55,329 bases of DNA. It comes from a virus (lineage: Duplodnaviria > Caudoviricetes). Under the pieces are notes generated by a model that saw only the letters and a program-made list of their open reading frames with translations, was not told the DNA's origin and did not search any database. The stretch is taken from IMG/VR virus record IMGVR_UViG_3300021091_000091, positions 1 through 55,329 of that record. One strand, given 5' to 3'. The translations under genes were made by a program, and so were the position numbers. Of this stretch, positions 1-55,329 are shown piece by piece (positions within the stretch are counted from its first letter, which is position 1; every line of letters starts with the position of its first letter).

Positions 1-89
1 TCCAAAGCGATTTTAGCATTAGCAATAGCAGTTTCACGAACAGCTTTAGCATCAGCAATTGCTTCTTTTAACAATTTTGAACTTGCCAT
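1..89 (-). CDS. N-terminal fragment of probable prohead core/scaffolding protein (runs off left edge)
   Basis: ATG at 89-87 gives MASSKLLKEAIADAKAVRETAIANAKIAL..., which is helical and has an LKE site. It lies downstream of the prohead protease, where T4-like phages place the scaffold and major capsid genes. Confidence 0.6.
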   Translation of the reverse strand, partial: MASSKLLKEAIADAKAVRETAIANAKIAL

Positions 90-233
90 TTTTTTCCTTA
101 TTTGTAGGATTTGTTAAGCTATTAAAAAAATTTCAGCTTAAATAGAATTATTTGATTGGCTTTTTGGTCACTACACAAAAGTGAGTATTCATTTACCAAT
201 AAAAAACACATATAGAAATGTGTTATTGTATGA

Positions 234-241
234 ATAAATAT
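234..241 (-). promoter_or_regulatory. Putative phage late promoter motif ATATTTAT
   Basis: Same motif as found upstream of many minus-strand genes; about 145 nt upstream of the scaffold ATG. Confidence 0.55.
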
Positions 242-286
242 ATTAAAATTAATAAAAACGTAATTTTCTAAAGATTTTTTTAGAAA

Positions 287-1312
287 TTATCCTTTGCGTT
301 TGATAGATGATAGTTGGTCTAAATCGTAATCAGCGTACATAGAACTAACTTTATTATCAAGTTCTATTTCTAATTTTTGCTTTTGTACATTTAACTTTTT
401 AAGGTTTTCAACATTTTGTTTTGCCTTATCAGTTCCTTTATTTAATTTATATTTTTCTAATTCAGATTGAATTGCCATCAATACTTTAGCTATATCATTT
501 TGAATACCAGCAACACCTCTAGCTTCATTTACTACTCCTTCGGGTACACAATTTGGAACTTGCTTACCACCTTTGTTTTTCATTCCAACTTGCTTATATC
601 CTTTCCAACAAGGACCTGCTTCACTAACTACTTCTTCTCTGTGTGGTGCTTTAATTCCGTAATCTTTCTTTATATCAGATAGTCTTTGTAGTATTCCTTT
701 TAGAGTAGTTTGAAACTTCATTTTTTGTTCTGGATTTTTTGTAGATGAAATTTTATCTCTAAGTTTTTTTACTCTATCGTTATATCTTTGTATTTTTTCA
801 CCTGTTGTTTTTGCAGGTTCTTCATTTATTTTTTTTATTTTTTTATACCAATTCATAGTTGATAAAGTAGCATCTATATTAGCTTTAAGGTTTTCTTTTT
901 CTTTAGGATTTTTAGATTTTGTTAGCATGTTTTGCAAACTCTTAATACTTCTTTGCAAATCTTTCATTAATTGTGCATCCATATCCTCATTAATACCTTC
1001 GTTTGAATCACCATATTCATGATAATTTCCAGATGCTTGAGAAATATAGTTTTCTGCTTTAGAAATATGGTCTTGAATCCAAGCTGGGATTTGTTTTTCA
1101 TCCTTACCCATTTTAGCTTTTAATTCAGTTGCCATTTTAATAATAGTATCTAACTGATTTTGTCCCATAGAAACTTCGTGGTCTTCACCTTCAGCTTCAT
1201 TTACAGGTTTAAATGCACTTGCGTATGGATTAGAATATACTTTACCATATTCAAATTTCTTACCACCCATAGTAAAAGAACCCTTTCCAGCTAAATCAGT
1301 TAAACGAATCAT
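287..1312 (-). CDS. Putative internal head polyprotein (short modules separated by (V/I)xE sites)
   Basis: MIRLTDL leader. Modules begin after PVNE, GINE, KINE, VVSE and VVNE, e.g. AGPCWKGYKQVGMKNKGGKQVPNCVP and DHEVSMGQNQL...PAWIQDHISKA. Lies in the head operon. Confidence 0.55.
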   Translation of the reverse strand: MIRLTDLAGKGSFTMGGKKFEYGKVYSNPYASAFKPVNEAEGEDHEVSMGQNQLDTIIKMATELKAKMGKDEKQIPAWIQDHISKAENYISQASGNYHEYGDSNEGINEDMDAQLMKDLQRSIKSLQNMLTKSKNPKEKENLKANIDATLSTMNWYKKIKKINEEPAKTTGEKIQRYNDRVKKLRDKISSTKNPEQKMKFQTTLKGILQRLSDIKKDYGIKAPHREEVVSEAGPCWKGYKQVGMKNKGGKQVPNCVPEGVVNEARGVAGIQNDIAKVLMAIQSELEKYKLNKGTDKAKQNVENLKKLNVQKQKLEIELDNKVSSMYADYDLDQLSSIKRKG

Positions 1313-1315
1313 ATC

Positions 1316-1873
1316 TTATTTCTTTTTCATTGCAAGTCTTTCTCTCATTACATCGGTTGGGATATCAGAGATTTCATAGTAACGATTTAAGATGTGACCC
1401 ATATCTTCATATAAAGCGTGTAATCTTTCATCCATTGCTTTTGCTTCTACTGAGAACTTATCAAATTGTTGCCCCAATTTTTGCAATTCCAACATATTTC
1501 TTTTTACAGTTTGAGCATCAAACCAATCGTTAGCCTCTCTCAATGATAATTCTTTTGCAGCCTCAACGATTGCACCCAATGTTTCCGCAACTTCAGTCAT
1601 ATCTGAATTGCGCTTCATTTGGTCTTGGAAAGTATTATAAGTTGAAATGATTTCTAAGAAATGCTTTTTAACTTCTAAAGAAAGTTTTCTATCAGGTTGT
1701 TCTAAGTTCTCTTTAATAGAAAACTTACCGTCTTTAATCTTTATTTCATTAATTGCAGTCTTACGAATATCATTATATCCCTTAGCTACTTTAGTTACAT
1801 ACTTTGGTTCTTCAACTTTTAGTTTAAATCTATTGTTGTGAACGTATGTGTATAAATCAAAATTCTTATTCAT
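1316..1873 (-). CDS. Hypothetical head-module protein, helical
   Basis: 185-aa ORF tightly coupled downstream of the prohead protease; contains AINE, IKE and LRE sites. Confidence 0.5.
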   Translation of the reverse strand: MNKNFDLYTYVHNNRFKLKVEEPKYVTKVAKGYNDIRKTAINEIKIKDGKFSIKENLEQPDRKLSLEVKKHFLEIISTYNTFQDQMKRNSDMTEVAETLGAIVEAAKELSLREANDWFDAQTVKRNMLELQKLGQQFDKFSVEAKAMDERLHALYEDMGHILNRYYEISDIPTDVMRERLAMKKK

Positions 1874-1874
1874 A

Positions 1875-2471
1875 TTACGCTATTTCAGTTATAATTTCTC
1901 TCATTAAATCCTGTGCCTTGCAGTATTCACCACATACATCAGTACCAATTTGTTTTAGTGGATTTACGGATTCATTCATTGGGACCATAAATGCACCATG
2001 TGTAGATGGATTTGAAACAAAATCCCAACCAATTAATTCAAAATCTTCTTGTACTTCAACTCTATTTCCGTTAAGTGGTTTTGTAGAACCCATACCTCTT
2101 GATGAAATACCTAATAAGATACCTGCTTTTAATAATTCTTTAAGAATATTACCAGAAGGAGTTCCTAAAATTTCTACAGTACCACATAGGTCATCACCAT
2201 CCCACCAAATTTCTTTTATATTATGAGATACATTTTTGAGGTTGATAACTGTAGAATCGGGATGGTCTAATTCACCCAATGCTCTACGCTCCTTTATAAA
2301 AGTTGAATGATATTTCTTAGCTTCTCTTTCTAAAATTGGTTTTGGATATACCCTTCCATTTTGGTTTTCCGCACCAGCTCTTTGTAGAACACCTTTGACA
2401 ATCGTTCTACCAACTTCATCTTCTTTTACCTTACCTTCAAATAAGTGTGTTTCTATTAAAAGAGACTTCAT
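1875..2471 (-). CDS. Prohead core protease, T4 gp21-like (peptidase U9/S77-type)
   Basis: Motifs NQNGRVYP, ALGELDHP, VSHNI, GISSRGMGS and WDFVSNPSTHGA are characteristic of gp21-like proteases. Confidence 0.93.
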   Translation of the reverse strand: MKSLLIETHLFEGKVKEDEVGRTIVKGVLQRAGAENQNGRVYPKPILEREAKKYHSTFIKERRALGELDHPDSTVINLKNVSHNIKEIWWDGDDLCGTVEILGTPSGNILKELLKAGILLGISSRGMGSTKPLNGNRVEVQEDFELIGWDFVSNPSTHGAFMVPMNESVNPLKQIGTDVCGEYCKAQDLMREIITEIA

Positions 2472-2472
2472 A

Positions 2473-3147
2473 TTATTTTTTAATTTTATTTAACGATTCC
2501 ATTTTGCTTCTAATCTTAGAAACCATAGTACCTAATTGAGATTTATCTACACCAATAGCATCAACGACTTTTGCAACTAATTGAAGTTTTTGTATATTAT
2601 TTAATTTAGCATCTTTAATTTTATCAATAGCAATTCCCAATCTTTGTTTAACTACAGATGGAATAGTTGCTTTTGGTAATTCTGCAGAAATATCTTCTTT
2701 TACTTTGTAAGTTTCCCCATCCACTTCAAATTCATCTTCACCTTTTTCTTTAGCATCAGATACAGCTGCGCCAAATGCATTACCTTCGGATTTTTCTCCT
2801 CTACTATTCCAAGAAGATTCTATTTTATTAAAGAATGATTTTTTTTCTTCATCACTCATTTGAGATATTGATTTTCCAGATTTTTCTAAAGCCTTTTTGA
2901 AAAATTGTTGATATTCTTCTTCCTCAATCATTACTTCTTTTACTAATTCTTTAAGTCTATCTTTTGTTATAGTTTCTTTTTTCATTGGTAATCCTTTATG
3001 TTTTGTAGATGCAAAATCTTTAGCATCTTTTTTTGTCATTGAATCTGCTGCTTTTTGTACTTCAGCAGATGGTGCATCAATATCACCTTTTTGAGTGGCA
3101 TGTACCATACCCATAAATCTTTGTTGTGCTTTAGATACTGCTGGCAT
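2473..3147 (-). CDS. Putative internal head polyprotein; N-terminal DUF3008-like module
   Basis: MPAVSKAQQRFMGMVHATQKG...KDFASTKHKGLP module, then ITKDRLKELVKEVMIEE linker and further modules after EKSE and KVKE. Confidence 0.5.
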   Translation of the reverse strand: MPAVSKAQQRFMGMVHATQKGDIDAPSAEVQKAADSMTKKDAKDFASTKHKGLPMKKETITKDRLKELVKEVMIEEEEYQQFFKKALEKSGKSISQMSDEEKKSFFNKIESSWNSRGEKSEGNAFGAAVSDAKEKGEDEFEVDGETYKVKEDISAELPKATIPSVVKQRLGIAIDKIKDAKLNNIQKLQLVAKVVDAIGVDKSQLGTMVSKIRSKMESLNKIKK

Positions 3148-3148
3148 A

Positions 3149-3703
3149 TTACAATTTTCTCATTTTTTCCGTAATTCCCATTAACCTTTCTCTGATTTTG
3201 TATAGGGCTGCATTTGTTCTTTTCCAGTAATCTTCTTTTTTAAGTCCGTTTTCAGTCTTAATTTTAGAGTACCAATTTACAAACTTCTCTATTTCAGAAA
3301 GTTGTTTATGTATATTAGAAACACCCCTACCAACTTTTGCTTTTGGTGAGGACATTTCTCTTTTTAATTCTAACCAACGATTTTCAGCTACAATCATTCC
3401 ACTAATATCCGCTACTTTTTCATTATCAATTTTTTTAGCTGCGGTTGGTTTTAGAGGAAGTCCTTCTTTTCTACTAGCAGGTACATCACCTAATGCATAA
3501 TCTTTTTCACCTTCTTTAACAATCGTACCACCTGTAACACTAGCCAATCTTTTATTTTTCTTTTTCTCAGAGCCAGGCTTTGTAAATGCAGCAGGTGTAT
3601 CGTAACCTGCAATATCTCCTGTTACTGTCATTTCTTCCAAAGTTTTTTGGATATATTTTTCTCTGATATACTTACGAATGGCCTCTTTTAATCTAGCTTC
3701 CAT
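3149..3703 (-). CDS. Hypothetical head-associated protein
   Basis: 184 aa; RLKE, TLEE, IVKE and IVAE junctions; lies between portal and protease. Confidence 0.5.
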   Translation of the reverse strand: MEARLKEAIRKYIREKYIQKTLEEMTVTGDIAGYDTPAAFTKPGSEKKKNKRLASVTGGTIVKEGEKDYALGDVPASRKEGLPLKPTAAKKIDNEKVADISGMIVAENRWLELKREMSSPKAKVGRGVSNIHKQLSEIEKFVNWYSKIKTENGLKKEDYWKRTNAALYKIRERLMGITEKMRKL

Positions 3704-4572
3704 TATTTTATTTTGGATTTTAGTTCTTTAATAAGCTCATAAGAAAGCATTATTGATGAAACTTGAGAATCAGATACAGTTTTTCCAATTTTCATTTTAT
3801 CTAAAATGGATATGGTTTCTGAAAGTTTGATTTGTGTAACTTTATCTTCTAATTTTACTTTAATACCCTCTAATTCAGAAATTATATTTGGTAATTCTTT
3901 TCCAACATAATCTGTAAATTTAGTGGTATTAGTAATATTATTGATATATTCTTTCAACAAATTTTTTTGTGAATTGTCTAAATTAGTGTATTTTTTGTTG
4001 AAAGTTTCTACTAGAATCTTATATGTAAGTAATCTAAGGTCTTTATCTTGTTGTTTATAGGATTCAATCAATTTTTTATCTTCGGTTGGTTGAGTTTGTT
4101 GAGCTGGTTTAGAAGTGATGTTTTCAATTAGGGTAATTTTAGAATTAAAGATATCTTTGATATCATATCCTTCTGCTCTTTTAGATTCGAATACTTTATA
4201 TATAGATGCTAATACTTTATAGTTAGAAATAGGGGAACTAAGGAATTGTTCAATTTCAAATTTTGCTGAAATTTCTTTAATAAGATTATATTTTTCTTTT
4301 GAAAGATTGGATATATTAAGTTTACTATGTGCATCACACACAGTTTCTACTAATTTATCAGCTTTTGTTTCTGAATTATATTTTTCTTTAAGAAGTATAT
4401 CATATAGACGTAATTCTTTGTTCAACTCCGTATTAGGAGCAAAGAATTCAGCCACTATTTTCTTTGCGTTTTCAGACTTATCTCCATTAAGAATTTCAAG
4501 CGTTATCTGCCTTACTAAAAGCTCAAATAACACTCCAGTATTCTTAAACTTTGAGTGTTTAATTTTTTTCAT
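3703..4572 (-). CDS. Hypothetical helical protein downstream of portal (possible prohead core component)
   Basis: 289-aa ORF (MKKIKHSKFKNTGVLFELLVRQIT) with its own promoter motif; position between portal and protease. Confidence 0.5.
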   Translation of the reverse strand: MKKIKHSKFKNTGVLFELLVRQITLEILNGDKSENAKKIVAEFFAPNTELNKELRLYDILLKEKYNSETKADKLVETVCDAHSKLNISNLSKEKYNLIKEISAKFEIEQFLSSPISNYKVLASIYKVFESKRAEGYDIKDIFNSKITLIENITSKPAQQTQPTEDKKLIESYKQQDKDLRLLTYKILVETFNKKYTNLDNSQKNLLKEYINNITNTTKFTDYVGKELPNIISELEGIKVKLEDKVTQIKLSETISILDKMKIGKTVSDSQVSSIMLSYELIKELKSKIK

Positions 4573-4613
4573 TTACTTACCCTATATTTATTCTACCCTA
4601 TAAATTAACACAT

Positions 4614-4621
4614 ATAAATAT
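4614..4621 (-). promoter_or_regulatory. Putative phage late promoter motif ATATTTAT
   Basis: Intergenic, about 40 nt upstream of the ATG at 4572. Confidence 0.6.
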
Positions 4622-4638
4622 AAACAAATTTTTCTTTA

Positions 4639-6414
4639 TTAAATTTTAGTTTCATCTAATAGGTTTTTTTCATCAAGCATACCTGATTTTTCGTTCAAAA
4701 ACTTCTTTTTTGATGAAATTCCATTTATATATTCACGTGCTAGTTTTTTAGCGTTTGTATTTAATCCTCTATCTTCTCTTTTTCTTTCTTTATGATAATC
4801 ATCATATCCCAATGGGTCTCTACCATATGGATGTTTATCTTTACCATAGGTATTTCCCTCTTTAGGTCTACCAACTCCTCTATTAAGTTCTATTTCAGTT
4901 TTTAATTTACTTATTTCTTCCTCAACATTTTGCTGTTGTGGTGGATTTGCTGGGTCCTGTCCTTGTTGTTCGATTGATGTCTGTCTAAAGCGGTCTTTAA
5001 GGTCTAATATCACTTTAGCTCTTTCAATATCAATTTCATCTTGTGATAATGAAAATACATTATTATAAGTCCAATCAGATGATAACATATTTAATGCTTT
5101 AACATCACTTGCCAATCTAACTTTTTCAGTCCACAAATTAACCTTTTCTTGCTCATATATTGTAGAAGCATTTGTTAAATTTAATTCAAAATTCGTCATT
5201 TCAGAATCTTCAATACCATTTGCTGCCAAATGAACAACTGCCATTTTAGCTAATTCACTTACAACTGTTCGTTGAATTCTTTCAATAGTTCTTGCAAAAC
5301 GTACATCTTCTGCAGCTAATGTTGCTTTACCATTTACATTTTCATCATAAGATAAGTAAGCTTTTGGTACTCTTAAAGCTGCAAATAATTTGTTTTTAAG
5401 ATAATCAATATCTTCGATTGCTGCATAATCTAATCCTTGCAAATTATCAATAGTTGTACCACTATCACTACCACGTACAGGAAGGAAGAAATCTTCAGTA
5501 AGATTTTGTATATTGTATTTTAAATTATAATCTCCTGTATTTTTATCAACAAATGGGGTTTTCTTCATTTTATTGATAATCTTCTGCATATAGTTATCCA
5601 CTTCTTGCGGTGGAATATTACCTATATCTATTTTAAATACTCTTTTTTCAGGTGCTCTCATAATACGATGGATTAACATCGCATCCTCCATAAGAGATAG
5701 TTGTTTCCAAATTCTTCTTGCTCCTTCAACCATTGATTTACCATATGGAAGAAAATTAGTATCTGATAACATACGAAAATGGGCCATCTCATATTGCTCA
5801 TATTCTTTTTTACCAAATCTGTCCAACTCTACCCTATATTTAACGTAATCAGGATTATTAGGGTCAGTACCCTCTAATCTCTCTACATTATAAGTTGAGT
5901 GAGGTGCTACATTAATAATACCTTTACCAGGAAGAATTTCTAATGCTACAAATGCATCACCATATTTTACCAAATTTCTAATCCAAGGCCACAAATTAAA
6001 TTCTATGTTCATAATATCATAGAATAAATTATGAAGCATTTCTCTTACATTCTCATTTGTGGATTTAATCTGAAGTACATCACCATATTCGTTTTTAGTT
6101 GTACTTTCATCTGCATATATATCAAGTGCTGAACCTATAATTGGGTCCATATCCATAGCATCATAATCTCTAAAAAGTTCTCTACGAACTTGATGGTATG
6201 CCATTGATTGTGCACCCTGATGGGTTTCGAAGTATGAACGTTGTAACTTTGTGTACCTATCTCTTAGGTTTACAAAATTTGTATTTGATTGTCTATCTTC
6301 AACATCTATAACTCTACGTTTACCATCTTTATCAACAGTTACTATTGCATTCGTTGAAAATAATTTTTTAAGTCTCCCAAAGAAACTTCTATCGTCTTGG
6401 AATTGTTCTGCCAT
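4639..6414 (-). CDS. Portal (vertex) protein, T4 gp20-like
   Basis: EDAMLIHRIMRAPEKRVFKIDIGNIP, EDFFLPVRG, EDIDYLKNKLFAALRVPK and EDVRFARTIERIQ match the gp20 family signature. Confidence 0.95.
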   Translation of the reverse strand: MAEQFQDDRSFFGRLKKLFSTNAIVTVDKDGKRRVIDVEDRQSNTNFVNLRDRYTKLQRSYFETHQGAQSMAYHQVRRELFRDYDAMDMDPIIGSALDIYADESTTKNEYGDVLQIKSTNENVREMLHNLFYDIMNIEFNLWPWIRNLVKYGDAFVALEILPGKGIINVAPHSTYNVERLEGTDPNNPDYVKYRVELDRFGKKEYEQYEMAHFRMLSDTNFLPYGKSMVEGARRIWKQLSLMEDAMLIHRIMRAPEKRVFKIDIGNIPPQEVDNYMQKIINKMKKTPFVDKNTGDYNLKYNIQNLTEDFFLPVRGSDSGTTIDNLQGLDYAAIEDIDYLKNKLFAALRVPKAYLSYDENVNGKATLAAEDVRFARTIERIQRTVVSELAKMAVVHLAANGIEDSEMTNFELNLTNASTIYEQEKVNLWTEKVRLASDVKALNMLSSDWTYNNVFSLSQDEIDIERAKVILDLKDRFRQTSIEQQGQDPANPPQQQNVEEEISKLKTEIELNRGVGRPKEGNTYGKDKHPYGRDPLGYDDYHKERKREDRGLNTNAKKLAREYINGISSKKKFLNEKSGMLDEKNLLDETKI

Positions 6415-6422
6415 AATTTATT

Positions 6423-6860
6423 TTACCATTTTCTACAAGACCAATATCTTGCTTTTGTTCTCGGACCAGGATTATCACAATTGTGTCTAGCTCTAAAGTT
6501 TGCTCTCCTGCCAGGGTTATTCTTTTTGATTTTCATACCCTTCTGACCGAAGTTTACTTTAATAACTTTACCAGTCTTAGGGTTTTTTACATATACCTTA
6601 AATTTCTTTACATCACCGGCTGTTGGTTTACCCAATTTTACCTCTCTACCTTGATACTCTGCTTCGTAAACACAACCACAATTAGCCTCATCTAATGAAG
6701 TTTGATAAGATTTAAGATATGCAATAAAATCATCCATATCTTCTTGCTCAACATCTAATTCATCATAATCATCTAATGGGTTATCTGCCGGTGTATCTCC
6801 TTTTGAGTATGCTTTATCAATATACTCATCTTCTTTTAGAATATTTGTTAGTTTAATCAT
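6423..6860 (-). CDS. Putative internal head protein with leader; basic C-terminal Cys/Trp module
   Basis: MIKLTNILKE leader, then an acidic spacer, then VYE|AEYQGREVKLGKP...RRANFRARHNCD...ARYWSCRKW. Confidence 0.55.
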   Translation of the reverse strand: MIKLTNILKEDEYIDKAYSKGDTPADNPLDDYDELDVEQEDMDDFIAYLKSYQTSLDEANCGCVYEAEYQGREVKLGKPTAGDVKKFKVYVKNPKTGKVIKVNFGQKGMKIKKNNPGRRANFRARHNCDNPGPRTKARYWSCRKW

Positions 6861-6889
6861 TTTGGTTTCCTTTTATTTTGACATATATC

Positions 6890-6897
6890 ATAAATAT
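6890..6897 (-). promoter_or_regulatory. Putative phage late promoter motif ATATTTAT
   Basis: 30 nt upstream of the ATG at 6860. Confidence 0.6.
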
Positions 6898-6921
6898 CAG
6901 TATTTATCAAAACCCTACATT

Positions 6922-8523
6922 TTATAACCATTGCGATAGGTCTTCAATATCATTTCCAATTTTCATTTTCCAAGGATTATCATCTCTATTAGTAGGACCA
7001 TAAACTCCTTGATATTGAGTATTTGCAGAAATATTACCTAAAGCCGTTTTTGTAAGGTCAATACCTTCTTGTCTTAGACGAAGTGCAGTATCCCTAACCC
7101 ATAATCCAATACTAAATGCCATTGTCAAATCATCATTATAACTTTTCAAAGCTTCTGCTCTACCATTATGAAATATAAATGTAAACAATTCATCTATCAA
7201 CCGATTAGAACGAATTGTAACCGCTTTTTCTTTAAAATATTCATCTAATTTTGATATAATAAGTGGTCTTGTCTTAATCGTTGTAGAAAATCCAGCAACC
7301 ATCTGTCTTTCATCCGTACGGTATTTATTTTTCATTTGGTGCTCAACATCTACATATTTTAAATCTTTACTCATATAGAATAAGTTTTTATATTGCCTAT
7401 CTATACATTGCTGAATACATGCCCATCCAATATTTGAGTTTTCAACAACTAATAAAGCATCGTTATATTCAGTAGAAAGATTTACCAAAAAATTTCCAAA
7501 ATCTTTTGTATCAATTTTACCTCTATACTCAGCTACCTGAATTGCATTTATAATATCCATAACATGGCATGCCGAATAGTCAGAACCATCACCTCTTGCT
7601 ACGTCTGCTACAACCATATAAGAACCATTTGCTGTTGGATATTCCCATCTCCACAAATTGCCATCGAATCCAGTTTTTTCTATGGGGTCTTGACAATATG
7701 TTTCTTTATAAAACATTAATATATCAGGATCAATTACAGTATCACCAGAAGATACAAAATCACAATCACACTCTTGGGCTGCTTTTTTTGGACCTAATAA
7801 TTTTTCTTGTTCATCTCTCCAATTTTTGTCTCTCTCAGGATGAACTGTCCAATGTAGTTTTATAGTATTAAATGGATTAATTCCATCCTCTGCACCTAAC
7901 CAAGTTTTATGAAACCAATTACCTACTCCATTTGGTGTTGATAATGCTATACAACTACCTCCCGTTGCAAGTGTAGATTGAGCGGATACCCAAATATCAT
8001 CTATTTCTTCAATAAATGCTGCTTCATCAAATATTAATAGTGATAGTGCTTCCGAACGTCCAGCATCTGCTGATGAAGCAATGGCTTTAATTTGTGAACC
8101 ATTAGATAATCGTAAAGAGAGTTTATTATCTTCCATTGAGCCACCTTTTAACCAAGATGGAAGAAGGTCATGCATAACTCTTACTTTTGTTACTAAGTTT
8201 TTAGCAACATCTTGTTTTGTTGCAATTACTAATATATTAAAATCAGAATTAAACAACATACTCCAAAGTGAAAATCCTGCACAAAGAGTGGAAATACCTG
8301 TTTGGCGTGATTTAAGTATTATATTAAAACGATTATTTTTAAATTCAGTAAGGGTTTTTTCCTGAAATGGGTAAAGATGAAAAGGTATTTTACCTCTGAC
8401 TGGGTGCTGAATCATGCAATACTTTTTGGAAAAATGTATAGGGTCTGCAGCACACTTTTTATATTCTTCAGCTATAATCTCTTTTAAAGATTTTTTTTGT
8501 GTTATTCCTAAATTCTGAGCCAT
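6922..8523 (-). CDS. terL: Terminase large subunit, T4 gp17-like
   Basis: LYPFQ adenine-binding motif, Walker A KSRQTGIST, Walker B LLIFDEAAF, coupling motif STPNG, nuclease ADVARGDGSDYS...NDDLTMA. Confidence 0.96.
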   Translation of the reverse strand: MAQNLGITQKKSLKEIIAEEYKKCAADPIHFSKKYCMIQHPVRGKIPFHLYPFQEKTLTEFKNNRFNIILKSRQTGISTLCAGFSLWSMLFNSDFNILVIATKQDVAKNLVTKVRVMHDLLPSWLKGGSMEDNKLSLRLSNGSQIKAIASSADAGRSEALSLLIFDEAAFIEEIDDIWVSAQSTLATGGSCIALSTPNGVGNWFHKTWLGAEDGINPFNTIKLHWTVHPERDKNWRDEQEKLLGPKKAAQECDCDFVSSGDTVIDPDILMFYKETYCQDPIEKTGFDGNLWRWEYPTANGSYMVVADVARGDGSDYSACHVMDIINAIQVAEYRGKIDTKDFGNFLVNLSTEYNDALLVVENSNIGWACIQQCIDRQYKNLFYMSKDLKYVDVEHQMKNKYRTDERQMVAGFSTTIKTRPLIISKLDEYFKEKAVTIRSNRLIDELFTFIFHNGRAEALKSYNDDLTMAFSIGLWVRDTALRLRQEGIDLTKTALGNISANTQYQGVYGPTNRDDNPWKMKIGNDIEDLSQWL

Positions 8524-9215
8524 TATTCGCTGGGTGGTTTTACTAAATCGTAATTTTTATCTTTTATTTTATCCCAAGCATCATTTCTCCATTTTATTGC
8601 TTGTTCTACTTCAGACTCATAAAATGTAATATCGGATAGTATTTCAGCTTTTAATTCGTCTACATCTTTTTCTAATACCCATTTTTCAAGTCTTCCATCT
8701 TCATGCACAAATTCGTATTCTTGCTTTGCATCTTTATAAGCCTGATGAAGTTGCTCTAAAATTTCTTTACCTCTTGAAATAATATTAGATAAAATTTTAT
8801 AATGTTCATATTCTTCCCACAAACCATCCAATCGTATCAAAGTTTCTTTTTTACCTAAACAAGTAGCACAATATCCGGTTTTAGATATAAGTTTTTTATC
8901 TGCTCTACTTAATTTAATAGTACTACAATTTGGAGATTGACAGGTATTTAATTTAGATAAGTAATCTCTTACTTCGGCCATTGTTTCGGTAAGTTCATTA
9001 ATTCTAACTTTTCCGTATTCAGTTTGTTCCCAAGTTTTTCCTTGCCCATCAGTCCAACGTTCACCTATATCTTTTTTTCTATTTGCTTCAGCTACTTTAT
9101 CTGAATTTGCCATAGATATTGAAATATCTTTTTCATATTCACTACCCTGCAATACCATATTTACCAACTTTCTACGAGTTGGATGCATATACTTTTTTTG
9201 GAATTCCTTTGACAT
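8523..9215 (-). CDS. Hypothetical protein with Cys4 zinc-binding motif and coiled coil
   Basis: CQSPNC...CATC; translationally coupled to terL. Confidence 0.55.
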   Translation of the reverse strand: MSKEFQKKYMHPTRRKLVNMVLQGSEYEKDISISMANSDKVAEANRKKDIGERWTDGQGKTWEQTEYGKVRINELTETMAEVRDYLSKLNTCQSPNCSTIKLSRADKKLISKTGYCATCLGKKETLIRLDGLWEEYEHYKILSNIISRGKEILEQLHQAYKDAKQEYEFVHEDGRLEKWVLEKDVDELKAEILSDITFYESEVEQAIKWRNDAWDKIKDKNYDLVKPPSE

Positions 9216-9239
9216 ATTAATAGAAATATATTTGTATAT

Positions 9240-9247
9240 ATAAGTAT
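9240..9247 (-). promoter_or_regulatory. Putative late promoter variant ATACTTAT(ATATA)
   Basis: 25 nt upstream of the ATG at 9215; one mismatch to consensus. Confidence 0.5.
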
Positions 9248-9266
9248 ATCAAAATTAAATAAATCA

Positions 9267-11801
9267 TTATTTTTCGAAGAAGATACCTAAAATCTGATTT
9301 AGCGGTGCAAATGCACCTGTCAGTTTATAAGTGTTTCCACCATATACAAATACAATACCCTCATTTGGTACAATCTTATCAAATCCGCCTAAAGCATTTA
9401 ATCTCTGCAATTCTAATTTAAGTTTTTGTACTTGCTTAGGGTCACCACTTGCTTTTACCTGTTGTATAGTAGATTCCAATCTACTAACCATTTGTCTTTT
9501 TGCAGCTTTTGGATTTGCTGTAAGAACTGAACTCATAAACGAAAGAACTTCTGCCCCAACCCCTAAAAATATTTCTTCAAACTTCATTAGATTTTGTTTT
9601 GATATTTTTTGCTGGTCTTGCTTATCAGTCTGCTCAGCCCAAGCTTTTAATTTAACATCTTGAATTGTATTAATACGGAATGATTTATCACCAAAAGCCC
9701 ATCTTTTAACTAATCCTATTTTTTCTTGTGTGTCTAATTTTTTTGCACTTTTTTCTACAAATTTTGTCCACCAAGCTTGATGATAATCCGCAACACCATC
9801 CGAATCTACTAAATTAAATTCAGACTGTAATTTAGAAATCATTGAAATATATTTTCCTTGTAACTTAGAAAGTTTTTCTGATTTTGGGAGTTTTTGCATT
9901 GGTGGTCCTTGTATTGTGTACTTAGATTGAACATGTCCATTTACCTGTTTAATCATACCAGCCAATATTTTAGCGGCTTGTTGATTTTCTCCAATTATAT
10001 TTCCTTCTTTATCATATTCAAATGTTCCGTGAAATACTAGCAAAGGTTGTCCATAAGGAATTACGTTTACGGATGTTGGGTAAATTACTTCTAAGTTCAT
10101 AAAACAACTACCACCTTTGAATATCATTTTACGTTGTGGCTCTGATAAGGCTGATATTGCTTTTGATAAATCCGTCATTGCGAAATTATATGCATCTGTC
10201 AATCCACCCCTTCCTCCAAACTTTTGTGCAACTTGCCCAATAGTCATTGCACCTTCACCTTTATTTTTGAGATGCGATTTATTTCTTGCAGCAACTAATC
10301 TGCCATTTACCCAACTAATCGCCAATGCCTGTCCATCAGTTTTTTCTCTTGCTAATTCTAAATCACCATTTAAAGCTCTTACTACAATTTGTTTAAGGTC
10401 ACCAAATGTTAATCCCATTTCAATATCAAATGGGTGTGCCATATGACCGTATGCACCACCTTCTAATAAAAGAGATTCATCAATAGGTTCATATTTTTCA
10501 CTATCTTCTTTATCTAATTTGGATTTTAATTTCTTTACATCTTTTGGATTTGGTGCTCCATTAATATATCCATTCGGTAAACTTAAACCAACACCGGCTC
10601 CACCTGGCAATCCCATTTCATCCAACAAAGATTGTTCAAGTTCATCAATAATTTCGTTTATTTCTTCTTTTGATATTATTGTAGGTTTTTGATTTTTAGG
10701 TAGTTCCCAAAATCTTTTAGGTTTTTCTAAAGGAGTTTCTCTTTTCACTTCTTGCCAATCTTCTACGGTATGGGGGTCATCAGCTGGGTTAAGGGTACTT
10801 TGTAAAACATTTTGTACCTTATAATATGCTTTTCTAAATTGAGTTTCAGTATCTTTTGATTTACCCTTACCTCTCATAGCATCTGCTTTTGGTATAGCCA
10901 ATTGTGTATATCCACCTTGTTTATACCAATTTTCAGGTCTATTTTTGCCAAGTATTCTTTTTTGCCCATCAGCAACAAATGATGTGTCCGGTTCTTCACC
11001 GGCTGTAAAACCTGGTCCCGATACTTCATTTAATTTATCTTTTTTTGGAATTCTAAATGTTACGGCTTTTTTACCATTAATTGTTGGCATTCCATATTCA
11101 TCTTTGCTAATAGATTTTACAACAACTTTTTTGTTCTTAAATCTTCCCATTAATATAGTATCACCAACTTTCACATTCAATTTAATTTCTTCATTAATAA
11201 AATCTTTGAGAGTTTTAAGTTTAAGCGTTATTAATTTAAATACCTTTTCATCAAACTTAGGATAAGCTTTTAAAAATCCTTTTTTTCTTTCAGCTTCAGA
11301 ACCCGCACTTAACCAATAACGAACATCAGTACCACTAATAGGATTTGGTTGTGCTGGGGATGCGTACACATAACCTCGTTCTAAATAAGGTTCGATAACT
11401 TTTCCTTTATATTGTACAAAATATTTTCCGCCTAAACGGTCTTCATCTTTTTCTCCAACTACAGTAATAAAACCAGTAGTATCTTCATCAAATTTATTTA
11501 ATATTTCTTCTGGCGCATAAGGGTTTCTAACATTAACAATTTTGTTTGGTGAAATACCAAACATTTTTGTCATAATTACTTTTTTTTCGTTAAAATTAAA
11601 TGGAGATTTTTTTGAATCGGTTATATTTGATGTTCCAATATAAACGTTATCTTTCCCAAACTTTTTGATTAAGTGTTCAAAAGTTGCGTAGTGACCCTTA
11701 TGAAATGGTTGAAAGCGGCCCGAATAGACAACAACCACTTTATCTATCTTTGCCGCTTCTTCCAATATTGTTTCAACTAAATATTTTGTTAATCCCTTCA
11801 T
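9267..11801 (-). CDS. Multidomain polyprotein: HxGH cytidylyl/adenylyltransferase-like domain, small modules, and C-terminal ligase-superfamily nucleotidyltransferase-like domain
   Basis: N-terminal YSGRFQPFHKGH...ISGTDVR is a class I nucleotidyltransferase pattern. C-terminal EKTDG, NLEVIY, EGIVF and YKLTG resemble ligase motifs I, III, IV and V. Domains are bounded by ILEE, INEE, LNE, LDE and LLE. Confidence 0.7.
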   Translation of the reverse strand: MKGLTKYLVETILEEAAKIDKVVVVYSGRFQPFHKGHYATFEHLIKKFGKDNVYIGTSNITDSKKSPFNFNEKKVIMTKMFGISPNKIVNVRNPYAPEEILNKFDEDTTGFITVVGEKDEDRLGGKYFVQYKGKVIEPYLERGYVYASPAQPNPISGTDVRYWLSAGSEAERKKGFLKAYPKFDEKVFKLITLKLKTLKDFINEEIKLNVKVGDTILMGRFKNKKVVVKSISKDEYGMPTINGKKAVTFRIPKKDKLNEVSGPGFTAGEEPDTSFVADGQKRILGKNRPENWYKQGGYTQLAIPKADAMRGKGKSKDTETQFRKAYYKVQNVLQSTLNPADDPHTVEDWQEVKRETPLEKPKRFWELPKNQKPTIISKEEINEIIDELEQSLLDEMGLPGGAGVGLSLPNGYINGAPNPKDVKKLKSKLDKEDSEKYEPIDESLLLEGGAYGHMAHPFDIEMGLTFGDLKQIVVRALNGDLELAREKTDGQALAISWVNGRLVAARNKSHLKNKGEGAMTIGQVAQKFGGRGGLTDAYNFAMTDLSKAISALSEPQRKMIFKGGSCFMNLEVIYPTSVNVIPYGQPLLVFHGTFEYDKEGNIIGENQQAAKILAGMIKQVNGHVQSKYTIQGPPMQKLPKSEKLSKLQGKYISMISKLQSEFNLVDSDGVADYHQAWWTKFVEKSAKKLDTQEKIGLVKRWAFGDKSFRINTIQDVKLKAWAEQTDKQDQQKISKQNLMKFEEIFLGVGAEVLSFMSSVLTANPKAAKRQMVSRLESTIQQVKASGDPKQVQKLKLELQRLNALGGFDKIVPNEGIVFVYGGNTYKLTGAFAPLNQILGIFFEK

Positions 11802-11816
11802 ATAGTTTGTTACTAT

Positions 11817-11824
11817 ATAAATAT
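11817..11824 (-). promoter_or_regulatory. Putative phage late promoter motif ATATTTAT
   Basis: 16 nt upstream of the ATG at 11801. Confidence 0.6.
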
Positions 11825-11830
11825 TTAGGA

Positions 11831-12241
11831 TTACTCTTTTACAACTTTCATACCATTACTTCCATTAGGTATTTTTTGTTGAGCTTGTTGTCTTTGTTGT
11901 TCAGCTAATTGTTTTCTAGTTGGTGCTCCAGGCTGATATTGAACTGTGCCATCCTGTAAATTGATTCTACTTTGTGGGTATTTATCATCTAAAGCATCAA
12001 TTAAATCTCTGAGTTGAGAATTCAATGCTTTGAACTCATCCTCAGCTTTTTCTAAAAAATCATCCATTCTAACTACTTCTTCATTGATTTCTTTTTTACG
12101 AATGTAAATTTGACCGAATTCAGAAATGAGTCCAGAAATTTGTTGATTTAAATCATTTATTGATTTTAGAGTTTCTTCATCAATTTTTGCGATTTCTACT
12201 GTAATTTGTTGAGATTGTGGTATATTATCTAAACCTGCCAT
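11831..12241 (-). CDS. Small coiled-coil protein, paralog of 16767..17024
   Basis: EFGQI...LDDKYPQSRINLQDGTVQY is similar to ELGQV...LENKYPNGEVSLQEGTVTF. Confidence 0.6.
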   Translation of the reverse strand: MAGLDNIPQSQQITVEIAKIDEETLKSINDLNQQISGLISEFGQIYIRKKEINEEVVRMDDFLEKAEDEFKALNSQLRDLIDALDDKYPQSRINLQDGTVQYQPGAPTRKQLAEQQRQQAQQKIPNGSNGMKVVKE

Positions 12242-12267
12242 AAATTATTATTTTTAATTGTTTGTAT

Positions 12268-12275
12268 ATAATTAT
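12268..12275 (-). promoter_or_regulatory. Putative late promoter variant ATAATTAT(ATA)
   Basis: 27 nt upstream of the ATG at 12241. Confidence 0.45.
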
Positions 12276-12283
12276 ATAAATTT

Positions 12284-13030
12284 TTAATTTTCAAACACAG
12301 AAACACCTTTTTTTTGTACAACTTCTTTTGCGCAAAAGTTTGCCCAATTGATTGATTCTATTATATTTTTTGTTTCTAAGTATTTTGCAACAAATCCTGC
12401 TACAAAGGTATCACCGGCCCCACTTACATCTGCATTTTTAACCTTTTCAGTTTTTATAATTTTTCCTTTGTAAGCGGCACCACTACCATCTAAAGTTGTA
12501 ATTATTTTATCTTCCAACCATTTAGATTCTGATATTATATCATAATTATTTTGTGCTTCAAATCGGTTAAGTTTAATAAAGGTTATATCCTTACACCAAT
12601 CGCCTAAACGTTTTTTTGTATCTAATATTATTAAATTATGTAATCTAGAAATTTGTTGTATATCTTCTTCATTAAGAAACCCTTTACAATAATCTGATAT
12701 TATAATTGCATCATATTGTATGAAATCAGGTAAATCGTAAATATCAATTCGTTGAGTGCTATCATTTTCATCAACACGCAAATAAAGTTCATTTGTATCA
12801 TTATTTACATAACGAGTTTTTGTAATATTTCCTTTATCAGAAAAAATATCAACATTTAATCCCATAGCTGATAAATTATTTGCTACATTTCCAGCCATAC
12901 CATCTCCATAAATCTGTTTGAGTGGATTGAATACCGGCCCATTTCCTTCAGGAGATTTTCTTTTAGAAATTCCGTAGATGAAAATATCAGTGCATTGTTC
13001 TCCTATTACCAATATTTTATTTTTTTTCAT
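12284..13030 (-). CDS. PfkB-family sugar kinase, RfaE/HldE domain I (HldA)-like heptose-7-phosphate kinase
   Basis: ILVIGE..TD.FIYG...R.SPE..GPV, GMAGNVANNL, TKTRY, LRVD, IISDYCKG and DVSGAGDTF. Confidence 0.85.
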   Translation of the reverse strand: MKKNKILVIGEQCTDIFIYGISKRKSPEGNGPVFNPLKQIYGDGMAGNVANNLSAMGLNVDIFSDKGNITKTRYVNNDTNELYLRVDENDSTQRIDIYDLPDFIQYDAIIISDYCKGFLNEEDIQQISRLHNLIILDTKKRLGDWCKDITFIKLNRFEAQNNYDIISESKWLEDKIITTLDGSGAAYKGKIIKTEKVKNADVSGAGDTFVAGFVAKYLETKNIIESINWANFCAKEVVQKKGVSVFEN

Positions 13031-13409
13031 TTTTTAATATTTTTGATGTGCTCAACTCTTTTATTTTTTGAAAAAATTCAACTTTTGGTATGTATTCTAT
13101 TCCTATTATTTCGTGATATTCGTAATCATCACCTATAACCATAATATCGGGTTCCCATTCTCTAATTCTATCTATTAATTCTTGATTTGTACTAAATGTT
13201 ACAACCGAATCTACATACCGAATAGATTTCATAAAATGTATTCTATCAGCTATACAATTAAAAGGTCTATCCTTGCCTTTTTTATCTTTTACTCTTTCAT
13301 CTGTATCTAATCCAACTCTGACTATACCCAAATTAGAAGCATGTTCTAATAAAAGAATATGGCCGATATGTAGAATATCAAAAGTACCATTTACCCAAAT
13401 TTTTTTCAT
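13017..13409 (-). CDS. Nucleotidyltransferase, RfaE/HldE domain II (HldC)/TagD-like
   Basis: NGTFDILHIGH, VGLDTDERV...KGKDRPFN...DR, PDIMVIGDDY and LSTSKIL. Confidence 0.87.
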   Translation of the reverse strand: MKKIWVNGTFDILHIGHILLLEHASNLGIVRVGLDTDERVKDKKGKDRPFNCIADRIHFMKSIRYVDSVVTFSTNQELIDRIREWEPDIMVIGDDYEYHEIIGIEYIPKVEFFQKIKELSTSKILKNEKK

Positions 13410-14566
13410 TATAAAAACTTTTCTAATTCTTTTATTACCATTTCAGATGTTATTGATTTAGTACACTCAAATTGTCTATCAGTTCCTTTGTGGTCTGGAC
13501 ACCAATTCCAATCACCGGCATCCAAACGTAATCTATTAAAACATCCTTCACATTTACCCTTCGGTGCTCCAATACGAATACAATTCTCCATTTCAGCCCA
13601 TTTATAGGAAAATCCACTTATTAAAACTGTTGGTACATCTAATGCCCAACTTAACCAACTTAATCCACTACCAATACCAATGAATGCTTTTGATTTTAGC
13701 ATTTCATCCATAACCAATTCTATTGGACCGTTTGGATGTTGTACTATATTAGATGGTAATTGATTACCCATATAATTTTCACCTTCTTTAGATAGTAATT
13801 TTACTATATATCCCTTATTATTTAGCCAATCAACTACATCTTGCCATCCCGTTTGGTTATTCCAAAACTTAGATTGTGCCGTACCGTGAATACCAATACA
13901 CACCTGTTTATATCCTAATTCTATATTTGGATTTCTTTGTTTTATTTTTGGTTTTATTTCTTTAAATCGTAATCCCAAAATATCAGAACACATTTTTTGC
14001 ATTGTCTGGCATTTAGGGTCTATTGGATTTTTGTAAATATTAATTGTGTTATCTTCATTGTAGAATAACCCAATTGAATACATAGCATATAAATTTTCAA
14101 CTACTATACCAGGACTTACAAATTCAATATTTGGATATCTTTCTTCAAATAATGAATTCATAAAAGTTGATACAATCATTTTTGCATTGTGAAGTTTTCC
14201 AAATTCTTCAACATATGGTAACCACGCCAAGCTATCACCCAAAGCTTTTGAATCTAATGCAACATAAACTCTTTTATCTTTTGCATCAAATAAATGCTGA
14301 TACCAAAGTTTGCCGTTTTCATATATTTCAATTTTCCAATCAACAAAATATTCTACATTACATCGTGTCCACATATTATTACTAATTTCAGAATTGTACA
14401 TTACAAATCCTGTTTTATTATTAATAAATTTTACTTGATACTTTGATGCTTTTGCCCCTTTAATTTCTACACTTGCTCCTTTAACAAAATGTACAAATAC
14501 TTTATTATCAATATTTGCTTTATTGTTTAAATTTTTTATTAAATTATTGTATATCATTAACTCCAA
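13409..14566 (-). CDS. Aah/TibC-like (BAHT) autotransporter-type protein O-heptosyltransferase, GT-B fold
   Basis: LGDSLAWLPYVEEF, KFWNNQTGWQDVVDWL, FIGIGSGLSWLSWAL..PTVLISGFS and the Cys iron-finger-like CEGCFN...DWNWCPDHKGTDRQFECTKSIT, as in Aah/TibC. Confidence 0.88.
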   Translation of the reverse strand: MELMIYNNLIKNLNNKANIDNKVFVHFVKGASVEIKGAKASKYQVKFINNKTGFVMYNSEISNNMWTRCNVEYFVDWKIEIYENGKLWYQHLFDAKDKRVYVALDSKALGDSLAWLPYVEEFGKLHNAKMIVSTFMNSLFEERYPNIEFVSPGIVVENLYAMYSIGLFYNEDNTINIYKNPIDPKCQTMQKMCSDILGLRFKEIKPKIKQRNPNIELGYKQVCIGIHGTAQSKFWNNQTGWQDVVDWLNNKGYIVKLLSKEGENYMGNQLPSNIVQHPNGPIELVMDEMLKSKAFIGIGSGLSWLSWALDVPTVLISGFSYKWAEMENCIRIGAPKGKCEGCFNRLRLDAGDWNWCPDHKGTDRQFECTKSITSEMVIKELEKFL

Positions 14567-16728
14567 GTTTTAACTGTCAAATCTAAAAGTGAATATCCTT
14601 CTGCCTGTTTAGAATACATTTTGTTTGTTGTGTATCTTTTTTTAGGGTGATGGTAAAACACATGATTGTACCAAAGGTCACCAACATCCCAACCACAATC
14701 CTTAATTCTTTCCATCCACCACCCTTTAGTTCGATTTGGAATCAAATAACAATGTGCTAAATCCTGATGATGTCCTGTTAAAGAAAACAATTCATCAATT
14801 TTAGTTCTTTCTCTACATGGATTATTTGCGAATGATATAAAATATGCATCGTTTAACTCTGACATGAAGCATGCTTTGTTTACAACATCAACGAATTCTT
14901 CTAATCCAGAGTAAATAAAAGCATCTGCTTCAAATATTAGTGTATAATCAAAATTTTCTTCATCAATTGTTTCTAATGCATTTCTATGAGCTAAATAACA
15001 ACCATAATGTCTACCAGTCATCCAACCCAATCCAGCACCAGGATATAATTCACCTGGTTTATTATCTTTACTAATATGTTCGGGTCTTCTACAATTTTCA
15101 GCAGGCGGTATTCCTTCATAAACTTTATTTACAATTGGTTCATATACCATACCATATCTTTCTAATTGTTGTAGAGATTCTATTGAAACTCTTTCTCTCA
15201 TATCATCAGGCCTAGTAAGCATATGTTTAATCTGAATACGAGGTTTTTTTCTAACAAATGAACGAAATCCTTGATAAAACTGCCCATAAAAGTATTCATT
15301 TGCTGCTCGTGTAACTCCATCAAAAACACCATAATCATCCCCACTAATTATTCCTGCAGGTTTTACTTTATTATACCAAACATTTAAATCATCTATCAAT
15401 GCTTCATAAGAATGGCCAGCATCAATCATTATAAAATCAATACTACTATTTGAAAAATTATTTGCAGCATTTTTAGATGTATCTTTTATTGTATTTATTT
15501 TTCCGTAATTATTTGATTGTACTGTATTATCAACAAATTCATAAAAAATATCTCCATTAAAAGAATTTACAATATTTTGATGCAGTTCTTCATCATCAGT
15601 TCCCTTCCAAGTATCTATTGAAGTAAAATTAATTTCTTTACCTGATTCTTTTATTTTTGATGCCAAATAATTTGTAGATTTTCCAAACCATGCACCAACC
15701 TCAACAAATGTTTCTCCACCAATAGCGCTATCAACAATAGTATTATATAATTCAGAGTATGCAAACCAACCAGGTATTTCATTAAATTCAGGTTGTAGCT
15801 TTTCTAAAATAATTCTTTTTGTAAGTTTTAAATCATCATCAATATAAGTTACTAATGAATTATTATCGTATGTATCTAAGTATGTATGTAACTTTCTAAA
15901 TAAGCAAGGAAGTTTATATGAAAGAGCTTCTTTAACTGATAATGGATTTAATTCTAATTTTGAAGAAAAATAAAAAAGGTCACATGCCTCATAAAATGTA
16001 TCAACATCATTTCTTTCTCCCCACACAATACAATTTTCAGGTTTGTATTGCATTAATGGTTTCCAATAACTTTCAAAGTTCATAGCTTGATTTCCAACAA
16101 AATGAAATTTAATTTTATATTTTTCTAATTGCCTTGCTATAGCAAATATTTCACCTTGATTTTTACCTTGAGAAAACAAACCAACATTAAGAACGTGCTT
16201 CCATGTTGAATCTAGTCCTAATTTTTCCTGTGCTTCTTTTTTATTAAATTGATATTCTTCTATTGGATATTCCCAAACTAAAGTTTCAATACCCAAATCT
16301 ACAAATCTCTGCCTGCTCCATTCCGAAACAAGAACATATCTATCTGGATGAAAAATTATATCCGATGGATTTGTTAATGAGCCATGCGTAGTACATACTA
16401 TAAAATATTTTCTATCTTTTGAAAATAATTTTTCTACAATATCAATAGGTAAATCAAATTCCGGTATTTCTTGAAAATGTATAATATCGGGATTAAAGAT
16501 TCTTATGAAATCAAAAATTTGTTTTTTGTTTTCCCCCAAAGTATGTACTGGTACTAATGATTTAATTCTATTTTTCTGAACTACAAATGCATCCCCACCA
16601 CTATTATTTATTTCAATTACTTCAATCTCAAAATCATTTAAAAAATGTTTAATTTGCTTGTAAGTATATTGAGGTTGGCCACCAGTAGAAAGATGTGGAC
16701 AGACATATAACAATCTTTTTTTATCCAT
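14557..16728 (-). CDS. Trifunctional fusion: GT4-like glycosyltransferase, class I SAM methyltransferase, and GT25-like glycosyltransferase
   Basis: PHLSTGGQPQ...KNQ...DLFYFSSKLELNPLSVKEA (GT4); VEVGAWFGKST...IDTWKG...IMIDAGHSYE...GIISGDDY (methyltransferase); YGCYLAH...IFEADA (GT25-like). Confidence 0.8.
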   Translation of the reverse strand: MDKKRLLYVCPHLSTGGQPQYTYKQIKHFLNDFEIEVIEINNSGGDAFVVQKNRIKSLVPVHTLGENKKQIFDFIRIFNPDIIHFQEIPEFDLPIDIVEKLFSKDRKYFIVCTTHGSLTNPSDIIFHPDRYVLVSEWSRQRFVDLGIETLVWEYPIEEYQFNKKEAQEKLGLDSTWKHVLNVGLFSQGKNQGEIFAIARQLEKYKIKFHFVGNQAMNFESYWKPLMQYKPENCIVWGERNDVDTFYEACDLFYFSSKLELNPLSVKEALSYKLPCLFRKLHTYLDTYDNNSLVTYIDDDLKLTKRIILEKLQPEFNEIPGWFAYSELYNTIVDSAIGGETFVEVGAWFGKSTNYLASKIKESGKEINFTSIDTWKGTDDEELHQNIVNSFNGDIFYEFVDNTVQSNNYGKINTIKDTSKNAANNFSNSSIDFIMIDAGHSYEALIDDLNVWYNKVKPAGIISGDDYGVFDGVTRAANEYFYGQFYQGFRSFVRKKPRIQIKHMLTRPDDMRERVSIESLQQLERYGMVYEPIVNKVYEGIPPAENCRRPEHISKDNKPGELYPGAGLGWMTGRHYGCYLAHRNALETIDEENFDYTLIFEADAFIYSGLEEFVDVVNKACFMSELNDAYFISFANNPCRERTKIDELFSLTGHHQDLAHCYLIPNRTKGWWMERIKDCGWDVGDLWYNHVFYHHPKKRYTTNKMYSKQAEGYSLLDLTVKTWS

Positions 16729-16733
16729 AACTA

Positions 16734-16765
16734 CAAATATACGAAATTATTTTATACTTATCAAA
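16734..16765 (-). promoter_or_regulatory. Bacteroidota primary-sigma promoter (-33 TTTG / -7 TAnnTTTG)
   Basis: Minus strand reads TTTG (16765-16762), 20 nt, TATATTTG (16741-16734), just upstream of the ATG at 16728. Confidence 0.7.
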
Positions 16766-16766
16766 T

Positions 16767-17024
16767 TTATTGTTCAAATGTTACTGTACCTTCTTGTAGG
16801 CTCACTTCTCCATTTGGGTATTTATTTTCTAAATTTTTTAAAATTTCATCCAATTCTATTTTCATTTTTGTAAAGCTTTCTTCTAAAGATTTTTTGTATT
16901 TCTTTAAATCTAAAAATCTCACTTCAACTTGTCCTAATTCAAAAATCACATCGTTAGAATCCGATTGTAATTTTCTTAATTTATCAACAATTTCTTGTGG
17001 TAGTTGTTCTGTTTTTATTGCCAT
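16767..17024 (-). CDS. Small coiled-coil protein, paralog of 11831..12241
   Basis: Shared ELGQ and KYP..I/VxLQxGTV motifs. Confidence 0.6.
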   Translation of the reverse strand: MAIKTEQLPQEIVDKLRKLQSDSNDVIFELGQVEVRFLDLKKYKKSLEESFTKMKIELDEILKNLENKYPNGEVSLQEGTVTFEQ

Positions 17025-17046
17025 AATTAAATATTATTTTATATAT

Positions 17047-17054
17047 ATAAATAT
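17047..17054 (-). promoter_or_regulatory. Putative phage late promoter motif ATATTTAT
   Basis: 23 nt upstream of the ATG at 17024. Confidence 0.55.
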
Positions 17055-17087
17055 ATAAATTTGAAATTATTTATCTATATGAATGAA

Positions 17088-17474
17088 TTAAGACTGAGGA
17101 GGATTAGGAATAATATAAGGAATTGATTTTGTAATATCTCTTAGTTTCTGTCTATACAAAGTCCATTCTGCCTGTTTTTCTGATGTTAGTGGATTATTTG
17201 GTAATTGAGTCCAATCCGAATTTCTTAATAATTCATTTCTTTGAGCTCTTATTTTATTTAATTCAATATTATCCAATACCATTTGAGTATAGGGAACAAA
17301 AGTATGCGCTCCCATTATCCATTTCCATTTCCCAGTTTTAACTTGGGTATGTGCTTCTTTCCATTGTTCTTCGTTAAGTTCAACATTTGGTGTTGGTATT
17401 TTATCACCATGTAATTCACGTGTATAAAATCCAGTGTATTCTCCATTTTCATTTATAGTTGCGTAATATATCAT
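17088..17474 (-). CDS. Tail fibre assembly chaperone
   Basis: IRAQRNELLRNSDWTQLPNNPL...W..YRQKLRDIT is a typical chaperone motif; directly follows the tail fibre. Likely start is MIYY at 17474. Confidence 0.85.
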   Translation of the reverse strand: MIYYATINENGEYTGFYTRELHGDKIPTPNVELNEEQWKEAHTQVKTGKWKWIMGAHTFVPYTQMVLDNIELNKIRAQRNELLRNSDWTQLPNNPLTSEKQAEWTLYRQKLRDITKSIPYIIPNPPQS

Positions 17475-17485
17475 ATTATTTTTTT

Positions 17486-20400
17486 TTAATATCCAACGGC
17501 TATCCAATATCCATCACCACCCGCATCTAAAACTAACTTAGCGTTGGCTGCGGTTACATCATAAACGTGATTAAAACCCCTGGAACCATCAGAATTTCTG
17601 TCAGTAGCACAAGTTACAGCTAAACATTTAGTTGGAAAAGCTAATGGGAAAGTAACTGTAACATTAGCAGCTGAATTTCCTGCTGTCGATACGTATCCCG
17701 CTTGAAGTATTAATCCATTTACTAATTTAGAATATCCAGTATTAGCTCCATGTGAAAATACACCATTAAAAAATCCTCCTGGTGGGACAGCGTAATAATT
17801 ACTACTTGTTACATAACCGGGAAAATTTGTTATTGTTCCACCAACATCTAAACCACCACTTACTATTAATACTGCTCCAGATTCAGCTCTAGGCATTTTT
17901 ACAAACCTTGTATTATCATATACAATTTGCATACCACCTGCAATTAATTCGGTTTTAGATTGAGCTATATTAACCGATACTGTGTTTAAAACAGGTGATT
18001 TTGGTGATTGACCATCACCACCACCCCAGTTTGCGTCATTATATACTTGGCCATCAATATATGGCGGGGGGAGAACATCAATGTCCGGTAAGAAATCATA
18101 TTGGGCTTCTAAATAAGAAGAAAATGTTTGTATTCTATAAAAATATCCACCTTTTAAAGTTACTGGAATTACGAATGTATTTGTTAAATTTACTTCCATA
18201 TCTACCTGAGCAAGATAACCAAAACTTTGTGTTTTTGTTGCATATGCAATCTTTGTTGCAATTGTTTCTTCGGGACCTATGTAAGTTTGTGGTACTGCAA
18301 AAACTCTAACACCATATGTTTGAGTCATTTGTCCTGATGAAATTGTTCCTGAACCAACTACGTCTGCTGATGTAAAAGAATTACCTGATGTTGTGACTGT
18401 AATAATCGCTGCTAATCCTTCTGCACTGCTTGGTACATAAAATGATGCTGAATTTGGACTTGCACTTGAACTGACCATAGGGTTGGTATCGAAAAACACT
18501 ACAAATGGAGAATTACTTGAGTTATTAGCACTTTCTGCTGTTGCATAATTTTCTTGTACTATATTTGGAGATGCTGAAGCGGATATTGGTGTAGTTATTG
18601 CTACAGTTGTTGATAATTGACCATTCGGATTTATATCAACTCTCAAATTACTAGCTGAATCATAAATTTCTATTGCAGGACGGTCCGCATTTAATTTAAT
18701 TTGACCAACAGATGCAGATGCGTACAAAAGACCGCCATCTACTTGCCATACTTCACTTCCTATTCCACCTCCAATTCTACCATCAGTAATATTAACAGAA
18801 CCTTGAATTTCTAAAGAATTTCCAGTCCATTTCATAAAATTATCACCTGCTGTATTTTTCAAAGACATTTTTGCTGAACCAGAAAGTAATCCTAAAAATA
18901 TTCCGTACTGGTCAAAACCGGAAGAACCCGTATAACTTTGTCCTACTGAAATAAAAGGATTTGAACCACTATTTGCTGAATCTGCATTAAGTTGTATTAC
19001 TGCAACCGAACCACTTGAACCAACGTTTACTGTTCTATTTGCGTAAACGTCTTGAGCAAAAAGAACATCAGTAGCTACCGAACTAAATGTAGCTCCAAAA
19101 GATTCCCAATAAGTTGCCGGAGTTCCAGTGATACCTGCTCCTCCCGTTGGGTCTTGGCCAGCACCAGCGGTATGAGTTGATTTTGCTAAATAATAAGCTC
19201 CATCTGCTCCTTGAACAACATCAACTCTTGTTGATGTTTTAGTATAAGTTCTACCCACCGTCCATCTCCCTCTATAAACCACTCCGGCTCCAGCAGCGCC
19301 GGTAGCACCAGCAGCACCTGCTATTGATTTTGTTAGAGATTGTACTTTTGCAATAGAAAATGAATCTCCATTTAATTTTTTACCTGTCAAAGTATAAGTA
19401 ACCGATGCTAAGTTTGCAGTCATATTACTATGATTTCCTACTATTGCATAATTTCCACCATCAGTTATTGAACCGGCAGTAATATTTGAAACCGCTGTTG
19501 AAACAGTAAATTTGCCCGCCGCAGTTCCTGCTCCATCATAATCTAATTGTATTGCTCCTTCATAAATGAAAATATTAGTACCGCTTCCATTATAATCACT
19601 TACAACACCAGCACTACTTGCAGGTAAAGTATGAGATTCATTTGTTAAAAAAATTGTTAATGCATCAGTTCCTTCTTGTACTCTTGCAATTGTTACGGTA
19701 TCAGTTATTGAATCTGCGGTTGCAGAAATTTCTACTAAAGTATTTACACCAAAATCAGCCTTTCTTAAAAATACAGTGTTACCTGTTGTTGTTACATTAC
19801 CACCAGATGATGCATCATATAAAGTTACAGATGGTGATGTAGTCCAGTTTGTAGTTGCTGATATGTTTTGTTTATTAGAATTTAATTCAACCCAATCTGG
19901 AGATAGTGTACCATTTTGTGCCTCAATAAATACTTGACTAGATGCTTCTAATCTTAATAATTTTGCAGAAATTGGTGCTATTGTCCAAGGGCCAAATCCA
20001 GGGTAACCTGTAGCAGCACTGGTGTTATTTGTTGATGTATGGTCTGAATTTGCTGTCCAAGTATTTCCACTATAAGTAACAATATCGTTTGTATAGTAAA
20101 TAGTACCACTTGCCCAAGGCCCCATTATTCTACCTTCATTAACTCCGCCAGGTGTTTGTTTTAAAGAGCCTCTAAGTGTTAATGTTGTCCCGTCCCACTC
20201 TAAATAATTTGAAGAACCACCAACTTTAAAATTTGTACCAGTATCATACCAATAGTTGTTGGCGTTTAGATACAACCCATTATTAGCACCATTTACTCCT
20301 CTACCAAGCTTCATTCCACCGGCGTTTAATAAACCACTTAGAATAAGAGCTTCACCATCCCATTTCATATAGTTATCACCGGAATAATCCTTTATTGATA

Positions 20401-23400
20401 ATCTACCATAAGTTCCTGCCGCACCTTGCTCATACAATCCAAGAAAAATACCCGGTCTGTCATATCCTATTACACCTGTACCGCTAGTTCCAGCTGCTCC
20501 AGATGTAGATGGATTTATACTTGTTCCACTTGTACCACCCGTACCAACAGTACCATGCTGACCTAACGAAATATATGGGTCTGACCTACCACCAGCTAAA
20601 ACAATATTAGCGTATTTTGATGTATTATTGTATGTGCCAACATTTATCGTATTCCTTACATATGATTCTTCAAATATTGCCAATTTTGCTGAAACAAAGA
20701 AATCTTGACTTCCTAAAAATTCCCACCAATCATTATCACCTGACGGAGTAGGTGCATGATAATTTACTAATACTCCGTTTTGGTCATATGTTGTGGGACC
20801 TGAACCACTTATAGCTGCATAGTATTTTACATCATCTTGCGTTGCTAAATATGTCACCGCATCTCTACGATTATTTGTAGTCTCAACTCCACCAATATAA
20901 TCCAACGTCGGGTCCCACTCACCTCGCATCACTATACCTGGTCCTGTTTCACCCTCAAATTGTACTGATAAAGATTGGGTTTTATAAATTGATTGTCTAT
21001 CTTCACAAATTATTTGGTAAACTATGATAGCAGTTCTATTTGTTTCAGGAGTATTCCAACCTGTAACACCCGCCATAGTTGCTGTTGGGGTACCTGGCAA
21101 ATAACTTCCAGCAGTCAATCCCCCACTTAATGTAAGATGACCGGATACTGCAGATATTTGTACTCTATATTGTTGTTCATATGATGAACTTCCATATGCA
21201 TCAGTTTGTGGTGAAGTAAATCCAGCAGGTTTATTTGTTAATGCAAGAGTACCTCTATTTGCAAAAATTTGCGTGCTAGTATTAGCGAGTGTCATCTCAC
21301 CAGAAACTTTATATACAGCTGCAGCATTCTCTCTTGTTAATTTTACATCATATGGTGCTGGTTCTGTAAATTGTACTGCAAATGATTGAGTTACAAATTC
21401 TGTATATCTAGTGGGTGGTGCTGTTCCTAAATTTGTAGAATATCCTTCAAATTCTATTTTATAAACAACCTCTCCACTTTTATTAATTGCTGGTTTTTGC
21501 CAACCAGTTATATTACTAAGAGATGCCGGATTTGTTAATATCTTATTTGATGATAAAGTAATGTAAGGTGATTTTGAAAAAATTGATGCTGAAGAAAATC
21601 CCAATATACCAATTAAGTTATTTAAATAGTCATAATCGGTTGCCTGTGGTGATGGGTATGCTGCTGTTATGACATTTTGCAATTGATTAACACCCTTGAA
21701 TGTAGGTAATTTAATTGCTGTTCCTTCAAAGTTTGTAGTGAATAAATCTGCAGTAATTGATGTATTTAGATTATCAGCAGATACTTTAAATGCATCAGCT
21801 CCCGCTTTTATACCAGCTATTGTTAATTGAGCTTCAGCTCTATAAGGATTATATATAGAAGAAGTATATGGATTACCATCAGTTAATTTTACTCTCCAAG
21901 TTTTATTTTCACCAGGTCCTGCTGCATCGGTGGCTGGAACAATAAATGTATAATAAGGTACACCTTCATAGTAAGGCCCATCATATAAGGTTTCACTACC
22001 ATCAGTATCAATATAAAATAGTGTAAACCAAGTTGAACCTGTATAATTTTGTGCTAACGCTTTTAATTCAACATCCCCATCTGGTGCTACTTTGTACCCA
22101 TCTCTATTATAATTTATAGTATAAGGATTTGCATTTAATTCTACTGTTCTTGCATTTGGAACTGAAACATTTTTTGTAAATGTTTGTGTTCTTTCAAATA
22201 TAGAAGATGTGTATTCATGCCCTGCCCCTAAAGCGAATGGAAATACTTGTATTGTATAAATTGCACTTGCAGATACATGTGGATAATCAAATCTATTAAA
22301 ATTAATCGTTGCTGTACTTAATGATGATGATGATAAAGAGCCAGTTCTTATGTAATAAGGACCTGCAGAACCTAATTCCACAGCTTTAGTTTCTATTAAA
22401 TTTATTCTGAATGTTCCGGCCGCAGTAGATTGAGTTGTAAATGTTAAAAAATCATCACCTTCTTTTACTCTGATTGTTGTATTAGCATTTGTATGTGAGG
22501 ATACAAATCCTACTTCATCAGCGGGTATAGATACTGATGTTGGTGAAATTACAATTTGAATTGGAGGAGGTCCATCTAATACTTTGGTATAATTTACTAC
22601 AACACTAGCAGTATATATAGATGATGTGAAATATGGATGAATTACTAATGGGTATGTAATACTTCCACTTAGATTAGTAAAATTTGATGATTGGGATACA
22701 ATAAGTGATGCAGTATATTGAGTACCAAAAGATGATGTAAAATGTATATTACCAGCTTTGACATTCCTTTCTATAATAGATGAACTTGCTATATAAAATT
22801 GTCCATGTGAATAAAATGGGTCATAAGCTGCACTTGAACTAAATACCAAATATCTTGCCCCTTGTTTTAATCGTATATCAGTAATACTGGGTTTAAAATC
22901 ATTTACAACTCCACGTGAATTAGCTGCTAATGTAATTGTAGATGGATTGACCTCAAATATAATTGTTTCATCTCCTGGCGTACCCTGTGGTACGATTGTA
23001 AATGTTTTATCTACTGAAATTGATGCAGTATCTAATGATGGTGAAGAATATGGTTCAGTATAAGTAAATTTGATTGTAATATTTTTACTCTGAGATAGTG
23101 GTGAACGCACTGAAGAATTCAAAGCCCCAGCTGCAATTGTTCTTTGATTTTCATCAATTGCAATTACTGAAATATCCGGATGTACACTTTGGGTTGTAAA
23201 ATAAAACCAATATTCAGGAATCCAATTTTGATTTATTGACATTGATGGAAATACTCTAAATGATGCAGTTATTGCATTTGTTCCACCCCTTTCAAAGAAA
23301 GATGCTGTAGCTATTGCTGATTGAGGTCTGAAAATACTTTCATTTCTTGGGTCTATATTAAAAGTATCTGCATTAAATAAAACAAAAGGTGTATCCAAAC

Positions 23401-25840
23401 CATCTTGTAAATCCTCTAAAATAATTGTTGCCAAAATAGATCCTGATGTTTCAAATGCTGGGCCAGATGCTGCTGATGCTGATGACATCATAAAAATTGT
23501 TCTTCTTACATCAATTGAATCTCTATTAAAAATAGCATTATAATTTATTTGGCCACTACCCAAAGAACCGCTTGTTAAACCTATAACTAAACCACTTGAT
23601 GATGCATAAGCAAGGTTTACAAATTTTTCATTTCCTTCAAAAGAGCGTGATATAATGTGCAATTGTGTATCAGGAAATCCTTTTTCAGGTTTAGTTAAAC
23701 TACTTAATTCAATATCATTAACACCATCAATACGAATGGCTTGAATTTCCAAAGACGATGTACTACTATTCCTTATTTGTGTACCTCTATATGGTCTTAT
23801 AACAAAATTTACGCCCCCAAATCCATCTAATACTCTTGTGAATATTACAGTATCAGTAAATCCTTCAGCTTCTCCAGTAATTTTTACTAATTGTACAATC
23901 TTATCAGTTCTTGAGCCGGTAAAGTGTTGCACTGTCATTGTTGGAGCATCAGATGTTATACCATCCAATAGACCAGGAAATCCACCACCCACAGTTATTG
24001 ATGATGTATAATCATTACCAAATAATTCAGTACCATCAAAGTCAAAAGATTGAGATGTGTATGTTACCGAACCCGTTAATAAGTTTTTGGTAACTGTAAA
24101 CCCTACTACTGTAGGTGGTACAGGATTGGAACCAGAATCAAACTGAAATTGTAATGAGCGTGGTGTAAATACTAATCCTTTTTGTATTGTTTGTAAATTA
24201 CCTCCATTAAAAGTTTTATTTGCTTCAACTAAAACGGGTATAAAATTATTATTGATATCATAAAATTCAAATCTATACAAAAAAGTTTCTTCAGGTAAAC
24301 TTCTTGGGACACTTTGAATAAATGTAATTGAATCTGGTGAATATGAAGTCTCTTGAGATGCTCTTAAACTAACATCCGCTAAATGCCAACCATTTCCTTT
24401 TATTTCAAAATAAAGTTTTGCGTTGTTAATTTGTTCTGCTTTAAAATTAGCTGATAATTGATTTTTTTGTAATAGAGAACTATCTGCTGTTATGGTTGAT
24501 ATATTTTGGTTTATTTGTATAGTAGTAGGCGAACCATTAATTGATGATTGTCTTGAACCACTTAAAAATACATTAATATAATTTCCAGCTAAAACTTGAT
24601 TACTACCAATTCTTACATTAAAATTAAGTGAATATTCCGTATCTTCGGTTATATCTAAAGACTTTGAGGTATAAAAATTATTAATACCAGAACTATCTAA
24701 TTTTATAGAATTAAATAAATAATTTTGATTAAATGATGTTGTTAGATTATTAGATGATGTTACCCAATAATTTTTAAAATTTGTATTATCAAAAATACCA
24801 TAAAATTCTTCATTTTTTATGGTTGATTCTAAATCTCTTAATAATTCATTTGATTCTAATCTTATTTCTTGAATAAATTGATAATCAGCTAAATCTGATT
24901 GAGATTTTCTAAATATTTTTACTCTTGCACAATCACCCACAAATGTTGTTATATCACTTAAATTAATTTTAGCAAAAGAACCCGTCAAAGCTGTCTTTAA
25001 ATTATTTGCACCTTCAATATAATTAAATGATGCTGTATATCCTTCGTTTATAAAATTTTGAACTAATCCATTTGAATCTGTGTGGGGTTTTAATACTAAA
25101 ACGTTTTTATTATTTATCACACTATCTACTAATGGAGAATAATTTAAATTAGGAATAGAGATAGTTGTACCAATAACTGAGCCAGTCCAATTGGTAGAAT
25201 CATTTATTTTTAGTAAATAGCTTGTAGGTATTGTAACATCAGTTATTTTTTGTCCTGCTATTGGAGATTGGGCTATACCATTTAAAGAACCAGTCTGAAT
25301 TATAGTAGTTGTTACATTATTAAAAATTGGTTTTACTATTTCATCAATATTAACAACAGGTCTTCTATAAAATCTAACTTTATCTTCATTTGATAAAAGT
25401 TTATTTATCTGAAAAGTTTTTTCCCATTTTACATTGTAAACATCTTTCCAATCATCAGGAATAGGAAGTGTAACACCACTTTCATCAATAAATGTTTTTA
25501 GTTCACCTAAAATAGTTATTTTTGCAGTTCCGATTGGAGTATCATCATAGATATATACAGCAATCAATTTTGATGTACCTTCGTAATATTCTGGTATTCC
25601 ATTACCTGGCTCATAATATATAGAATTTCCCTCAACATCTAAAATTTGAATTTTTACTTCTGTAGATTCTTTGAGATGTTCACTTCCTTCAATTAAAAAT
25701 CCGTTTTTGCCACCAGTAAAAGTATCCTTAAATTCTGTAATTTTGAAATATTTAGAATTCGGGTTTGTATCTACTTCAAATACGCCAAAAGATGTTAGAT
25801 TTTGTGATAAATTTTCTGCAAATTTTTTTATTACAGGCAT
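17486..25840 (-). CDS. Giant tail fibre / receptor-binding protein (2784 aa)
   Basis: Ser/Thr/Gly-rich beta-type repeats; CBM5/12-like W..G..Y...D.V.Y motifs; C-terminal GYSKLVNGLILQAG...VTFPLAFPTKCLAV...GYWIAVGY fibre tip domain; followed by a chaperone. Confidence 0.85.
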   Translation of the reverse strand: MPVIKKFAENLSQNLTSFGVFEVDTNPNSKYFKITEFKDTFTGGKNGFLIEGSEHLKESTEVKIQILDVEGNSIYYEPGNGIPEYYEGTSKLIAVYIYDDTPIGTAKITILGELKTFIDESGVTLPIPDDWKDVYNVKWEKTFQINKLLSNEDKVRFYRRPVVNIDEIVKPIFNNVTTTIIQTGSLNGIAQSPIAGQKITDVTIPTSYLLKINDSTNWTGSVIGTTISIPNLNYSPLVDSVINNKNVLVLKPHTDSNGLVQNFINEGYTASFNYIEGANNLKTALTGSFAKINLSDITTFVGDCARVKIFRKSQSDLADYQFIQEIRLESNELLRDLESTIKNEEFYGIFDNTNFKNYWVTSSNNLTTSFNQNYLFNSIKLDSSGINNFYTSKSLDITEDTEYSLNFNVRIGSNQVLAGNYINVFLSGSRQSSINGSPTTIQINQNISTITADSSLLQKNQLSANFKAEQINNAKLYFEIKGNGWHLADVSLRASQETSYSPDSITFIQSVPRSLPEETFLYRFEFYDINNNFIPVLVEANKTFNGGNLQTIQKGLVFTPRSLQFQFDSGSNPVPPTVVGFTVTKNLLTGSVTYTSQSFDFDGTELFGNDYTSSITVGGGFPGLLDGITSDAPTMTVQHFTGSRTDKIVQLVKITGEAEGFTDTVIFTRVLDGFGGVNFVIRPYRGTQIRNSSTSSLEIQAIRIDGVNDIELSSLTKPEKGFPDTQLHIISRSFEGNEKFVNLAYASSSGLVIGLTSGSLGSGQINYNAIFNRDSIDVRRTIFMMSSASAASGPAFETSGSILATIILEDLQDGLDTPFVLFNADTFNIDPRNESIFRPQSAIATASFFERGGTNAITASFRVFPSMSINQNWIPEYWFYFTTQSVHPDISVIAIDENQRTIAAGALNSSVRSPLSQSKNITIKFTYTEPYSSPSLDTASISVDKTFTIVPQGTPGDETIIFEVNPSTITLAANSRGVVNDFKPSITDIRLKQGARYLVFSSSAAYDPFYSHGQFYIASSSIIERNVKAGNIHFTSSFGTQYTASLIVSQSSNFTNLSGSITYPLVIHPYFTSSIYTASVVVNYTKVLDGPPPIQIVISPTSVSIPADEVGFVSSHTNANTTIRVKEGDDFLTFTTQSTAAGTFRINLIETKAVELGSAGPYYIRTGSLSSSSLSTATINFNRFDYPHVSASAIYTIQVFPFALGAGHEYTSSIFERTQTFTKNVSVPNARTVELNANPYTINYNRDGYKVAPDGDVELKALAQNYTGSTWFTLFYIDTDGSETLYDGPYYEGVPYYTFIVPATDAAGPGENKTWRVKLTDGNPYTSSIYNPYRAEAQLTIAGIKAGADAFKVSADNLNTSITADLFTTNFEGTAIKLPTFKGVNQLQNVITAAYPSPQATDYDYLNNLIGILGFSSASIFSKSPYITLSSNKILTNPASLSNITGWQKPAINKSGEVVYKIEFEGYSTNLGTAPPTRYTEFVTQSFAVQFTEPAPYDVKLTRENAAAVYKVSGEMTLANTSTQIFANRGTLALTNKPAGFTSPQTDAYGSSSYEQQYRVQISAVSGHLTLSGGLTAGSYLPGTPTATMAGVTGWNTPETNRTAIIVYQIICEDRQSIYKTQSLSVQFEGETGPGIVMRGEWDPTLDYIGGVETTNNRRDAVTYLATQDDVKYYAAISGSGPTTYDQNGVLVNYHAPTPSGDNDWWEFLGSQDFFVSAKLAIFEESYVRNTINVGTYNNTSKYANIVLAGGRSDPYISLGQHGTVGTGGTSGTSINPSTSGAAGTSGTGVIGYDRPGIFLGLYEQGAAGTYGRLSIKDYSGDNYMKWDGEALILSGLLNAGGMKLGRGVNGANNGLYLNANNYWYDTGTNFKVGGSSNYLEWDGTTLTLRGSLKQTPGGVNEGRIMGPWASGTIYYTNDIVTYSGNTWTANSDHTSTNNTSAATGYPGFGPWTIAPISAKLLRLEASSQVFIEAQNGTLSPDWVELNSNKQNISATTNWTTSPSVTLYDASSGGNVTTTGNTVFLRKADFGVNTLVEISATADSITDTVTIARVQEGTDALTIFLTNESHTLPASSAGVVSDYNGSGTNIFIYEGAIQLDYDGAGTAAGKFTVSTAVSNITAGSITDGGNYAIVGNHSNMTANLASVTYTLTGKKLNGDSFSIAKVQSLTKSIAGAAGATGAAGAGVVYRGRWTVGRTYTKTSTRVDVVQGADGAYYLAKSTHTAGAGQDPTGGAGITGTPATYWESFGATFSSVATDVLFAQDVYANRTVNVGSSGSVAVIQLNADSANSGSNPFISVGQSYTGSSGFDQYGIFLGLLSGSAKMSLKNTAGDNFMKWTGNSLEIQGSVNITDGRIGGGIGSEVWQVDGGLLYASASVGQIKLNADRPAIEIYDSASNLRVDINPNGQLSTTVAITTPISASASPNIVQENYATAESANNSSNSPFVVFFDTNPMVSSSASPNSASFYVPSSAEGLAAIITVTTSGNSFTSADVVGSGTISSGQMTQTYGVRVFAVPQTYIGPEETIATKIAYATKTQSFGYLAQVDMEVNLTNTFVIPVTLKGGYFYRIQTFSSYLEAQYDFLPDIDVLPPPYIDGQVYNDANWGGGDGQSPKSPVLNTVSVNIAQSKTELIAGGMQIVYDNTRFVKMPRAESGAVLIVSGGLDVGGTITNFPGYVTSSNYYAVPPGGFFNGVFSHGANTGYSKLVNGLILQAGYVSTAGNSAANVTVTFPLAFPTKCLAVTCATDRNSDGSRGFNHVYDVTAANAKLVLDAGGDGYWIAVGY

Positions 25841-25862
25841 TTTTTATTTTTGGTTATATAAA

Positions 25863-25870
25863 ATAAATAT
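25863..25870 (-). promoter_or_regulatory. Putative phage late promoter motif ATATTTAT
   Basis: 23 nt upstream of the tail fibre ATG. Confidence 0.6.
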
Positions 25871-25890
25871 TTAGATATTTTTTTATCTCC

Positions 25891-25927
25891 ATAATTATAT
25901 ATAGAATTCTAAAGAAAAATAAAGAAA
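25891..25927 (+). promoter_or_regulatory. Divergent promoter motif ATAATTATATATA plus TAAAGAAA direct repeats (putative operator)
   Basis: Motif is in sense orientation for the plus-strand ORF at 25931; TAAAGAAA occurs at 25910-25917 and 25920-25927. Confidence 0.45.
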
Positions 25928-25930
25928 TAT

Positions 25931-26107
25931 ATGAAAAAGTACGCAATGATACAAATTGATGCTGATATTCATCAATTATTAAAGGAATTTTGTAAAGATA
26001 AAGGTTACAAAATTAATGGGTTAGTAGAAACCCTAATAAAAGAAAAGGTGGAATCTATCAGAAAAATTCCACCTAAAAATGTATTACCAGTAAATCCTAA
26101 AAATTAA
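25931..26107 (+). CDS. Ribbon-helix-helix (Arc/CopG/MetJ-like) DNA-binding protein, 58 aa; absent from the ORF track
   Basis: MKKYAMIQIDADIHQLLKEFCKDKGYKINGLVETLIKEKVE... shows an alternating beta strand, helix, G turn, helix pattern. It fills the otherwise empty intergenic gap. Confidence 0.7.
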   Translation: MKKYAMIQIDADIHQLLKEFCKDKGYKINGLVETLIKEKVESIRKIPPKNVLPVNPKN

Positions 26108-29100
26108 TTTTTGAGAATCCATTCTCTTTCTTAATTTCAATCAGTCCATCTACGATATCTCTCATTTGCTCTAAGTGCGAAATCATCCAAATAAAATCAA
26201 ATTGGGTTTTTAGATATTGCATCATCATAAATAGGGATGATAAATTATCTGCATCCAATGTACCAAACCCTTCATCAATTACTAAGAAGTTAGGACGGGG
26301 TAATCCGCATATATTAATTAGAGCTACTCTAATAGCTAGACCCGATATAAATTTCTCCATACCACTACACATTTCTAAAGTCCATTCTTGGTCTTCGTAA
26401 ACTATTTTTGCATTGATATTTTTACCATCAGTATCCATTGAAAGTGAAAAATCTACCACCTGTGCTAAAATGTTATTTACTTCATTCTCTATAACAGGCA
26501 TTATTTTTGAAATAAGTTCATATGGTACTCCATCTTTTTTTACTGCATCTAAATAATAGGTATATAAAAAACTTTTTGATTCTAATTCTTTTACTTCTTT
26601 CATTTGATTTTTTGTTGAATCTATAAAAGAAATAAGAGAACCTATTTTCATTGTAGATGCTGTGATTTTTTTGTTCAATTCAGTAATCTTTTTATCTACA
26701 TCTTTTTTATCGGACTCTAATATTTTAATTTGTTCATTTATCTGAGTATTTCTTTGAATAGTAGCTTCCCATTCATAATACTTTGCAATATCCGATTCAG
26801 TAGTATCTAATTGATTCTGAAGTAATTCCTTTTGAGTTTCTAATGTTCCCAATTCAGCTTCAGCCTTTTCTCTTACCACAATACCCTTATGATATTTGTT
26901 ACGAAGTTCTACTAATTTAGCCCAAACATCATCCACTTCAGAATATGGTTCAGTGCCCTTAATTAACATTTGATGTGATATGTTAAGAGTTTCCAATTGT
27001 AATTCTTGCGTTTTAACAATTTCTTTTGTTGCAATAGCATCTTTAACAAAGACGTTGTTCATACAAAACTGGCAATTTGGGTCATACTCATGCTGTTCCA
27101 AATGTTTAAGTTTCTCTAAATTAGATTCGTATTGTGATTCTAATTTGTCTATTTGTTGTTGTACATCTGCTAATTTACCTTTAGCCAAATCCCATTCTTT
27201 TTTGGCATCATTAATATCCATTCCATTTACTATTGCATGCTCATTAATAGATTGAGATACCTGCCCTAATAACTCACCATATTCGTTTATTTTGCTTTTC
27301 TTATCCTCCCTATCACTTTTATTGTTTTGAATTTTTAGTTGAATGGTGCTCTTTGCAACCCCTAATCCTTGGATGTCTAATTTAGTATCAATTGGTGTTA
27401 GGGATTCCTTTAAATCAGATATTCCATTTTGAATTTCTTCTTTTTGTTTATTTAGAACTTTTGATTGGGATTCTAAGTCGGATAATTCTTTTTTTGTTTC
27501 TTTTAAGTCGGTTTCTTTTGTGGCTAATTCAGTCGTAAAATCCGTCCTTTTGAAATTTCTGATAAGTACAGCCACTTCCTTTATCTCATTTGATGCAGCC
27601 TCATACAACTTATCAAATATATCCAGCCCCATAAATTGAGCAAGTAAATCTTTTCTCTCCGATTGAGATTTATCAATGAATAGGGTGTTGTTCCCCTGCA
27701 AACTTAATGCTGTCATAACAAAATCCTCATACCTACCCACATACCCTTCAATGACCTGGTTGGTATCCCGCCTTTCCGTTCCGTTAAGGGATTCCGTTAC
27801 CCCATCTACCACTCTCCAAAATTCTACATCTACCTTAACGTTCTTTCCCTTATTAATAGTTCGGGCTTCCCTACGAATAAAGTATTGTACACCTTCTACT
27901 TCGAAATCTAATTGGCAGTGGAAATCATCTTTTCGGTTGTTCATAATGTGTGATGCCTTATAGGCTCTACTACACTTATCGAACAGGCAAAAGGAAATTG
28001 CATCGAATAGGGATGATTTACCTGCTGCATTTGGTGCGAATAATCCCATTAATCCGTTTACTTTATCGAAGTGGATTACATTATCCTCACCATAACTGAA
28101 CATATTGGAGAATTCAAATCTTACCGGCTTCCATTTTACGTTTCTTATTAGTTCGTCCAACTCTATTCTTCCGTTTATCTCTTTATTTAGAGATTGTATG
28201 CCTTCGATTTCTTCATCTGTCACAAACGGCATCATTCTTTGTATATAATCGGTAATGAGAGAGTTTTGGTAGGTGATATCGGTAATATCTTCCAATTGAA
28301 TTTGGTTATCTCTATCACCAGTCTTTTTCTTAGCTAAAGAATCAGTTTTGATAGTTGTAAAATCTTCAACACCATATTTTAACTTTATTTCGGTGATTGC
28401 TTTCTTTGTATCTACCGCATCAGTATCAGAAAACCTTACCCTAAGCCTTGGATACAAAGGTAAATCAGTAACGTCAGGTACAACTCCTCCGATAATATCC
28501 ATAGTATAGTACCCATAATCATTTTGTATATCAACTTCTTCATATGTTAATGTTTCTAAATCCCAAACTAAGAAACCATGCTTATCTAAGGTTTCTCCAA
28601 AGTTTTGTTGCACCAATGAACCTGCGTAAACACACTTACAACCTTTTGGTGAGATTAGTTCTTGTCTTTTGTGGATATCACCTAATAGGGCTAAATCGTA
28701 ACCATCAAACATATCAGTTGTGAAATGACGAGATGATACTACATAACCCACATCAGTTTGTGAGTGGTCCACAGGTCCATGAAATAGTGCAATCTTTTTT
28801 CTAGCCGGCATCATAATCCAATCATCTGCCTTAGGCCAATTATCTTTATTATCAAATATTGAGAATACCGAAAATGCAACTCCATCTTCCCAAAATATTT
28901 GAGTATCTTTTAAGTAATGAAAATTAGGTAAATCAAGTGCATCTACGATTGGAGTTAGTACATCCAAACGGTCCGAATTATTCATATTACAATCGTGATT
29001 ACCTGCAATAAGAATAGTTTTACAATGTTTAGAACATTCGGTAAATAACCAGCTAATCTCTTTCACTAATTCAGGTGACATCTCTAATTTAGCATGAGCA

Positions 29101-29249
29101 ATATCACCTGCTAAATAAATCATTGAATCTTCCGTACCTCTTTGGCGTATTTCATTAAACATCTTTTCAAATACACCTCTAAATTCTTTGTGCCTCTTTA
29201 CATTACGAATATGTATATCCGCTATATGATAAATTCTTTTTAAACTCAT
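26097..29249 (-). CDS. Fused Mre11/SbcD-like nuclease and Rad50/SbcC-like ATPase (T4 gp47-gp46 equivalent)
   Basis: Phosphoesterase motifs HIADIH, LAGD, GNHD and LGDIH; Walker A APNAAGKSS; zinc hook CQFC; signature CSGME; Walker B VIDEGFGTLD; H-loop ISH. Confidence 0.93.
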   Translation of the reverse strand: MSLKRIYHIADIHIRNVKRHKEFRGVFEKMFNEIRQRGTEDSMIYLAGDIAHAKLEMSPELVKEISWLFTECSKHCKTILIAGNHDCNMNNSDRLDVLTPIVDALDLPNFHYLKDTQIFWEDGVAFSVFSIFDNKDNWPKADDWIMMPARKKIALFHGPVDHSQTDVGYVVSSRHFTTDMFDGYDLALLGDIHKRQELISPKGCKCVYAGSLVQQNFGETLDKHGFLVWDLETLTYEEVDIQNDYGYYTMDIIGGVVPDVTDLPLYPRLRVRFSDTDAVDTKKAITEIKLKYGVEDFTTIKTDSLAKKKTGDRDNQIQLEDITDITYQNSLITDYIQRMMPFVTDEEIEGIQSLNKEINGRIELDELIRNVKWKPVRFEFSNMFSYGEDNVIHFDKVNGLMGLFAPNAAGKSSLFDAISFCLFDKCSRAYKASHIMNNRKDDFHCQLDFEVEGVQYFIRREARTINKGKNVKVDVEFWRVVDGVTESLNGTERRDTNQVIEGYVGRYEDFVMTALSLQGNNTLFIDKSQSERKDLLAQFMGLDIFDKLYEAASNEIKEVAVLIRNFKRTDFTTELATKETDLKETKKELSDLESQSKVLNKQKEEIQNGISDLKESLTPIDTKLDIQGLGVAKSTIQLKIQNNKSDREDKKSKINEYGELLGQVSQSINEHAIVNGMDINDAKKEWDLAKGKLADVQQQIDKLESQYESNLEKLKHLEQHEYDPNCQFCMNNVFVKDAIATKEIVKTQELQLETLNISHQMLIKGTEPYSEVDDVWAKLVELRNKYHKGIVVREKAEAELGTLETQKELLQNQLDTTESDIAKYYEWEATIQRNTQINEQIKILESDKKDVDKKITELNKKITASTMKIGSLISFIDSTKNQMKEVKELESKSFLYTYYLDAVKKDGVPYELISKIMPVIENEVNNILAQVVDFSLSMDTDGKNINAKIVYEDQEWTLEMCSGMEKFISGLAIRVALINICGLPRPNFLVIDEGFGTLDADNLSSLFMMMQYLKTQFDFIWMISHLEQMRDIVDGLIEIKKENGFSKINF

Positions 29250-30181
29250 ATATTATTTAGTTTCGCCATCATCAAATCTTCCCACGAAGTTTCTTTGGCA
29301 TCTTTTAGTATTTCATTTACTTTTTGAAAACCCATTTCACCAGCATCTTTATCGGTTGGAATAATATTACGAACTCGGATACCATTCTTCATAAACCAAT
29401 CAGTATGTTTTGTAGAATCTTCAACAGCATCAGAATCTAATATAATAGTTACATCCTTTACACCTTTTTCTAATATTTTGTTTTTCAGATTACTAAGTAG
29501 AAATTTTCCCAATAGCGGAATTACATTTCTTTTTACCGAAAAAGAATCAAATACACCTTCCACTAAAACAATTGGTTCATTCCAATTTATCATATTATCA
29601 AATACGATTACATCTCTACTAATTGGTGGATTCTTATACTTCATTTTTTCATCTTCATAGAACGAGCGAGCTATGAAATAATTAAGGTCACCTTCTTCAT
29701 TATAAGATGGTATGATAATCCTACCACTATATAATCCATCTTCACAATAACCAATATTGTATTTAACAATATCGGCTTGAGTAATACCCCTTTTATTTAA
29801 ATAGTGAATGGCTTGGTTATAGATTGGGTTTATACCTTTTTTCTTAAAGTATAATTGTTTAAATTCAGTTGGTAATTGTAATTTAGCTACAAATTCCTCT
29901 TTTGCATTATATTCAGGTTCATCACCATATATATCCTTTACAATCGTTATATCTCTTAGGTCTACATTGAGTTTACGAAGTAATGAACCAATACTTCTAC
30001 CCTTAGAATCACATACCCAACAATGCCACCTTTGGGTCTCTATGTTTATTTGTAGTTTCTTTTTGTGATGATTACAAAATGGACAATAATGAGCTTGTTC
30101 ATTCCCCTTCAGAGATGAACCGACTCCTAATGCCGAGTCTAATATAGTGATTATTTTTAGCTTATTTCTAGCCGATAACAT
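29246..30181 (-). CDS. DNA primase (zinc-binding domain plus TOPRIM)
   Basis: CPFCNH...WHCWVC, YLNKRGI, RIIIP, ARSF, KYKNP, LVEGVFD, LDSDA and DKDAGEM. Confidence 0.9.
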   Translation of the reverse strand: MLSARNKLKIITILDSALGVGSSLKGNEQAHYCPFCNHHKKKLQINIETQRWHCWVCDSKGRSIGSLLRKLNVDLRDITIVKDIYGDEPEYNAKEEFVAKLQLPTEFKQLYFKKKGINPIYNQAIHYLNKRGITQADIVKYNIGYCEDGLYSGRIIIPSYNEEGDLNYFIARSFYEDEKMKYKNPPISRDVIVFDNMINWNEPIVLVEGVFDSFSVKRNVIPLLGKFLLSNLKNKILEKGVKDVTIILDSDAVEDSTKHTDWFMKNGIRVRNIIPTDKDAGEMGFQKVNEILKDAKETSWEDLMMAKLNNI

Positions 30182-30209
30182 AATTTAGGTTATATCCACA
30201 AAAACTAAG

Positions 30210-30241
30210 TAAATATACAACTATTTTTTGAATAAACCAAA
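30210..30241 (-). promoter_or_regulatory. Bacteroidota-type promoter variant upstream of primase
   Basis: Minus strand reads TTTG (30241-30238), 20 nt, TATATTTA (30217-30210). Confidence 0.5.
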
Positions 30242-30246
30242 TATAT

Positions 30247-30450
30247 TTATCCGCCGTATGAATTTTTAACATCCAATAAAAAATCAGATAAAAATTGTAA
30301 TTTATTTGCTACTTCTTCTCTAGGTTGATTCGCAAGAACAAATTGTTTAAGGTCTAATAATGATGCAGCTGCGATAGAGTGTGCATCATCTTTTGAATTT
30401 AAATATGCATCTGAAATGCCATATTTTTTACAAATTTCTGTAAGTGTCAT
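30247..30450 (-). CDS. Hypothetical protein
   Basis: 67-aa ORF in the operon. Confidence 0.5.
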   Translation of the reverse strand: MTLTEICKKYGISDAYLNSKDDAHSIAAASLLDLKQFVLANQPREEVANKLQFLSDFLLDVKNSYGG

Positions 30451-30462
30451 AACGTGTATTTA

Positions 30463-30870
30463 TTAATATATATCCTTTCGAAAGAATTTTCCTAAAATAT
30501 TTTCATTTAATGAATTTGGATTAGACAAAACTTCCATTTTAAATTGCCACCAAACTTCCCAATATGTGAGTGATTTTTTTGAAAAACAAAACTGAATAAT
30601 TTCTCTCTCAAAATCTCCAACCCTACCTGCCTTTATTTCTTCTTTAATCCATTCATTTGATGAATAATATGTTTCCCAATCAGATGCTTTACGAACTACT
30701 CTTTTACGAACCTTTCCTTTTAGGGGTTTTAGCCGGCGGACTTGCTTTAATGATTTTTTACCTATGTACGTCTTACCAGTAGGAATATGTGTAATCTTAT
30801 AAACAAAACCAATAGCACCATCGGGTGTATTTTCTTCCGTAACAATATTTCCCTTAAATTTCCAACTCAT
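30463..30870 (-). CDS. Small GIY-YIG-like endonuclease (T4 EndoII/DenA-like size)
   Basis: GFVYKITHIPTGKTYIGKK...WETYYSS...FEREII...YWE...LNENI. Confidence 0.75.
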   Translation of the reverse strand: MSWKFKGNIVTEENTPDGAIGFVYKITHIPTGKTYIGKKSLKQVRRLKPLKGKVRKRVVRKASDWETYYSSNEWIKEEIKAGRVGDFEREIIQFCFSKKSLTYWEVWWQFKMEVLSNPNSLNENILGKFFRKDIY

Positions 30871-30871
30871 A

Positions 30872-31084
30872 TTATCTTAGCGATGGATTGGATGAGTATT
30901 TTTTAGTTTTTAATACCCCACCTCTAGCTTTAAACAATCTTTTTTCATCTTTGATTAAATCCTTTGAAGGTTTCATCTCACCTCTGGGGTTATCAATACC
31001 GATTGGTGTTGTATCTACACCTTTTACATTAGCTGCTCCAGTTTTTGGAGGAGTTTTTGCGTACATATCTCTGATTGTTGGCAT
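30872..31084 (-). CDS. Hypothetical small basic protein
   Basis: 70-aa ORF preceded by the late motif at 31106-31113. Confidence 0.5.
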   Translation of the reverse strand: MPTIRDMYAKTPPKTGAANVKGVDTTPIGIDNPRGEMKPSKDLIKDEKRLFKARGGVLKTKKYSSNPSLR

Positions 31085-31105
31085 TTTTTATAATTTTATC
31101 TCTAT

Positions 31106-31113
31106 ATAAATAT
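31106..31113 (-). promoter_or_regulatory. Putative phage late promoter motif ATATTTAT
   Basis: 22 nt upstream of the ATG at 31084. Confidence 0.55.
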
Positions 31114-31117
31114 AACC

Positions 31118-31981
31118 TTATGTGTCTAAACGAATAATAAAATTTACAGGATAATCGGGTAAAGATTTTATTGGTTGTGGTAATTTTGCCACCGCAACCA
31201 TATTAAGTTCGTTATCGTATAAACCTATTGTTGTTATATATGGAGCTAGGTATGAACCAGTCAAATCTACTGAGGAACTGTAATCGTATTCACCAAACCC
31301 CCCTACTTTTGAAGAATCTATTGATGATGTAATTGAATACAATTTTATTTTACCATACGTTTTATCACTATTCCAATCAATAGCTGTTGGGTTTTGTGAA
31401 ACATTAAATTCATTTTCTAAAACAGAAATAAATATTTCATTTTCATATATAGTTTTTGTTGAACGATAAGCTAAAGAAAAAGAACCACTAAATGTTGAAC
31501 CGCTTACTATATCACGTGTAAAAACAACCAAACCTCTATCATAAAATATGTTACCGGCAATATTACTTCCCGAATCTTGTATATTTGAAAATAAATCATC
31601 AGTATATGTCTTAGATGTTACACCATCAGTAAAAATAAAACTTCCCGGTTTAATTCCTTCGCCATAATATGATTGTGGAATAGAAAAAACAACTAACTGA
31701 TTGTTTAATACTCTTTCATTTTTTGAAGTATATGAAATTCTTTTACCAACTTCAGTTAGTATCGAACCTGTTGATGGGTTTGTATAGAATTGTGCTTTTA
31801 TTGAATGATAAAAGGGTATTTTTGCTATACCATAAGATTTTTCTTCTATCTCCTCATCATAATTACCCAAACTTCCACTTTTTCCAAAAATAGGATTTAT
31901 ATCATTTTCATCCAAAACCCATTCTTTATAAACTTTAAAAGGTCTAATTACTACATCCGATTTTGGTATTTCTTTTAACAT
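31118..31981 (-). CDS. Virion structural (baseplate/collar-type) protein
   Basis: C-terminal EFNVSQNPT...PYITTIGLYDNELNMVAVAKLPQPIK is shared with 32061..33272. Confidence 0.6.
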   Translation of the reverse strand: MLKEIPKSDVVIRPFKVYKEWVLDENDINPIFGKSGSLGNYDEEIEEKSYGIAKIPFYHSIKAQFYTNPSTGSILTEVGKRISYTSKNERVLNNQLVVFSIPQSYYGEGIKPGSFIFTDGVTSKTYTDDLFSNIQDSGSNIAGNIFYDRGLVVFTRDIVSGSTFSGSFSLAYRSTKTIYENEIFISVLENEFNVSQNPTAIDWNSDKTYGKIKLYSITSSIDSSKVGGFGEYDYSSSVDLTGSYLAPYITTIGLYDNELNMVAVAKLPQPIKSLPDYPVNFIIRLDT

Positions 31982-31996
31982 TTATTTTTATTTTAT

Positions 31997-32004
31997 ATAA
32001 ATAT
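31997..32004 (-). promoter_or_regulatory. Putative phage late promoter motif ATATTTAT
   Basis: 16 nt upstream of the ATG at 31981, immediately after a terminator. Confidence 0.6.
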
Positions 32005-32014
32005 TTCTCAAACG

Positions 32015-32039
32015 AAAAACCCCCTTTCGGGGGTTTTTT
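32015..32039 (-). terminator. Rho-independent terminator (potentially bidirectional)
   Basis: Minus strand reads AAAAAA-CCCCC-GAAA-GGGGG-TTTTT, downstream of 32061..33272. Confidence 0.9.
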
Positions 32040-32060
32040 CAAATTAAATTTTTATTTGTA

Positions 32061-33272
32061 TTAAAATGAAAGTTTAACTTTTATAAGGACTTCTTTATCA
32101 AATGATTTGACGATTGGTTGTGAGGTTTTAGCTACAGCAATCATTTCATTAGAATCATTGTAAAGACCTATTGTTGTAATAAATGTTTGTGGGTCAGTAT
32201 TAAAAGTGCTTTCTGCAAAAGTACCATCAGTATTAATTGCGGTTGGGTTATTAGAATAATTAAATTCTCTATTTGTTGCTCTTACAAAGAAATGTTGAGT
32301 TGATACATCTTCAGTTCTTCTTGCTTCAAAATCACCACCTTTCTGAATTGCAAAATGTAATAATTTATGATTAACAGCTTCATGAGTTGTTAATACTCCA
32401 CCTACTAAACTTCCAGTATTAGTCTGTCCAACGCCTCCTACATTTCCTACAATAGTTCCAACTGCTGATGGATTTAAAACTACTATACCTTTATCAGGAT
32501 AAAATAATCCATATCCAAGACCATTCGATGATGTTGTTGATACTATTGTTGCCTCATTTTGAGTTCCTAAGTTTAGAGAACCGGATACTACTTTAAATAC
32601 CCTACCAGCTTTACCCAATGTATCACCGAATTTCTTACCACTATCATCTATAAATGTAAATAAACCATTTGAACCAGAAAGTTTTAATGACCAGTTTCCA
32701 GCATCCATTTCCTCTCTAAATCTTGCTCTAGCTATATTGATAATATAAATATTATTTGATTCAGTTGCTACTCCGCTTCCATTTTCAAATTTGAATTTAG
32801 CAGTAGGGTCATCCAATAACATTGTACGGTATTGAGCGTAAGTTGCTTTAGTTGCTAATAATGAATTATCATCAGTTGCTAAACTTACTGAGCCACTTCC
32901 ATCAACGTGTCCATAAGCTACTGCATACTGAACTTCTGCCGAAGAATAAGTTGTTGGGTTTTCGTTATAAATATTATAGTAGTATTGTCCGCTTGTTGCG
33001 CTTACTTGGGTTGATGAGGTAAAAAATGAAGTTAAAGAACCAGAATCATTTGACCATAATCCAGTTGTTACAACTTCTACTTTTGCATTTACCTTATCAA
33101 AATCTCCAAATCTTTTGTATATTCCGTTTGTAACACCCGAACCAACTGCAATTTGTTGTCCTGCTGGTAAAACAGAGTTTAACAAAGATACAATTGCGTT
33201 TGTATCAATTGTTCCCTGATTTGCTAATGCTGCTAATTGGGCGGTTACATTAGGGTCATTTATTAGTGCCAT
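32061..33272 (-). CDS. Virion structural (baseplate/collar-type) protein, paralog of 31118..31981
   Basis: EFNYSNNPT...TFITTIGLYNDSNEMIAVAKTSQPIVK; also shares G.IFY.DKGIVV. Confidence 0.6.
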   Translation of the reverse strand: MALINDPNVTAQLAALANQGTIDTNAIVSLLNSVLPAGQQIAVGSGVTNGIYKRFGDFDKVNAKVEVVTTGLWSNDSGSLTSFFTSSTQVSATSGQYYYNIYNENPTTYSSAEVQYAVAYGHVDGSGSVSLATDDNSLLATKATYAQYRTMLLDDPTAKFKFENGSGVATESNNIYIINIARARFREEMDAGNWSLKLSGSNGLFTFIDDSGKKFGDTLGKAGRVFKVVSGSLNLGTQNEATIVSTTSSNGLGYGLFYPDKGIVVLNPSAVGTIVGNVGGVGQTNTGSLVGGVLTTHEAVNHKLLHFAIQKGGDFEARRTEDVSTQHFFVRATNREFNYSNNPTAINTDGTFAESTFNTDPQTFITTIGLYNDSNEMIAVAKTSQPIVKSFDKEVLIKVKLSF

Positions 33273-33286
33273 ATTCTATTTTAATT

Positions 33287-33910
33287 TTAAGATTGATAAG
33301 TTACTGTTACAGGTATAGTTTGAGAACCGCCTGTTTCATTTCCAAAAACAGTAATTGTTGTTGATACATCAAATGTCAATGATGGGTTTGGAGTGAATCT
33401 AAATTCTAGTCCAGTTACAACTTGTGCAGTTGTTGAAACTTCTTCTCCTAAGAAAACAGGAACAGTACCTGTTGCTGTTGCTCCTTTTGTTACAGTTAAT
33501 GTACCAGCTGTTTGGTCAGCTAATACCATTGTATATCCAGCTGATTGGTTACTCGGCGGATTTGTTGTTGGTGATAGTCCTACACCACCTTCTAATTGGG
33601 TGACACCAATTGAAGGTACACCTAATTTAACTAAAGGAATTTGAACAGTTCCTTTTGGTAGAGTTACTAATTTATATCTTAAAACCTGAGTTTCATCAGG
33701 AGTTGCTTCTGTAATAGGAATTGCTCTAATTGCAGAATCATAATAAGCTGACCCCTTTGGGTGTGCCGGTTCATATAATGTATAATCAATTTCATCATCA
33801 CCCAAAGCGAATTTGGTGATGTTTAATGATTGACCAGATGCTAACTTTTGTCTACCTTTTTTAGTTAAGATAGCATCTACGGTAATTTCGGTATTATCTA
33901 AATATGCCAT
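33287..33910 (-). CDS. Virion structural protein (tail-collar/baseplate-like N-terminus)
   Basis: DAILTKKGRQKLASG..LNITKFALGDDEIDY resembles the N-terminus of tail-collar fibre proteins; Ig-like C-terminus. Confidence 0.55.
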   Translation of the reverse strand: MAYLDNTEITVDAILTKKGRQKLASGQSLNITKFALGDDEIDYTLYEPAHPKGSAYYDSAIRAIPITEATPDETQVLRYKLVTLPKGTVQIPLVKLGVPSIGVTQLEGGVGLSPTTNPPSNQSAGYTMVLADQTAGTLTVTKGATATGTVPVFLGEEVSTTAQVVTGLEFRFTPNPSLTFDVSTTITVFGNETGGSQTIPVTVTYQS

Positions 33911-33941
33911 TTGATATTGTTTTTAATGCTTTATTTCTAAA

Positions 33942-33949
33942 ATAAATAT
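33942..33949 (-). promoter_or_regulatory. Putative phage late promoter motif ATATTTAT
   Basis: 32 nt upstream of the ATG at 33910. Confidence 0.55.
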
Positions 33950-33970
33950 AACCAATTATTATTTTCAATT

Positions 33971-36900
33971 TTAATCAACTTCAAGTATTGGTTCACCACT
34001 ACCTCTACCGGTCTTAGCCACTCTAAGTATGTTAGGATTGGTTGTAAATGTTTCTACTGGAGATAACCCATCAGGTGTTGTTGCTGTGGTTTGTTGAGAA
34101 CCCTTCCAAAAAGAACGTATCATACCTTCACCTAAATTATTAACATATCGGTAATGACTTGGTAAATAACCATTTAAAGGTGTGACTGAAACTATTTCAT
34201 TACCCACAACTAAACTTCCACTAAATGGAATTAAAGAAACTCTGAATTTATTGTATGGAACTAAAACATCTTCGTATTTTACTTGCGAGCCCGATACTGC
34301 TCCATTTGTAGGGTATCCAGAAACTTGTGTTGATACTTTTCGGTTTTTTTGTTCCTTCACTAAATAAATATTTTGTCTACTTTGAGTATAATTTCCAAGA
34401 AAATCATACTTTTTAAAAATACCAACTCCACCTATTGCAAAAAGACCATAACCTAAGTTTGATATAGAATCTTTTTCCATTCCGATAATTTCTATATTAA
34501 ATACATCTGCTTCTCCACTTAATGTAGCACCATTTGGTACTGTGATTTCAGCATTATAAAAAGGAGCGATAGCTTCTAAAATAGTATTATCATCTAAATT
34601 TATTTCAGTAGTATAAGTAAGATACGATGAATCTAATTGTGTTTCAGAATCAAGGTTTATTGTTGTTTCATAATTATTTATATCACCCACTAATGTTGTA
34701 GAATTATTTAAATCTAATTCACTATTATAAACATCGTATGTTAAATTAATACTTATATCGTTAAATGTATTAATAGATGTTTCAAAATCATTTCTTAACG
34801 AAACTGGTTTATCCCAGCGTGTTTTACTTCTTTCTAAATAGTGTGGTTCTATTAACAAACCTTTTGAAACCTTAGCTCTTGCTGGGGCTAAATCAATCAA
34901 AACATCAAATAAAGATTTATTAATATATTTTACTAATTGAATATATTCATTAATGTTTCTATCTAACCTCTGAAAATAATATTCACGCAATTCATCTAAT
35001 TCTCTATAAGTTTCTTTATATTCATCAGATGGGTCACCAATATAGTTATCAATATTAAATTCTCCAAAAGATTTTATAATATCCATATTTAATTCTTTTA
35101 TTGGAGAGAAAAATAATCCTAAACGAGATGAATCTATTGGGGCTCTATCAAACGATTTTTTTGTTGCTCTGATTCTATGTGAAAGATTTGAAATTAAAGT
35201 TTGTTCTTCAAAACGAATTTTATTTGAAACGTTAAATCCTAAAGATGGTACAGTTGCCGTAACCGTCCTTTCGTATGGTGTATATTGAAAAGGATATGTT
35301 GATGCAGAATACATATTACTTGCCGAAGCATATAATTCACCATAACTTTGATTTATTGCTACATTTTTAATAAATGGGTCTGCTGTTCTATCTTTTGGAT
35401 ATTCAAAATCTAAACGGAATAATAAATCAGTTGTAGAAGCAGTATATGAATTACCAGCTATTGAATCAGGCTGAAGTACATGATTATTAAATTTACTTCT
35501 TTGTAATGGAACTCTCCATAAACGGAATTCATCAATATTACCTTTAAATCCATTACCACCAATTTGTATAAATGAACCACTAGTCCATTGTGTATCTTCT
35601 GTAAAAATAGACATACTAACTGATGTGATAATTCTATCTCCATTAGATGTTCCTAACCAAACTTCAAATAATGAACCATTTCCAGCGTAATCATTTCTAT
35701 TAATACAAATAGTAGAATAATATTCTGTAGATATTGGAAAATCTAAACTTCCGGTTACCAAATCAGGACCAAATACATATTCAACAGACGAAGTTATATA
35801 TGGATAATAAACACCGCTTGATTCAAAATAAGATACCAAAGATGCATCTCCACCAAAATTTAATTCTAATTTTCCAAATGAACCCGTTGTTTGTATCAAG
35901 TCTAAAGTCCATTGACTTGCCGATAGTAATGTATATTGAGTATTTGGTAAAGTATTTGGTTTAAAATTAAACTCAATGACTGCTGGTTTGTTTCCATCAA
36001 CTTCTTTCCATGGAATTATTAAGCTTGAACTTTCTTGTAAATAAATAGCTGCAGTCCTATCTTCAAAAGTAAATTTTTGAGAACCACCATTTGTTGGGTC
36101 AGTAGGTCCTCCGAATTCCATTATTGTTAAAAGAGATTGTGGTACACCATAACATGCCATAATAGCTTTCATAGCTCGTGCTGTACCTTTGTGTTTTAAC
36201 AAATATGGTAAATTATTTATAATTCTTCTCCAAACTTGATTATTAGCTTCTTCTAATGATATTGAGTATTTTTGTAATCCTTCTTTATACTGTCCAAATG
36301 CATATTCCCACAAATATTGAGAATCAAATGCTCTCTTACCATCCCAACCAAATGATTTTAATAAATGCCATACCAAATCATCAGGTATACCCATATCAAC
36401 TTTTTCCTCTATAACTTTTACTCTATTTAATGCATTAATATAACTCCAAATAATATCAAAGTGCTGTCCTATCATATCTAAGAACAATAAAAATTGGTCG
36501 TTATTATAATCTGAATAAATAAATTCAGGTATATTGTTTTTTAAAAGATTATTATTGTACTTATCATAATTTATAGCTGATTGCACCAAAGCTTCGTACC
36601 ATGCTATAACATTTGTATTTGTAGTTGGACTAAGTATATACGATGGTACACTTGTTATTGGATTTACAAATATTTGTTTAGGATATGCTAATGAATCAGT
36701 TGAACTATATAAATAATATTCAAATCCATCTAAATTTCTAATTGCTGCATTTAAATCTGCTAATATTTTTTTTGCCTCATTAGCTTGACTGGGACTTGTA
36801 AATTGCTGAACTTCCCAAAGGATATCATACAATCCATCTTCCGTTAATATTTGAGCACCATCTAAAGTTAATACTACTTCATGTGTAGAAGCAGCTTCAG

Positions 36901-39139
36901 CTGTCAATCCACCTTCATACGCTTCATATGGTGGAGTAAATGTATTTGCAGATAATGCATTATATCTATTTTTTAATTTTTCAATTAATTTTATTTTAAA
37001 GAAAAAGTTTTCTGCTCTTTCGGTAGCTGAACCAAAATGGGAAAAGTTTTCAAATGTATAGAAAGAACCACTCGAATATTGTATATTCAATTTTTTGGTA
37101 TCAATGCCAACACTTTCTAAGTATCTATTTGCTATTGAATCCGAAGTTGTAGAACCACTAGCTATTAAATCCGTAAATACTTCGAATCCAAGTCCGGTAT
37201 CTGGCTCTATTGAAAAGTTTGGCCCTCTTAATTGTGGACAAACATCAGTATCAATACCAGTAATTGAAATGGTTTCTATTATAGGATTCGATTGAATTTT
37301 AGAAATCCATACTTGGTCATTTGGTTGAATTGCTGTTGATATTGGTTCGTATAGTTTTAATATCAAAGATTCTCTATCCCCAAGCCAAGTTGTAATTATT
37401 TTGTTATTACCATTACCTAAATGTAAAACGTGCGTTAAATATTTTGAGTTTTCTTCTGCAAATATGTTTGGATTCAATTGTCCCAAAAATCCTTCAGCTA
37501 TTCTATTTATTGCAGTTTCTTTTGGTACTATTTTATTAGACTTTTCAAAATTTATAATAATTAATTCATCTTTACCAACTACTTTTTCTATACCACTTAT
37601 ATTATAGGGTGTTAATACTAAAGTAATTGAGTTACCATCTTGTTTAGATGCAAGTTTTAATAATTCACCATAATTAAATTTAATTTTTCCAGCCGCCTGA
37701 GCTTTTGTTGTTGTAGAAGTACCAAAAGGTTTTATTAAAATGTAATCAGTATTTATTGATTGCCATGCTATTTCAAAATCAACATCATATCCACAATAAT
37801 CTTTACCTTTTATTGTAGAAGGATAGATTATATTTCGTATATCTGGTATTCCTACATATGCTTCACTTACTACATTAATAATAGATTCTATTGATTCACC
37901 ATTTCCATCTTGATTTGATGGTACTAAACTTAATTTATATACACCAATTTTATCAAAATATTTTTCAGGTATTGCTATAGCTGCCGTTTCTCCTCTTACA
38001 GTTTCAAAAGGATTTCCGAAATCAATAGTTTGGTTATTAAGAAAAGCTTTTACATTATCTAAATTTCCAGCTTTTTTTAATCCAATAACTACTCCAGCTT
38101 TTGAATTAATATTATATTTAGAAAATTCTTTTTCATTACTAAAAAATAAACTTGGTAATTCTTTTACAGTAATATTAATAAATTCTGATATTATTTCTAT
38201 CGCCAAATTTGATTTTAAAATAAAATCACTTTTTATACTTTCTAATGTATCCTCTGCTTCAATTAATTTTTTTTCTGTTTTACCCGTTAAGACTATACTA
38301 ACAATTCTAAAAGTTTTATTAGCTTCAACAATTTTTACCTTTGTACCAGATGGATACAATAAATTATTTTCACCTTTTTTTAATTCAATTCTTTCGGAAT
38401 CATTTATTAATAAAATTGCAGAAAACTCGGGCCCATTTAAAGAAATATCTAAAGATTCAAGTTTTTCTTTAGGTGTATAATCAATTGGTAATCTATCTTT
38501 TAATTTAAAATTATTAAAATCTAAATTTTTTATTTTACTAGATACATCATAATCATATGGTACAAGAATATCATTTTCGTATTTTGTTATCCTTAAAGTA
38601 TAAATTGGTTCTTTTACAAAAACTGGTTCTGAAGCTCGTTTTGCGCCCGAATCAAAATTTCTATTTGGAAGCCCATCTTTGTCAAATTGATTGTAATTAT
38701 TATCGACAGGAGTCAAATCCCTAATAAAAGAATCGTCTTTATAATATTTGTAATCTAAAAGAGTTTCAATAATATATTTTTCATTATTAATATACCCTTC
38801 TTTTTTTACTTCAATAGTATAACTATTATTTTGCTTTAGTACATCTTCTACATTTATATCAAAAGAATATGGTGTTGATTTAAATATATTTTCACCATTT
38901 ATACATACATAAGAATTTTTTTCAGAAGAATTGATAACAAATCTGAAATCAGGTGTATAGTTTATTGTGCCAATTGATTCTGGTTTTTTTGATACCGGAA
39001 TAGGTGCGCCGGTTGATGGGTTTTTTATATATACATCCCCATTTTCAGAAACACCGCTTTCTAATGCATTTAAAAATTCTAATTTTTGTGCATCACTTTT
39101 TGGTTCTAAACTATCCTCTATATCAAGTATTCTTGCCAT
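33971..39139 (-). CDS. Large baseplate wedge-like protein (gp7/P2 gpI-like core plus LamG-like domain)
   Basis: FLDMIGQHFD...LLKSFGW...NNLPYLLKHKGTARAMKAIMACYG (KGT wedge motif); FKGNIDEFRLW (LamG/ConA-like). Confidence 0.65.
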   Translation of the reverse strand: MARILDIEDSLEPKSDAQKLEFLNALESGVSENGDVYIKNPSTGAPIPVSKKPESIGTINYTPDFRFVINSSEKNSYVCINGENIFKSTPYSFDINVEDVLKQNNSYTIEVKKEGYINNEKYIIETLLDYKYYKDDSFIRDLTPVDNNYNQFDKDGLPNRNFDSGAKRASEPVFVKEPIYTLRITKYENDILVPYDYDVSSKIKNLDFNNFKLKDRLPIDYTPKEKLESLDISLNGPEFSAILLINDSERIELKKGENNLLYPSGTKVKIVEANKTFRIVSIVLTGKTEKKLIEAEDTLESIKSDFILKSNLAIEIISEFINITVKELPSLFFSNEKEFSKYNINSKAGVVIGLKKAGNLDNVKAFLNNQTIDFGNPFETVRGETAAIAIPEKYFDKIGVYKLSLVPSNQDGNGESIESIINVVSEAYVGIPDIRNIIYPSTIKGKDYCGYDVDFEIAWQSINTDYILIKPFGTSTTTKAQAAGKIKFNYGELLKLASKQDGNSITLVLTPYNISGIEKVVGKDELIIINFEKSNKIVPKETAINRIAEGFLGQLNPNIFAEENSKYLTHVLHLGNGNNKIITTWLGDRESLILKLYEPISTAIQPNDQVWISKIQSNPIIETISITGIDTDVCPQLRGPNFSIEPDTGLGFEVFTDLIASGSTTSDSIANRYLESVGIDTKKLNIQYSSGSFYTFENFSHFGSATERAENFFFKIKLIEKLKNRYNALSANTFTPPYEAYEGGLTAEAASTHEVVLTLDGAQILTEDGLYDILWEVQQFTSPSQANEAKKILADLNAAIRNLDGFEYYLYSSTDSLAYPKQIFVNPITSVPSYILSPTTNTNVIAWYEALVQSAINYDKYNNNLLKNNIPEFIYSDYNNDQFLLFLDMIGQHFDIIWSYINALNRVKVIEEKVDMGIPDDLVWHLLKSFGWDGKRAFDSQYLWEYAFGQYKEGLQKYSISLEEANNQVWRRIINNLPYLLKHKGTARAMKAIMACYGVPQSLLTIMEFGGPTDPTNGGSQKFTFEDRTAAIYLQESSSLIIPWKEVDGNKPAVIEFNFKPNTLPNTQYTLLSASQWTLDLIQTTGSFGKLELNFGGDASLVSYFESSGVYYPYITSSVEYVFGPDLVTGSLDFPISTEYYSTICINRNDYAGNGSLFEVWLGTSNGDRIITSVSMSIFTEDTQWTSGSFIQIGGNGFKGNIDEFRLWRVPLQRSKFNNHVLQPDSIAGNSYTASTTDLLFRLDFEYPKDRTADPFIKNVAINQSYGELYASASNMYSASTYPFQYTPYERTVTATVPSLGFNVSNKIRFEEQTLISNLSHRIRATKKSFDRAPIDSSRLGLFFSPIKELNMDIIKSFGEFNIDNYIGDPSDEYKETYRELDELREYYFQRLDRNINEYIQLVKYINKSLFDVLIDLAPARAKVSKGLLIEPHYLERSKTRWDKPVSLRNDFETSINTFNDISINLTYDVYNSELDLNNSTTLVGDINNYETTINLDSETQLDSSYLTYTTEINLDDNTILEAIAPFYNAEITVPNGATLSGEADVFNIEIIGMEKDSISNLGYGLFAIGGVGIFKKYDFLGNYTQSRQNIYLVKEQKNRKVSTQVSGYPTNGAVSGSQVKYEDVLVPYNKFRVSLIPFSGSLVVGNEIVSVTPLNGYLPSHYRYVNNLGEGMIRSFWKGSQQTTATTPDGLSPVETFTTNPNILRVAKTGRGSGEPILEVD

Positions 39140-39141
39140 AT

Positions 39142-40533
39142 TTATTCGTAATTCAGATTTTCTATTTCTTTAGAAAAATAATCATCAACATTTATTTCGC
39201 CATTTGATTTATTTTTACCTATACTTCTAAATTTAGAACCGCCGCCGCCAAATATTTTATCATTTCTTTTATCTGAATTTTCATCTAAATCTTTTTGAAT
39301 TGGTATTCTTATATCAGTTTCCGGAAATGGTTTTATTATAACGTCTGAAATAACAATATCCTCCATTGGAAATTGCTTTATAGGAATATCATCTACTTTT
39401 ATAATATCAATAATAGGTCCTGAGTCATCAACCGGCGGAATCATATCTTTAGGAAATTTTATTATTGGTGGTGGTTCGTCTATTGGTAATTGTTTTTTTA
39501 ATTTATATTTGATATCAGTATTTAGTACAGGTTCTTTTTTTTCTACAACAGCGATTGTTTTAACAGTTGGTTTGCCAGTCTCAACTATAACATCAGATGT
39601 TGTTTTTTGTAAAATCGTAGATACCTCATCTAAACTTTCATTTGTAGATAAATCAAATGTTGATGTATTTTTAATATCTGGATTTGGTAAAAATTTATTT
39701 AATACAGATACGAGTATTTTTTGTATAGATGCTTGCAATTCATTACTATATATTGTAACTTTTGGTTTAATTTTTTTTGCTTTACCATAATTTATATCAT
39801 TTATATCTGATATTCTATTTGTAAATTCATAAATACATGCTTCCATAAATAATTTATGTACATTAGTAACAAAAATATCAAAACTTTGTATTTTATATTC
39901 ATTTACCATTGATTGAAAAAAAGACTCTCCATATTTAGTTTTTAAAAAAGAACCAACTAAAGAAGGGTTTATTTTTTCAATGTATTCAAATGCTTGGATT
40001 ATATAATCTTCTCTAAATTTTTTATTATTTACAAATGTGTTATATCGCTCTTTTAAATTATCTAATAATTCAGCGGGTTGGTTCTTTATTAGTGGGAACA
40101 ATCTCACTTCCGTTCTTGATGGCGATATTTCTGATATCCACATTTTATCCAAAATATTGTTACTACCAACTCTTTTATTTATTAAAGTAATTTGAGTTTT
40201 AAATATACCATTGTTATATCCAGCCTCTCTTAATAATCTTTCAACATCTATGAAATATTCTTTTGGAAGTTGATATTTTTGAAAAATTGTTCCGTTTGGT
40301 ATTAAAAAATAATCATTTATATTTTGTGTTGATAGTGTTATATACCTAACCAATTCTCCATTTATTTGCGGCAATTGGTTATCATTTGAATCATAAACAA
40401 TAAATTCTATGGCATCATTTTCACTAAAACCAAAAAATGATTGTAAATCTCCCAACTCAAAGATAGCCCTATCTTTTTGGTCGATTAAATAGCCTTTATT
40501 TTCAATTACACTTTTTATTGATTGTAATGCCAT
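39142..40533 (-). CDS. Hypothetical structural protein
   Basis: In the baseplate operon; WISEISPSRTEVRL motif; Pro/Ile/Asp-rich tail. Confidence 0.5.
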   Translation of the reverse strand: MALQSIKSVIENKGYLIDQKDRAIFELGDLQSFFGFSENDAIEFIVYDSNDNQLPQINGELVRYITLSTQNINDYFLIPNGTIFQKYQLPKEYFIDVERLLREAGYNNGIFKTQITLINKRVGSNNILDKMWISEISPSRTEVRLFPLIKNQPAELLDNLKERYNTFVNNKKFREDYIIQAFEYIEKINPSLVGSFLKTKYGESFFQSMVNEYKIQSFDIFVTNVHKLFMEACIYEFTNRISDINDINYGKAKKIKPKVTIYSNELQASIQKILVSVLNKFLPNPDIKNTSTFDLSTNESLDEVSTILQKTTSDVIVETGKPTVKTIAVVEKKEPVLNTDIKYKLKKQLPIDEPPPIIKFPKDMIPPVDDSGPIIDIIKVDDIPIKQFPMEDIVISDVIIKPFPETDIRIPIQKDLDENSDKRNDKIFGGGGSKFRSIGKNKSNGEINVDDYFSKEIENLNYE

Positions 40534-40544
40534 ATTATTTACTT

Positions 40545-41555
40545 TTAACTACTTCCCCTAAACTTCTCTAAATATATTGATAAAGAAACCTCAGAACTAG
40601 AACCTGCACTTGATTTAATTTTTAATGAGCTTCTATACTCTCTATCTCCAGCAAAACCTACAGAACCTTTAGGTTTTTGGTCTCTAATCCAACCAATATT
40701 TTCTTTTAATGTAACATTTTTAGTTTCACCTGCTTTTAAAGTTACTGAGCCAGGAACATTAATAATTGGGTCTCCAGAAATATTAAATGTTATTGTTGTA
40801 TCCTTATCTGTAGTGAAATTAGTTAATTCTAAGGTAGGTCCGTTAATAAATTCTTCTGTGTTTTTATTTGCTCTTGCTCTATATGCTATATCTCCAATAT
40901 CTTTATTTTTAACCTCAATTATTTTTGCTGAAAAATCTTCACCTACTTTAGCACCTTCTGCCAATTTACCTTGCTTACCATATAATTGGTCTCTTAAAGC
41001 ACCTAACTCCTGTTCTAATGCTTGATTTCTTGCAAATAAAGAAACTCGTTGAATAGATTCAGCAATTGCTCTTTGTATTGCATTTTGTAAATCAATTATT
41101 GTTGTTGAAACTTTATTAGTTGATTGAGCAGCTATATTATCTGCATTTGCTACTAAAAGTTCTTTACCATCAATTTCTACTCGTAAACTTTGTGATACAA
41201 TTTCTAATTCAGTAACTTTAGCTCTCAAATCTAAAATAATATCCGTTTGTTCAGCTATTGTTATATCTCTTAGTCTAATATCTTCTAATGCAGCATCATA
41301 TATTACTTTTAATACAGTCTCAGGTAATTCTGGTTCTTCTACAGGTAATAATTCAAAAATTGTAGTATCAATAGATTTAATTAATTCATCTACATTATAC
41401 TTTGGTTTTACAAGCTTTCCAAAAACAACACCATCTTCTAAATCAGTATCTCTAAATTCATACATTCCATTATCATTTTTAGAACGCACACTTAGTGACC
41501 CACTAATTTCAATGGAGTTTACTAATGAATCATTTTTTAGACCGGTTTTTATCAT
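40545..41555 (-). CDS. Hypothetical structural protein (coiled coil plus Ig-like C-terminus)
   Basis: Heptad-rich central region; LTN.T...SVTLKAGETKNVTL beta-sandwich pattern. Confidence 0.5.
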   Translation of the reverse strand: MIKTGLKNDSLVNSIEISGSLSVRSKNDNGMYEFRDTDLEDGVVFGKLVKPKYNVDELIKSIDTTIFELLPVEEPELPETVLKVIYDAALEDIRLRDITIAEQTDIILDLRAKVTELEIVSQSLRVEIDGKELLVANADNIAAQSTNKVSTTIIDLQNAIQRAIAESIQRVSLFARNQALEQELGALRDQLYGKQGKLAEGAKVGEDFSAKIIEVKNKDIGDIAYRARANKNTEEFINGPTLELTNFTTDKDTTITFNISGDPIINVPGSVTLKAGETKNVTLKENIGWIRDQKPKGSVGFAGDREYRSSLKIKSSAGSSSEVSLSIYLEKFRGSS

Positions 41556-41557
41556 CT

Positions 41558-42640
41558 TTAATTTTTAACTACACTAAATGTTAATTCATCATCATAATAA
41601 TCTGAAACACCATCATTATCTATTCTAAATTCAATTTTATAAACTCTGCCGTCTTTCCAATTTGAAAGATTTAAATTTATAAAATTACCTTCGGAATTAC
41701 AACTAATTTTGGAATAATCGCTAAATGGAATTATTATGTCATCAGATGCAAAGTCTTTTATTTGATAATAAGATGTTTGTGGTAAATATTTTGATGTATT
41801 ATATGAAAATGAATTTGTAAATGTTTTTAAAGGAAAAAGTTCTCTAGCAAATAATTTAAGTTTTACAATAGTACCAATTTTGTATTCGCTTTTTAAATTT
41901 ACAATTCCTATTTTTTTATCATCTGTAGTTAATGGCAATAAACTGCCCGTAGAAAATGTTTGGTCATTATAACCAACTCTTATTTTTGGTTCATATATGG
42001 TATTCGTCTCTTTACTAAAAAATTTAAGTTTACCATAATCTTTTGTATCGTTTTCAAAACTATCCGAATGTCTTACAACAAGTCCATCATTTGGAGTTCC
42101 GCCATTGATTGAACCGCTCATCCAACTTTTTAACATTTCTTTGATATCCATTTCAATATCTGCTGTTTGGTAATCAAAGGATTGGGATGCTGCGTTTGCA
42201 ATCCACCACGTTCCACCTTGTCCATTATTTGGATTTGCATCAGTACCTGCTGCCAAAGTATTTTCAAGCCAATCTAATTTACTATCACCCTCTCTATAAT
42301 TCCATGTTATACCTTGTGTAGAAATATTATCAAATCTTGTTCCTATTCCCATTTCCCAACTTCCAGATACTTTGTAAGCATACAATGTATATTGTAATGG
42401 AATCTCTTCACTTTTAGTTTGTTTTAGAAGTAAAGTCGCTTGTTGCATTCCTAAAGAGGTATTTGTTAAAGATGCTGATAAAAAACCAACATCAAATTTA
42501 ATAAAACTACGTGAAATATCTTTTATATTTCCATAATATACTTTACTAACTTCTAATATTTCATCCAAACCAGTATTTTGATTTGGTTGTTGAAGATAAA
42601 CTGCTGCATCTTTTGATGCTGTTAAAAAATAGTATGCCAT
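41558..42640 (-). CDS. DNRLRE/CBM96-like domain structural protein
   Basis: SKDAAVY...NTG.DEILEV...SRSFIKFD...ATLLL...SW..G...NDGLVVR...FFSKE...PKI. Confidence 0.6.
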   Translation of the reverse strand: MAYYFLTASKDAAVYLQQPNQNTGLDEILEVSKVYYGNIKDISRSFIKFDVGFLSASLTNTSLGMQQATLLLKQTKSEEIPLQYTLYAYKVSGSWEMGIGTRFDNISTQGITWNYREGDSKLDWLENTLAAGTDANPNNGQGGTWWIANAASQSFDYQTADIEMDIKEMLKSWMSGSINGGTPNDGLVVRHSDSFENDTKDYGKLKFFSKETNTIYEPKIRVGYNDQTFSTGSLLPLTTDDKKIGIVNLKSEYKIGTIVKLKLFARELFPLKTFTNSFSYNTSKYLPQTSYYQIKDFASDDIIIPFSDYSKISCNSEGNFINLNLSNWKDGRVYKIEFRIDNDGVSDYYDDELTFSVVKN

Positions 42641-44676
42641 TATCTTGCTCTACCTTTAATATCTGAATCTGGGTATTTAATTTCAAAAATTGAAGGGTCT
42701 AAAGATGGATACACTATCTTACTTTTAGTTGCCGCTTCTATATTGTAGGAATTTACTGAATAAATACCACCACATTTATTTATAACCTTTAGCATTGGAA
42801 CTGATTGTACACCTTCTACATTTGCAATAAGTAATTCAACTTCACTCAAATTTATAGTTTGATTAAATCCCCAATTATCAATAATAAAATAATCTTTTAA
42901 ATCAGTTATACATTTAGCTAAAACTTCATTTTTATTATAATTTTGAAAACATATAATTTCAAATTCCAATCCTATATTAATTATAAAACCATCATTTATA
43001 TTTATTCCATCAGTCAATATTCTATATTCATTAAAATATGTTTTTAAGTTCTCTTTAATACCTCTATTTAATGTAGTAAGATGCCCATTTGAATTATACC
43101 CTAATAAATAAAGGTTTATAGCAAACGGATTGTTTTTTTCATTTTCATTTGAAGTTTTTCCAATTAAAAATTGTGTGATTTCAGATTTAACACTTGCTAA
43201 ATTTGGTTCTTCTGTATCTGGTTTATTTACAAATCCCATAACCAAATCAGTAAATTCTTGCAATGCATTTGGTGATGCTAATATTGATGATGGTGAATTA
43301 TTATCTAAAGTACCATCAGCTACAGCATATGCTTTAGCAATTCCACCAAATTTAGATGGCATTGATAATGCTCTTACTTGATAATCTTTTGCAGTTACTG
43401 CTCTATTTTGAGAACCAAAATTTGCTAATGCGTTTTGTCTTATTTCTTCTATTGTTTCACCATCTCTACCACCAATAGCTGGTATTTCGTTATCAACCGC
43501 AACTGATGTTTTTATATTATCGTATAAAACTCTTTCGCTAGTATTATATTGTGATAAATCTTCTTCAAATTCTATTCCATCAATTTGTGTTAATTCTCCT
43601 TGTGTAATATTGGAATCCACACCACCACCAATAAAGTATTTAACTGTAATTGTAGTATTTGATGGAGAAGTGCCATAAGTTTTTGTTTTCAAAAAATTAG
43701 TAGGGTCAAAAGATTCTTCTAATCTATTTATGGAATTTGGTAATCCCAATCCTACATTTTTGAGATTTGGTATCAATAATTCATCAGATGCCGTAGGGTC
43801 TCCTGCTCCAAATTGTATGGTAGTTGTACTATCAGAATTTATTTTAGTAACAAATCTCCTTGAAGTTTTTATTGTTTTTAAAATGTAAGGTACAGTTGAT
43901 TTAAATTGATATAAATCAGGATCGTTAGATGGAGAATTTGGTTCTTGAATAAATACCATTTCTTGAGCTAAATATGGTACTTCATAATATTTGTTTCCAT
44001 TAGAATCTCTTACATCATATATTTCTATTATATTTGATTCTGTCAACTTAATTGATTCAAAAGCTTTATAATTTCCAAATGTAAAAGTTTGTGTTTCTTC
44101 TGTTGCAGAAATTGCATCTATATATTTTTTGAATAAATAAAATGTAGGTTCTCCAGTAGTTATATTTCGTTGATATATGGTTGTTTCTCTTTCTGTTTCG
44201 TCAGAAAAATCTACTATATCTGTTGTTCTAAATAATATCCCATTAGTTTTTGATTTTATTCTAAGTCCTGCTTTTATTTTTAAGAAATATTTTTCGTCAG
44301 GTTTATTGTCTATCCCAGTTCCAATTGAAGGAACAAGTTGGTATATTGAAATTTTAGTTACTGCTGGACTTGTAACTTTTGGTTTGTATCCTAAAAATTG
44401 CGCCAAAGCTAAAACATTTTTTTTATCTTCAGCATATGGTAATAATGATTCTTTTAATGTATCATCCACATAATAAGAAAGAACATCACCTATATATGAT
44501 GCCATTTCAATAAACATCATTCCAGGAGATGTTTCATTAAAATCATTATACGTTTTTGGAAAATAATTTTTAGTAAATTCAATTAAGTTGCTTCTAAAAG
44601 AACTAAAATCTTTATTTAGATACTTAATATCTTTACCTTTATTTCTAAAATTTTTATTTATACTTTTTAATGCCAT
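42640..44676 (-). CDS. Baseplate wedge subunit, T4 gp6/baseplate J-like
   Basis: DFSSFRSNLIEF...MFIEMASYIGDVLSYY...LAQFLGYKP; GGRDGETIEEIRQNA...SQNRAVTAKDY. Confidence 0.9.
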   Translation of the reverse strand: MALKSINKNFRNKGKDIKYLNKDFSSFRSNLIEFTKNYFPKTYNDFNETSPGMMFIEMASYIGDVLSYYVDDTLKESLLPYAEDKKNVLALAQFLGYKPKVTSPAVTKISIYQLVPSIGTGIDNKPDEKYFLKIKAGLRIKSKTNGILFRTTDIVDFSDETERETTIYQRNITTGEPTFYLFKKYIDAISATEETQTFTFGNYKAFESIKLTESNIIEIYDVRDSNGNKYYEVPYLAQEMVFIQEPNSPSNDPDLYQFKSTVPYILKTIKTSRRFVTKINSDSTTTIQFGAGDPTASDELLIPNLKNVGLGLPNSINRLEESFDPTNFLKTKTYGTSPSNTTITVKYFIGGGVDSNITQGELTQIDGIEFEEDLSQYNTSERVLYDNIKTSVAVDNEIPAIGGRDGETIEEIRQNALANFGSQNRAVTAKDYQVRALSMPSKFGGIAKAYAVADGTLDNNSPSSILASPNALQEFTDLVMGFVNKPDTEEPNLASVKSEITQFLIGKTSNENEKNNPFAINLYLLGYNSNGHLTTLNRGIKENLKTYFNEYRILTDGININDGFIINIGLEFEIICFQNYNKNEVLAKCITDLKDYFIIDNWGFNQTINLSEVELLIANVEGVQSVPMLKVINKCGGIYSVNSYNIEAATKSKIVYPSLDPSIFEIKYPDSDIKGRAR

Positions 44677-44686
44677 TTTTTGTTAA

Positions 44687-45109
44687 TTAGACAGTAAATG
44701 TTAGAGTTTCCATATTAGGATTATCTTTTAATCTAAACTTTAAAGAAACCTCAACTCTATTATTATCTTTTAATTCTTTTGTTTGCTGAATATCAATTGA
44801 ATTTATTTCAACATAGGGTAACCAATTATTAATAGAATTATTAATTGTTTCTTCTATTCTATCGGGTAAATCTTCAGTATTTTGTTCAAACAAAAGTTCC
44901 TGCAAACCACTTCCTAAATTTGGTTGCATTATTCTTTCAAATCTTTTAGTCAAAAGAAGACTTTTAATGTTTGTACTTAATTGTTCAGTAGTTGTATAAG
45001 ATTGATTAAAAGCAGAATTTCCTATTTGTAATGGTAATGTTATACCAATAGCGAAATCATTATACTCTTTAGTATCTAATACTCTTTTTTTACCTAATAG
45101 AATAGCCAT
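44687..45109 (-). CDS. Baseplate wedge subunit gp25/GPW-like
   Basis: NIKSLLLTKRFERIMQPNLGSGLQELLFE...INNWLPYVEI. Confidence 0.9.
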   Translation of the reverse strand: MAILLGKKRVLDTKEYNDFAIGITLPLQIGNSAFNQSYTTTEQLSTNIKSLLLTKRFERIMQPNLGSGLQELLFEQNTEDLPDRIEETINNSINNWLPYVEINSIDIQQTKELKDNNRVEVSLKFRLKDNPNMETLTFTV

Positions 45110-45579
45110 TATTTTTTAAATCTTTTTACAAGCTCTGAATAATCTCTATTCAATGCTTTATCTAATTCAGCTACGCCGGTTTGAACACCCAATCCAGTCT
45201 TGTGAGGTCCACCTCCGGCAAATTCACCATAACCCATTTTTTCAGCCATTGCTGTTCTACCTACAATTGAACCCATATCATTTGTTCCAAAAGCCATAGT
45301 CCTGTAACCTTCATTGTTTGATAATCCTGCCTTAGTTTCATTTAGTATTTGATTAATCATTGGATTTTTAGTATAGGTTTTTTGTTCAACCACTTTAGGT
45401 TTATCATCACCCAAAATAGCTTTTGCCATACTAAGTTCAGTATTTTTGGGTTGTTTTTTTTCAGCTAATATTTTTTTCATTTCAGAACCTACAACTTCTT
45501 TAACAATGGTAGGAAGTTGTTGTTTTAGTTCCTCTTTAATCAATATTTGAATTGCTTGAATTAATTTGTCTGTGTTCAT
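45109..45579 (-). CDS. Hypothetical protein
   Basis: 156 aa; LIKEE, IVKE and ILNE repeats; own late motif at 45601. Confidence 0.5.
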   Translation of the reverse strand: MNTDKLIQAIQILIKEELKQQLPTIVKEVVGSEMKKILAEKKQPKNTELSMAKAILGDDKPKVVEQKTYTKNPMINQILNETKAGLSNNEGYRTMAFGTNDMGSIVGRTAMAEKMGYGEFAGGGPHKTGLGVQTGVAELDKALNRDYSELVKRFKK

Positions 45580-45600
45580 AATCCTTTATTTGTTATGTTA

Positions 45601-45608
45601 ATAAATAT
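45601..45608 (-). promoter_or_regulatory. Putative phage late promoter motif ATATTTAT
   Basis: 22 nt upstream of the ATG at 45579. Confidence 0.6.
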
Positions 45609-45630
45609 TTAGATTTGATTTTTGTAAGTT

Positions 45631-46680
45631 TTATACTTTTTTTTGGGATTCGATTGCTGCTTTTCCATTCTGATTTAATCTCCATAATGCTATTGTATTT
45701 GTATCAACATGGTTTTTTTGAATACCTCTTTGGGTAAAATCGCTTACCCAATTCCAGCCAGTCCATACCTGAATATGACCGTATGGTTTATTATTTGTAT
45801 ATCCCATAACGATTATATCCCCAATTTGCCATTCAGCAGGGTTTCCTATATAGGATTTTGTAAAATCAGGAGCACCATTTGAGCCATTAGGAACTACTAT
45901 TTTTTTCTTATCTTCATAGTAGATTTTTCCACCTATTGATTTTGCAAAAGTTGATACACCACCACCAGTTGATGGATTTTTAAATGAAAACCAATCCGCA
46001 TTTCCACTAATTTGACCTAACCCTTGAATACCAGTCAAGGCGGTAACTACAGCCTGTGTTCCTTGTGGGCAAAGTCCATGTACTCCTTTTATATATCCGC
46101 TTTTTAAATTTGGATAACTTACTCTTTGATTTTTACCAAGAGTTCTAGCCCACTGCCCTGCTTTTTGTAGTAATTCATCTAAATTTTTATATCCAGTCTT
46201 TATATTTTGAGCGGGTGGTAATTTTATAATACCTTGGTCAATTAATATTTGGTTTAATTTTTCTGCTTTTATTTGATTTACTTGGCTTGCTGCATTTGAA
46301 GATTCTTGTTCAGAATTTGAATCTTTATATTCATTGGGATTTGATGCTTGATATTTTTTATATTCTATTGCTATTGCATCTATTTTTGCTGAATTAGGAT
46401 TTATAATATCCTGAACTTCTGGGTCATTAGGGTCCAAATCAGTTTTACTCCAATCAATTTTATCATATAATTCTTGAGAAGGTGATGGTGTTGGCGCTGC
46501 CGGTGGTACTGTGTAACCCGTCCAATTTAAAACACCGGGCGCAGGAGTTGGTACTGGTATTGTTGGATATAAAGATATGGTATTTACTATACCACTAACT
46601 GTAGTTAAATGCTGTGTTGCATATTGAATAAAATCATCTATTATTAACGATGTATTTTTTGTAGGACTGATTATTGACAT
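45631..46680 (-). CDS. Virion-associated peptidoglycan hydrolase, C-terminal CHAP/NlpC-P60-like Cys amidase
   Basis: GLCPQG (catalytic Cys), GNADW, WQIGDIIV, YGHIQVW (His) and WVSDFTQ. Confidence 0.72.
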   Translation of the reverse strand: MSIISPTKNTSLIIDDFIQYATQHLTTVSGIVNTISLYPTIPVPTPAPGVLNWTGYTVPPAAPTPSPSQELYDKIDWSKTDLDPNDPEVQDIINPNSAKIDAIAIEYKKYQASNPNEYKDSNSEQESSNAASQVNQIKAEKLNQILIDQGIIKLPPAQNIKTGYKNLDELLQKAGQWARTLGKNQRVSYPNLKSGYIKGVHGLCPQGTQAVVTALTGIQGLGQISGNADWFSFKNPSTGGGVSTFAKSIGGKIYYEDKKKIVVPNGSNGAPDFTKSYIGNPAEWQIGDIIVMGYTNNKPYGHIQVWTGWNWVSDFTQRGIQKNHVDTNTIALWRLNQNGKAAIESQKKV

Positions 46681-46691
46681 AATATTTAAAT

Positions 46692-47981
46692 TTATTCATA
46701 AATTGATACGTGCATAGGGTCATTGTTTTTTAACCACGTCAAACCTTCATTTTGGAAAATTTTTGCAACTTCCAAAAATCCTAAATCAAAATCATTAAAA
46801 TCTCTAACTTTTGTTTTTCCAGAATATATACCATCTGTAGCGAATTTATAACCATATGGATATATTTCGGTATTCATATCTATTGCCAATCCCCAACTAT
46901 GATTTGATAAGCGTGTTCCATTTGTTACATTTCTTAGAGCCAACCCACCACCACAATTTTTTATATATTTTTGAAATCCTTTTGCTTCGATTTTTTTAAA
47001 TGCAGGTTCAACAACTGCTTTTAATTGTTTGTGAACCAAAACAGAAGTACTTCCGCTAGAAGTTGGTATTATTATTTTAGCACAATTTTGTTTTAAATAC
47101 TCTGGATTTAATTTGAACCAAACTCTAACACCCTTACCACCAGTTTTTTGAAGGTATTCATTTATTTCACTTGATGTAGTTAGTTGGTTTGTTAATGGAA
47201 ATTTGTCTGTTCCTTTTTTGTACCAACTTTGTTTAGATGTAGTTGGAATATCCACTTCAAAATTTCCATACTGCCCAATACCCGGCCAAATTCCATTTGC
47301 AACTGCATCATATAGTTTTTTATCACCTTTTACAGGATCTATTTTCTTTTTTGGTTTATCTTCAGGTTGTTCTTCCGGAACATCAGATGTACCGGCATCA
47401 TCTCCTTGTTCCAATCCCAATTCTTTTTTATATTCAATAACACTTTGTTTTATTTGAGTTGGTGTTGGCAATCTATCATCATATATAACGATTGTTGTTT
47501 TAAAAATTTCATCATAAGTTTTTTGGCTTTCCTTATATTTTTCTAAATCTTCTTTAACACTAACCGGCGGGTCTTGTGGTGGTGCTAATACTTGCTGGGG
47601 AGGTGTCCATGTACCAATATTAGTAACTATATTTGATGTTACAGCTATATTTGCAGTCGCACCAACAGCTGGTATGAATGGGATTGGTACTTCATTTAAT
47701 ACTGCTCCTGTCCAATATGCCTGTACTGCTTTACCAAGCTCACCTACTAAATCATAAGGTTGTTTGGATGATTGTCCTTTTAATAAAACTGCATAAACAA
47801 GTTCCTCCATTAATTTAGTATTACCTTTTTTTACCTTAACAAAATTTAAGGTATCATATCCTCTTTTTATCGCAGCATCATACTCTGTTGTCCAAAGTTT
47901 TGCTACTCTTTTTAAATCAGGCAAACTATTTGGATTATTTGCATATTTTAATATATTAGATTTAAATAATGCCCAAGACAT
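46692..47981 (-). CDS. Virion-associated peptidoglycan hydrolase, C-terminal M15-family Zn peptidase
   Basis: R...SNHSWGLAIDMN...W...DPMHVS (H-x6-D...H zinc ligands). Confidence 0.82.
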   Translation of the reverse strand: MSWALFKSNILKYANNPNSLPDLKRVAKLWTTEYDAAIKRGYDTLNFVKVKKGNTKLMEELVYAVLLKGQSSKQPYDLVGELGKAVQAYWTGAVLNEVPIPFIPAVGATANIAVTSNIVTNIGTWTPPQQVLAPPQDPPVSVKEDLEKYKESQKTYDEIFKTTIVIYDDRLPTPTQIKQSVIEYKKELGLEQGDDAGTSDVPEEQPEDKPKKKIDPVKGDKKLYDAVANGIWPGIGQYGNFEVDIPTTSKQSWYKKGTDKFPLTNQLTTSSEINEYLQKTGGKGVRVWFKLNPEYLKQNCAKIIIPTSSGSTSVLVHKQLKAVVEPAFKKIEAKGFQKYIKNCGGGLALRNVTNGTRLSNHSWGLAIDMNTEIYPYGYKFATDGIYSGKTKVRDFNDFDLGFLEVAKIFQNEGLTWLKNNDPMHVSIYE

Positions 47982-47984
47982 ATT

Positions 47985-48722
47985 TTATTTATTTGTATAA
48001 TTAGTTGATGTTGGTATTTGTGATTGAGCTTGTTGAACACTACTTTGTACTGAACTTTGAGCTTGAGAAATAGCTGATTGTGCAGAAGATTTTGCTTGCG
48101 ATATAGCTGATTGTGCCGCACCTTGAGCTTGAGATACCGCGCTTGTAATTACTGATGCATCTAGTTTTGGAATATTTGGTACTTTTGGACTTTTAGGTAT
48201 TTTTGCATCTTTTATTTTAGCAAGTTTATCTTTGTTCGAAAATAATTTTGGTTTTTTAAGTTTTTTTGGTTTAAATTCTTTTACTTTTGGTAACTTTGGT
48301 AATTTAAATCCTTTTATAGCTCCTACAATACCCGCAACTGCACCAGTAGCTGCGCCCGCTATCGCGCCCGCCTGTCCTGCTAAAGCACCTGCCTGTCCTG
48401 CTAAAGCACCTGCCTGTCCTGCTAAGGCACCTGCTTGTCCTGCTAAAGCACCTGCCTGTCCTGCTAAAGCACCTGCCTGTCCTGCTACGGCACCTGCCTG
48501 TCCTGCCAAAGCACCACCTGCTTGTCCTACCAATGCACCTGCTTGTCCTGCTACGGCACCTGCCTGTCCACTTATTTGAGAAGTTGTTTGAGAAACTAAT
48601 TGTTGATTTTGAGAGGTAGCTTGTTGTAATTGTGTTGCTAATTGCTGTGTTTGCTGATTTTGCTGTTGAATTGTATTTTGCAAATCATTTTGAGTAATAG
48701 GTATAATTGTTGTCTTTGGCAT
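47985..48722 (-). CDS. Low-complexity repeat protein (Gln-rich, GQAGALA repeats, Lys/Pro-rich, 11-aa SAISQAQ repeats)
   Basis: Translationally coupled between the spike-like gene and the M15 peptidase. Confidence 0.6.
   Translation of the reverse strand: MPKTTIIPITQNDLQNTIQQQNQQTQQLATQLQQATSQNQQLVSQTTSQISGQAGAVAGQAGALVGQAGGALAGQAGAVAGQAGALAGQAGALAGQAGALAGQAGALAGQAGALAGQAGAIAGAATGAVAGIVGAIKGFKLPKLPKVKEFKPKKLKKPKLFSNKDKLAKIKDAKIPKSPKVPNIPKLDASVITSAVSQAQGAAQSAISQAKSSAQSAISQAQSSVQSSVQQAQSQIPTSTNYTNK
48358..48570. repeat. 21-bp coding tandem repeat, about 10 copies (GQAGALA)
   Basis: Unit cctgcctgtcctgctaaagca with synonymous variants and one 3-bp insertion. Confidence 0.95.
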
Positions 48723-49963
48723 TATGATGTTTGATTTAACTTACTTAATATATCATTTAGCTTTGATTTAATATTTCCAAATTGAGATAAATTTGTAGGT
48801 CCCTCTGCTGTTGGCCCAGATGGGGTAAGAAATATTTGCTGGGTAATAGCATCAATAAGTTCTGATAAAATATTTACTAATTGCTTTCCTTTCACTAATG
48901 GTTCTAATTGGTCATTTCCTAAAAATATAGAACCTTTGCCTGTATAAAAAACCACATCTCTATCATTTGTTACAAAGTTTATATTATCGCCAACAGTTAC
49001 ATCCATACCAAGCTTATTATCTATTGATAATCCACCATCAGAAATAAAACCATAATTTTTCTTAGAAAAGAACATCATTTCTGCATTTTTAGAGGAAAGA
49101 ATTATTCTTCCAGAATTTATTAATATTTGGTCTCCAATTAATTTTGTTGGATAATTGGTAAAAGAAGCTGGTTTTGTTTCAAAATCAGTTGAACCTTTAT
49201 CTGATAAAGTACCGGGTGTAAATGGTAATTCAAATTGCTCAGATGTCATAGCTATTATACTACCATCTCTATTAAAATCTTCTTCTACACTTTGATTTTC
49301 TTTGTACTTATCAGTTTTACTTATACCACTTTCATTATTTCTTAATATCAAAGATGGAGCATATTTGTTATCAACATTATTATATCCAGAAAGTCTAATA
49401 GTATTTCCAAATCTACCTTCTATCAAAAAATCCCCTTCATATAATTTTAAATTATGTAAATATTGTTTTGCTTCATAATACTTTCCATATCCTTTTGTTG
49501 CAGATTTATTAGATTCATTTGTATTTGAAATTCCTGTAGTTGCAACATTGTTATACTCTTGTGCATTATTTTGAAGTTGATTTTCTTTTGCAAATTCAGA
49601 TGCTATTGCATCGTCTTCTGCTGTAACGGAAGGATTAAAAGTCATTCCTATTTTACGATAATAACAATGACCACTTTGAATTTGAATTATTTCTACTATC
49701 TCATTTCTAACAGGTAAATTTTTAACATTTTTATCTAATGGAAATGCTATTGGTAATTCTTCATCAGAAATAGTGCCCGTATCTCTAGTCCTAAATCTTA
49801 TTGCACCTATGTATGAAGAATATCCATTTTGCTCAACCGCATACTTATTGTTTTCATCTAAAATTATATCATAAACATATGCTAATTTAGAATCATATCC
49901 TGGTGCACTATTGGAATTAATAGAATTATTTACACCAACTCTACCCGATGATAATCCTGCCAT
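48722..49963 (-). CDS. Baseplate central spike/hub protein, gp5/VgrG-like, without lysozyme domain
   Basis: N-terminal OB-like IGAIRF...AFP...LPVRNEIV...YY; EGDFLIEGRFGNTIRL; beta-helix-like QILINSGRIILSSK...; C-terminal LTPSGPT. Confidence 0.65.
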   Translation of the reverse strand: MAGLSSGRVGVNNSINSNSAPGYDSKLAYVYDIILDENNKYAVEQNGYSSYIGAIRFRTRDTGTISDEELPIAFPLDKNVKNLPVRNEIVEIIQIQSGHCYYRKIGMTFNPSVTAEDDAIASEFAKENQLQNNAQEYNNVATTGISNTNESNKSATKGYGKYYEAKQYLHNLKLYEGDFLIEGRFGNTIRLSGYNNVDNKYAPSLILRNNESGISKTDKYKENQSVEEDFNRDGSIIAMTSEQFELPFTPGTLSDKGSTDFETKPASFTNYPTKLIGDQILINSGRIILSSKNAEMMFFSKKNYGFISDGGLSIDNKLGMDVTVGDNINFVTNDRDVVFYTGKGSIFLGNDQLEPLVKGKQLVNILSELIDAITQQIFLTPSGPTAEGPTNLSQFGNIKSKLNDILSKLNQTS

Positions 49964-49964
49964 T

Positions 49965-50357
49965 TTACTTTACTGCTTTTTTAAGTTCTTCTAATTCAAA
50001 TTCTAAATCATCTACTCTTTCCACCTCTTGTTTAGTTTCTTCTAATTCTTTTAGAAGTTGATTTTTTTCAAATTCTGAAAGAAATCCATCTTGTCCTTCA
50101 ATCTTTTTATCAGCTGCTATAATTTTTATTGCTATTGTTGCTAATTTTACTAATTGGTCATCATTTTTTACTGAACTATCAATTAGTGATGATATAACAG
50201 GTCCTATGGCAGCAACATCATTTGTATGCTTAACCATTTTTTTCAATTCTTCAATAAGACCTGATATTTTTTGTTTTTTTGAAAATTGATTATTATAGAT
50301 ATCTTCAAAAAGAGAACTTAGATTTTTTCCTTTAAATAACTCGAATTCTGTTGACAT
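49965..50357 (-). CDS. Hypothetical helical protein
   Basis: 130-aa ORF preceded by the late motif. Confidence 0.5.
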   Translation of the reverse strand: MSTEFELFKGKNLSSLFEDIYNNQFSKKQKISGLIEELKKMVKHTNDVAAIGPVISSLIDSSVKNDDQLVKLATIAIKIIAADKKIEGQDGFLSEFEKNQLLKELEETKQEVERVDDLEFELEELKKAVK

Positions 50358-50380
50358 ACTTTTTATTTTAGTGTACGTCT

Positions 50381-50388
50381 ATAAATAT
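50381..50388 (-). promoter_or_regulatory. Putative phage late promoter motif ATATTTAT
   Basis: 24 nt upstream of the ATG at 50357. Confidence 0.6.
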
Positions 50389-50408
50389 GTATAATGAAAA
50401 AAGTGGAT

Positions 50409-51221
50409 TTATTTTGTGATTATCTCAATCTTAATCTTTGGTTGATAATCTTTTGGTAATTTATTATTTATACCCTTAAATACTTTTACTTTATCCTTAA
50501 AGTAAGTTATTTCTATTATTTTGTCTGTCAAATTCATTACAGTTTGGGAAGATGTAGACATTTCGGATGTATCTCTTTTCATATTAAGTTGGGGTCTATT
50601 TGGAAAAAATTCTTTTCTCATTGCTGCTGCTATTTCTTTCCAATCTTCCACTGTATTAACTGATTTTTCAGCCGATATTTTTCTCATTTTTGATGACAAA
50701 TATTTTTCTCCACTTGTATATCCTGCATCAGTAAAAAGATGACCATGATTTGTACGAACAACAGGTGATTTGGAATTTTGTAATTGTACATCCGGCTTAT
50801 GCTTTGATGTAGTTTCAATACTAACCATATGTTTTGGAGATGATACAAATGTATGCCCTTTAAGAGATAATCCACTCTTACCCTTATAAGATATTGTAGC
50901 TCTGATTGCATCTATGAGTGTTGGTTGTTTTAAAATGTTTCTCATCTTGTCACCATCTGGCCCAGGCTTACCCCCTTTTTTAACTATCTTAGCTTCTGCT
51001 TCATCGTGCCCCACTAATAAAGCAGAGTTTACCACTCCAATTCCATACTCATTAAGACCCTCACTCCAATCAGTAATTAAATCATGTAAATAAGCAACTT
51101 CCACACCATCTATAATAGTATGTACAATTTCAAGTTCTGGATTATACATTCTATCCCTATTTTTAGCAAGAATAAATTTATCACCAACTTCTTTAGATAC
51201 AATAATACATTCGTTTATCAT
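50409..51221 (-). CDS. N-terminal nucleophile (Ntn) Cys hydrolase (C45/C59/NRDE-like)
   Basis: MINE-CIIV...FILAKNRDR...WSEGLNEYGIGVVNS...VRTNH...SSKMR...T.SQ.VMNL match the Ntn hydrolase pattern. Confidence 0.8.
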   Translation of the reverse strand: MINECIIVSKEVGDKFILAKNRDRMYNPELEIVHTIIDGVEVAYLHDLITDWSEGLNEYGIGVVNSALLVGHDEAEAKIVKKGGKPGPDGDKMRNILKQPTLIDAIRATISYKGKSGLSLKGHTFVSSPKHMVSIETTSKHKPDVQLQNSKSPVVRTNHGHLFTDAGYTSGEKYLSSKMRKISAEKSVNTVEDWKEIAAAMRKEFFPNRPQLNMKRDTSEMSTSSQTVMNLTDKIIEITYFKDKVKVFKGINNKLPKDYQPKIKIEIITK

Positions 51222-51763
51222 CTTACAGTACTACTAAATGATTTTTTTAAATCATATGTTTGTGAAAGGTCTATAACCTGTAATCTTAGTTTTGTCAAAC
51301 CATGCTTTTGTTTAAGAATATCCATTACTTTTTTAGCTTCTGGCATATTCTTAGCTTTTGTATATGCTACAACTTCATCCTTTTCGCCAGGCGGAACACC
51401 CCATATAATAAACTCTTTTTCTTCTTTTAGGAATGATTTTAATGTTATTGTTTGTTCACTTTTTTTAATACTATTTATAAAACTTCTATATACAGCAGCT
51501 GCTGAAACTTTACCTGCTGCTTTAGCCCTCTGTTCCATAGCAATTGCTGCCTGTATTTTGTGAGCGTGTGGTTTTCCACTATTTTTTATTTTATTTACGC
51601 TACTTTTTGCATCTTTAACCGTAGCGAACTTTAATCCATGAATTGTCCCTTTGGGATTTTCATCAGTATATAAATCACTATGATTTGAACTACCCTTATG
51701 TTGACCTGATTTTCGTGGTATTCTATTATTTGCTTCCTTTAATAATAATTTTAAACTTATCAT
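51218..51763 (-). CDS. Putative internal head polyprotein (two leader-bearing modules)
   Basis: MISLKLLLKE leader, plus a second internal ITLKSFLKEE before module KEFIIWGVPPG.... Confidence 0.55.
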   Translation of the reverse strand: MISLKLLLKEANNRIPRKSGQHKGSSNHSDLYTDENPKGTIHGLKFATVKDAKSSVNKIKNSGKPHAHKIQAAIAMEQRAKAAGKVSAAAVYRSFINSIKKSEQTITLKSFLKEEKEFIIWGVPPGEKDEVVAYTKAKNMPEAKKVMDILKQKHGLTKLRLQVIDLSQTYDLKKSFSSTVR

Positions 51764-52335
51764 ATACTTGGTAATCCTTGTGCTTTTGCAAATTTATTTA
51801 TAAACCTTTTTGTTGTTCCATCATTTAAAACATTTACCCATTCTTTAATGGCCTGTCTTGTTATTACATTTTTCCACTGCTTATAATTTGATACCATTCC
51901 AAAATTTGAACCTGGCGTTGGTATATCTCTACTATCTTTTGTTTTATCAGGATATAATTCTGAAAATACTTTATCTAATTTTTCTTGTGCTATTTTACTT
52001 TCTAACCATCTACTAACCAAACTCCTTTCGTATTCTAATTTAGAAAAATCTATCTTTTGTTTTTCACCATTATTTCTAGCTTTCTCAATTTGCTTTTCAA
52101 ACTCTTTTAATTTCTTATCATTTTTAAGAGTAAAATAAACATACTTATTAAAATTTCCATCATCTAAAGAATCCAACCATTTAATATGTGGATTTCCAAC
52201 AAACTTTTTATATTCTGATTTATTTCTGAATCCTCTAACCACCATTGAAATTGTCCACATTATAAATTGAGCTGCAGCAAATATTAAAAGTTCTTGTAAA
52301 AAGCCTTCGTTCAATATTTTTTTTAATCTAATCAT
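51760..52335 (-). CDS. Leader-bearing protein with a hydrophobic (possible transmembrane) segment
   Basis: MIRLKKILNE-GFLQE-LLIFAAAQFIMWTISMVV. Confidence 0.55.
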   Translation of the reverse strand: MIRLKKILNEGFLQELLIFAAAQFIMWTISMVVRGFRNKSEYKKFVGNPHIKWLDSLDDGNFNKYVYFTLKNDKKLKEFEKQIEKARNNGEKQKIDFSKLEYERSLVSRWLESKIAQEKLDKVFSELYPDKTKDSRDIPTPGSNFGMVSNYKQWKNVITRQAIKEWVNVLNDGTTKRFINKFAKAQGLPSI

Positions 52336-53741
52336 TTTAATTCGGCGTTTTTTAATTCTCTTGCTAAATCATGCATAATTCTTTTTGTAAATTGAACTGA
52401 ATCTTTACCTAAAAATGATATACCTGAAATGTTTGTAATATCTTTATGTCCACCTGATTGTTTTACAATTAAATCGTATGCTGAAATGGTTATTGTTTCT
52501 AATTTTTGTTTTTCAGGCTCAGTAAGATTATTATAATGCTTTTTGGAAATTGCATCTATTAAATCTTTTTTATCATCATTAGGTATTCCTTTTGCTTCTT
52601 TACCAAATAATGCGGATAGGTCTTTTAGTGTGAATCCAAAAGAACGTTCAGAACCTAAAGTAAGTATATCAGATTCCATTTTCTTTTTTATATCTCTAAA
52701 TGTAAGTTGTTTACTGTCTAAATAACTTTTATATTTTTTTAATATCTTCATCGCTATATCACCCAAATTAAATTGATTTACACCCTTTTTAAATGGATTT
52801 TTTGAAGCTTGTACTAATCCCATAGGATATCCTAAAATCATATAATGAGCATCAGGATTCGTTTTAAATGGAATATATCTATCATACCCACCACCTCTAA
52901 GATTACCCATACCATATTGAACAATTACATTACCAACTTTTCCATAATTTCCATTTTCCAAGTTTTCAATATCTCTATTACGAGATAAATCCCTTTGCAT
53001 TTTTTCAGGTCTTTGAGAATGAATATAAACTGCTTGTGGAATATCTAAATCTTCTGGTTTTAATCCTGCTGCTTTAGCGTTTTTCATAGTAACATTAAAA
53101 ATACTAATCAAAGATGGATTTGCTTCCATTACTATTTTTTCTAAAAATCTTGGTTGATTTTTAAATGCTAATAACACTTTATTTGCAACAAATCCCATAG
53201 CCACTCTATTTTTTGAAGATGATTTACTTCTATCATACTTAAAAGCTGTTGCTATAAATTCATCTACATCAATTCCTTGTCTTGCAAAATCCGCTGAATC
53301 AACTGTTGAAATAATTTTTATATCTTCGTTTGGAAATATATCATTCGGTGAAAGTTCTTGAGAAATTGTTTCTACGTTTGATGGTTTCTTTTTAAAGCTA
53401 GATGCAGTTCCTCTTTCTACTCCACTTTGAGATTCATGATGGTCAGTATGTATTGTTACACCTGGTTTTCCGTGTGCAAAATCTACTAAAACAACCATAT
53501 GACCTGGAGTTGGTTTTGGTGCAGAATATTCTCTACCACCATATTGTATGTGCTCAGCATTTACAACTTTTATACCATACCTTTCTAAGTATGCTTTCAT
53601 TCCGATTGCACTTGTTACTCCATCCAAGTCCATATGAAAGTATAAATCAGCCTTATTATTTTCTTTTGCTAATCTTCGTATATCTCTAATTCCGGATTCG
53701 GTGAGTAATACCTCATTTAACAAATTAGAAAGCTTAATCAT
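52332..53741 (-). CDS. DHH-family phosphoesterase with leader peptide
   Basis: YFHMDLDGVTSA (motif I), VLVDFAH (motif II), IHTDHH (motif III), STVDSAD, and C-terminal SGGHK (DHHA1-like). Confidence 0.82.
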   Translation of the reverse strand: MIKLSNLLNEVLLTESGIRDIRRLAKENNKADLYFHMDLDGVTSAIGMKAYLERYGIKVVNAEHIQYGGREYSAPKPTPGHMVVLVDFAHGKPGVTIHTDHHESQSGVERGTASSFKKKPSNVETISQELSPNDIFPNEDIKIISTVDSADFARQGIDVDEFIATAFKYDRSKSSSKNRVAMGFVANKVLLAFKNQPRFLEKIVMEANPSLISIFNVTMKNAKAAGLKPEDLDIPQAVYIHSQRPEKMQRDLSRNRDIENLENGNYGKVGNVIVQYGMGNLRGGGYDRYIPFKTNPDAHYMILGYPMGLVQASKNPFKKGVNQFNLGDIAMKILKKYKSYLDSKQLTFRDIKKKMESDILTLGSERSFGFTLKDLSALFGKEAKGIPNDDKKDLIDAISKKHYNNLTEPEKQKLETITISAYDLIVKQSGGHKDITNISGISFLGKDSVQFTKRIMHDLARELKNAELK

Positions 53742-54202
53742 TATCCCTTACATTTCCTCCAGCTACCGCCTTTTCCTTTGTAATTTTTTGCAGCCCATCC
53801 ATTTGCGTACGCTGATGGATAAACATCAAACTTCTTTTTAGCTGCTGCTTTAGATGCTGCCCATTTACCCGGATCGGTTGGACAATTCTTTTCTAAGAAT
53901 AATTCCATTTTTTGTTCTACAGTTAATACTTTTTCCATATTTTCGTTTTTCTTTTTCTTTTTACCAGCACAATGTGCTTTTTGTGAGAATCCTTTTGGGT
54001 TACTACAATTTATAGATTTTTTATATTTTTGTGACCAACCTTCTTTTACTTTTTTTGGTTTTTCTTTTTTAAATGGATTTGGATTTTCTTTACTACCTCT
54101 ATAATCATAAGCAAATTCATGCTTTTCTGGATTTACTTTTTTGACATCGTATTTCTTTCCAGTTTCTCTATTTTTAACAAATATATCAGATAGACGTATC
54201 AT
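53741..54202 (-). CDS. Putative internal head polyprotein of short basic modules
   Basis: MIRLSDIF leader; VKE|GWSQKYKKSINCSNPKGFSQKAHCAG; FLE|KNCPTDPGKWAASKAAAKKKFDVYPSAYANGWAAKNYKGKGGSWRK. Confidence 0.55.
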   Translation of the reverse strand: MIRLSDIFVKNRETGKKYDVKKVNPEKHEFAYDYRGSKENPNPFKKEKPKKVKEGWSQKYKKSINCSNPKGFSQKAHCAGKKKKKNENMEKVLTVEQKMELFLEKNCPTDPGKWAASKAAAKKKFDVYPSAYANGWAAKNYKGKGGSWRKCKG

Positions 54203-54549
54203 TATTCTCCAGTTTTTTCTTTTATAATTAACTCACCTAAAACTTCTAATAATCCAACTATTTTTTGAAATTGTACTGCATCAGGTTTTTCACTTGCCAT
54301 CAATTTATGCAAAGATTCCATATATTGATTATAAGATGAAGTTGCTTTTTCTAAATTAAACTTACCTTCTGCTGCTTCTTTATAGTGTGGAAGTTTTACT
54401 ACAAAGTGTTCATATGTAAGAATTGCAGGTCCACCTTTAGCTTTTGCATCAGATGCTATCTTAGTTGCACCGTCCAATCTCTTATTTGCAAAATCAGATA
54501 TTTTCATATCCTCAAATTCTTCTTTTAATATTTCAGATAATTTAATCAT
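54202..54549 (-). CDS. Leader-bearing hypothetical protein
   Basis: MIKLSEILKEE leader; helical body. Confidence 0.55.
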   Translation of the reverse strand: MIKLSEILKEEFEDMKISDFANKRLDGATKIASDAKAKGGPAILTYEHFVVKLPHYKEAAEGKFNLEKATSSYNQYMESLHKLMASEKPDAVQFQKIVGLLEVLGELIIKEKTGE

Positions 54550-54863
54550 TATGCACCTGTTTTTACAAATGTTGGTTTTTGACCTTTTGATTTTTCACCA
54601 CCTTTCTTACTATCTCCTGCCTTAGATTGAGCTGCTCTTTTTCTTTTTACAAATGATGCTCTACCATCAGGCCCTAACTTAGCTGCTTTATCTTTTGATA
54701 AACATGCCGCATATGCCGAACCTTTTTTACTATCACCACACTTACCTACTTTCTTACCTTTGGAATCATATCTATCCCAACCACCTCCGGATGATGAACC
54801 ACCACCACCTTTACCAAACCATTTACGAAGGTCTTCTCCTATTATATCTCTTAGCAGTATCAT
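54549..54863 (-). CDS. Leader-bearing small basic Gly/Lys-rich protein
   Basis: MILLRDIIGE|DLRKWFGKGGGG...GWDRYD...GKCG...AACL...RKRAAQ. Confidence 0.55.
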   Translation of the reverse strand: MILLRDIIGEDLRKWFGKGGGGSSSGGGWDRYDSKGKKVGKCGDSKKGSAYAACLSKDKAAKLGPDGRASFVKRKRAAQSKAGDSKKGGEKSKGQKPTFVKTGA

Positions 54864-55135
54864 TAGAATGCTATTGTTACGATTTCATTATCTATTTCCA
54901 CCCAACGAACTCTGAGTGATACTAATTTTTTCATATCATCGGCTTCAAGTCTATATCCGTTTCCCATTGTTTGTCTTGCTTCAATATCAACAATATATCC
55001 GTGAATACCTTGAAAAATTTGTGTATTTTCTCCACCAATTATTTTTTCAAAAGCCATTACTTGCTTTTTTCTTTGTGGGTCCAGTTGATTAAACTGAATT
55101 TCTTCCGCTTCGTTGAGTTGTGTAAGTCTAATCAT
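54863..55135 (-). CDS. Leader-bearing hypothetical protein
   Basis: MIRLTQLNE|AEE leader. Confidence 0.55.
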   Translation of the reverse strand: MIRLTQLNEAEEIQFNQLDPQRKKQVMAFEKIIGGENTQIFQGIHGYIVDIEARQTMGNGYRLEADDMKKLVSLRVRWVEIDNEIVTIAF

Positions 55136-55144
55136 TTTATTTTT

Positions 55145-55329
55145 TTATTTTGCTAATAATCCAACTCCTAAACCTATACCTACCCCAACAGCAGCACCTT
55201 TGAATTTATTCCAAAATGCTTTTCTTTTAGCCACTTTAAGGTCTTTTTTTAGTAAGTCACTTACTTGTTGTTGTAATTCAAATTGTTTAGATTTATATGC
55301 TATTGCAGAATCGGCACTTACTAATGCTG
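55145..55329 (-). CDS. C-terminal fragment of a coiled-coil membrane protein (possibly spanin-like)
   Basis: ...FELQQQVSDLLKKDLKVAKRKAFWNKFKGAAVGVGIGLGVGLLAK* is a coiled coil followed by a hydrophobic Gly-rich tail; runs off the right edge. Confidence 0.45.
   Translation of the reverse strand, partial: ALVSADSAIAYKSKQFELQQQVSDLLKKDLKVAKRKAFWNKFKGAAVGVGIGLGVGLLAK

Follow-up and report, generated by a model that had tools for sequence, protein, structure and literature searches.

Organisation of the overlapping gene run

The source phage is a large, uncultured, T4-like virus that belongs to a distant branch of the T4-like phages, and its portal protein shared only 23-49% identity with those of cultured phages. 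The window, that is the whole stretch of 55,329 nucleotides that was analysed, has a G+C content of 30% and contains 46 called genes. Nine of these start with MI(K/R/S/L)L, and seven of the nine lie in one overlapping run on the minus strand (51218-55135), which is continued to position 50409 by an eighth gene. The run adjoins the baseplate module, upstream of the baseplate genes, and lies 44 kb from the head operon. Among its seven junctions, four overlap by 1 nt and three by 4 nt. A preliminary description had reported near-identical starts on consecutive, coupled genes, and each leader that it quoted was indeed found at its minus-strand start. It had also spoken of diverse enzymes and peptides as cargo; two of the eight genes, a DHH and an Ntn gene, fit the word enzyme, but the other six encode small proteins.

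The first gene (54863..55135) encodes a 90-aa acidic protein with the leader MIRLTQLNE, where L-N-E occupies residues 7-9; its family was found in 12 related loci with MI(K/R)L..(L/I)NE every time. It is followed by a 104-aa Gly/Lys-rich basic protein of pI 10.2 (54549..54863; leader MILLRDIIGE) and by a 115-aa helical protein (54202..54549; leader MIKLSEILKE), the orthologue of which in Flavobacterium phage immuto starts with MRLLELLRE. The next product (53741..54202; leader MIRLSDIF; phrog_27331) is a very basic protein of 153 aa and pI 9.9, in which V-K-E at residues 52-54 precedes a conserved WSQKYK module. Downstream lie the gene of a 469-aa DHH/DHHA1 phosphoesterase (52332..53741; leader MIKLSNLLNEVLLTE) and that of a 191-aa basic protein (51760..52335; leader MIRLKKILNE), the family of which is represented by 19 proteins in related loci, each bearing the leader. 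Behind the leader of this basic protein comes a hydrophobic, transmembrane-like stretch, which is unusual in a soluble head protein and counts against a capsid-cargo reading.

The seventh gene (51218..51763) had been taken for a single leader gene; its leader MISLKLLLKE is present, but the 181-aa product proved to be a fusion of two cassettes with an internal leader copy, TITLKSFLKE, at residue 105. In seven related loci a 77-aa gene with 92-93% identity to these final 77 residues stands on its own; it starts with MITLKSLLKE or MISLKSLLKE, and its ATG is ACA in the fusion. The run ends with the gene of a predicted Cys-Ntn hydrolase of 270 aa (50409..51221), where MINE precedes Cys5. MINE had been listed with the other leaders, an assignment that was not upheld, as it is actually a propeptide of four residues that precedes the catalytic Cys.

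Occurrence and conservation of the leader

Given an internal frequency of I.L of 0.0063 per position, the binomial probability of nine MI.L starts in 46 genes was ~1.5e-11. In an unbiased comparison of N-terminal 10-mers, 13 pairs were identical at five or more of the 10 positions, against none at residues 22-31, none at residues 42-51 and a mean of 0.52 (maximum 3) after shuffling. The placement of the tag is strictly N-terminal, the full motif occurring internally just twice in 271,453 residues of the source phage and its relatives. No MI.L start was found in the other 36 genes of the window, among them the primase, SbcCD (Mre11-Rad50), sugar, tail and baseplate genes, in agreement with the reported lack of the leader in the primase, Mre11-Rad50, sugar and most tail genes. 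The bodies behind the leaders are unrelated, as described, with no blastp pair at E<0.01. The (I/L)-x-E motif, part of the leader pattern as first described, occupies residues 8-10 in six of the nine leaders and 7-9 in one, but the two genes starting at 54202 and 1312 have no Glu at residues 8-10.

The conservation of the leader is at the level of the peptide and not of the DNA. Ile2 is encoded by ATT in six leaders and by ATA in three, and Leu4 by TTA in four, CTA in three and CTT in two; identical codons were used in 62 of 139 same-residue pairs, which is near the genome-wide expectation. The leader proteins are mostly basic, 8 of 10 having a pI above 8.5 compared with 10 of 37 others (Fisher P=0.004), and in a wider set the median pI was 9.5 for leader proteins (n=51) and 6.3 for others (n=888).

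For the related loci, 38 contigs were compared, with ORF starts called by the first-ATG rule and 13 re-called by hand. Where a conserved 218-aa upstream gene is kept, about 2-6 leader genes lie between it and the Ntn gene; other loci have the Ntn gene and zero leader genes, and the closely related contig G003 (274 kb) has only three. Altogether 111 MI.L starts were found, and about 22 unrelated body families carry them; 98 of the starts have [ILVM]-x-E at residues 8-10 or 7-9. In sequence terms, the run is a plastic accessory cassette array with fast turnover. Natural cassette fusions keep (I/V)-x-E at the module borders; in G003 the body of 54549..54863 is fused behind another module with I-S-E directly before DLRKWF, and in a fusion of the same contig I-D-E lies ahead of the WSQKYK module of 53741..54202. 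The idea of a portable tag was supported at the sequence level by this variety of bodies and by orthologous DHH bodies carrying different leader classes.

The two enzymes of the run

The Pfam DHH match of 52332..53741 was weak (21 bits, below the cut-off of 28.1). Nevertheless, the protein resembles the DHH/DHHA1 phosphodiesterases DhhP, TM1595, PggH, GdpP and NrnA as well as RecJ, all of them Foldseek matches, in its fold and in its DHH and GGGH motifs, the invariant residues being H36, D38, D40, D87, D100-H101-H102, D148 and G-G-H 430-432. Unlike these known enzymes, it has a 15-residue N-terminal leader with two candidate sites, L-N-E10 and L-T-E15, and this leader is swapped among orthologues. 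In the AF2 model (pLDDT 87.6; residues 1-16 below 50) the leader forms a detached low-confidence helix. All 114 anchored homologues have Glu ahead of the SGIR body and 113 have L, I or V at P3, while the leaders fall into 45 of the MI(K/R/S)L class, 52 of the M(N/S/D/T)IL class and 17 others; one orthologue has Gln at position 10. The Glu ahead of the DHH body could also be a structural residue.

No Pfam model matched 50409..51221. The AF2 model (pLDDT 74.9) indicates that it folds as a Cys-Ntn hydrolase of the NRDE/TANGO2-like type, with Foldseek matches to isopenicillin-N acyltransferase, bile-salt hydrolases, NAAA and TANGO2. The likeness to isopenicillin-N acyltransferase, bile-salt hydrolase/penicillin V acylase, NAAA and TANGO2/NRDE extends to the placement of the Cys: Cys5 is invariant and stands at the start of the first strand, which in the model runs from residue 6. 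In known Cys-Ntn hydrolases the Cys is exposed by Met removal or by self-cutting, usually after a small residue. In contrast, the propeptide here ends in aliphatic-x-Glu immediately ahead of the Cys, a motif shared with the head protease that the phage itself encodes. All 97 homologues that have a propeptide show E at P1 and I, L, V or M at P3; P2 was any of 10 different residues and the propeptide length was 3-18. To expose its nucleophile, the Ntn hydrolase requires a cut at precisely this site. A further 22 homologues have plain Met-Cys. The cultured Chryseobacterium phage MA9V-2 has FINE directly before this Cys and an S77 domain in its genome. Among 150 distant representatives, the Cys is preceded by aliphatic-x-E in 39, by (K/R)-x-(A/G/S) in 60 and by a mixture of the two in none. 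S77 was present in five of five tested genomes with aliphatic-x-E, and in none of three contigs with the second motif, an absence that is weak evidence since these contigs are incomplete (79%, 22% and 12%). Moreover, because self-cutting is common among Ntn hydrolases, the I-N-E site before Cys5 need not be a substrate of the head protease.

Head genes and a putative capsid-targeting role

As had been described, a prohead protease of the T4 gp21 type (S77) is encoded on the minus strand at 1875..2471 (Pfam Peptidase_S77 6.4e-30; phrog_207 2e-52), and residues 5-7 near the N-terminus of the protease itself are L-I-E. The density of [ILV]-x-E sites peaks in scaffold and core proteins, which are the expected protease substrates. 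Two basic head-core genes of 184 and 289 aa between portal and protease (3149..4572, minus strand) contain 8 and 13 sites where 3.6 and 7.1 were expected, and in site density both rank in the top 4 of 43 window proteins. The scaffold start MASSKLLKE, previously compared with the leader, is present, but the gene (3..89, minus strand) runs off the window after 29 residues; full-length scaffolds of 359-385 aa with the same start were found in 20 related loci. Two leader genes also belong to the head operon on this strand. The 145-aa protein at 6423..6860, between terminase and portal, has the leader MIKLTNILKE followed first by an acidic region and then by a basic C-terminal region that contains Cys; the leader is kept in 119 of the 120 best homologues, and M1, I2, L4, L8 and E10 were invariant in 19 relatives. 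The 341-aa basic protein at 287..1312 (leader MIRLTDL) lies between the protease-adjacent gene and the scaffold, a position occupied in relatives by a 203-550-aa gene with an MI(K/R/S)L start.

The cut motif had been called T4-like, and the layout of the leader, with aliphatic-x-Glu at its end, does match that of T4 IPII and IPIII, in both of which positions 4, 7 and 8 of a 10-residue leader are hydrophobic and the last is Glu. The pI of the T4 internal proteins is 8.9-9.5. PMC9026906 assigns T4 leader residues 4 and 7 to targeting and 8 and 10 to processing, with propeptides of 10-19 residues; that of PMC5694885 gives cleavage of T4 Alt at ITE-6 and, for T4-type proteases, after Glu. In T4 relatives the cargo set differs and the leader alone is kept, according to sections of PMC3012670 and PMC9026906. 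The system of the source phage resembles the T4 capsid-targeting sequence (IPI, IPII, IPIII and the Alt propeptide, removed by gp21) in its short N-terminal leader on unrelated basic proteins, its aliphatic-x-Glu site, its phage-encoded S77 protease and a cargo set that varies among relatives under one leader. It differs in that MI(K/R)L..IL.E has a likeness of pattern only and no sequence similarity, that eight cargo genes form one overlapping run, that some cassettes have become joined and retain the cut motif internally, and that among the cargo are a DHH phosphoesterase and an Ntn hydrolase, the latter with a nucleophile that cleavage would uncover. Unlike the T4 system, it is known from sequence alone, and no virion proteome was found for any relative. 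In phiKZ, 201phi2-1 and SPN3US, many head proteins have N-terminal propeptides cut after the Glu of a three-residue motif, some with several sites, and paralogues share identical N-termini (excerpts of PMC5694885). The source-phage leaders end in such a motif like the ejection and inner-body proteins of these giant phages, whose proteases (gp175/gp245), however, belong to family S80 and cut at (S/A/G)-x-E or A-x-E, whose propeptides are often long and whose scaffold and core are not T4-like.

We consider it probable from these patterns that M-I-(K/R/S/L)-L-x-x-(I/L)-(L/I)-x-E serves for capsid targeting as a propeptide of the T4 kind, so that the proteins would be loaded, cut in the head and their bodies delivered. 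We infer core binding, cleavage, packaging and ejection as follows. The hydrophobic face of the leader (residues 2, 4, 7 and 8) would bind the scaffolding core during prohead assembly, whereby a variable assortment of small proteins, most of them basic, would be enclosed together with two enzymes. The S77 protease (1875-2471) would then cut behind the Glu of aliphatic-x-Glu, freeing the bodies and removing the tag; the same cut between I-N-E and Cys5 would bare the catalytic N-terminal cysteine of the Ntn hydrolase (50409-51221), so this enzyme would be active only inside the head. The matured proteins would stay associated with the packaged DNA and would probably pass into the host with it. 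Weighing against this reading are the two leaders that have no Glu at residues 8-10, the DHH orthologue with Gln at position 10, the location of the run beside baseplate genes and far from the head operon, and the small number of leader genes in G003.

Alternatively, the leader proteins may be loaded and cut in the prohead as assembly helpers that are lost, by degradation or expulsion, before the DNA is packaged and never reach the host, which we regard as unlikely. T4 gp67, gp68 and scaffold meet this fate, two leader genes lie within the head operon (6423-6860 and 287-1312) and cut sites are abundant in core genes. However, an intact DHH active site and a cut-activated Ntn hydrolase make little sense if discarded, the run, unlike essential assembly factors, is an accessory region with rapid turnover, and in their basic character the bodies resemble the T4 internal proteins, which remain with the DNA. 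It is more doubtful still that the tag is an amphipathic helix for membrane, tail or baseplate, chaperone or degradation, the Glu motif being coincidental. The run does lie directly upstream of the baseplate module, one member (51760-52335) has a transmembrane-like stretch and two leaders have no Glu, yet such a helix would leave unexplained the [ILVM]-x-E at a fixed distance in 98 of 111 leaders, the motif exactly before the Ntn nucleophile and at fusion borders, and its tracking with the presence of S77. A DNA or RNA signal (an AT-rich translation start region or a recombination linker for cassette exchange) instead of a peptide is disfavoured and highly improbable, since synonymous codons vary freely at invariant residues, MI.L starts are confined to the leader genes and the conservation reaches residues 7, 8 and 10 with variable residues between, even though the low G+C content, the overlapping and probably translationally coupled genes and the clearly exchanged cassettes would suit it.

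If the leader is a capsid-targeting propeptide, the 844-aa cytidylyltransferase-like protein at 9267..11801 (minus strand) is possibly extra cargo, as judged from a loosely similar N-terminus, MKGLTKYLVE, with L-V-E at residues 8-10; its Pfam domain begins at residue 25, and the orthologue in G003 starts with MKGLAKFLVE. A second leader type, MNKNFDL, starts the 185-aa product of the gene directly after the protease (1316..1873, minus strand) and resembles the N-terminus of the capsid protein in relatives (MANFDLGKLMEG).

The leader peptide in the window

The window has a G+C content of 30%, holds nearly all of its genes on the minus strand and encodes a T4-type portal, a large terminase, an S77 prohead protease, baseplate wedge proteins, a primase and SbcCD. 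Its closest cultured relatives are distant: portal identity is 49% with Microcystis phage Mel-JY01 and 47% with Flavobacterium phage immuto. Uncultured close relatives are many: the protease was encoded by 560 IMG/VR stretches, the best 80 of which were 84-100% identical, and one related contig of 274 kb (G003) is rated complete. A preliminary description had proposed that a short 'capsid address' leader heads a run of translationally coupled genes with unrelated bodies. Each of the leaders it quoted was found in the window, and the run was confirmed as eight genes from 55135 down to 50409, every junction overlapping by 1 or 4 nt; it adjoins baseplate genes, not head genes. No blastp match at E<0.01 was obtained between the bodies, and the gp21-like protease described at 1875-2471 was recovered as Pfam PF03420 (S77, 6.4e-30). 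The claimed (I/L)-x-E ending stood in part, since 7 of the 9 window leaders carried an aliphatic-x-Glu motif (at residues 8-10 in six and 7-9 in one) and the remaining two had no Glu.

A shared leader could have arisen by chance, and an equal frequency of the tag at the start of replication and tail genes had been named beforehand as a refutation of the cargo reading. The MI.L start was found in 9 of 46 window genes (binomial P ~1.5e-11 against the internal I.L frequency) and in 0 of the other 36 genes. When the window proteins were compared without any motif, 13 pairs of N-terminal 10-mers shared at least 5 of 10 residues, against a shuffle mean of 0.52 and no such pair at residues 22-31 or 42-51. 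A chance origin was rejected on these two results. An origin at the DNA level was also rejected, because the invariant residues vary freely in their synonymous codons (Ile2: ATT 6, ATA 3; Leu4: TTA 4, CTA 3, CTT 2; identical codons in 62 of 139 same-residue pairs), which indicates selection on the peptide and not on DNA or mRNA. Within the leader, L4, I/L7, L/I8 and E10 were invariant or nearly so, and positions 3, 5, 6 and 9 were variable.

The leader proteins were mostly basic: 8 of 10 had a pI above 8.5, compared with 10 of the 37 other proteins (Fisher P=0.004), and the median pI in a wider set was 9.5 against 6.3. Six of the eight run proteins received no functional assignment from PHROGs or Pfam; the 115-aa run protein (54202-54549) matched only viral hypothetical clusters in the protein atlas, and one run protein has a transmembrane-like stretch. 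Towards their C-termini, the basic proteins of 6423-6860 and 53741-54202 both have a Cys-pair motif of similar form (N-C-x-N-P ... K-A ... C), possibly a small common module for the binding of DNA or metal. It was also observed that the 844-aa cytidylyltransferase-like protein of 9267-11801, which in immuto bears the annotation of a relative of NMN adenylyltransferase, is extended at its N-terminus by 24 residues, L-V-E standing at residues 8-10; this protein may be a further, enzyme-sized cargo.

Comparison with T4 and with related phages

Capsid targeting is a principle familiar from T4 since the 1990s, and the window leader system, whose place beside it is well supported by the sequence comparison, would thus extend a known kind and found no new one. 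In the T4 record, IPII and IPIII have a common 10-residue leader with hydrophobic residues at 4, 7 and 8 and Glu at 10; pI values of the three internal proteins are 8.9-9.5. One account gives propeptides of 10-19 residues for the T4 internal proteins, regards residues 1-10 of IPIII as enough for incorporation into the head, and assigns residues 4 and 7 to targeting and 8 and 10 to processing (PMC9026906). According to another, T4-type head proteases cut after Glu, T4 Alt being cut at ITE-6, and more than one site per propeptide is known from T4 and SPN3US (PMC5694885). As in T4, the window phage has a short N-terminal leader common to unrelated bodies, hydrophobic at 4, 7 and 8 with Glu at 10 like that of IPII/IPIII, and encodes an S77 prohead protease; positions 4, 7, 8 and 10 are constrained, in line with the rule given in PMC9026906. 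The leader sequence itself differs, however, and only Met1 and Glu10 are common to the IPII/IPIII leader and the window consensus. The literature searched gave no description of such leaders outside T-even and phiKZ-like phages and no virion mass spectrometry of a relative; for Mel-JY01 it gave no paper, and the MA9V papers have SDS-PAGE only or no proteomics.

The same locus was followed in 38 IMG/VR loci located through the Ntn hydrolase gene of the run (50409-51221 in the window), and the stretch upstream of this gene differed between them. In loci that keep a conserved 218-aa gene, some 2-6 leader genes were bracketed between it and the Ntn gene; in the others the Ntn gene stood in a different context with zero leader genes. 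Altogether 111 of 1149 ORFs from 42 sources had an MI.L start, as called by a simple rule for gene starts with 13 of the 111 re-called, and 98 of the 111 had [ILVM]-x-E at residues 8-10 or 7-9. Single linkage placed 26 body groups behind these starts, or about 22 without four chance look-alikes. The full leader motif was met only twice at internal positions in 271,453 residues. The complete contig G003 has only three leader genes, which makes the run accessory. The same leader was present on other proteins in immuto, Mel-JY01 and another IMG/VR contig; the immuto copies include MIKLIDLLTE and MISIYNILKE.

Besides the MI.L type, immuto carries two further leader classes. These read MKK(S/Q)QL..I(I/V)KE and M.NFDLKKFL.ENKL...L.E (loci L001/L008, which are immuto, and L003), and the second resembles, in the close relatives of the window, the N-terminus of the capsid protein (MANFDLGKLMEG) and, in the window itself, the beginning of gene 1316-1873. 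At ~37-53 kb of G003 (L141-L143), thirteen small tandem genes begin with MLTI(E/Q)NI.KL; this start probably marks a family of paralogues and not a targeting leader.

Two predicted enzymes of the run and their putative propeptides

The 469-aa protein of 52332-53741 retains all DHH and GGGH motifs, and D38, D40, D87, D100-H101-H102, D148 and G430-G431-H432 were invariant in 49 sequences. It scored 21 bits against Pfam DHH, below the cut-off of 28.1, and its profile had no match among PDB sequences. The fold of the predicted model (pLDDT 87.6) matched dinucleotide phosphodiesterases and RecJ, which supports DHH/DHHA1 membership at the level of the model, and residues 1-16 formed a detached low-confidence helix and linker. 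Among 120 homologues examined, 114 could be anchored on the conserved SGIR start of the body; Glu directly preceded it in all 114, with L/I/V at P3 (third before the proposed cut) in 113. The leaders of these 114 proteins were of the form MI(K/R/S)L in 45, M(N/S/D/T)IL in 52 and other in 17, a distribution that shows leader swapping between homologues. The window protein has two candidate cut sites, E10 and E15. No DHH homologue was found in immuto, Mel-JY01, G002 or G003.

Cys-Ntn hydrolases require their catalytic Cys to stand free at the N-terminus. The 270-aa protein of 50409-51221 had no Pfam match at E<0.05 (AAT, CBAH and NRDE models included) and none among PDB sequences. Its predicted model (pLDDT 74.9) is of the alpha-beta-beta-alpha fold of Cys-Ntn hydrolases: Foldseek matched it to 2x1c (E 3.5e-6), isopenicillin-N acyltransferase, bile-salt hydrolases, penicillin V acylase, NAAA and TANGO2, and the invariant Cys5 opens the first strand, which begins at residue 6. 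A propeptide of 3-18 residues was present in 97 of the best 120 homologues, 22 of the others being plain Met-Cys and one having no such region. In all 97, P1 was Glu and P3 was I, L, V or M, and P2 was any of ten different residues. This pattern is independent sequence evidence for a predicted cut after Glu. The cultured Chryseobacterium phage MA9V-2 has the propeptide ...FINE|C and an S77 domain in its genome. That domain (167084-167422 of the record) is contained in an open frame of 1213 aa, suggesting a fusion of the protease with other head proteins.

A profile search of 1.84 billion representatives gave 513 Ntn relatives, many of them inside proteins of up to 2792 residues. Before the Cys, the 103 analysable members of the best 150 had aliphatic-x-Glu in 39, (K/R)-x-(A/G/S) in 60 and other residues in 4, with no mixed form in any of the 103. 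The Ntn domain preceded by (K/R)-x-(A/G/S) (protein set P0361-P0510; loci L155, L216, L231 and L232) was often deep in giant proteins, up to 2792 aa, of other phage lineages. It is possible that the Ntn protein cuts itself, at either motif. S77 was found in 5 of 5 genomes tested with aliphatic-x-Glu before the Cys; in the three contigs tested with (K/R)-x-(A/G/S), which are only 79%, 22% and 12% complete, neither S77 or S78 nor a T4-type portal was found.

Fused cassettes and a proposed role of the head protease

Fusions were found in the window and in G003. In the 181-aa gene 51218-51763, the last 77 residues are 92-93% identical to a free-standing gene of seven related loci; the ATG of this cassette is ACA in the window, the frame is read through from the upstream cassette, and the leader persists inside the protein as TITLKSFLKE. 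The 239-aa protein of G003 joins a leader, a zinc-ribbon-like module and the bodies of the window 104-aa (54549-54863) and 153-aa (53741-54202) proteins, with I-S-E and I-D-E exactly at its two borders. The motif at these borders fits a release of the modules by protease, and the fused cassettes suggest that head proteases may process cargo polyproteins too. Scaffold and core proteins, the expected substrates of a head protease, had the peaks of [ILV]-x-E density. The immuto scaffold had 21 such motifs against 14.1 expected from composition (97th percentile) and its 284-aa core protein 17 against 7.6; the Mel-JY01 scaffold ranked 3 of 192 proteins, and the two core genes and the protease of the window were within the top four of 43.

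We tentatively propose, as a possible though rather unlikely reading, that the head protease serves a re-addressable cargo system as its activating convertase. Loading would be in the form of tagged precursors or of fused polyproteins, each module border having a cut site; the enzymes and small proteins so loaded would mature only inside the head, and injection would follow. The cut would unmask the cysteine of the Ntn hydrolase, and the DHH phosphodiesterase would stand prepared for the destruction of nucleotide signals in host immunity; the roles of both after injection are speculation. Across phage lineages, one cargo domain would carry the cut motif of the local head protease: in S77 phages this would be aliphatic-x-Glu, and in others (K/R)-x-(A/G/S), there frequently as part of giant proteins with up to 2792 residues.

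If the tag works as that of T4, an N-terminal leader ending in the head-protease motif would be a sequence rule for capsid cargo, and would list capsid-carried, probably injected proteins of abundant uncultured large T4-like phages. Such cargo would act before phage gene expression and its members would thus be prime counter-defence candidates. The families are large: the 145-aa protein (6423-6860) has 8000 homologues or more, the DHH enzyme has 3613 and the Ntn hydrolase has 874. The Ntn case, if true, would be a new mode of activation for its enzyme class.

The T4 late-promoter octamer was at its expected count in the window (16 matches against 16.9), so that it offers no promoter-based argument for late timing. 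An AT-rich element, TATAAATA on the plus strand and TATTTATA on the gene strand, is shared by gaps between genes at 4613, 11816, 17046, 31996 and 50380; one copy follows the leader run directly downstream and lies upstream of gene 50357. The element could serve as a promoter dividing transcription units. The octamer as a whole is not enriched in the window. Finally, window 17486-25840 encodes a 2784-aa protein with no PHROG match, which has a 2479-aa counterpart in G003 with 50% identity across ~1950 residues.

Follow-up and report, generated by a model that had tools for sequence, protein, structure and literature searches.

Ntn hydrolases are self-activating zymogens. The isopenicillin-N acyltransferase (IAT) of Penicillium chrysogenum (C45, PF03417; precursor structure 2x1c, mature structures 2x1d and 2x1e) carries an alpha-chain of approximately 100 residues and cuts itself after Gly102, while penicillin V acylase (PVA) of B. 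sphaericus removes its own three-residue propeptide. The enzymes of families C89 (N-acylethanolamine acid amidase, NAAA, and acid ceramidase), C59 (bile-salt hydrolase, BSH, and PVA) and TANGO2/NRDE differ from the protein described here in that they self-cleave or start with M-C, and to our knowledge none of them depends on a separate dedicated protease. A review abstract describes Ntn hydrolases as being produced in the form of precursors that then auto-activate, and gives this as a hallmark (PMC9140057).

Proteolytic processing in phage T4 provides a second point of comparison. The Glu of I/LxE sites is the residue behind which T4 gp21 cleaves (Hobbs and Kranzusch 2026, preprint, PMC12991175). 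In the 10-residue capsid-targeting sequence (CTS) of T4, processing depends on residues 8 and 10 and is blocked by Asp at position 10, and targeting depends on residues 4 and 7 (PMC9026906). The T4 internal proteins IPI-III and Alt, whose CTS is cut by gp21, resemble the present case in that an S77 protease is encoded in the genome, that their N-terminal leaders end in (L/I)-x-E, and that neighbouring genes in the analysed DNA encode 10-residue leaders with L8 and E10; they differ in that the Ntn leader has only four residues and that the T4 cut merely releases cargo, while here it would create a catalytic N-terminus. Activation of an enzyme by a gp21-type protease at an I/LxE-type site is described for CBASS CD-NTases in the same preprint (PMC12991175); there, a host sensor is cut in a surface loop, whereas an N-terminal cut in a phage enzyme is proposed here. 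Polyvalent proteins of phages and conjugative elements (Iyer et al. 2017, PMC5512222), which according to the main text are thought to be delivered with the phage DNA, are a further parallel, since relatives of the protein embed the Ntn domain among many effector domains, although the protein itself is single-domain and polyvalent proteins combine two or more unrelated effector domains in a single chain. The main text of that paper names four peptidase superfamilies and Ntn nowhere, its full domain tables lying outside the main text. Among the literature matches listed, nothing was found that joins Ntn hydrolases with prohead, CTS or ejection proteins (Ntn plus prohead being judged by title), nor was anything found on a C45 acyltransferase in bacteriophage virions.

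Here, we describe a predicted Cys-Ntn hydrolase gene in a viral DNA stretch of 55,329 nucleotides (the whole of which is termed the window). Our preferred explanation, which we hold by a narrow preference, is that a four-residue cap is cut off by the phage's own S77 protease, thereby arming the enzyme.

The Ntn gene and its N-terminus

The features of the window that bear on this gene are collected in Table 1. The preliminary description had assigned to its product an M-I-N-E-C start with the Cys codon at 51207-51209, and this was confirmed in the 270-aa reading frame, which reads MINECIIVSKEVGDKFILAKNRDR... and has its NRDR motif at residues 21-24. The start ATG overlaps the stop codon of the last gene of a co-oriented upstream array (ATGA), and an in-frame TAG four codons upstream of the ATG excludes a longer N-terminus. 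Promoter and terminator scans gave results at chance level, one placement excepted.

Table 1. Features of the window discussed in the text (a slash within a leader sequence marks the putative cut)
Feature	Position	Strand	Remarks
Gp21-type prohead protease, Peptidase_S77	1875..2471	-	PF03420 E 1.8e-31, 104 bits; phrog_207 E 2e-52
Leader-bearing gene, MIKLTNILKE/D	6423..6860	-	Between terminase and portal genes
Cytidylyltransferase-like protein, 844 aa, L8/E10 (MKGLTKYLVE/T)	9267..11801	-	
gp25 domain	44687-45109		Baseplate module
Peptidase_M15_4 at C-terminus of ORF	46692-47981		Cell-wall peptidase, baseplate module
Conserved 130-aa gene (MSTEFELF...)	49965..50357	-	Opens baseplate module
Predicted Cys-Ntn hydrolase gene, 270 aa	50409..51221	-	ORF and AF2 model; AAT/C45-, NAAA-, choloylglycine-hydrolase-like fold
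NRDR motif codons, N21-R22-D23-R24	51150..51161	-	R22 and D23 invariant in alignment
Cys5 codon TGT, predicted N-terminal nucleophile after processing	51207..51209	-	Invariant; structure alignment
Four-codon propeptide M-I-N-E, putative gp21-type cleavage site	51210..51221	-	P3 = Ile2, P1 = Glu4
Array of seven genes directly upstream of the Ntn gene	51218..55135	-	Products all start MI(K/R/S/L)L
DHH-like array member, 469 aa	52332-53741	-	PF01368 E 4e-4, below cut-off

Taken singly, the M-I-N-E-Cys instance is weak evidence of a cleavage site because of the background frequency of such motifs, [LI]xE occurring at 1.4% and [LIVM]xE at 1.9% of positions in the 46 minus-strand ORFs of the window; it is conservation that carries weight. 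Among the 93 Cys residues of these ORFs, just one is directly preceded by hydrophobic-x-Glu, namely Cys5 of the Ntn protein. A lipoprotein reading, with a signal peptidase II cut before the Cys, was considered and rejected: the protein lacks a signal peptide, and a lipobox is seen neither in I-N-E nor in the K-x-A of other family members.

Fold and predicted nucleophile

The AF2 model of the Ntn protein (pLDDT 93.1, pTM 0.91) gave 103 PDB matches at E<=1e-3 in Foldseek, with IAT as the best (2x1c/2x1d, E 1.2e-9) and Cys-Ntn enzymes throughout the top ranks. VIA-align against known Cys-Ntn enzymes returned Z scores of 16-21 (up to 20.9). The alignment with IAT (Z 19.2-19.8) had an rmsd of 2.7 A over 216-220 residues, and the C89, C59 and TANGO2/NRDE enzymes proved to have the same four-layer alpha-beta-beta-alpha fold (Z 16-20). 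Residue 5 of the model superposes on the first residue of the mature chains, that is on Cys103 of IAT, residue 126/128 of NAAA (Cys126 in the human enzyme), Cys2 of BSH and TANGO2 and Cys1 of PVA. In the uncleaved precursors, the position matched by residue 1 of the model is 99 for IAT, 122 for NAAA and 139 for ceramidase. Cys5 is invariant in 61/61 aligned sequences. R22, D23, N158 and other residues are likewise invariant, including in stand-alone proteins with a four-residue leader or none, which suggests from the alignment that the domain has a function beyond self-cleavage. R22, D23 and N158 may correspond to BSH R18, D21 and N175; R22 and D23 would then be equivalent to the Arg and Asp found shortly after the nucleophile of choloylglycine hydrolases, and N158 to the later Asn of the oxyanion hole. 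The NRD motif after the Cys is a likeness to NRDE/TANGO2. On the strength of the model (pLDDT 93, Z about 20, superposed nucleophiles), the product is predicted to be a Cys-Ntn hydrolase, and the earlier assignment of Cys5 as its nucleophile is borne out. The structural neighbours suggest, with low confidence, that the substrate may be an N-acyl amide of the host.

The Ntn family was reached via relatives and fold, and not by direct sequence search of the query, which gave no relevant Pfam match at E<=1 (DUF6961 and Retrotrans_gag being sub-threshold chance matches), 0 PHROGs families and, as a single sequence or as profile A1, 0 PDB matches at E<=10. PF03417 (AAT) matches 32 of the 61 relatives at E<=0.1 (best 8.2e-10), and both P0146 (30.9 bits) and P0161 (25.0 bits) lie above its gathering cut-off of 23.2 bits; PF05742 matches 3/61. 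Since the query has no PF03417 match at E<=1, it is filed as a distant relative and not as a Pfam member. It also differs from IAT in sequence (12-14% identity), in its four-residue leader ending in Glu and in belonging to a viral family.

The nearest folds (IAT, NAAA, acid ceramidase and PVA) are all self-processing enzymes, and the uncleaved precursors in the PDB were made by mutation of the nucleophile (NAAA C126A, ceramidase C143A, PVA C1S, according to the entry titles). Both observations favour classical autoprocessing, in which an N-to-S acyl shift would occur at Glu4-Cys5 and the P3/P1 pattern would reflect docking of the propeptide in the enzyme's own cleft. Although we judge this to be rather unlikely, it is a serious rival to cleavage by the head protease. 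A further point against a second protease is that a folded Ntn precursor has the bond to be cut inside its own active-site cleft, where access for such a protease is not evident. A complex prediction that paired alignment A3 (S77 protease) with alignment A1 (Ntn protein) gave a score of 0.01 (mark 0.32), which weighs neither way on binding.

A viral family with a conserved residue pattern before the Cys

The Ntn family is large and almost purely viral, comprising 874 homologues at 90% clustering (450 clusters at 50%), and is unnamed in Pfam and PHROGs. A search of 185,579 species genomes turned up bacterial members at only 2 loci, each of them on a MAG contig. The only isolates with a homologue in the phage collection are the Chryseobacterium phages MA9V-1 and MA9V-2, the latter reading FINE directly before the Cys; the papers on the two phages, both of which were searched, report SDS-PAGE and do not mention mass spectrometry.

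At close viral loci (n=80, one being left out as it is cut at its 5' end), [I/L]-x-E directly precedes the Cys in 79/79 cases readable at the DNA level, with both GAA and GAG in use. Across 272 family proteins, the residue before the Cys is Glu in 147 and Ala, Gly or Ser in 76, while 38 start with M-C, 2 have other residues (LGQ and RLV, the only odd sites) and 9 are truncated; the 150 cluster representatives alone give 48, 76, 16, 2 and 8, respectively. The Glu-type proteins (n=147) have L (84), I (46), V (12), M (4) or T (1) at P3, i.e. L/I/V/M in 146/147, combined with 12 different P2 residues. The small-type proteins (n=76) have K (47) or R (29) at P3 and thus conform to [KR]-x-[AGS]. Asp at P1 is found in none of the 225 leader-bearing proteins, which matches the Glu specificity of gp21 and speaks against autoprocessing. 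The small-type clade lends the latter some support, given that a small P1 residue is typical of self-processing Ntn enzymes.

These counts also bear on whether the N-terminus is processed at all. It is conceivable, but in our view highly improbable, that M-I-N-E-Cys is a by-product of start-codon drift and that an internal Cys works or activity has been lost. Cleavage is deduced from sequence, and leader length in the family is very labile (3 to 433 residues), both of which would suit such drift; against it, 261 proteins each have a route to a free Cys, through M-C or a conserved P3/P1 motif, with just the two odd cases, the catalytic constellation is invariant, and the 79 loci encode the Glu by either of its two codons.

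M-C variants occur in relatives that are 83-84% identical to the Ntn protein, and on the domain tree the M-C state arose or was lost at least nine times; Glu-type and small-type, by comparison, are separated by only two changes. As M-C variants need only Met removal, the cap is not essential and silence in the producing cell is not obligatory. The proposal of the preliminary description that capsid maturation possibly activates a zymogen is supported in part, namely with respect to fold, nucleophile position, protease and site conservation, but not with respect to obligatory latency in the producing cell or to activation confined to the matured head.

The Ntn domain is also found with full leaders (e.g. 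MIKLKDILTE-GKALLRE/C and MIKLINLIKQPLNE/C) and inside polyproteins of up to 2792 aa in which the Cys is internal, P0226, P0161 and P0156 being multi-domain relatives. Partner domains include RNA ligase, poly(A)-polymerase head, HAD, 2'-5' ligase, topoisomerase I, SOD, GNAT, cytidylyltransferase and zeta-toxin-like kinase. An internal Cys in proteins of this size would suit a self-cleaving module and hence autoprocessing.

Co-occurrence of the prohead protease with the site type

The preliminary description had attributed the site to a gp21-type protease, and an S77 gene homologous to T4-like gp21 is indeed encoded in the window. Tblastn matches to the protease come from 2601 phage records, among them T4-like coliphages (30% identity), and its own N-terminus reads MKSLLIE/T, an N-terminus conserved in 7/8 relatives. 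S77 is present in 14/18 records with Glu-type Ntn genes (8/9 records, 4/7 of a separate Glu-type polyprotein clade, MA9V-2 and the window) and in 4/6 M-C-type records, compared with 0/12 records with [KR]-x-small sites, two of which are 222 kb (with terminal repeats) and 288 kb in length. These counts are not phylogenetically independent; in addition, the records are mainly fragments, and the 12 include duplicate records of a single phage. A search for the head protease of the [KR]-x-small lineage found S78 in 0/12, ClpP in 0/4 and S49 in 0/4 records. The expectation that (I/L/V)xE would precede the Cys in phage members and not in bacterial ones was borne out on the phage side, in that hydrophobic-x-E is found in phages with S77 and another rule in phages without it, while on the bacterial side members hardly exist (the 2 loci above).

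That the Glu-type tracks S77 argues against autoprocessing. In the small-type lineage, [KR]-x-[AGS] follows the shared RVAxRxL leader in only about 4-5/10 non-Ntn proteins, as judged by eye; since its presence outside Ntn proteins is thus not clear-cut, the motif may there belong to the Ntn domain itself, as autoprocessing would have it.

Leader-bearing neighbours

In the array upstream of the Ntn gene, six genes encode a CTS-like leader of 9 or 10 residues in which [LI]-x-E occupies positions 7-9 or 8-10, and [LI]8 together with E10 occurs in 7 of the 46 ORFs of the window, compared with about 0.6 expected. The strict MI+L leader pattern recurs in only 1/20 other loci, the leaders of other lineages being different. 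Full leaders of some Ntn relatives match the neighbours' MIKLSNLLNE-VLLTE/S, and in P0156 the Ntn domain is preceded, within one polypeptide, by a domain of the same type as the cytidylyltransferase-like protein of the window.

One array member is DHH-like. In its family (113 alignable out of 120 homologues, with leaders of 11-62 residues), a conserved SGIRNI start is immediately preceded by a site with E at P1 and L/I/V at P3 in 113/113 alignable homologues. Because this unrelated family keeps the same [LIV]-x-E junction without Ntn chemistry, the (I/L)xE sites look functional, as had been claimed for them, and the P3/P1 rule, which is that of gp21, is difficult to reconcile with propeptide docking in an Ntn cleft. 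Together with site conservation and S77 co-occurrence, the junction of the DHH-like family makes cleavage in trans the best reading, and on balance we consider that the prohead protease probably makes the Glu4-Cys5 cut.

Proposed activation and destination of the enzyme

According to the preferred explanation, the Ntn enzyme would be made with a four-residue cap, M-I-N-E, ending in hydrophobic-x-Glu, which may be viewed as a shortened form of the 10-residue leaders of the upstream genes (MIKLSxLLxE), themselves similar to the T4 CTS. Cleavage by the S77 protease after Glu4 would turn Cys5 into a free N-terminal nucleophile and would thereby switch the enzyme on late, once the protease becomes active.

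Where this would take place is a separate matter. The full leaders and polyvalent proteins of other lineages indicate that the Ntn family is probably head-packaged cargo whose delivery accompanies that of the DNA. For the protein of the window, packaging is a tentative proposal that we place somewhat below an even chance: its cap has four residues where a targeting sequence has approximately 10, and thus is without the half that targets in a T4-type CTS, and its gene adjoins the baseplate module. The 130-aa gene that opens this module follows the Ntn gene in 7 of 12 loci compared, Glu-type and M-C-type alike.

The same features would suit an unpackaged enzyme that is cut by the prohead protease in the cytoplasm, its cap serving as a late-infection timer, e.g. 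for breaking down the envelope or for metabolism ahead of lysis. By itself, T4 gp21 is able to cleave a CD-NTase in the cytoplasm and thereby activate it (PMC12991175), CTS targeting positions 4 and 7 are absent from a four-residue cap, and the neighbouring baseplate module already has an M15 cell-wall peptidase. We nonetheless regard such a timer as unlikely, as relatives carry full CTS-like leaders or reside in polyvalent proteins alongside domains for RNA repair, topoisomerase domains and kinase-like domains. Moreover, the leader-gene array runs in the same direction as the gene and overlaps it, and M-C variants need no timer.

Implications

Extending cleavage by the head protease to the whole family is a more speculative step, to which we attach less than even weight. 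In phages with a T4-type head protease, that protease may have taken over the baring of the nucleophile, a step known to be carried out by the Ntn hydrolases themselves in every characterised case, such that amidases armed only at head maturation would be delivered to the next host as cargo, alone or in polyvalent proteins; [KR]-x-[AGS] before the Cys in giant phages lacking S77, S78, ClpP and S49 would then mark the specificity of another maturation protease.

If the explanation is true, the arming of an Ntn hydrolase by a second protein, a dedicated viral protease, would represent a new activation logic for the superfamily, and the prohead protease would have a new use, creating a catalytic residue, beyond the trimming of structural proteins. 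The conserved P3/P1 rule would permit head-protease specificity in uncultured phages to be read from sequence. Furthermore, the Ntn family recurs as a module in polyvalent phage proteins that are probably injected, and its substrate may lead to an amide of the host, in its envelope or its signalling, that is attacked by phages.

Reading frame and fold of the Ntn hydrolase

Inspection of the reading frame showed that the preliminary description had placed the nucleophile correctly, the cysteine directly following MINE with its codon at 51207-51209. The ATG of the Ntn gene and the stop of the gene upstream share bases in ATGA, and an in-frame stop lies four codons before this ATG, thereby making a longer N-terminus impossible. 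The window, an IMG/VR virus fragment, has an estimated completeness of 31%.

Searches with the query alone returned nothing useful from Pfam, PHROGs or the PDB (by sequence or by profile). Its family comprises 874 proteins at E<=1e-3 in a 90%-clustered collection (450 cluster representatives at 50% clustering), and among 61 members scanned singly, 32 matched PF03417 (AAT, peptidase C45; best E 8.2e-10) and three matched TANGO2. The AlphaFold2 model derived from a 61-member alignment was confident (pLDDT 93.1, pTM 0.91), and Foldseek returned 103 matches for it at E<=1e-3, headed by isopenicillin-N acyltransferase (IAT, E 1.2e-9) and followed by CV2077, bile-salt hydrolases (BSH), NAAA and penicillin V acylases (PVA); a second structural alignment gave Z values of 19-21. 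Residue 5 of the model superposes on residue 1 of the mature chains (IAT 103, NAAA 126/128, BSH 2, PVA 1, TANGO2 2), while residue 1 superposes on residues of uncleaved precursors (IAT 99, NAAA 122, ceramidase 139). C5, K20, R22, D23, N158 and eleven further positions are invariant in the family alignment. The identity proposed earlier, an Ntn hydrolase with Cys5 as nucleophile, is well supported. As stand-alone forms with a four-residue leader or none retain the catalytic residues, the domain must act on a substrate other than itself.

Features of the window bearing on the Ntn gene and its junction
Feature	Position	Strand	Details
Cys-Ntn hydrolase gene	50409..51221	-	ORF, 270 residues, N-terminus MINECIIVSKEVGDKFILAKNRDR
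Peptidase_S77 head-maturation protease	1875..2471	-	PF03420 E 1.8e-31; phrog_207 E 2e-52
Portal	4639-6414		same head module as S77 protease
Terminase	6922-8523		same head module as S77 protease
Array of seven MI[KRSL]L genes	51218-55135	-	ends in Ntn gene
DHH-like phosphoesterase	52332-53741	-	469 aa; PF01368 E 4e-4, below Pfam cut-off
gp25	44687-45109		baseplate module
429-aa protein, C-terminal Peptidase_M15_4	46692-47981	-	baseplate module; E 7.5e-8
Intergenic TATAAATA matches	50380-50387, 4613-4620, 11816-11823, 17046-17053, 31105-31112, 31996-32003	+	

The junction rule in the Ntn family and in a neighbouring protein

Site classes were assigned in 272 proteins (120 best hits, 150 cluster representatives, the homologue of Chryseobacterium phage MA9V-2 and the query) from P1, the residue just before the nucleophile, and P3, two further back. 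Glu occupies P1 in 147 proteins, where P3 is L (84), I (46), V (12), M (4) or T (1) and P2 is any of 12 different residues; the homologue comparison proposed in the preliminary description therefore found hydrophobic-x-E conserved before the Cys, with L, I, V or M at P3 in 146/147. A, G or S stands at P1 in 76 proteins, P3 then being invariably K (47) or R (29) (small-type), and 38 proteins start with M-C; the remainder are two odd sites (LGQ/C and RLV/C, the slash marking the junction) and nine truncated proteins. Asp was found at P1 in none of the 272. The 150 representatives alone comprise 48 Glu, 76 small, 16 M-C, two odd and eight truncated proteins. At the DNA level, [I/L]-x-E/C is present in all 79 readable loci of 80 close ones, encoded by both GAA and GAG. 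Leaders, the N-terminal stretches before the cut, range from 3 to 433 residues, and full leaders resembling the ten-residue T4 capsid-targeting sequence (CTS) occur in relatives (e.g. MIKLKDILTE-GKALLRE/C and MIKLINLIKQPLNE/C).

The DHH-like neighbour has 3613 homologues at E<=1e-5, many carrying precomputed PF01368, and bears a double-site leader, MIKLSNLLNE/VLLTE/SGIRD. An SGIRNI-like start is conserved in 113 of its 120 best homologues (the other seven being truncated or divergent), and all 113 have Glu at P1 and, at P3, L (73), I (23) or V (17); P2 varies among 14 residues, and leader length is 11-62 residues. Ntn chemistry is not available to the DHH-like protein, which makes hydrophobic-x-Glu a general junction of leader-bearing proteins in these phages; the pattern fits a common trans-acting protease. 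The DHH-like protein itself may be a packaged enzyme, either a nuclease or a phosphodiesterase.

The prohead protease and leader-bearing genes

The gp21-type prohead protease of the window (S77) matched 2601 phage records by tblastn, T4-like coliphages among them. Its N-terminus, MKSLLIE/T, follows the MK(S/N)LLIE/T found in seven of eight relatives (L166-L173), and brings to mind T4 gp21, where LIE likewise stands near the start of the protein (PMC9026906). The S77 domain of MA9V-2 lies within a 1213-aa open frame, and MA9V-1 is annotated with a 4044-bp 'prohead core protein serine protease'.

In the T4 CTS, residues 4 and 7 serve targeting and residues 8 and 10 processing, which an Asp at position 10 prevents (PMC9026906); gp21 cleaves after Glu in I/LxE (PMC12991175). 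Nine of the 46 minus-strand ORFs of the window start with MI[KRSL]L (51218-55135, 6423-6860 and 287-1312), and six of these carry a ten-residue leader with L/I at position 8 and Glu at position 10 (MIKLSEILKE, MIRLKKILNE, MISLKLLLKE, MILLRDIIGE, MIKLSNLLNE and MIKLTNILKE), matching the T4 CTS in length and processing positions. ORFs 53741-54202 and 287-1312 start with MIRL and lack Glu at that position. Overall, [LI]8 with Glu10 occurs in 7/46 minus-strand ORFs against approximately 0.6 expected (background 1.4%). An 844-aa cytidylyltransferase-like protein (9267-11801, minus strand) starts with MKGLTKYLVE (L8, E10).

Genome context and family distribution

A conserved 130-aa gene and then the baseplate module follow the Ntn gene in 7 of 12 loci compared. 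In this module, the 429-aa protein is likely a tail-associated cell-wall peptidase; a 245-aa protein (47985-48722, minus strand) contains approximately 12 tandem AGQAGAL-type heptads between Gln-rich ends and matches a PHROG tail-protein family. Very large minus-strand ORFs encode 2784 aa (17486-25840), 1722 aa (33971-39139) and 1050 aa (26097-29249). The plus-strand element TATAAATA (TATTTATA on the coding strand) has nine matches in the window, a total at chance level, of which six fall into short gaps between genes, at 15-41 nt upstream of a minus-strand start codon; one of these gaps separates the Ntn gene from the gene that follows. This placement suggests a putative promoter element, in which case the Ntn gene would end a leader-gene operon.

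The family is almost purely viral, with two loci, each on a MAG contig, among 185,579 species genomes, and two phage isolates carry a homologue. Small-type domains are embedded in proteins of up to 2792 aa, with RNA ligase, poly(A)-polymerase head, HAD, 2'-5' ligase, topoisomerase I, SOD, GNAT, DUF5661 and DUF5872 as fusion partners, while Glu-type partners are cytidylyltransferase-like or zeta-toxin/AAA_33-like domains. Relative P0156 has a cytidylyltransferase-like domain ahead of its Ntn domain in one polypeptide, a hint that the two are functionally linked. Such fusions resemble the polyvalent proteins described by Iyer et al. 2017, in whose main text four peptidase superfamilies are named and Ntn does not occur (PMC5512222).

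Site type, protease type and proposed removal of the cap

S77 accompanies the Ntn gene in 8/9 Glu-type records, in 4/7 records of a second Glu-type clade (polyproteins, MKKHIEE/C; all but one fragments) and in both MA9V-2 (FINE/C) and the window itself, giving 14/18 in total; eight more S77-positive records were left uncounted, as the Ntn motif was absent from their fetched loci. M-C records have S77 in 4/6 cases. Among [KR]-x-small-type records, S77 was found in 0/12 (one of 288 kb and one of 222 kb with terminal repeats among them; in some cases the same phage sampled twice), S78 in 0/12, ClpP in 0/4 and S49 in 0/4. On a FastTree of the Ntn domain without leader (256 leaves), Glu-type and small-type are only two changes apart, and the co-occurrence therefore offers few independent contrasts. 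The small-type giant-phage lineage has its own common N-terminal motif, (R)VA(A/S)R(F/Y/H/W)L (L083-L090, L107, L111, L164; P0226, P0161, P0242, P0263), carried by several unrelated proteins and found inside proteins as well, immediately ahead of the Ntn domain.

Given that the site is conserved, obeys the gp21 rule, co-occurs with S77 and recurs in an unrelated family, cleavage of the four-residue Ntn cap in trans by the prohead protease is the best explanation and a somewhat probable one. Autoprocessing, whereby the Ntn domain would remove its own cap, is a less likely yet serious rival. Several points count against the fuller story of the preliminary description, namely a zymogen silent in the producing cell and activated only inside the matured head. 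Auto-activation is described as a hallmark of Ntn hydrolases in the abstract of a review (PMC9140057). The closest solved relatives do activate themselves, and their PDB titles include uncleaved nucleophile mutants. In a folded Ntn precursor the scissile bond lies within its own cleft. Packaging of the Ntn protein and obligatory latency of the enzyme, which the fuller story entails, are inferences. The cap does not include the residues with which a T4-type CTS targets, and the Ntn gene has the baseplate module behind it in the loci noted above. T4 gp21 is able to cleave a cytoplasmic protein (PMC12991175), and so cleavage in trans need not occur inside the head. M-C variants occur in relatives at 83-84% identity, also in S77 phages, with at least nine changes between M-C and leader states on the domain tree. 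With an M-C start, Met removal alone suffices to free the Cys. As these variants are close by, recurrent and present in S77 phages, latency in the producing cell is dispensable, and the proposed silence is not obligatory.

Mass spectrometry was looked for in the MA9V phage papers and not found, and the literature searched gave no description of an Ntn zymogen freed by a prohead protease. The arrangement joins two known kinds, Ntn zymogens and gp21-processed cargo.
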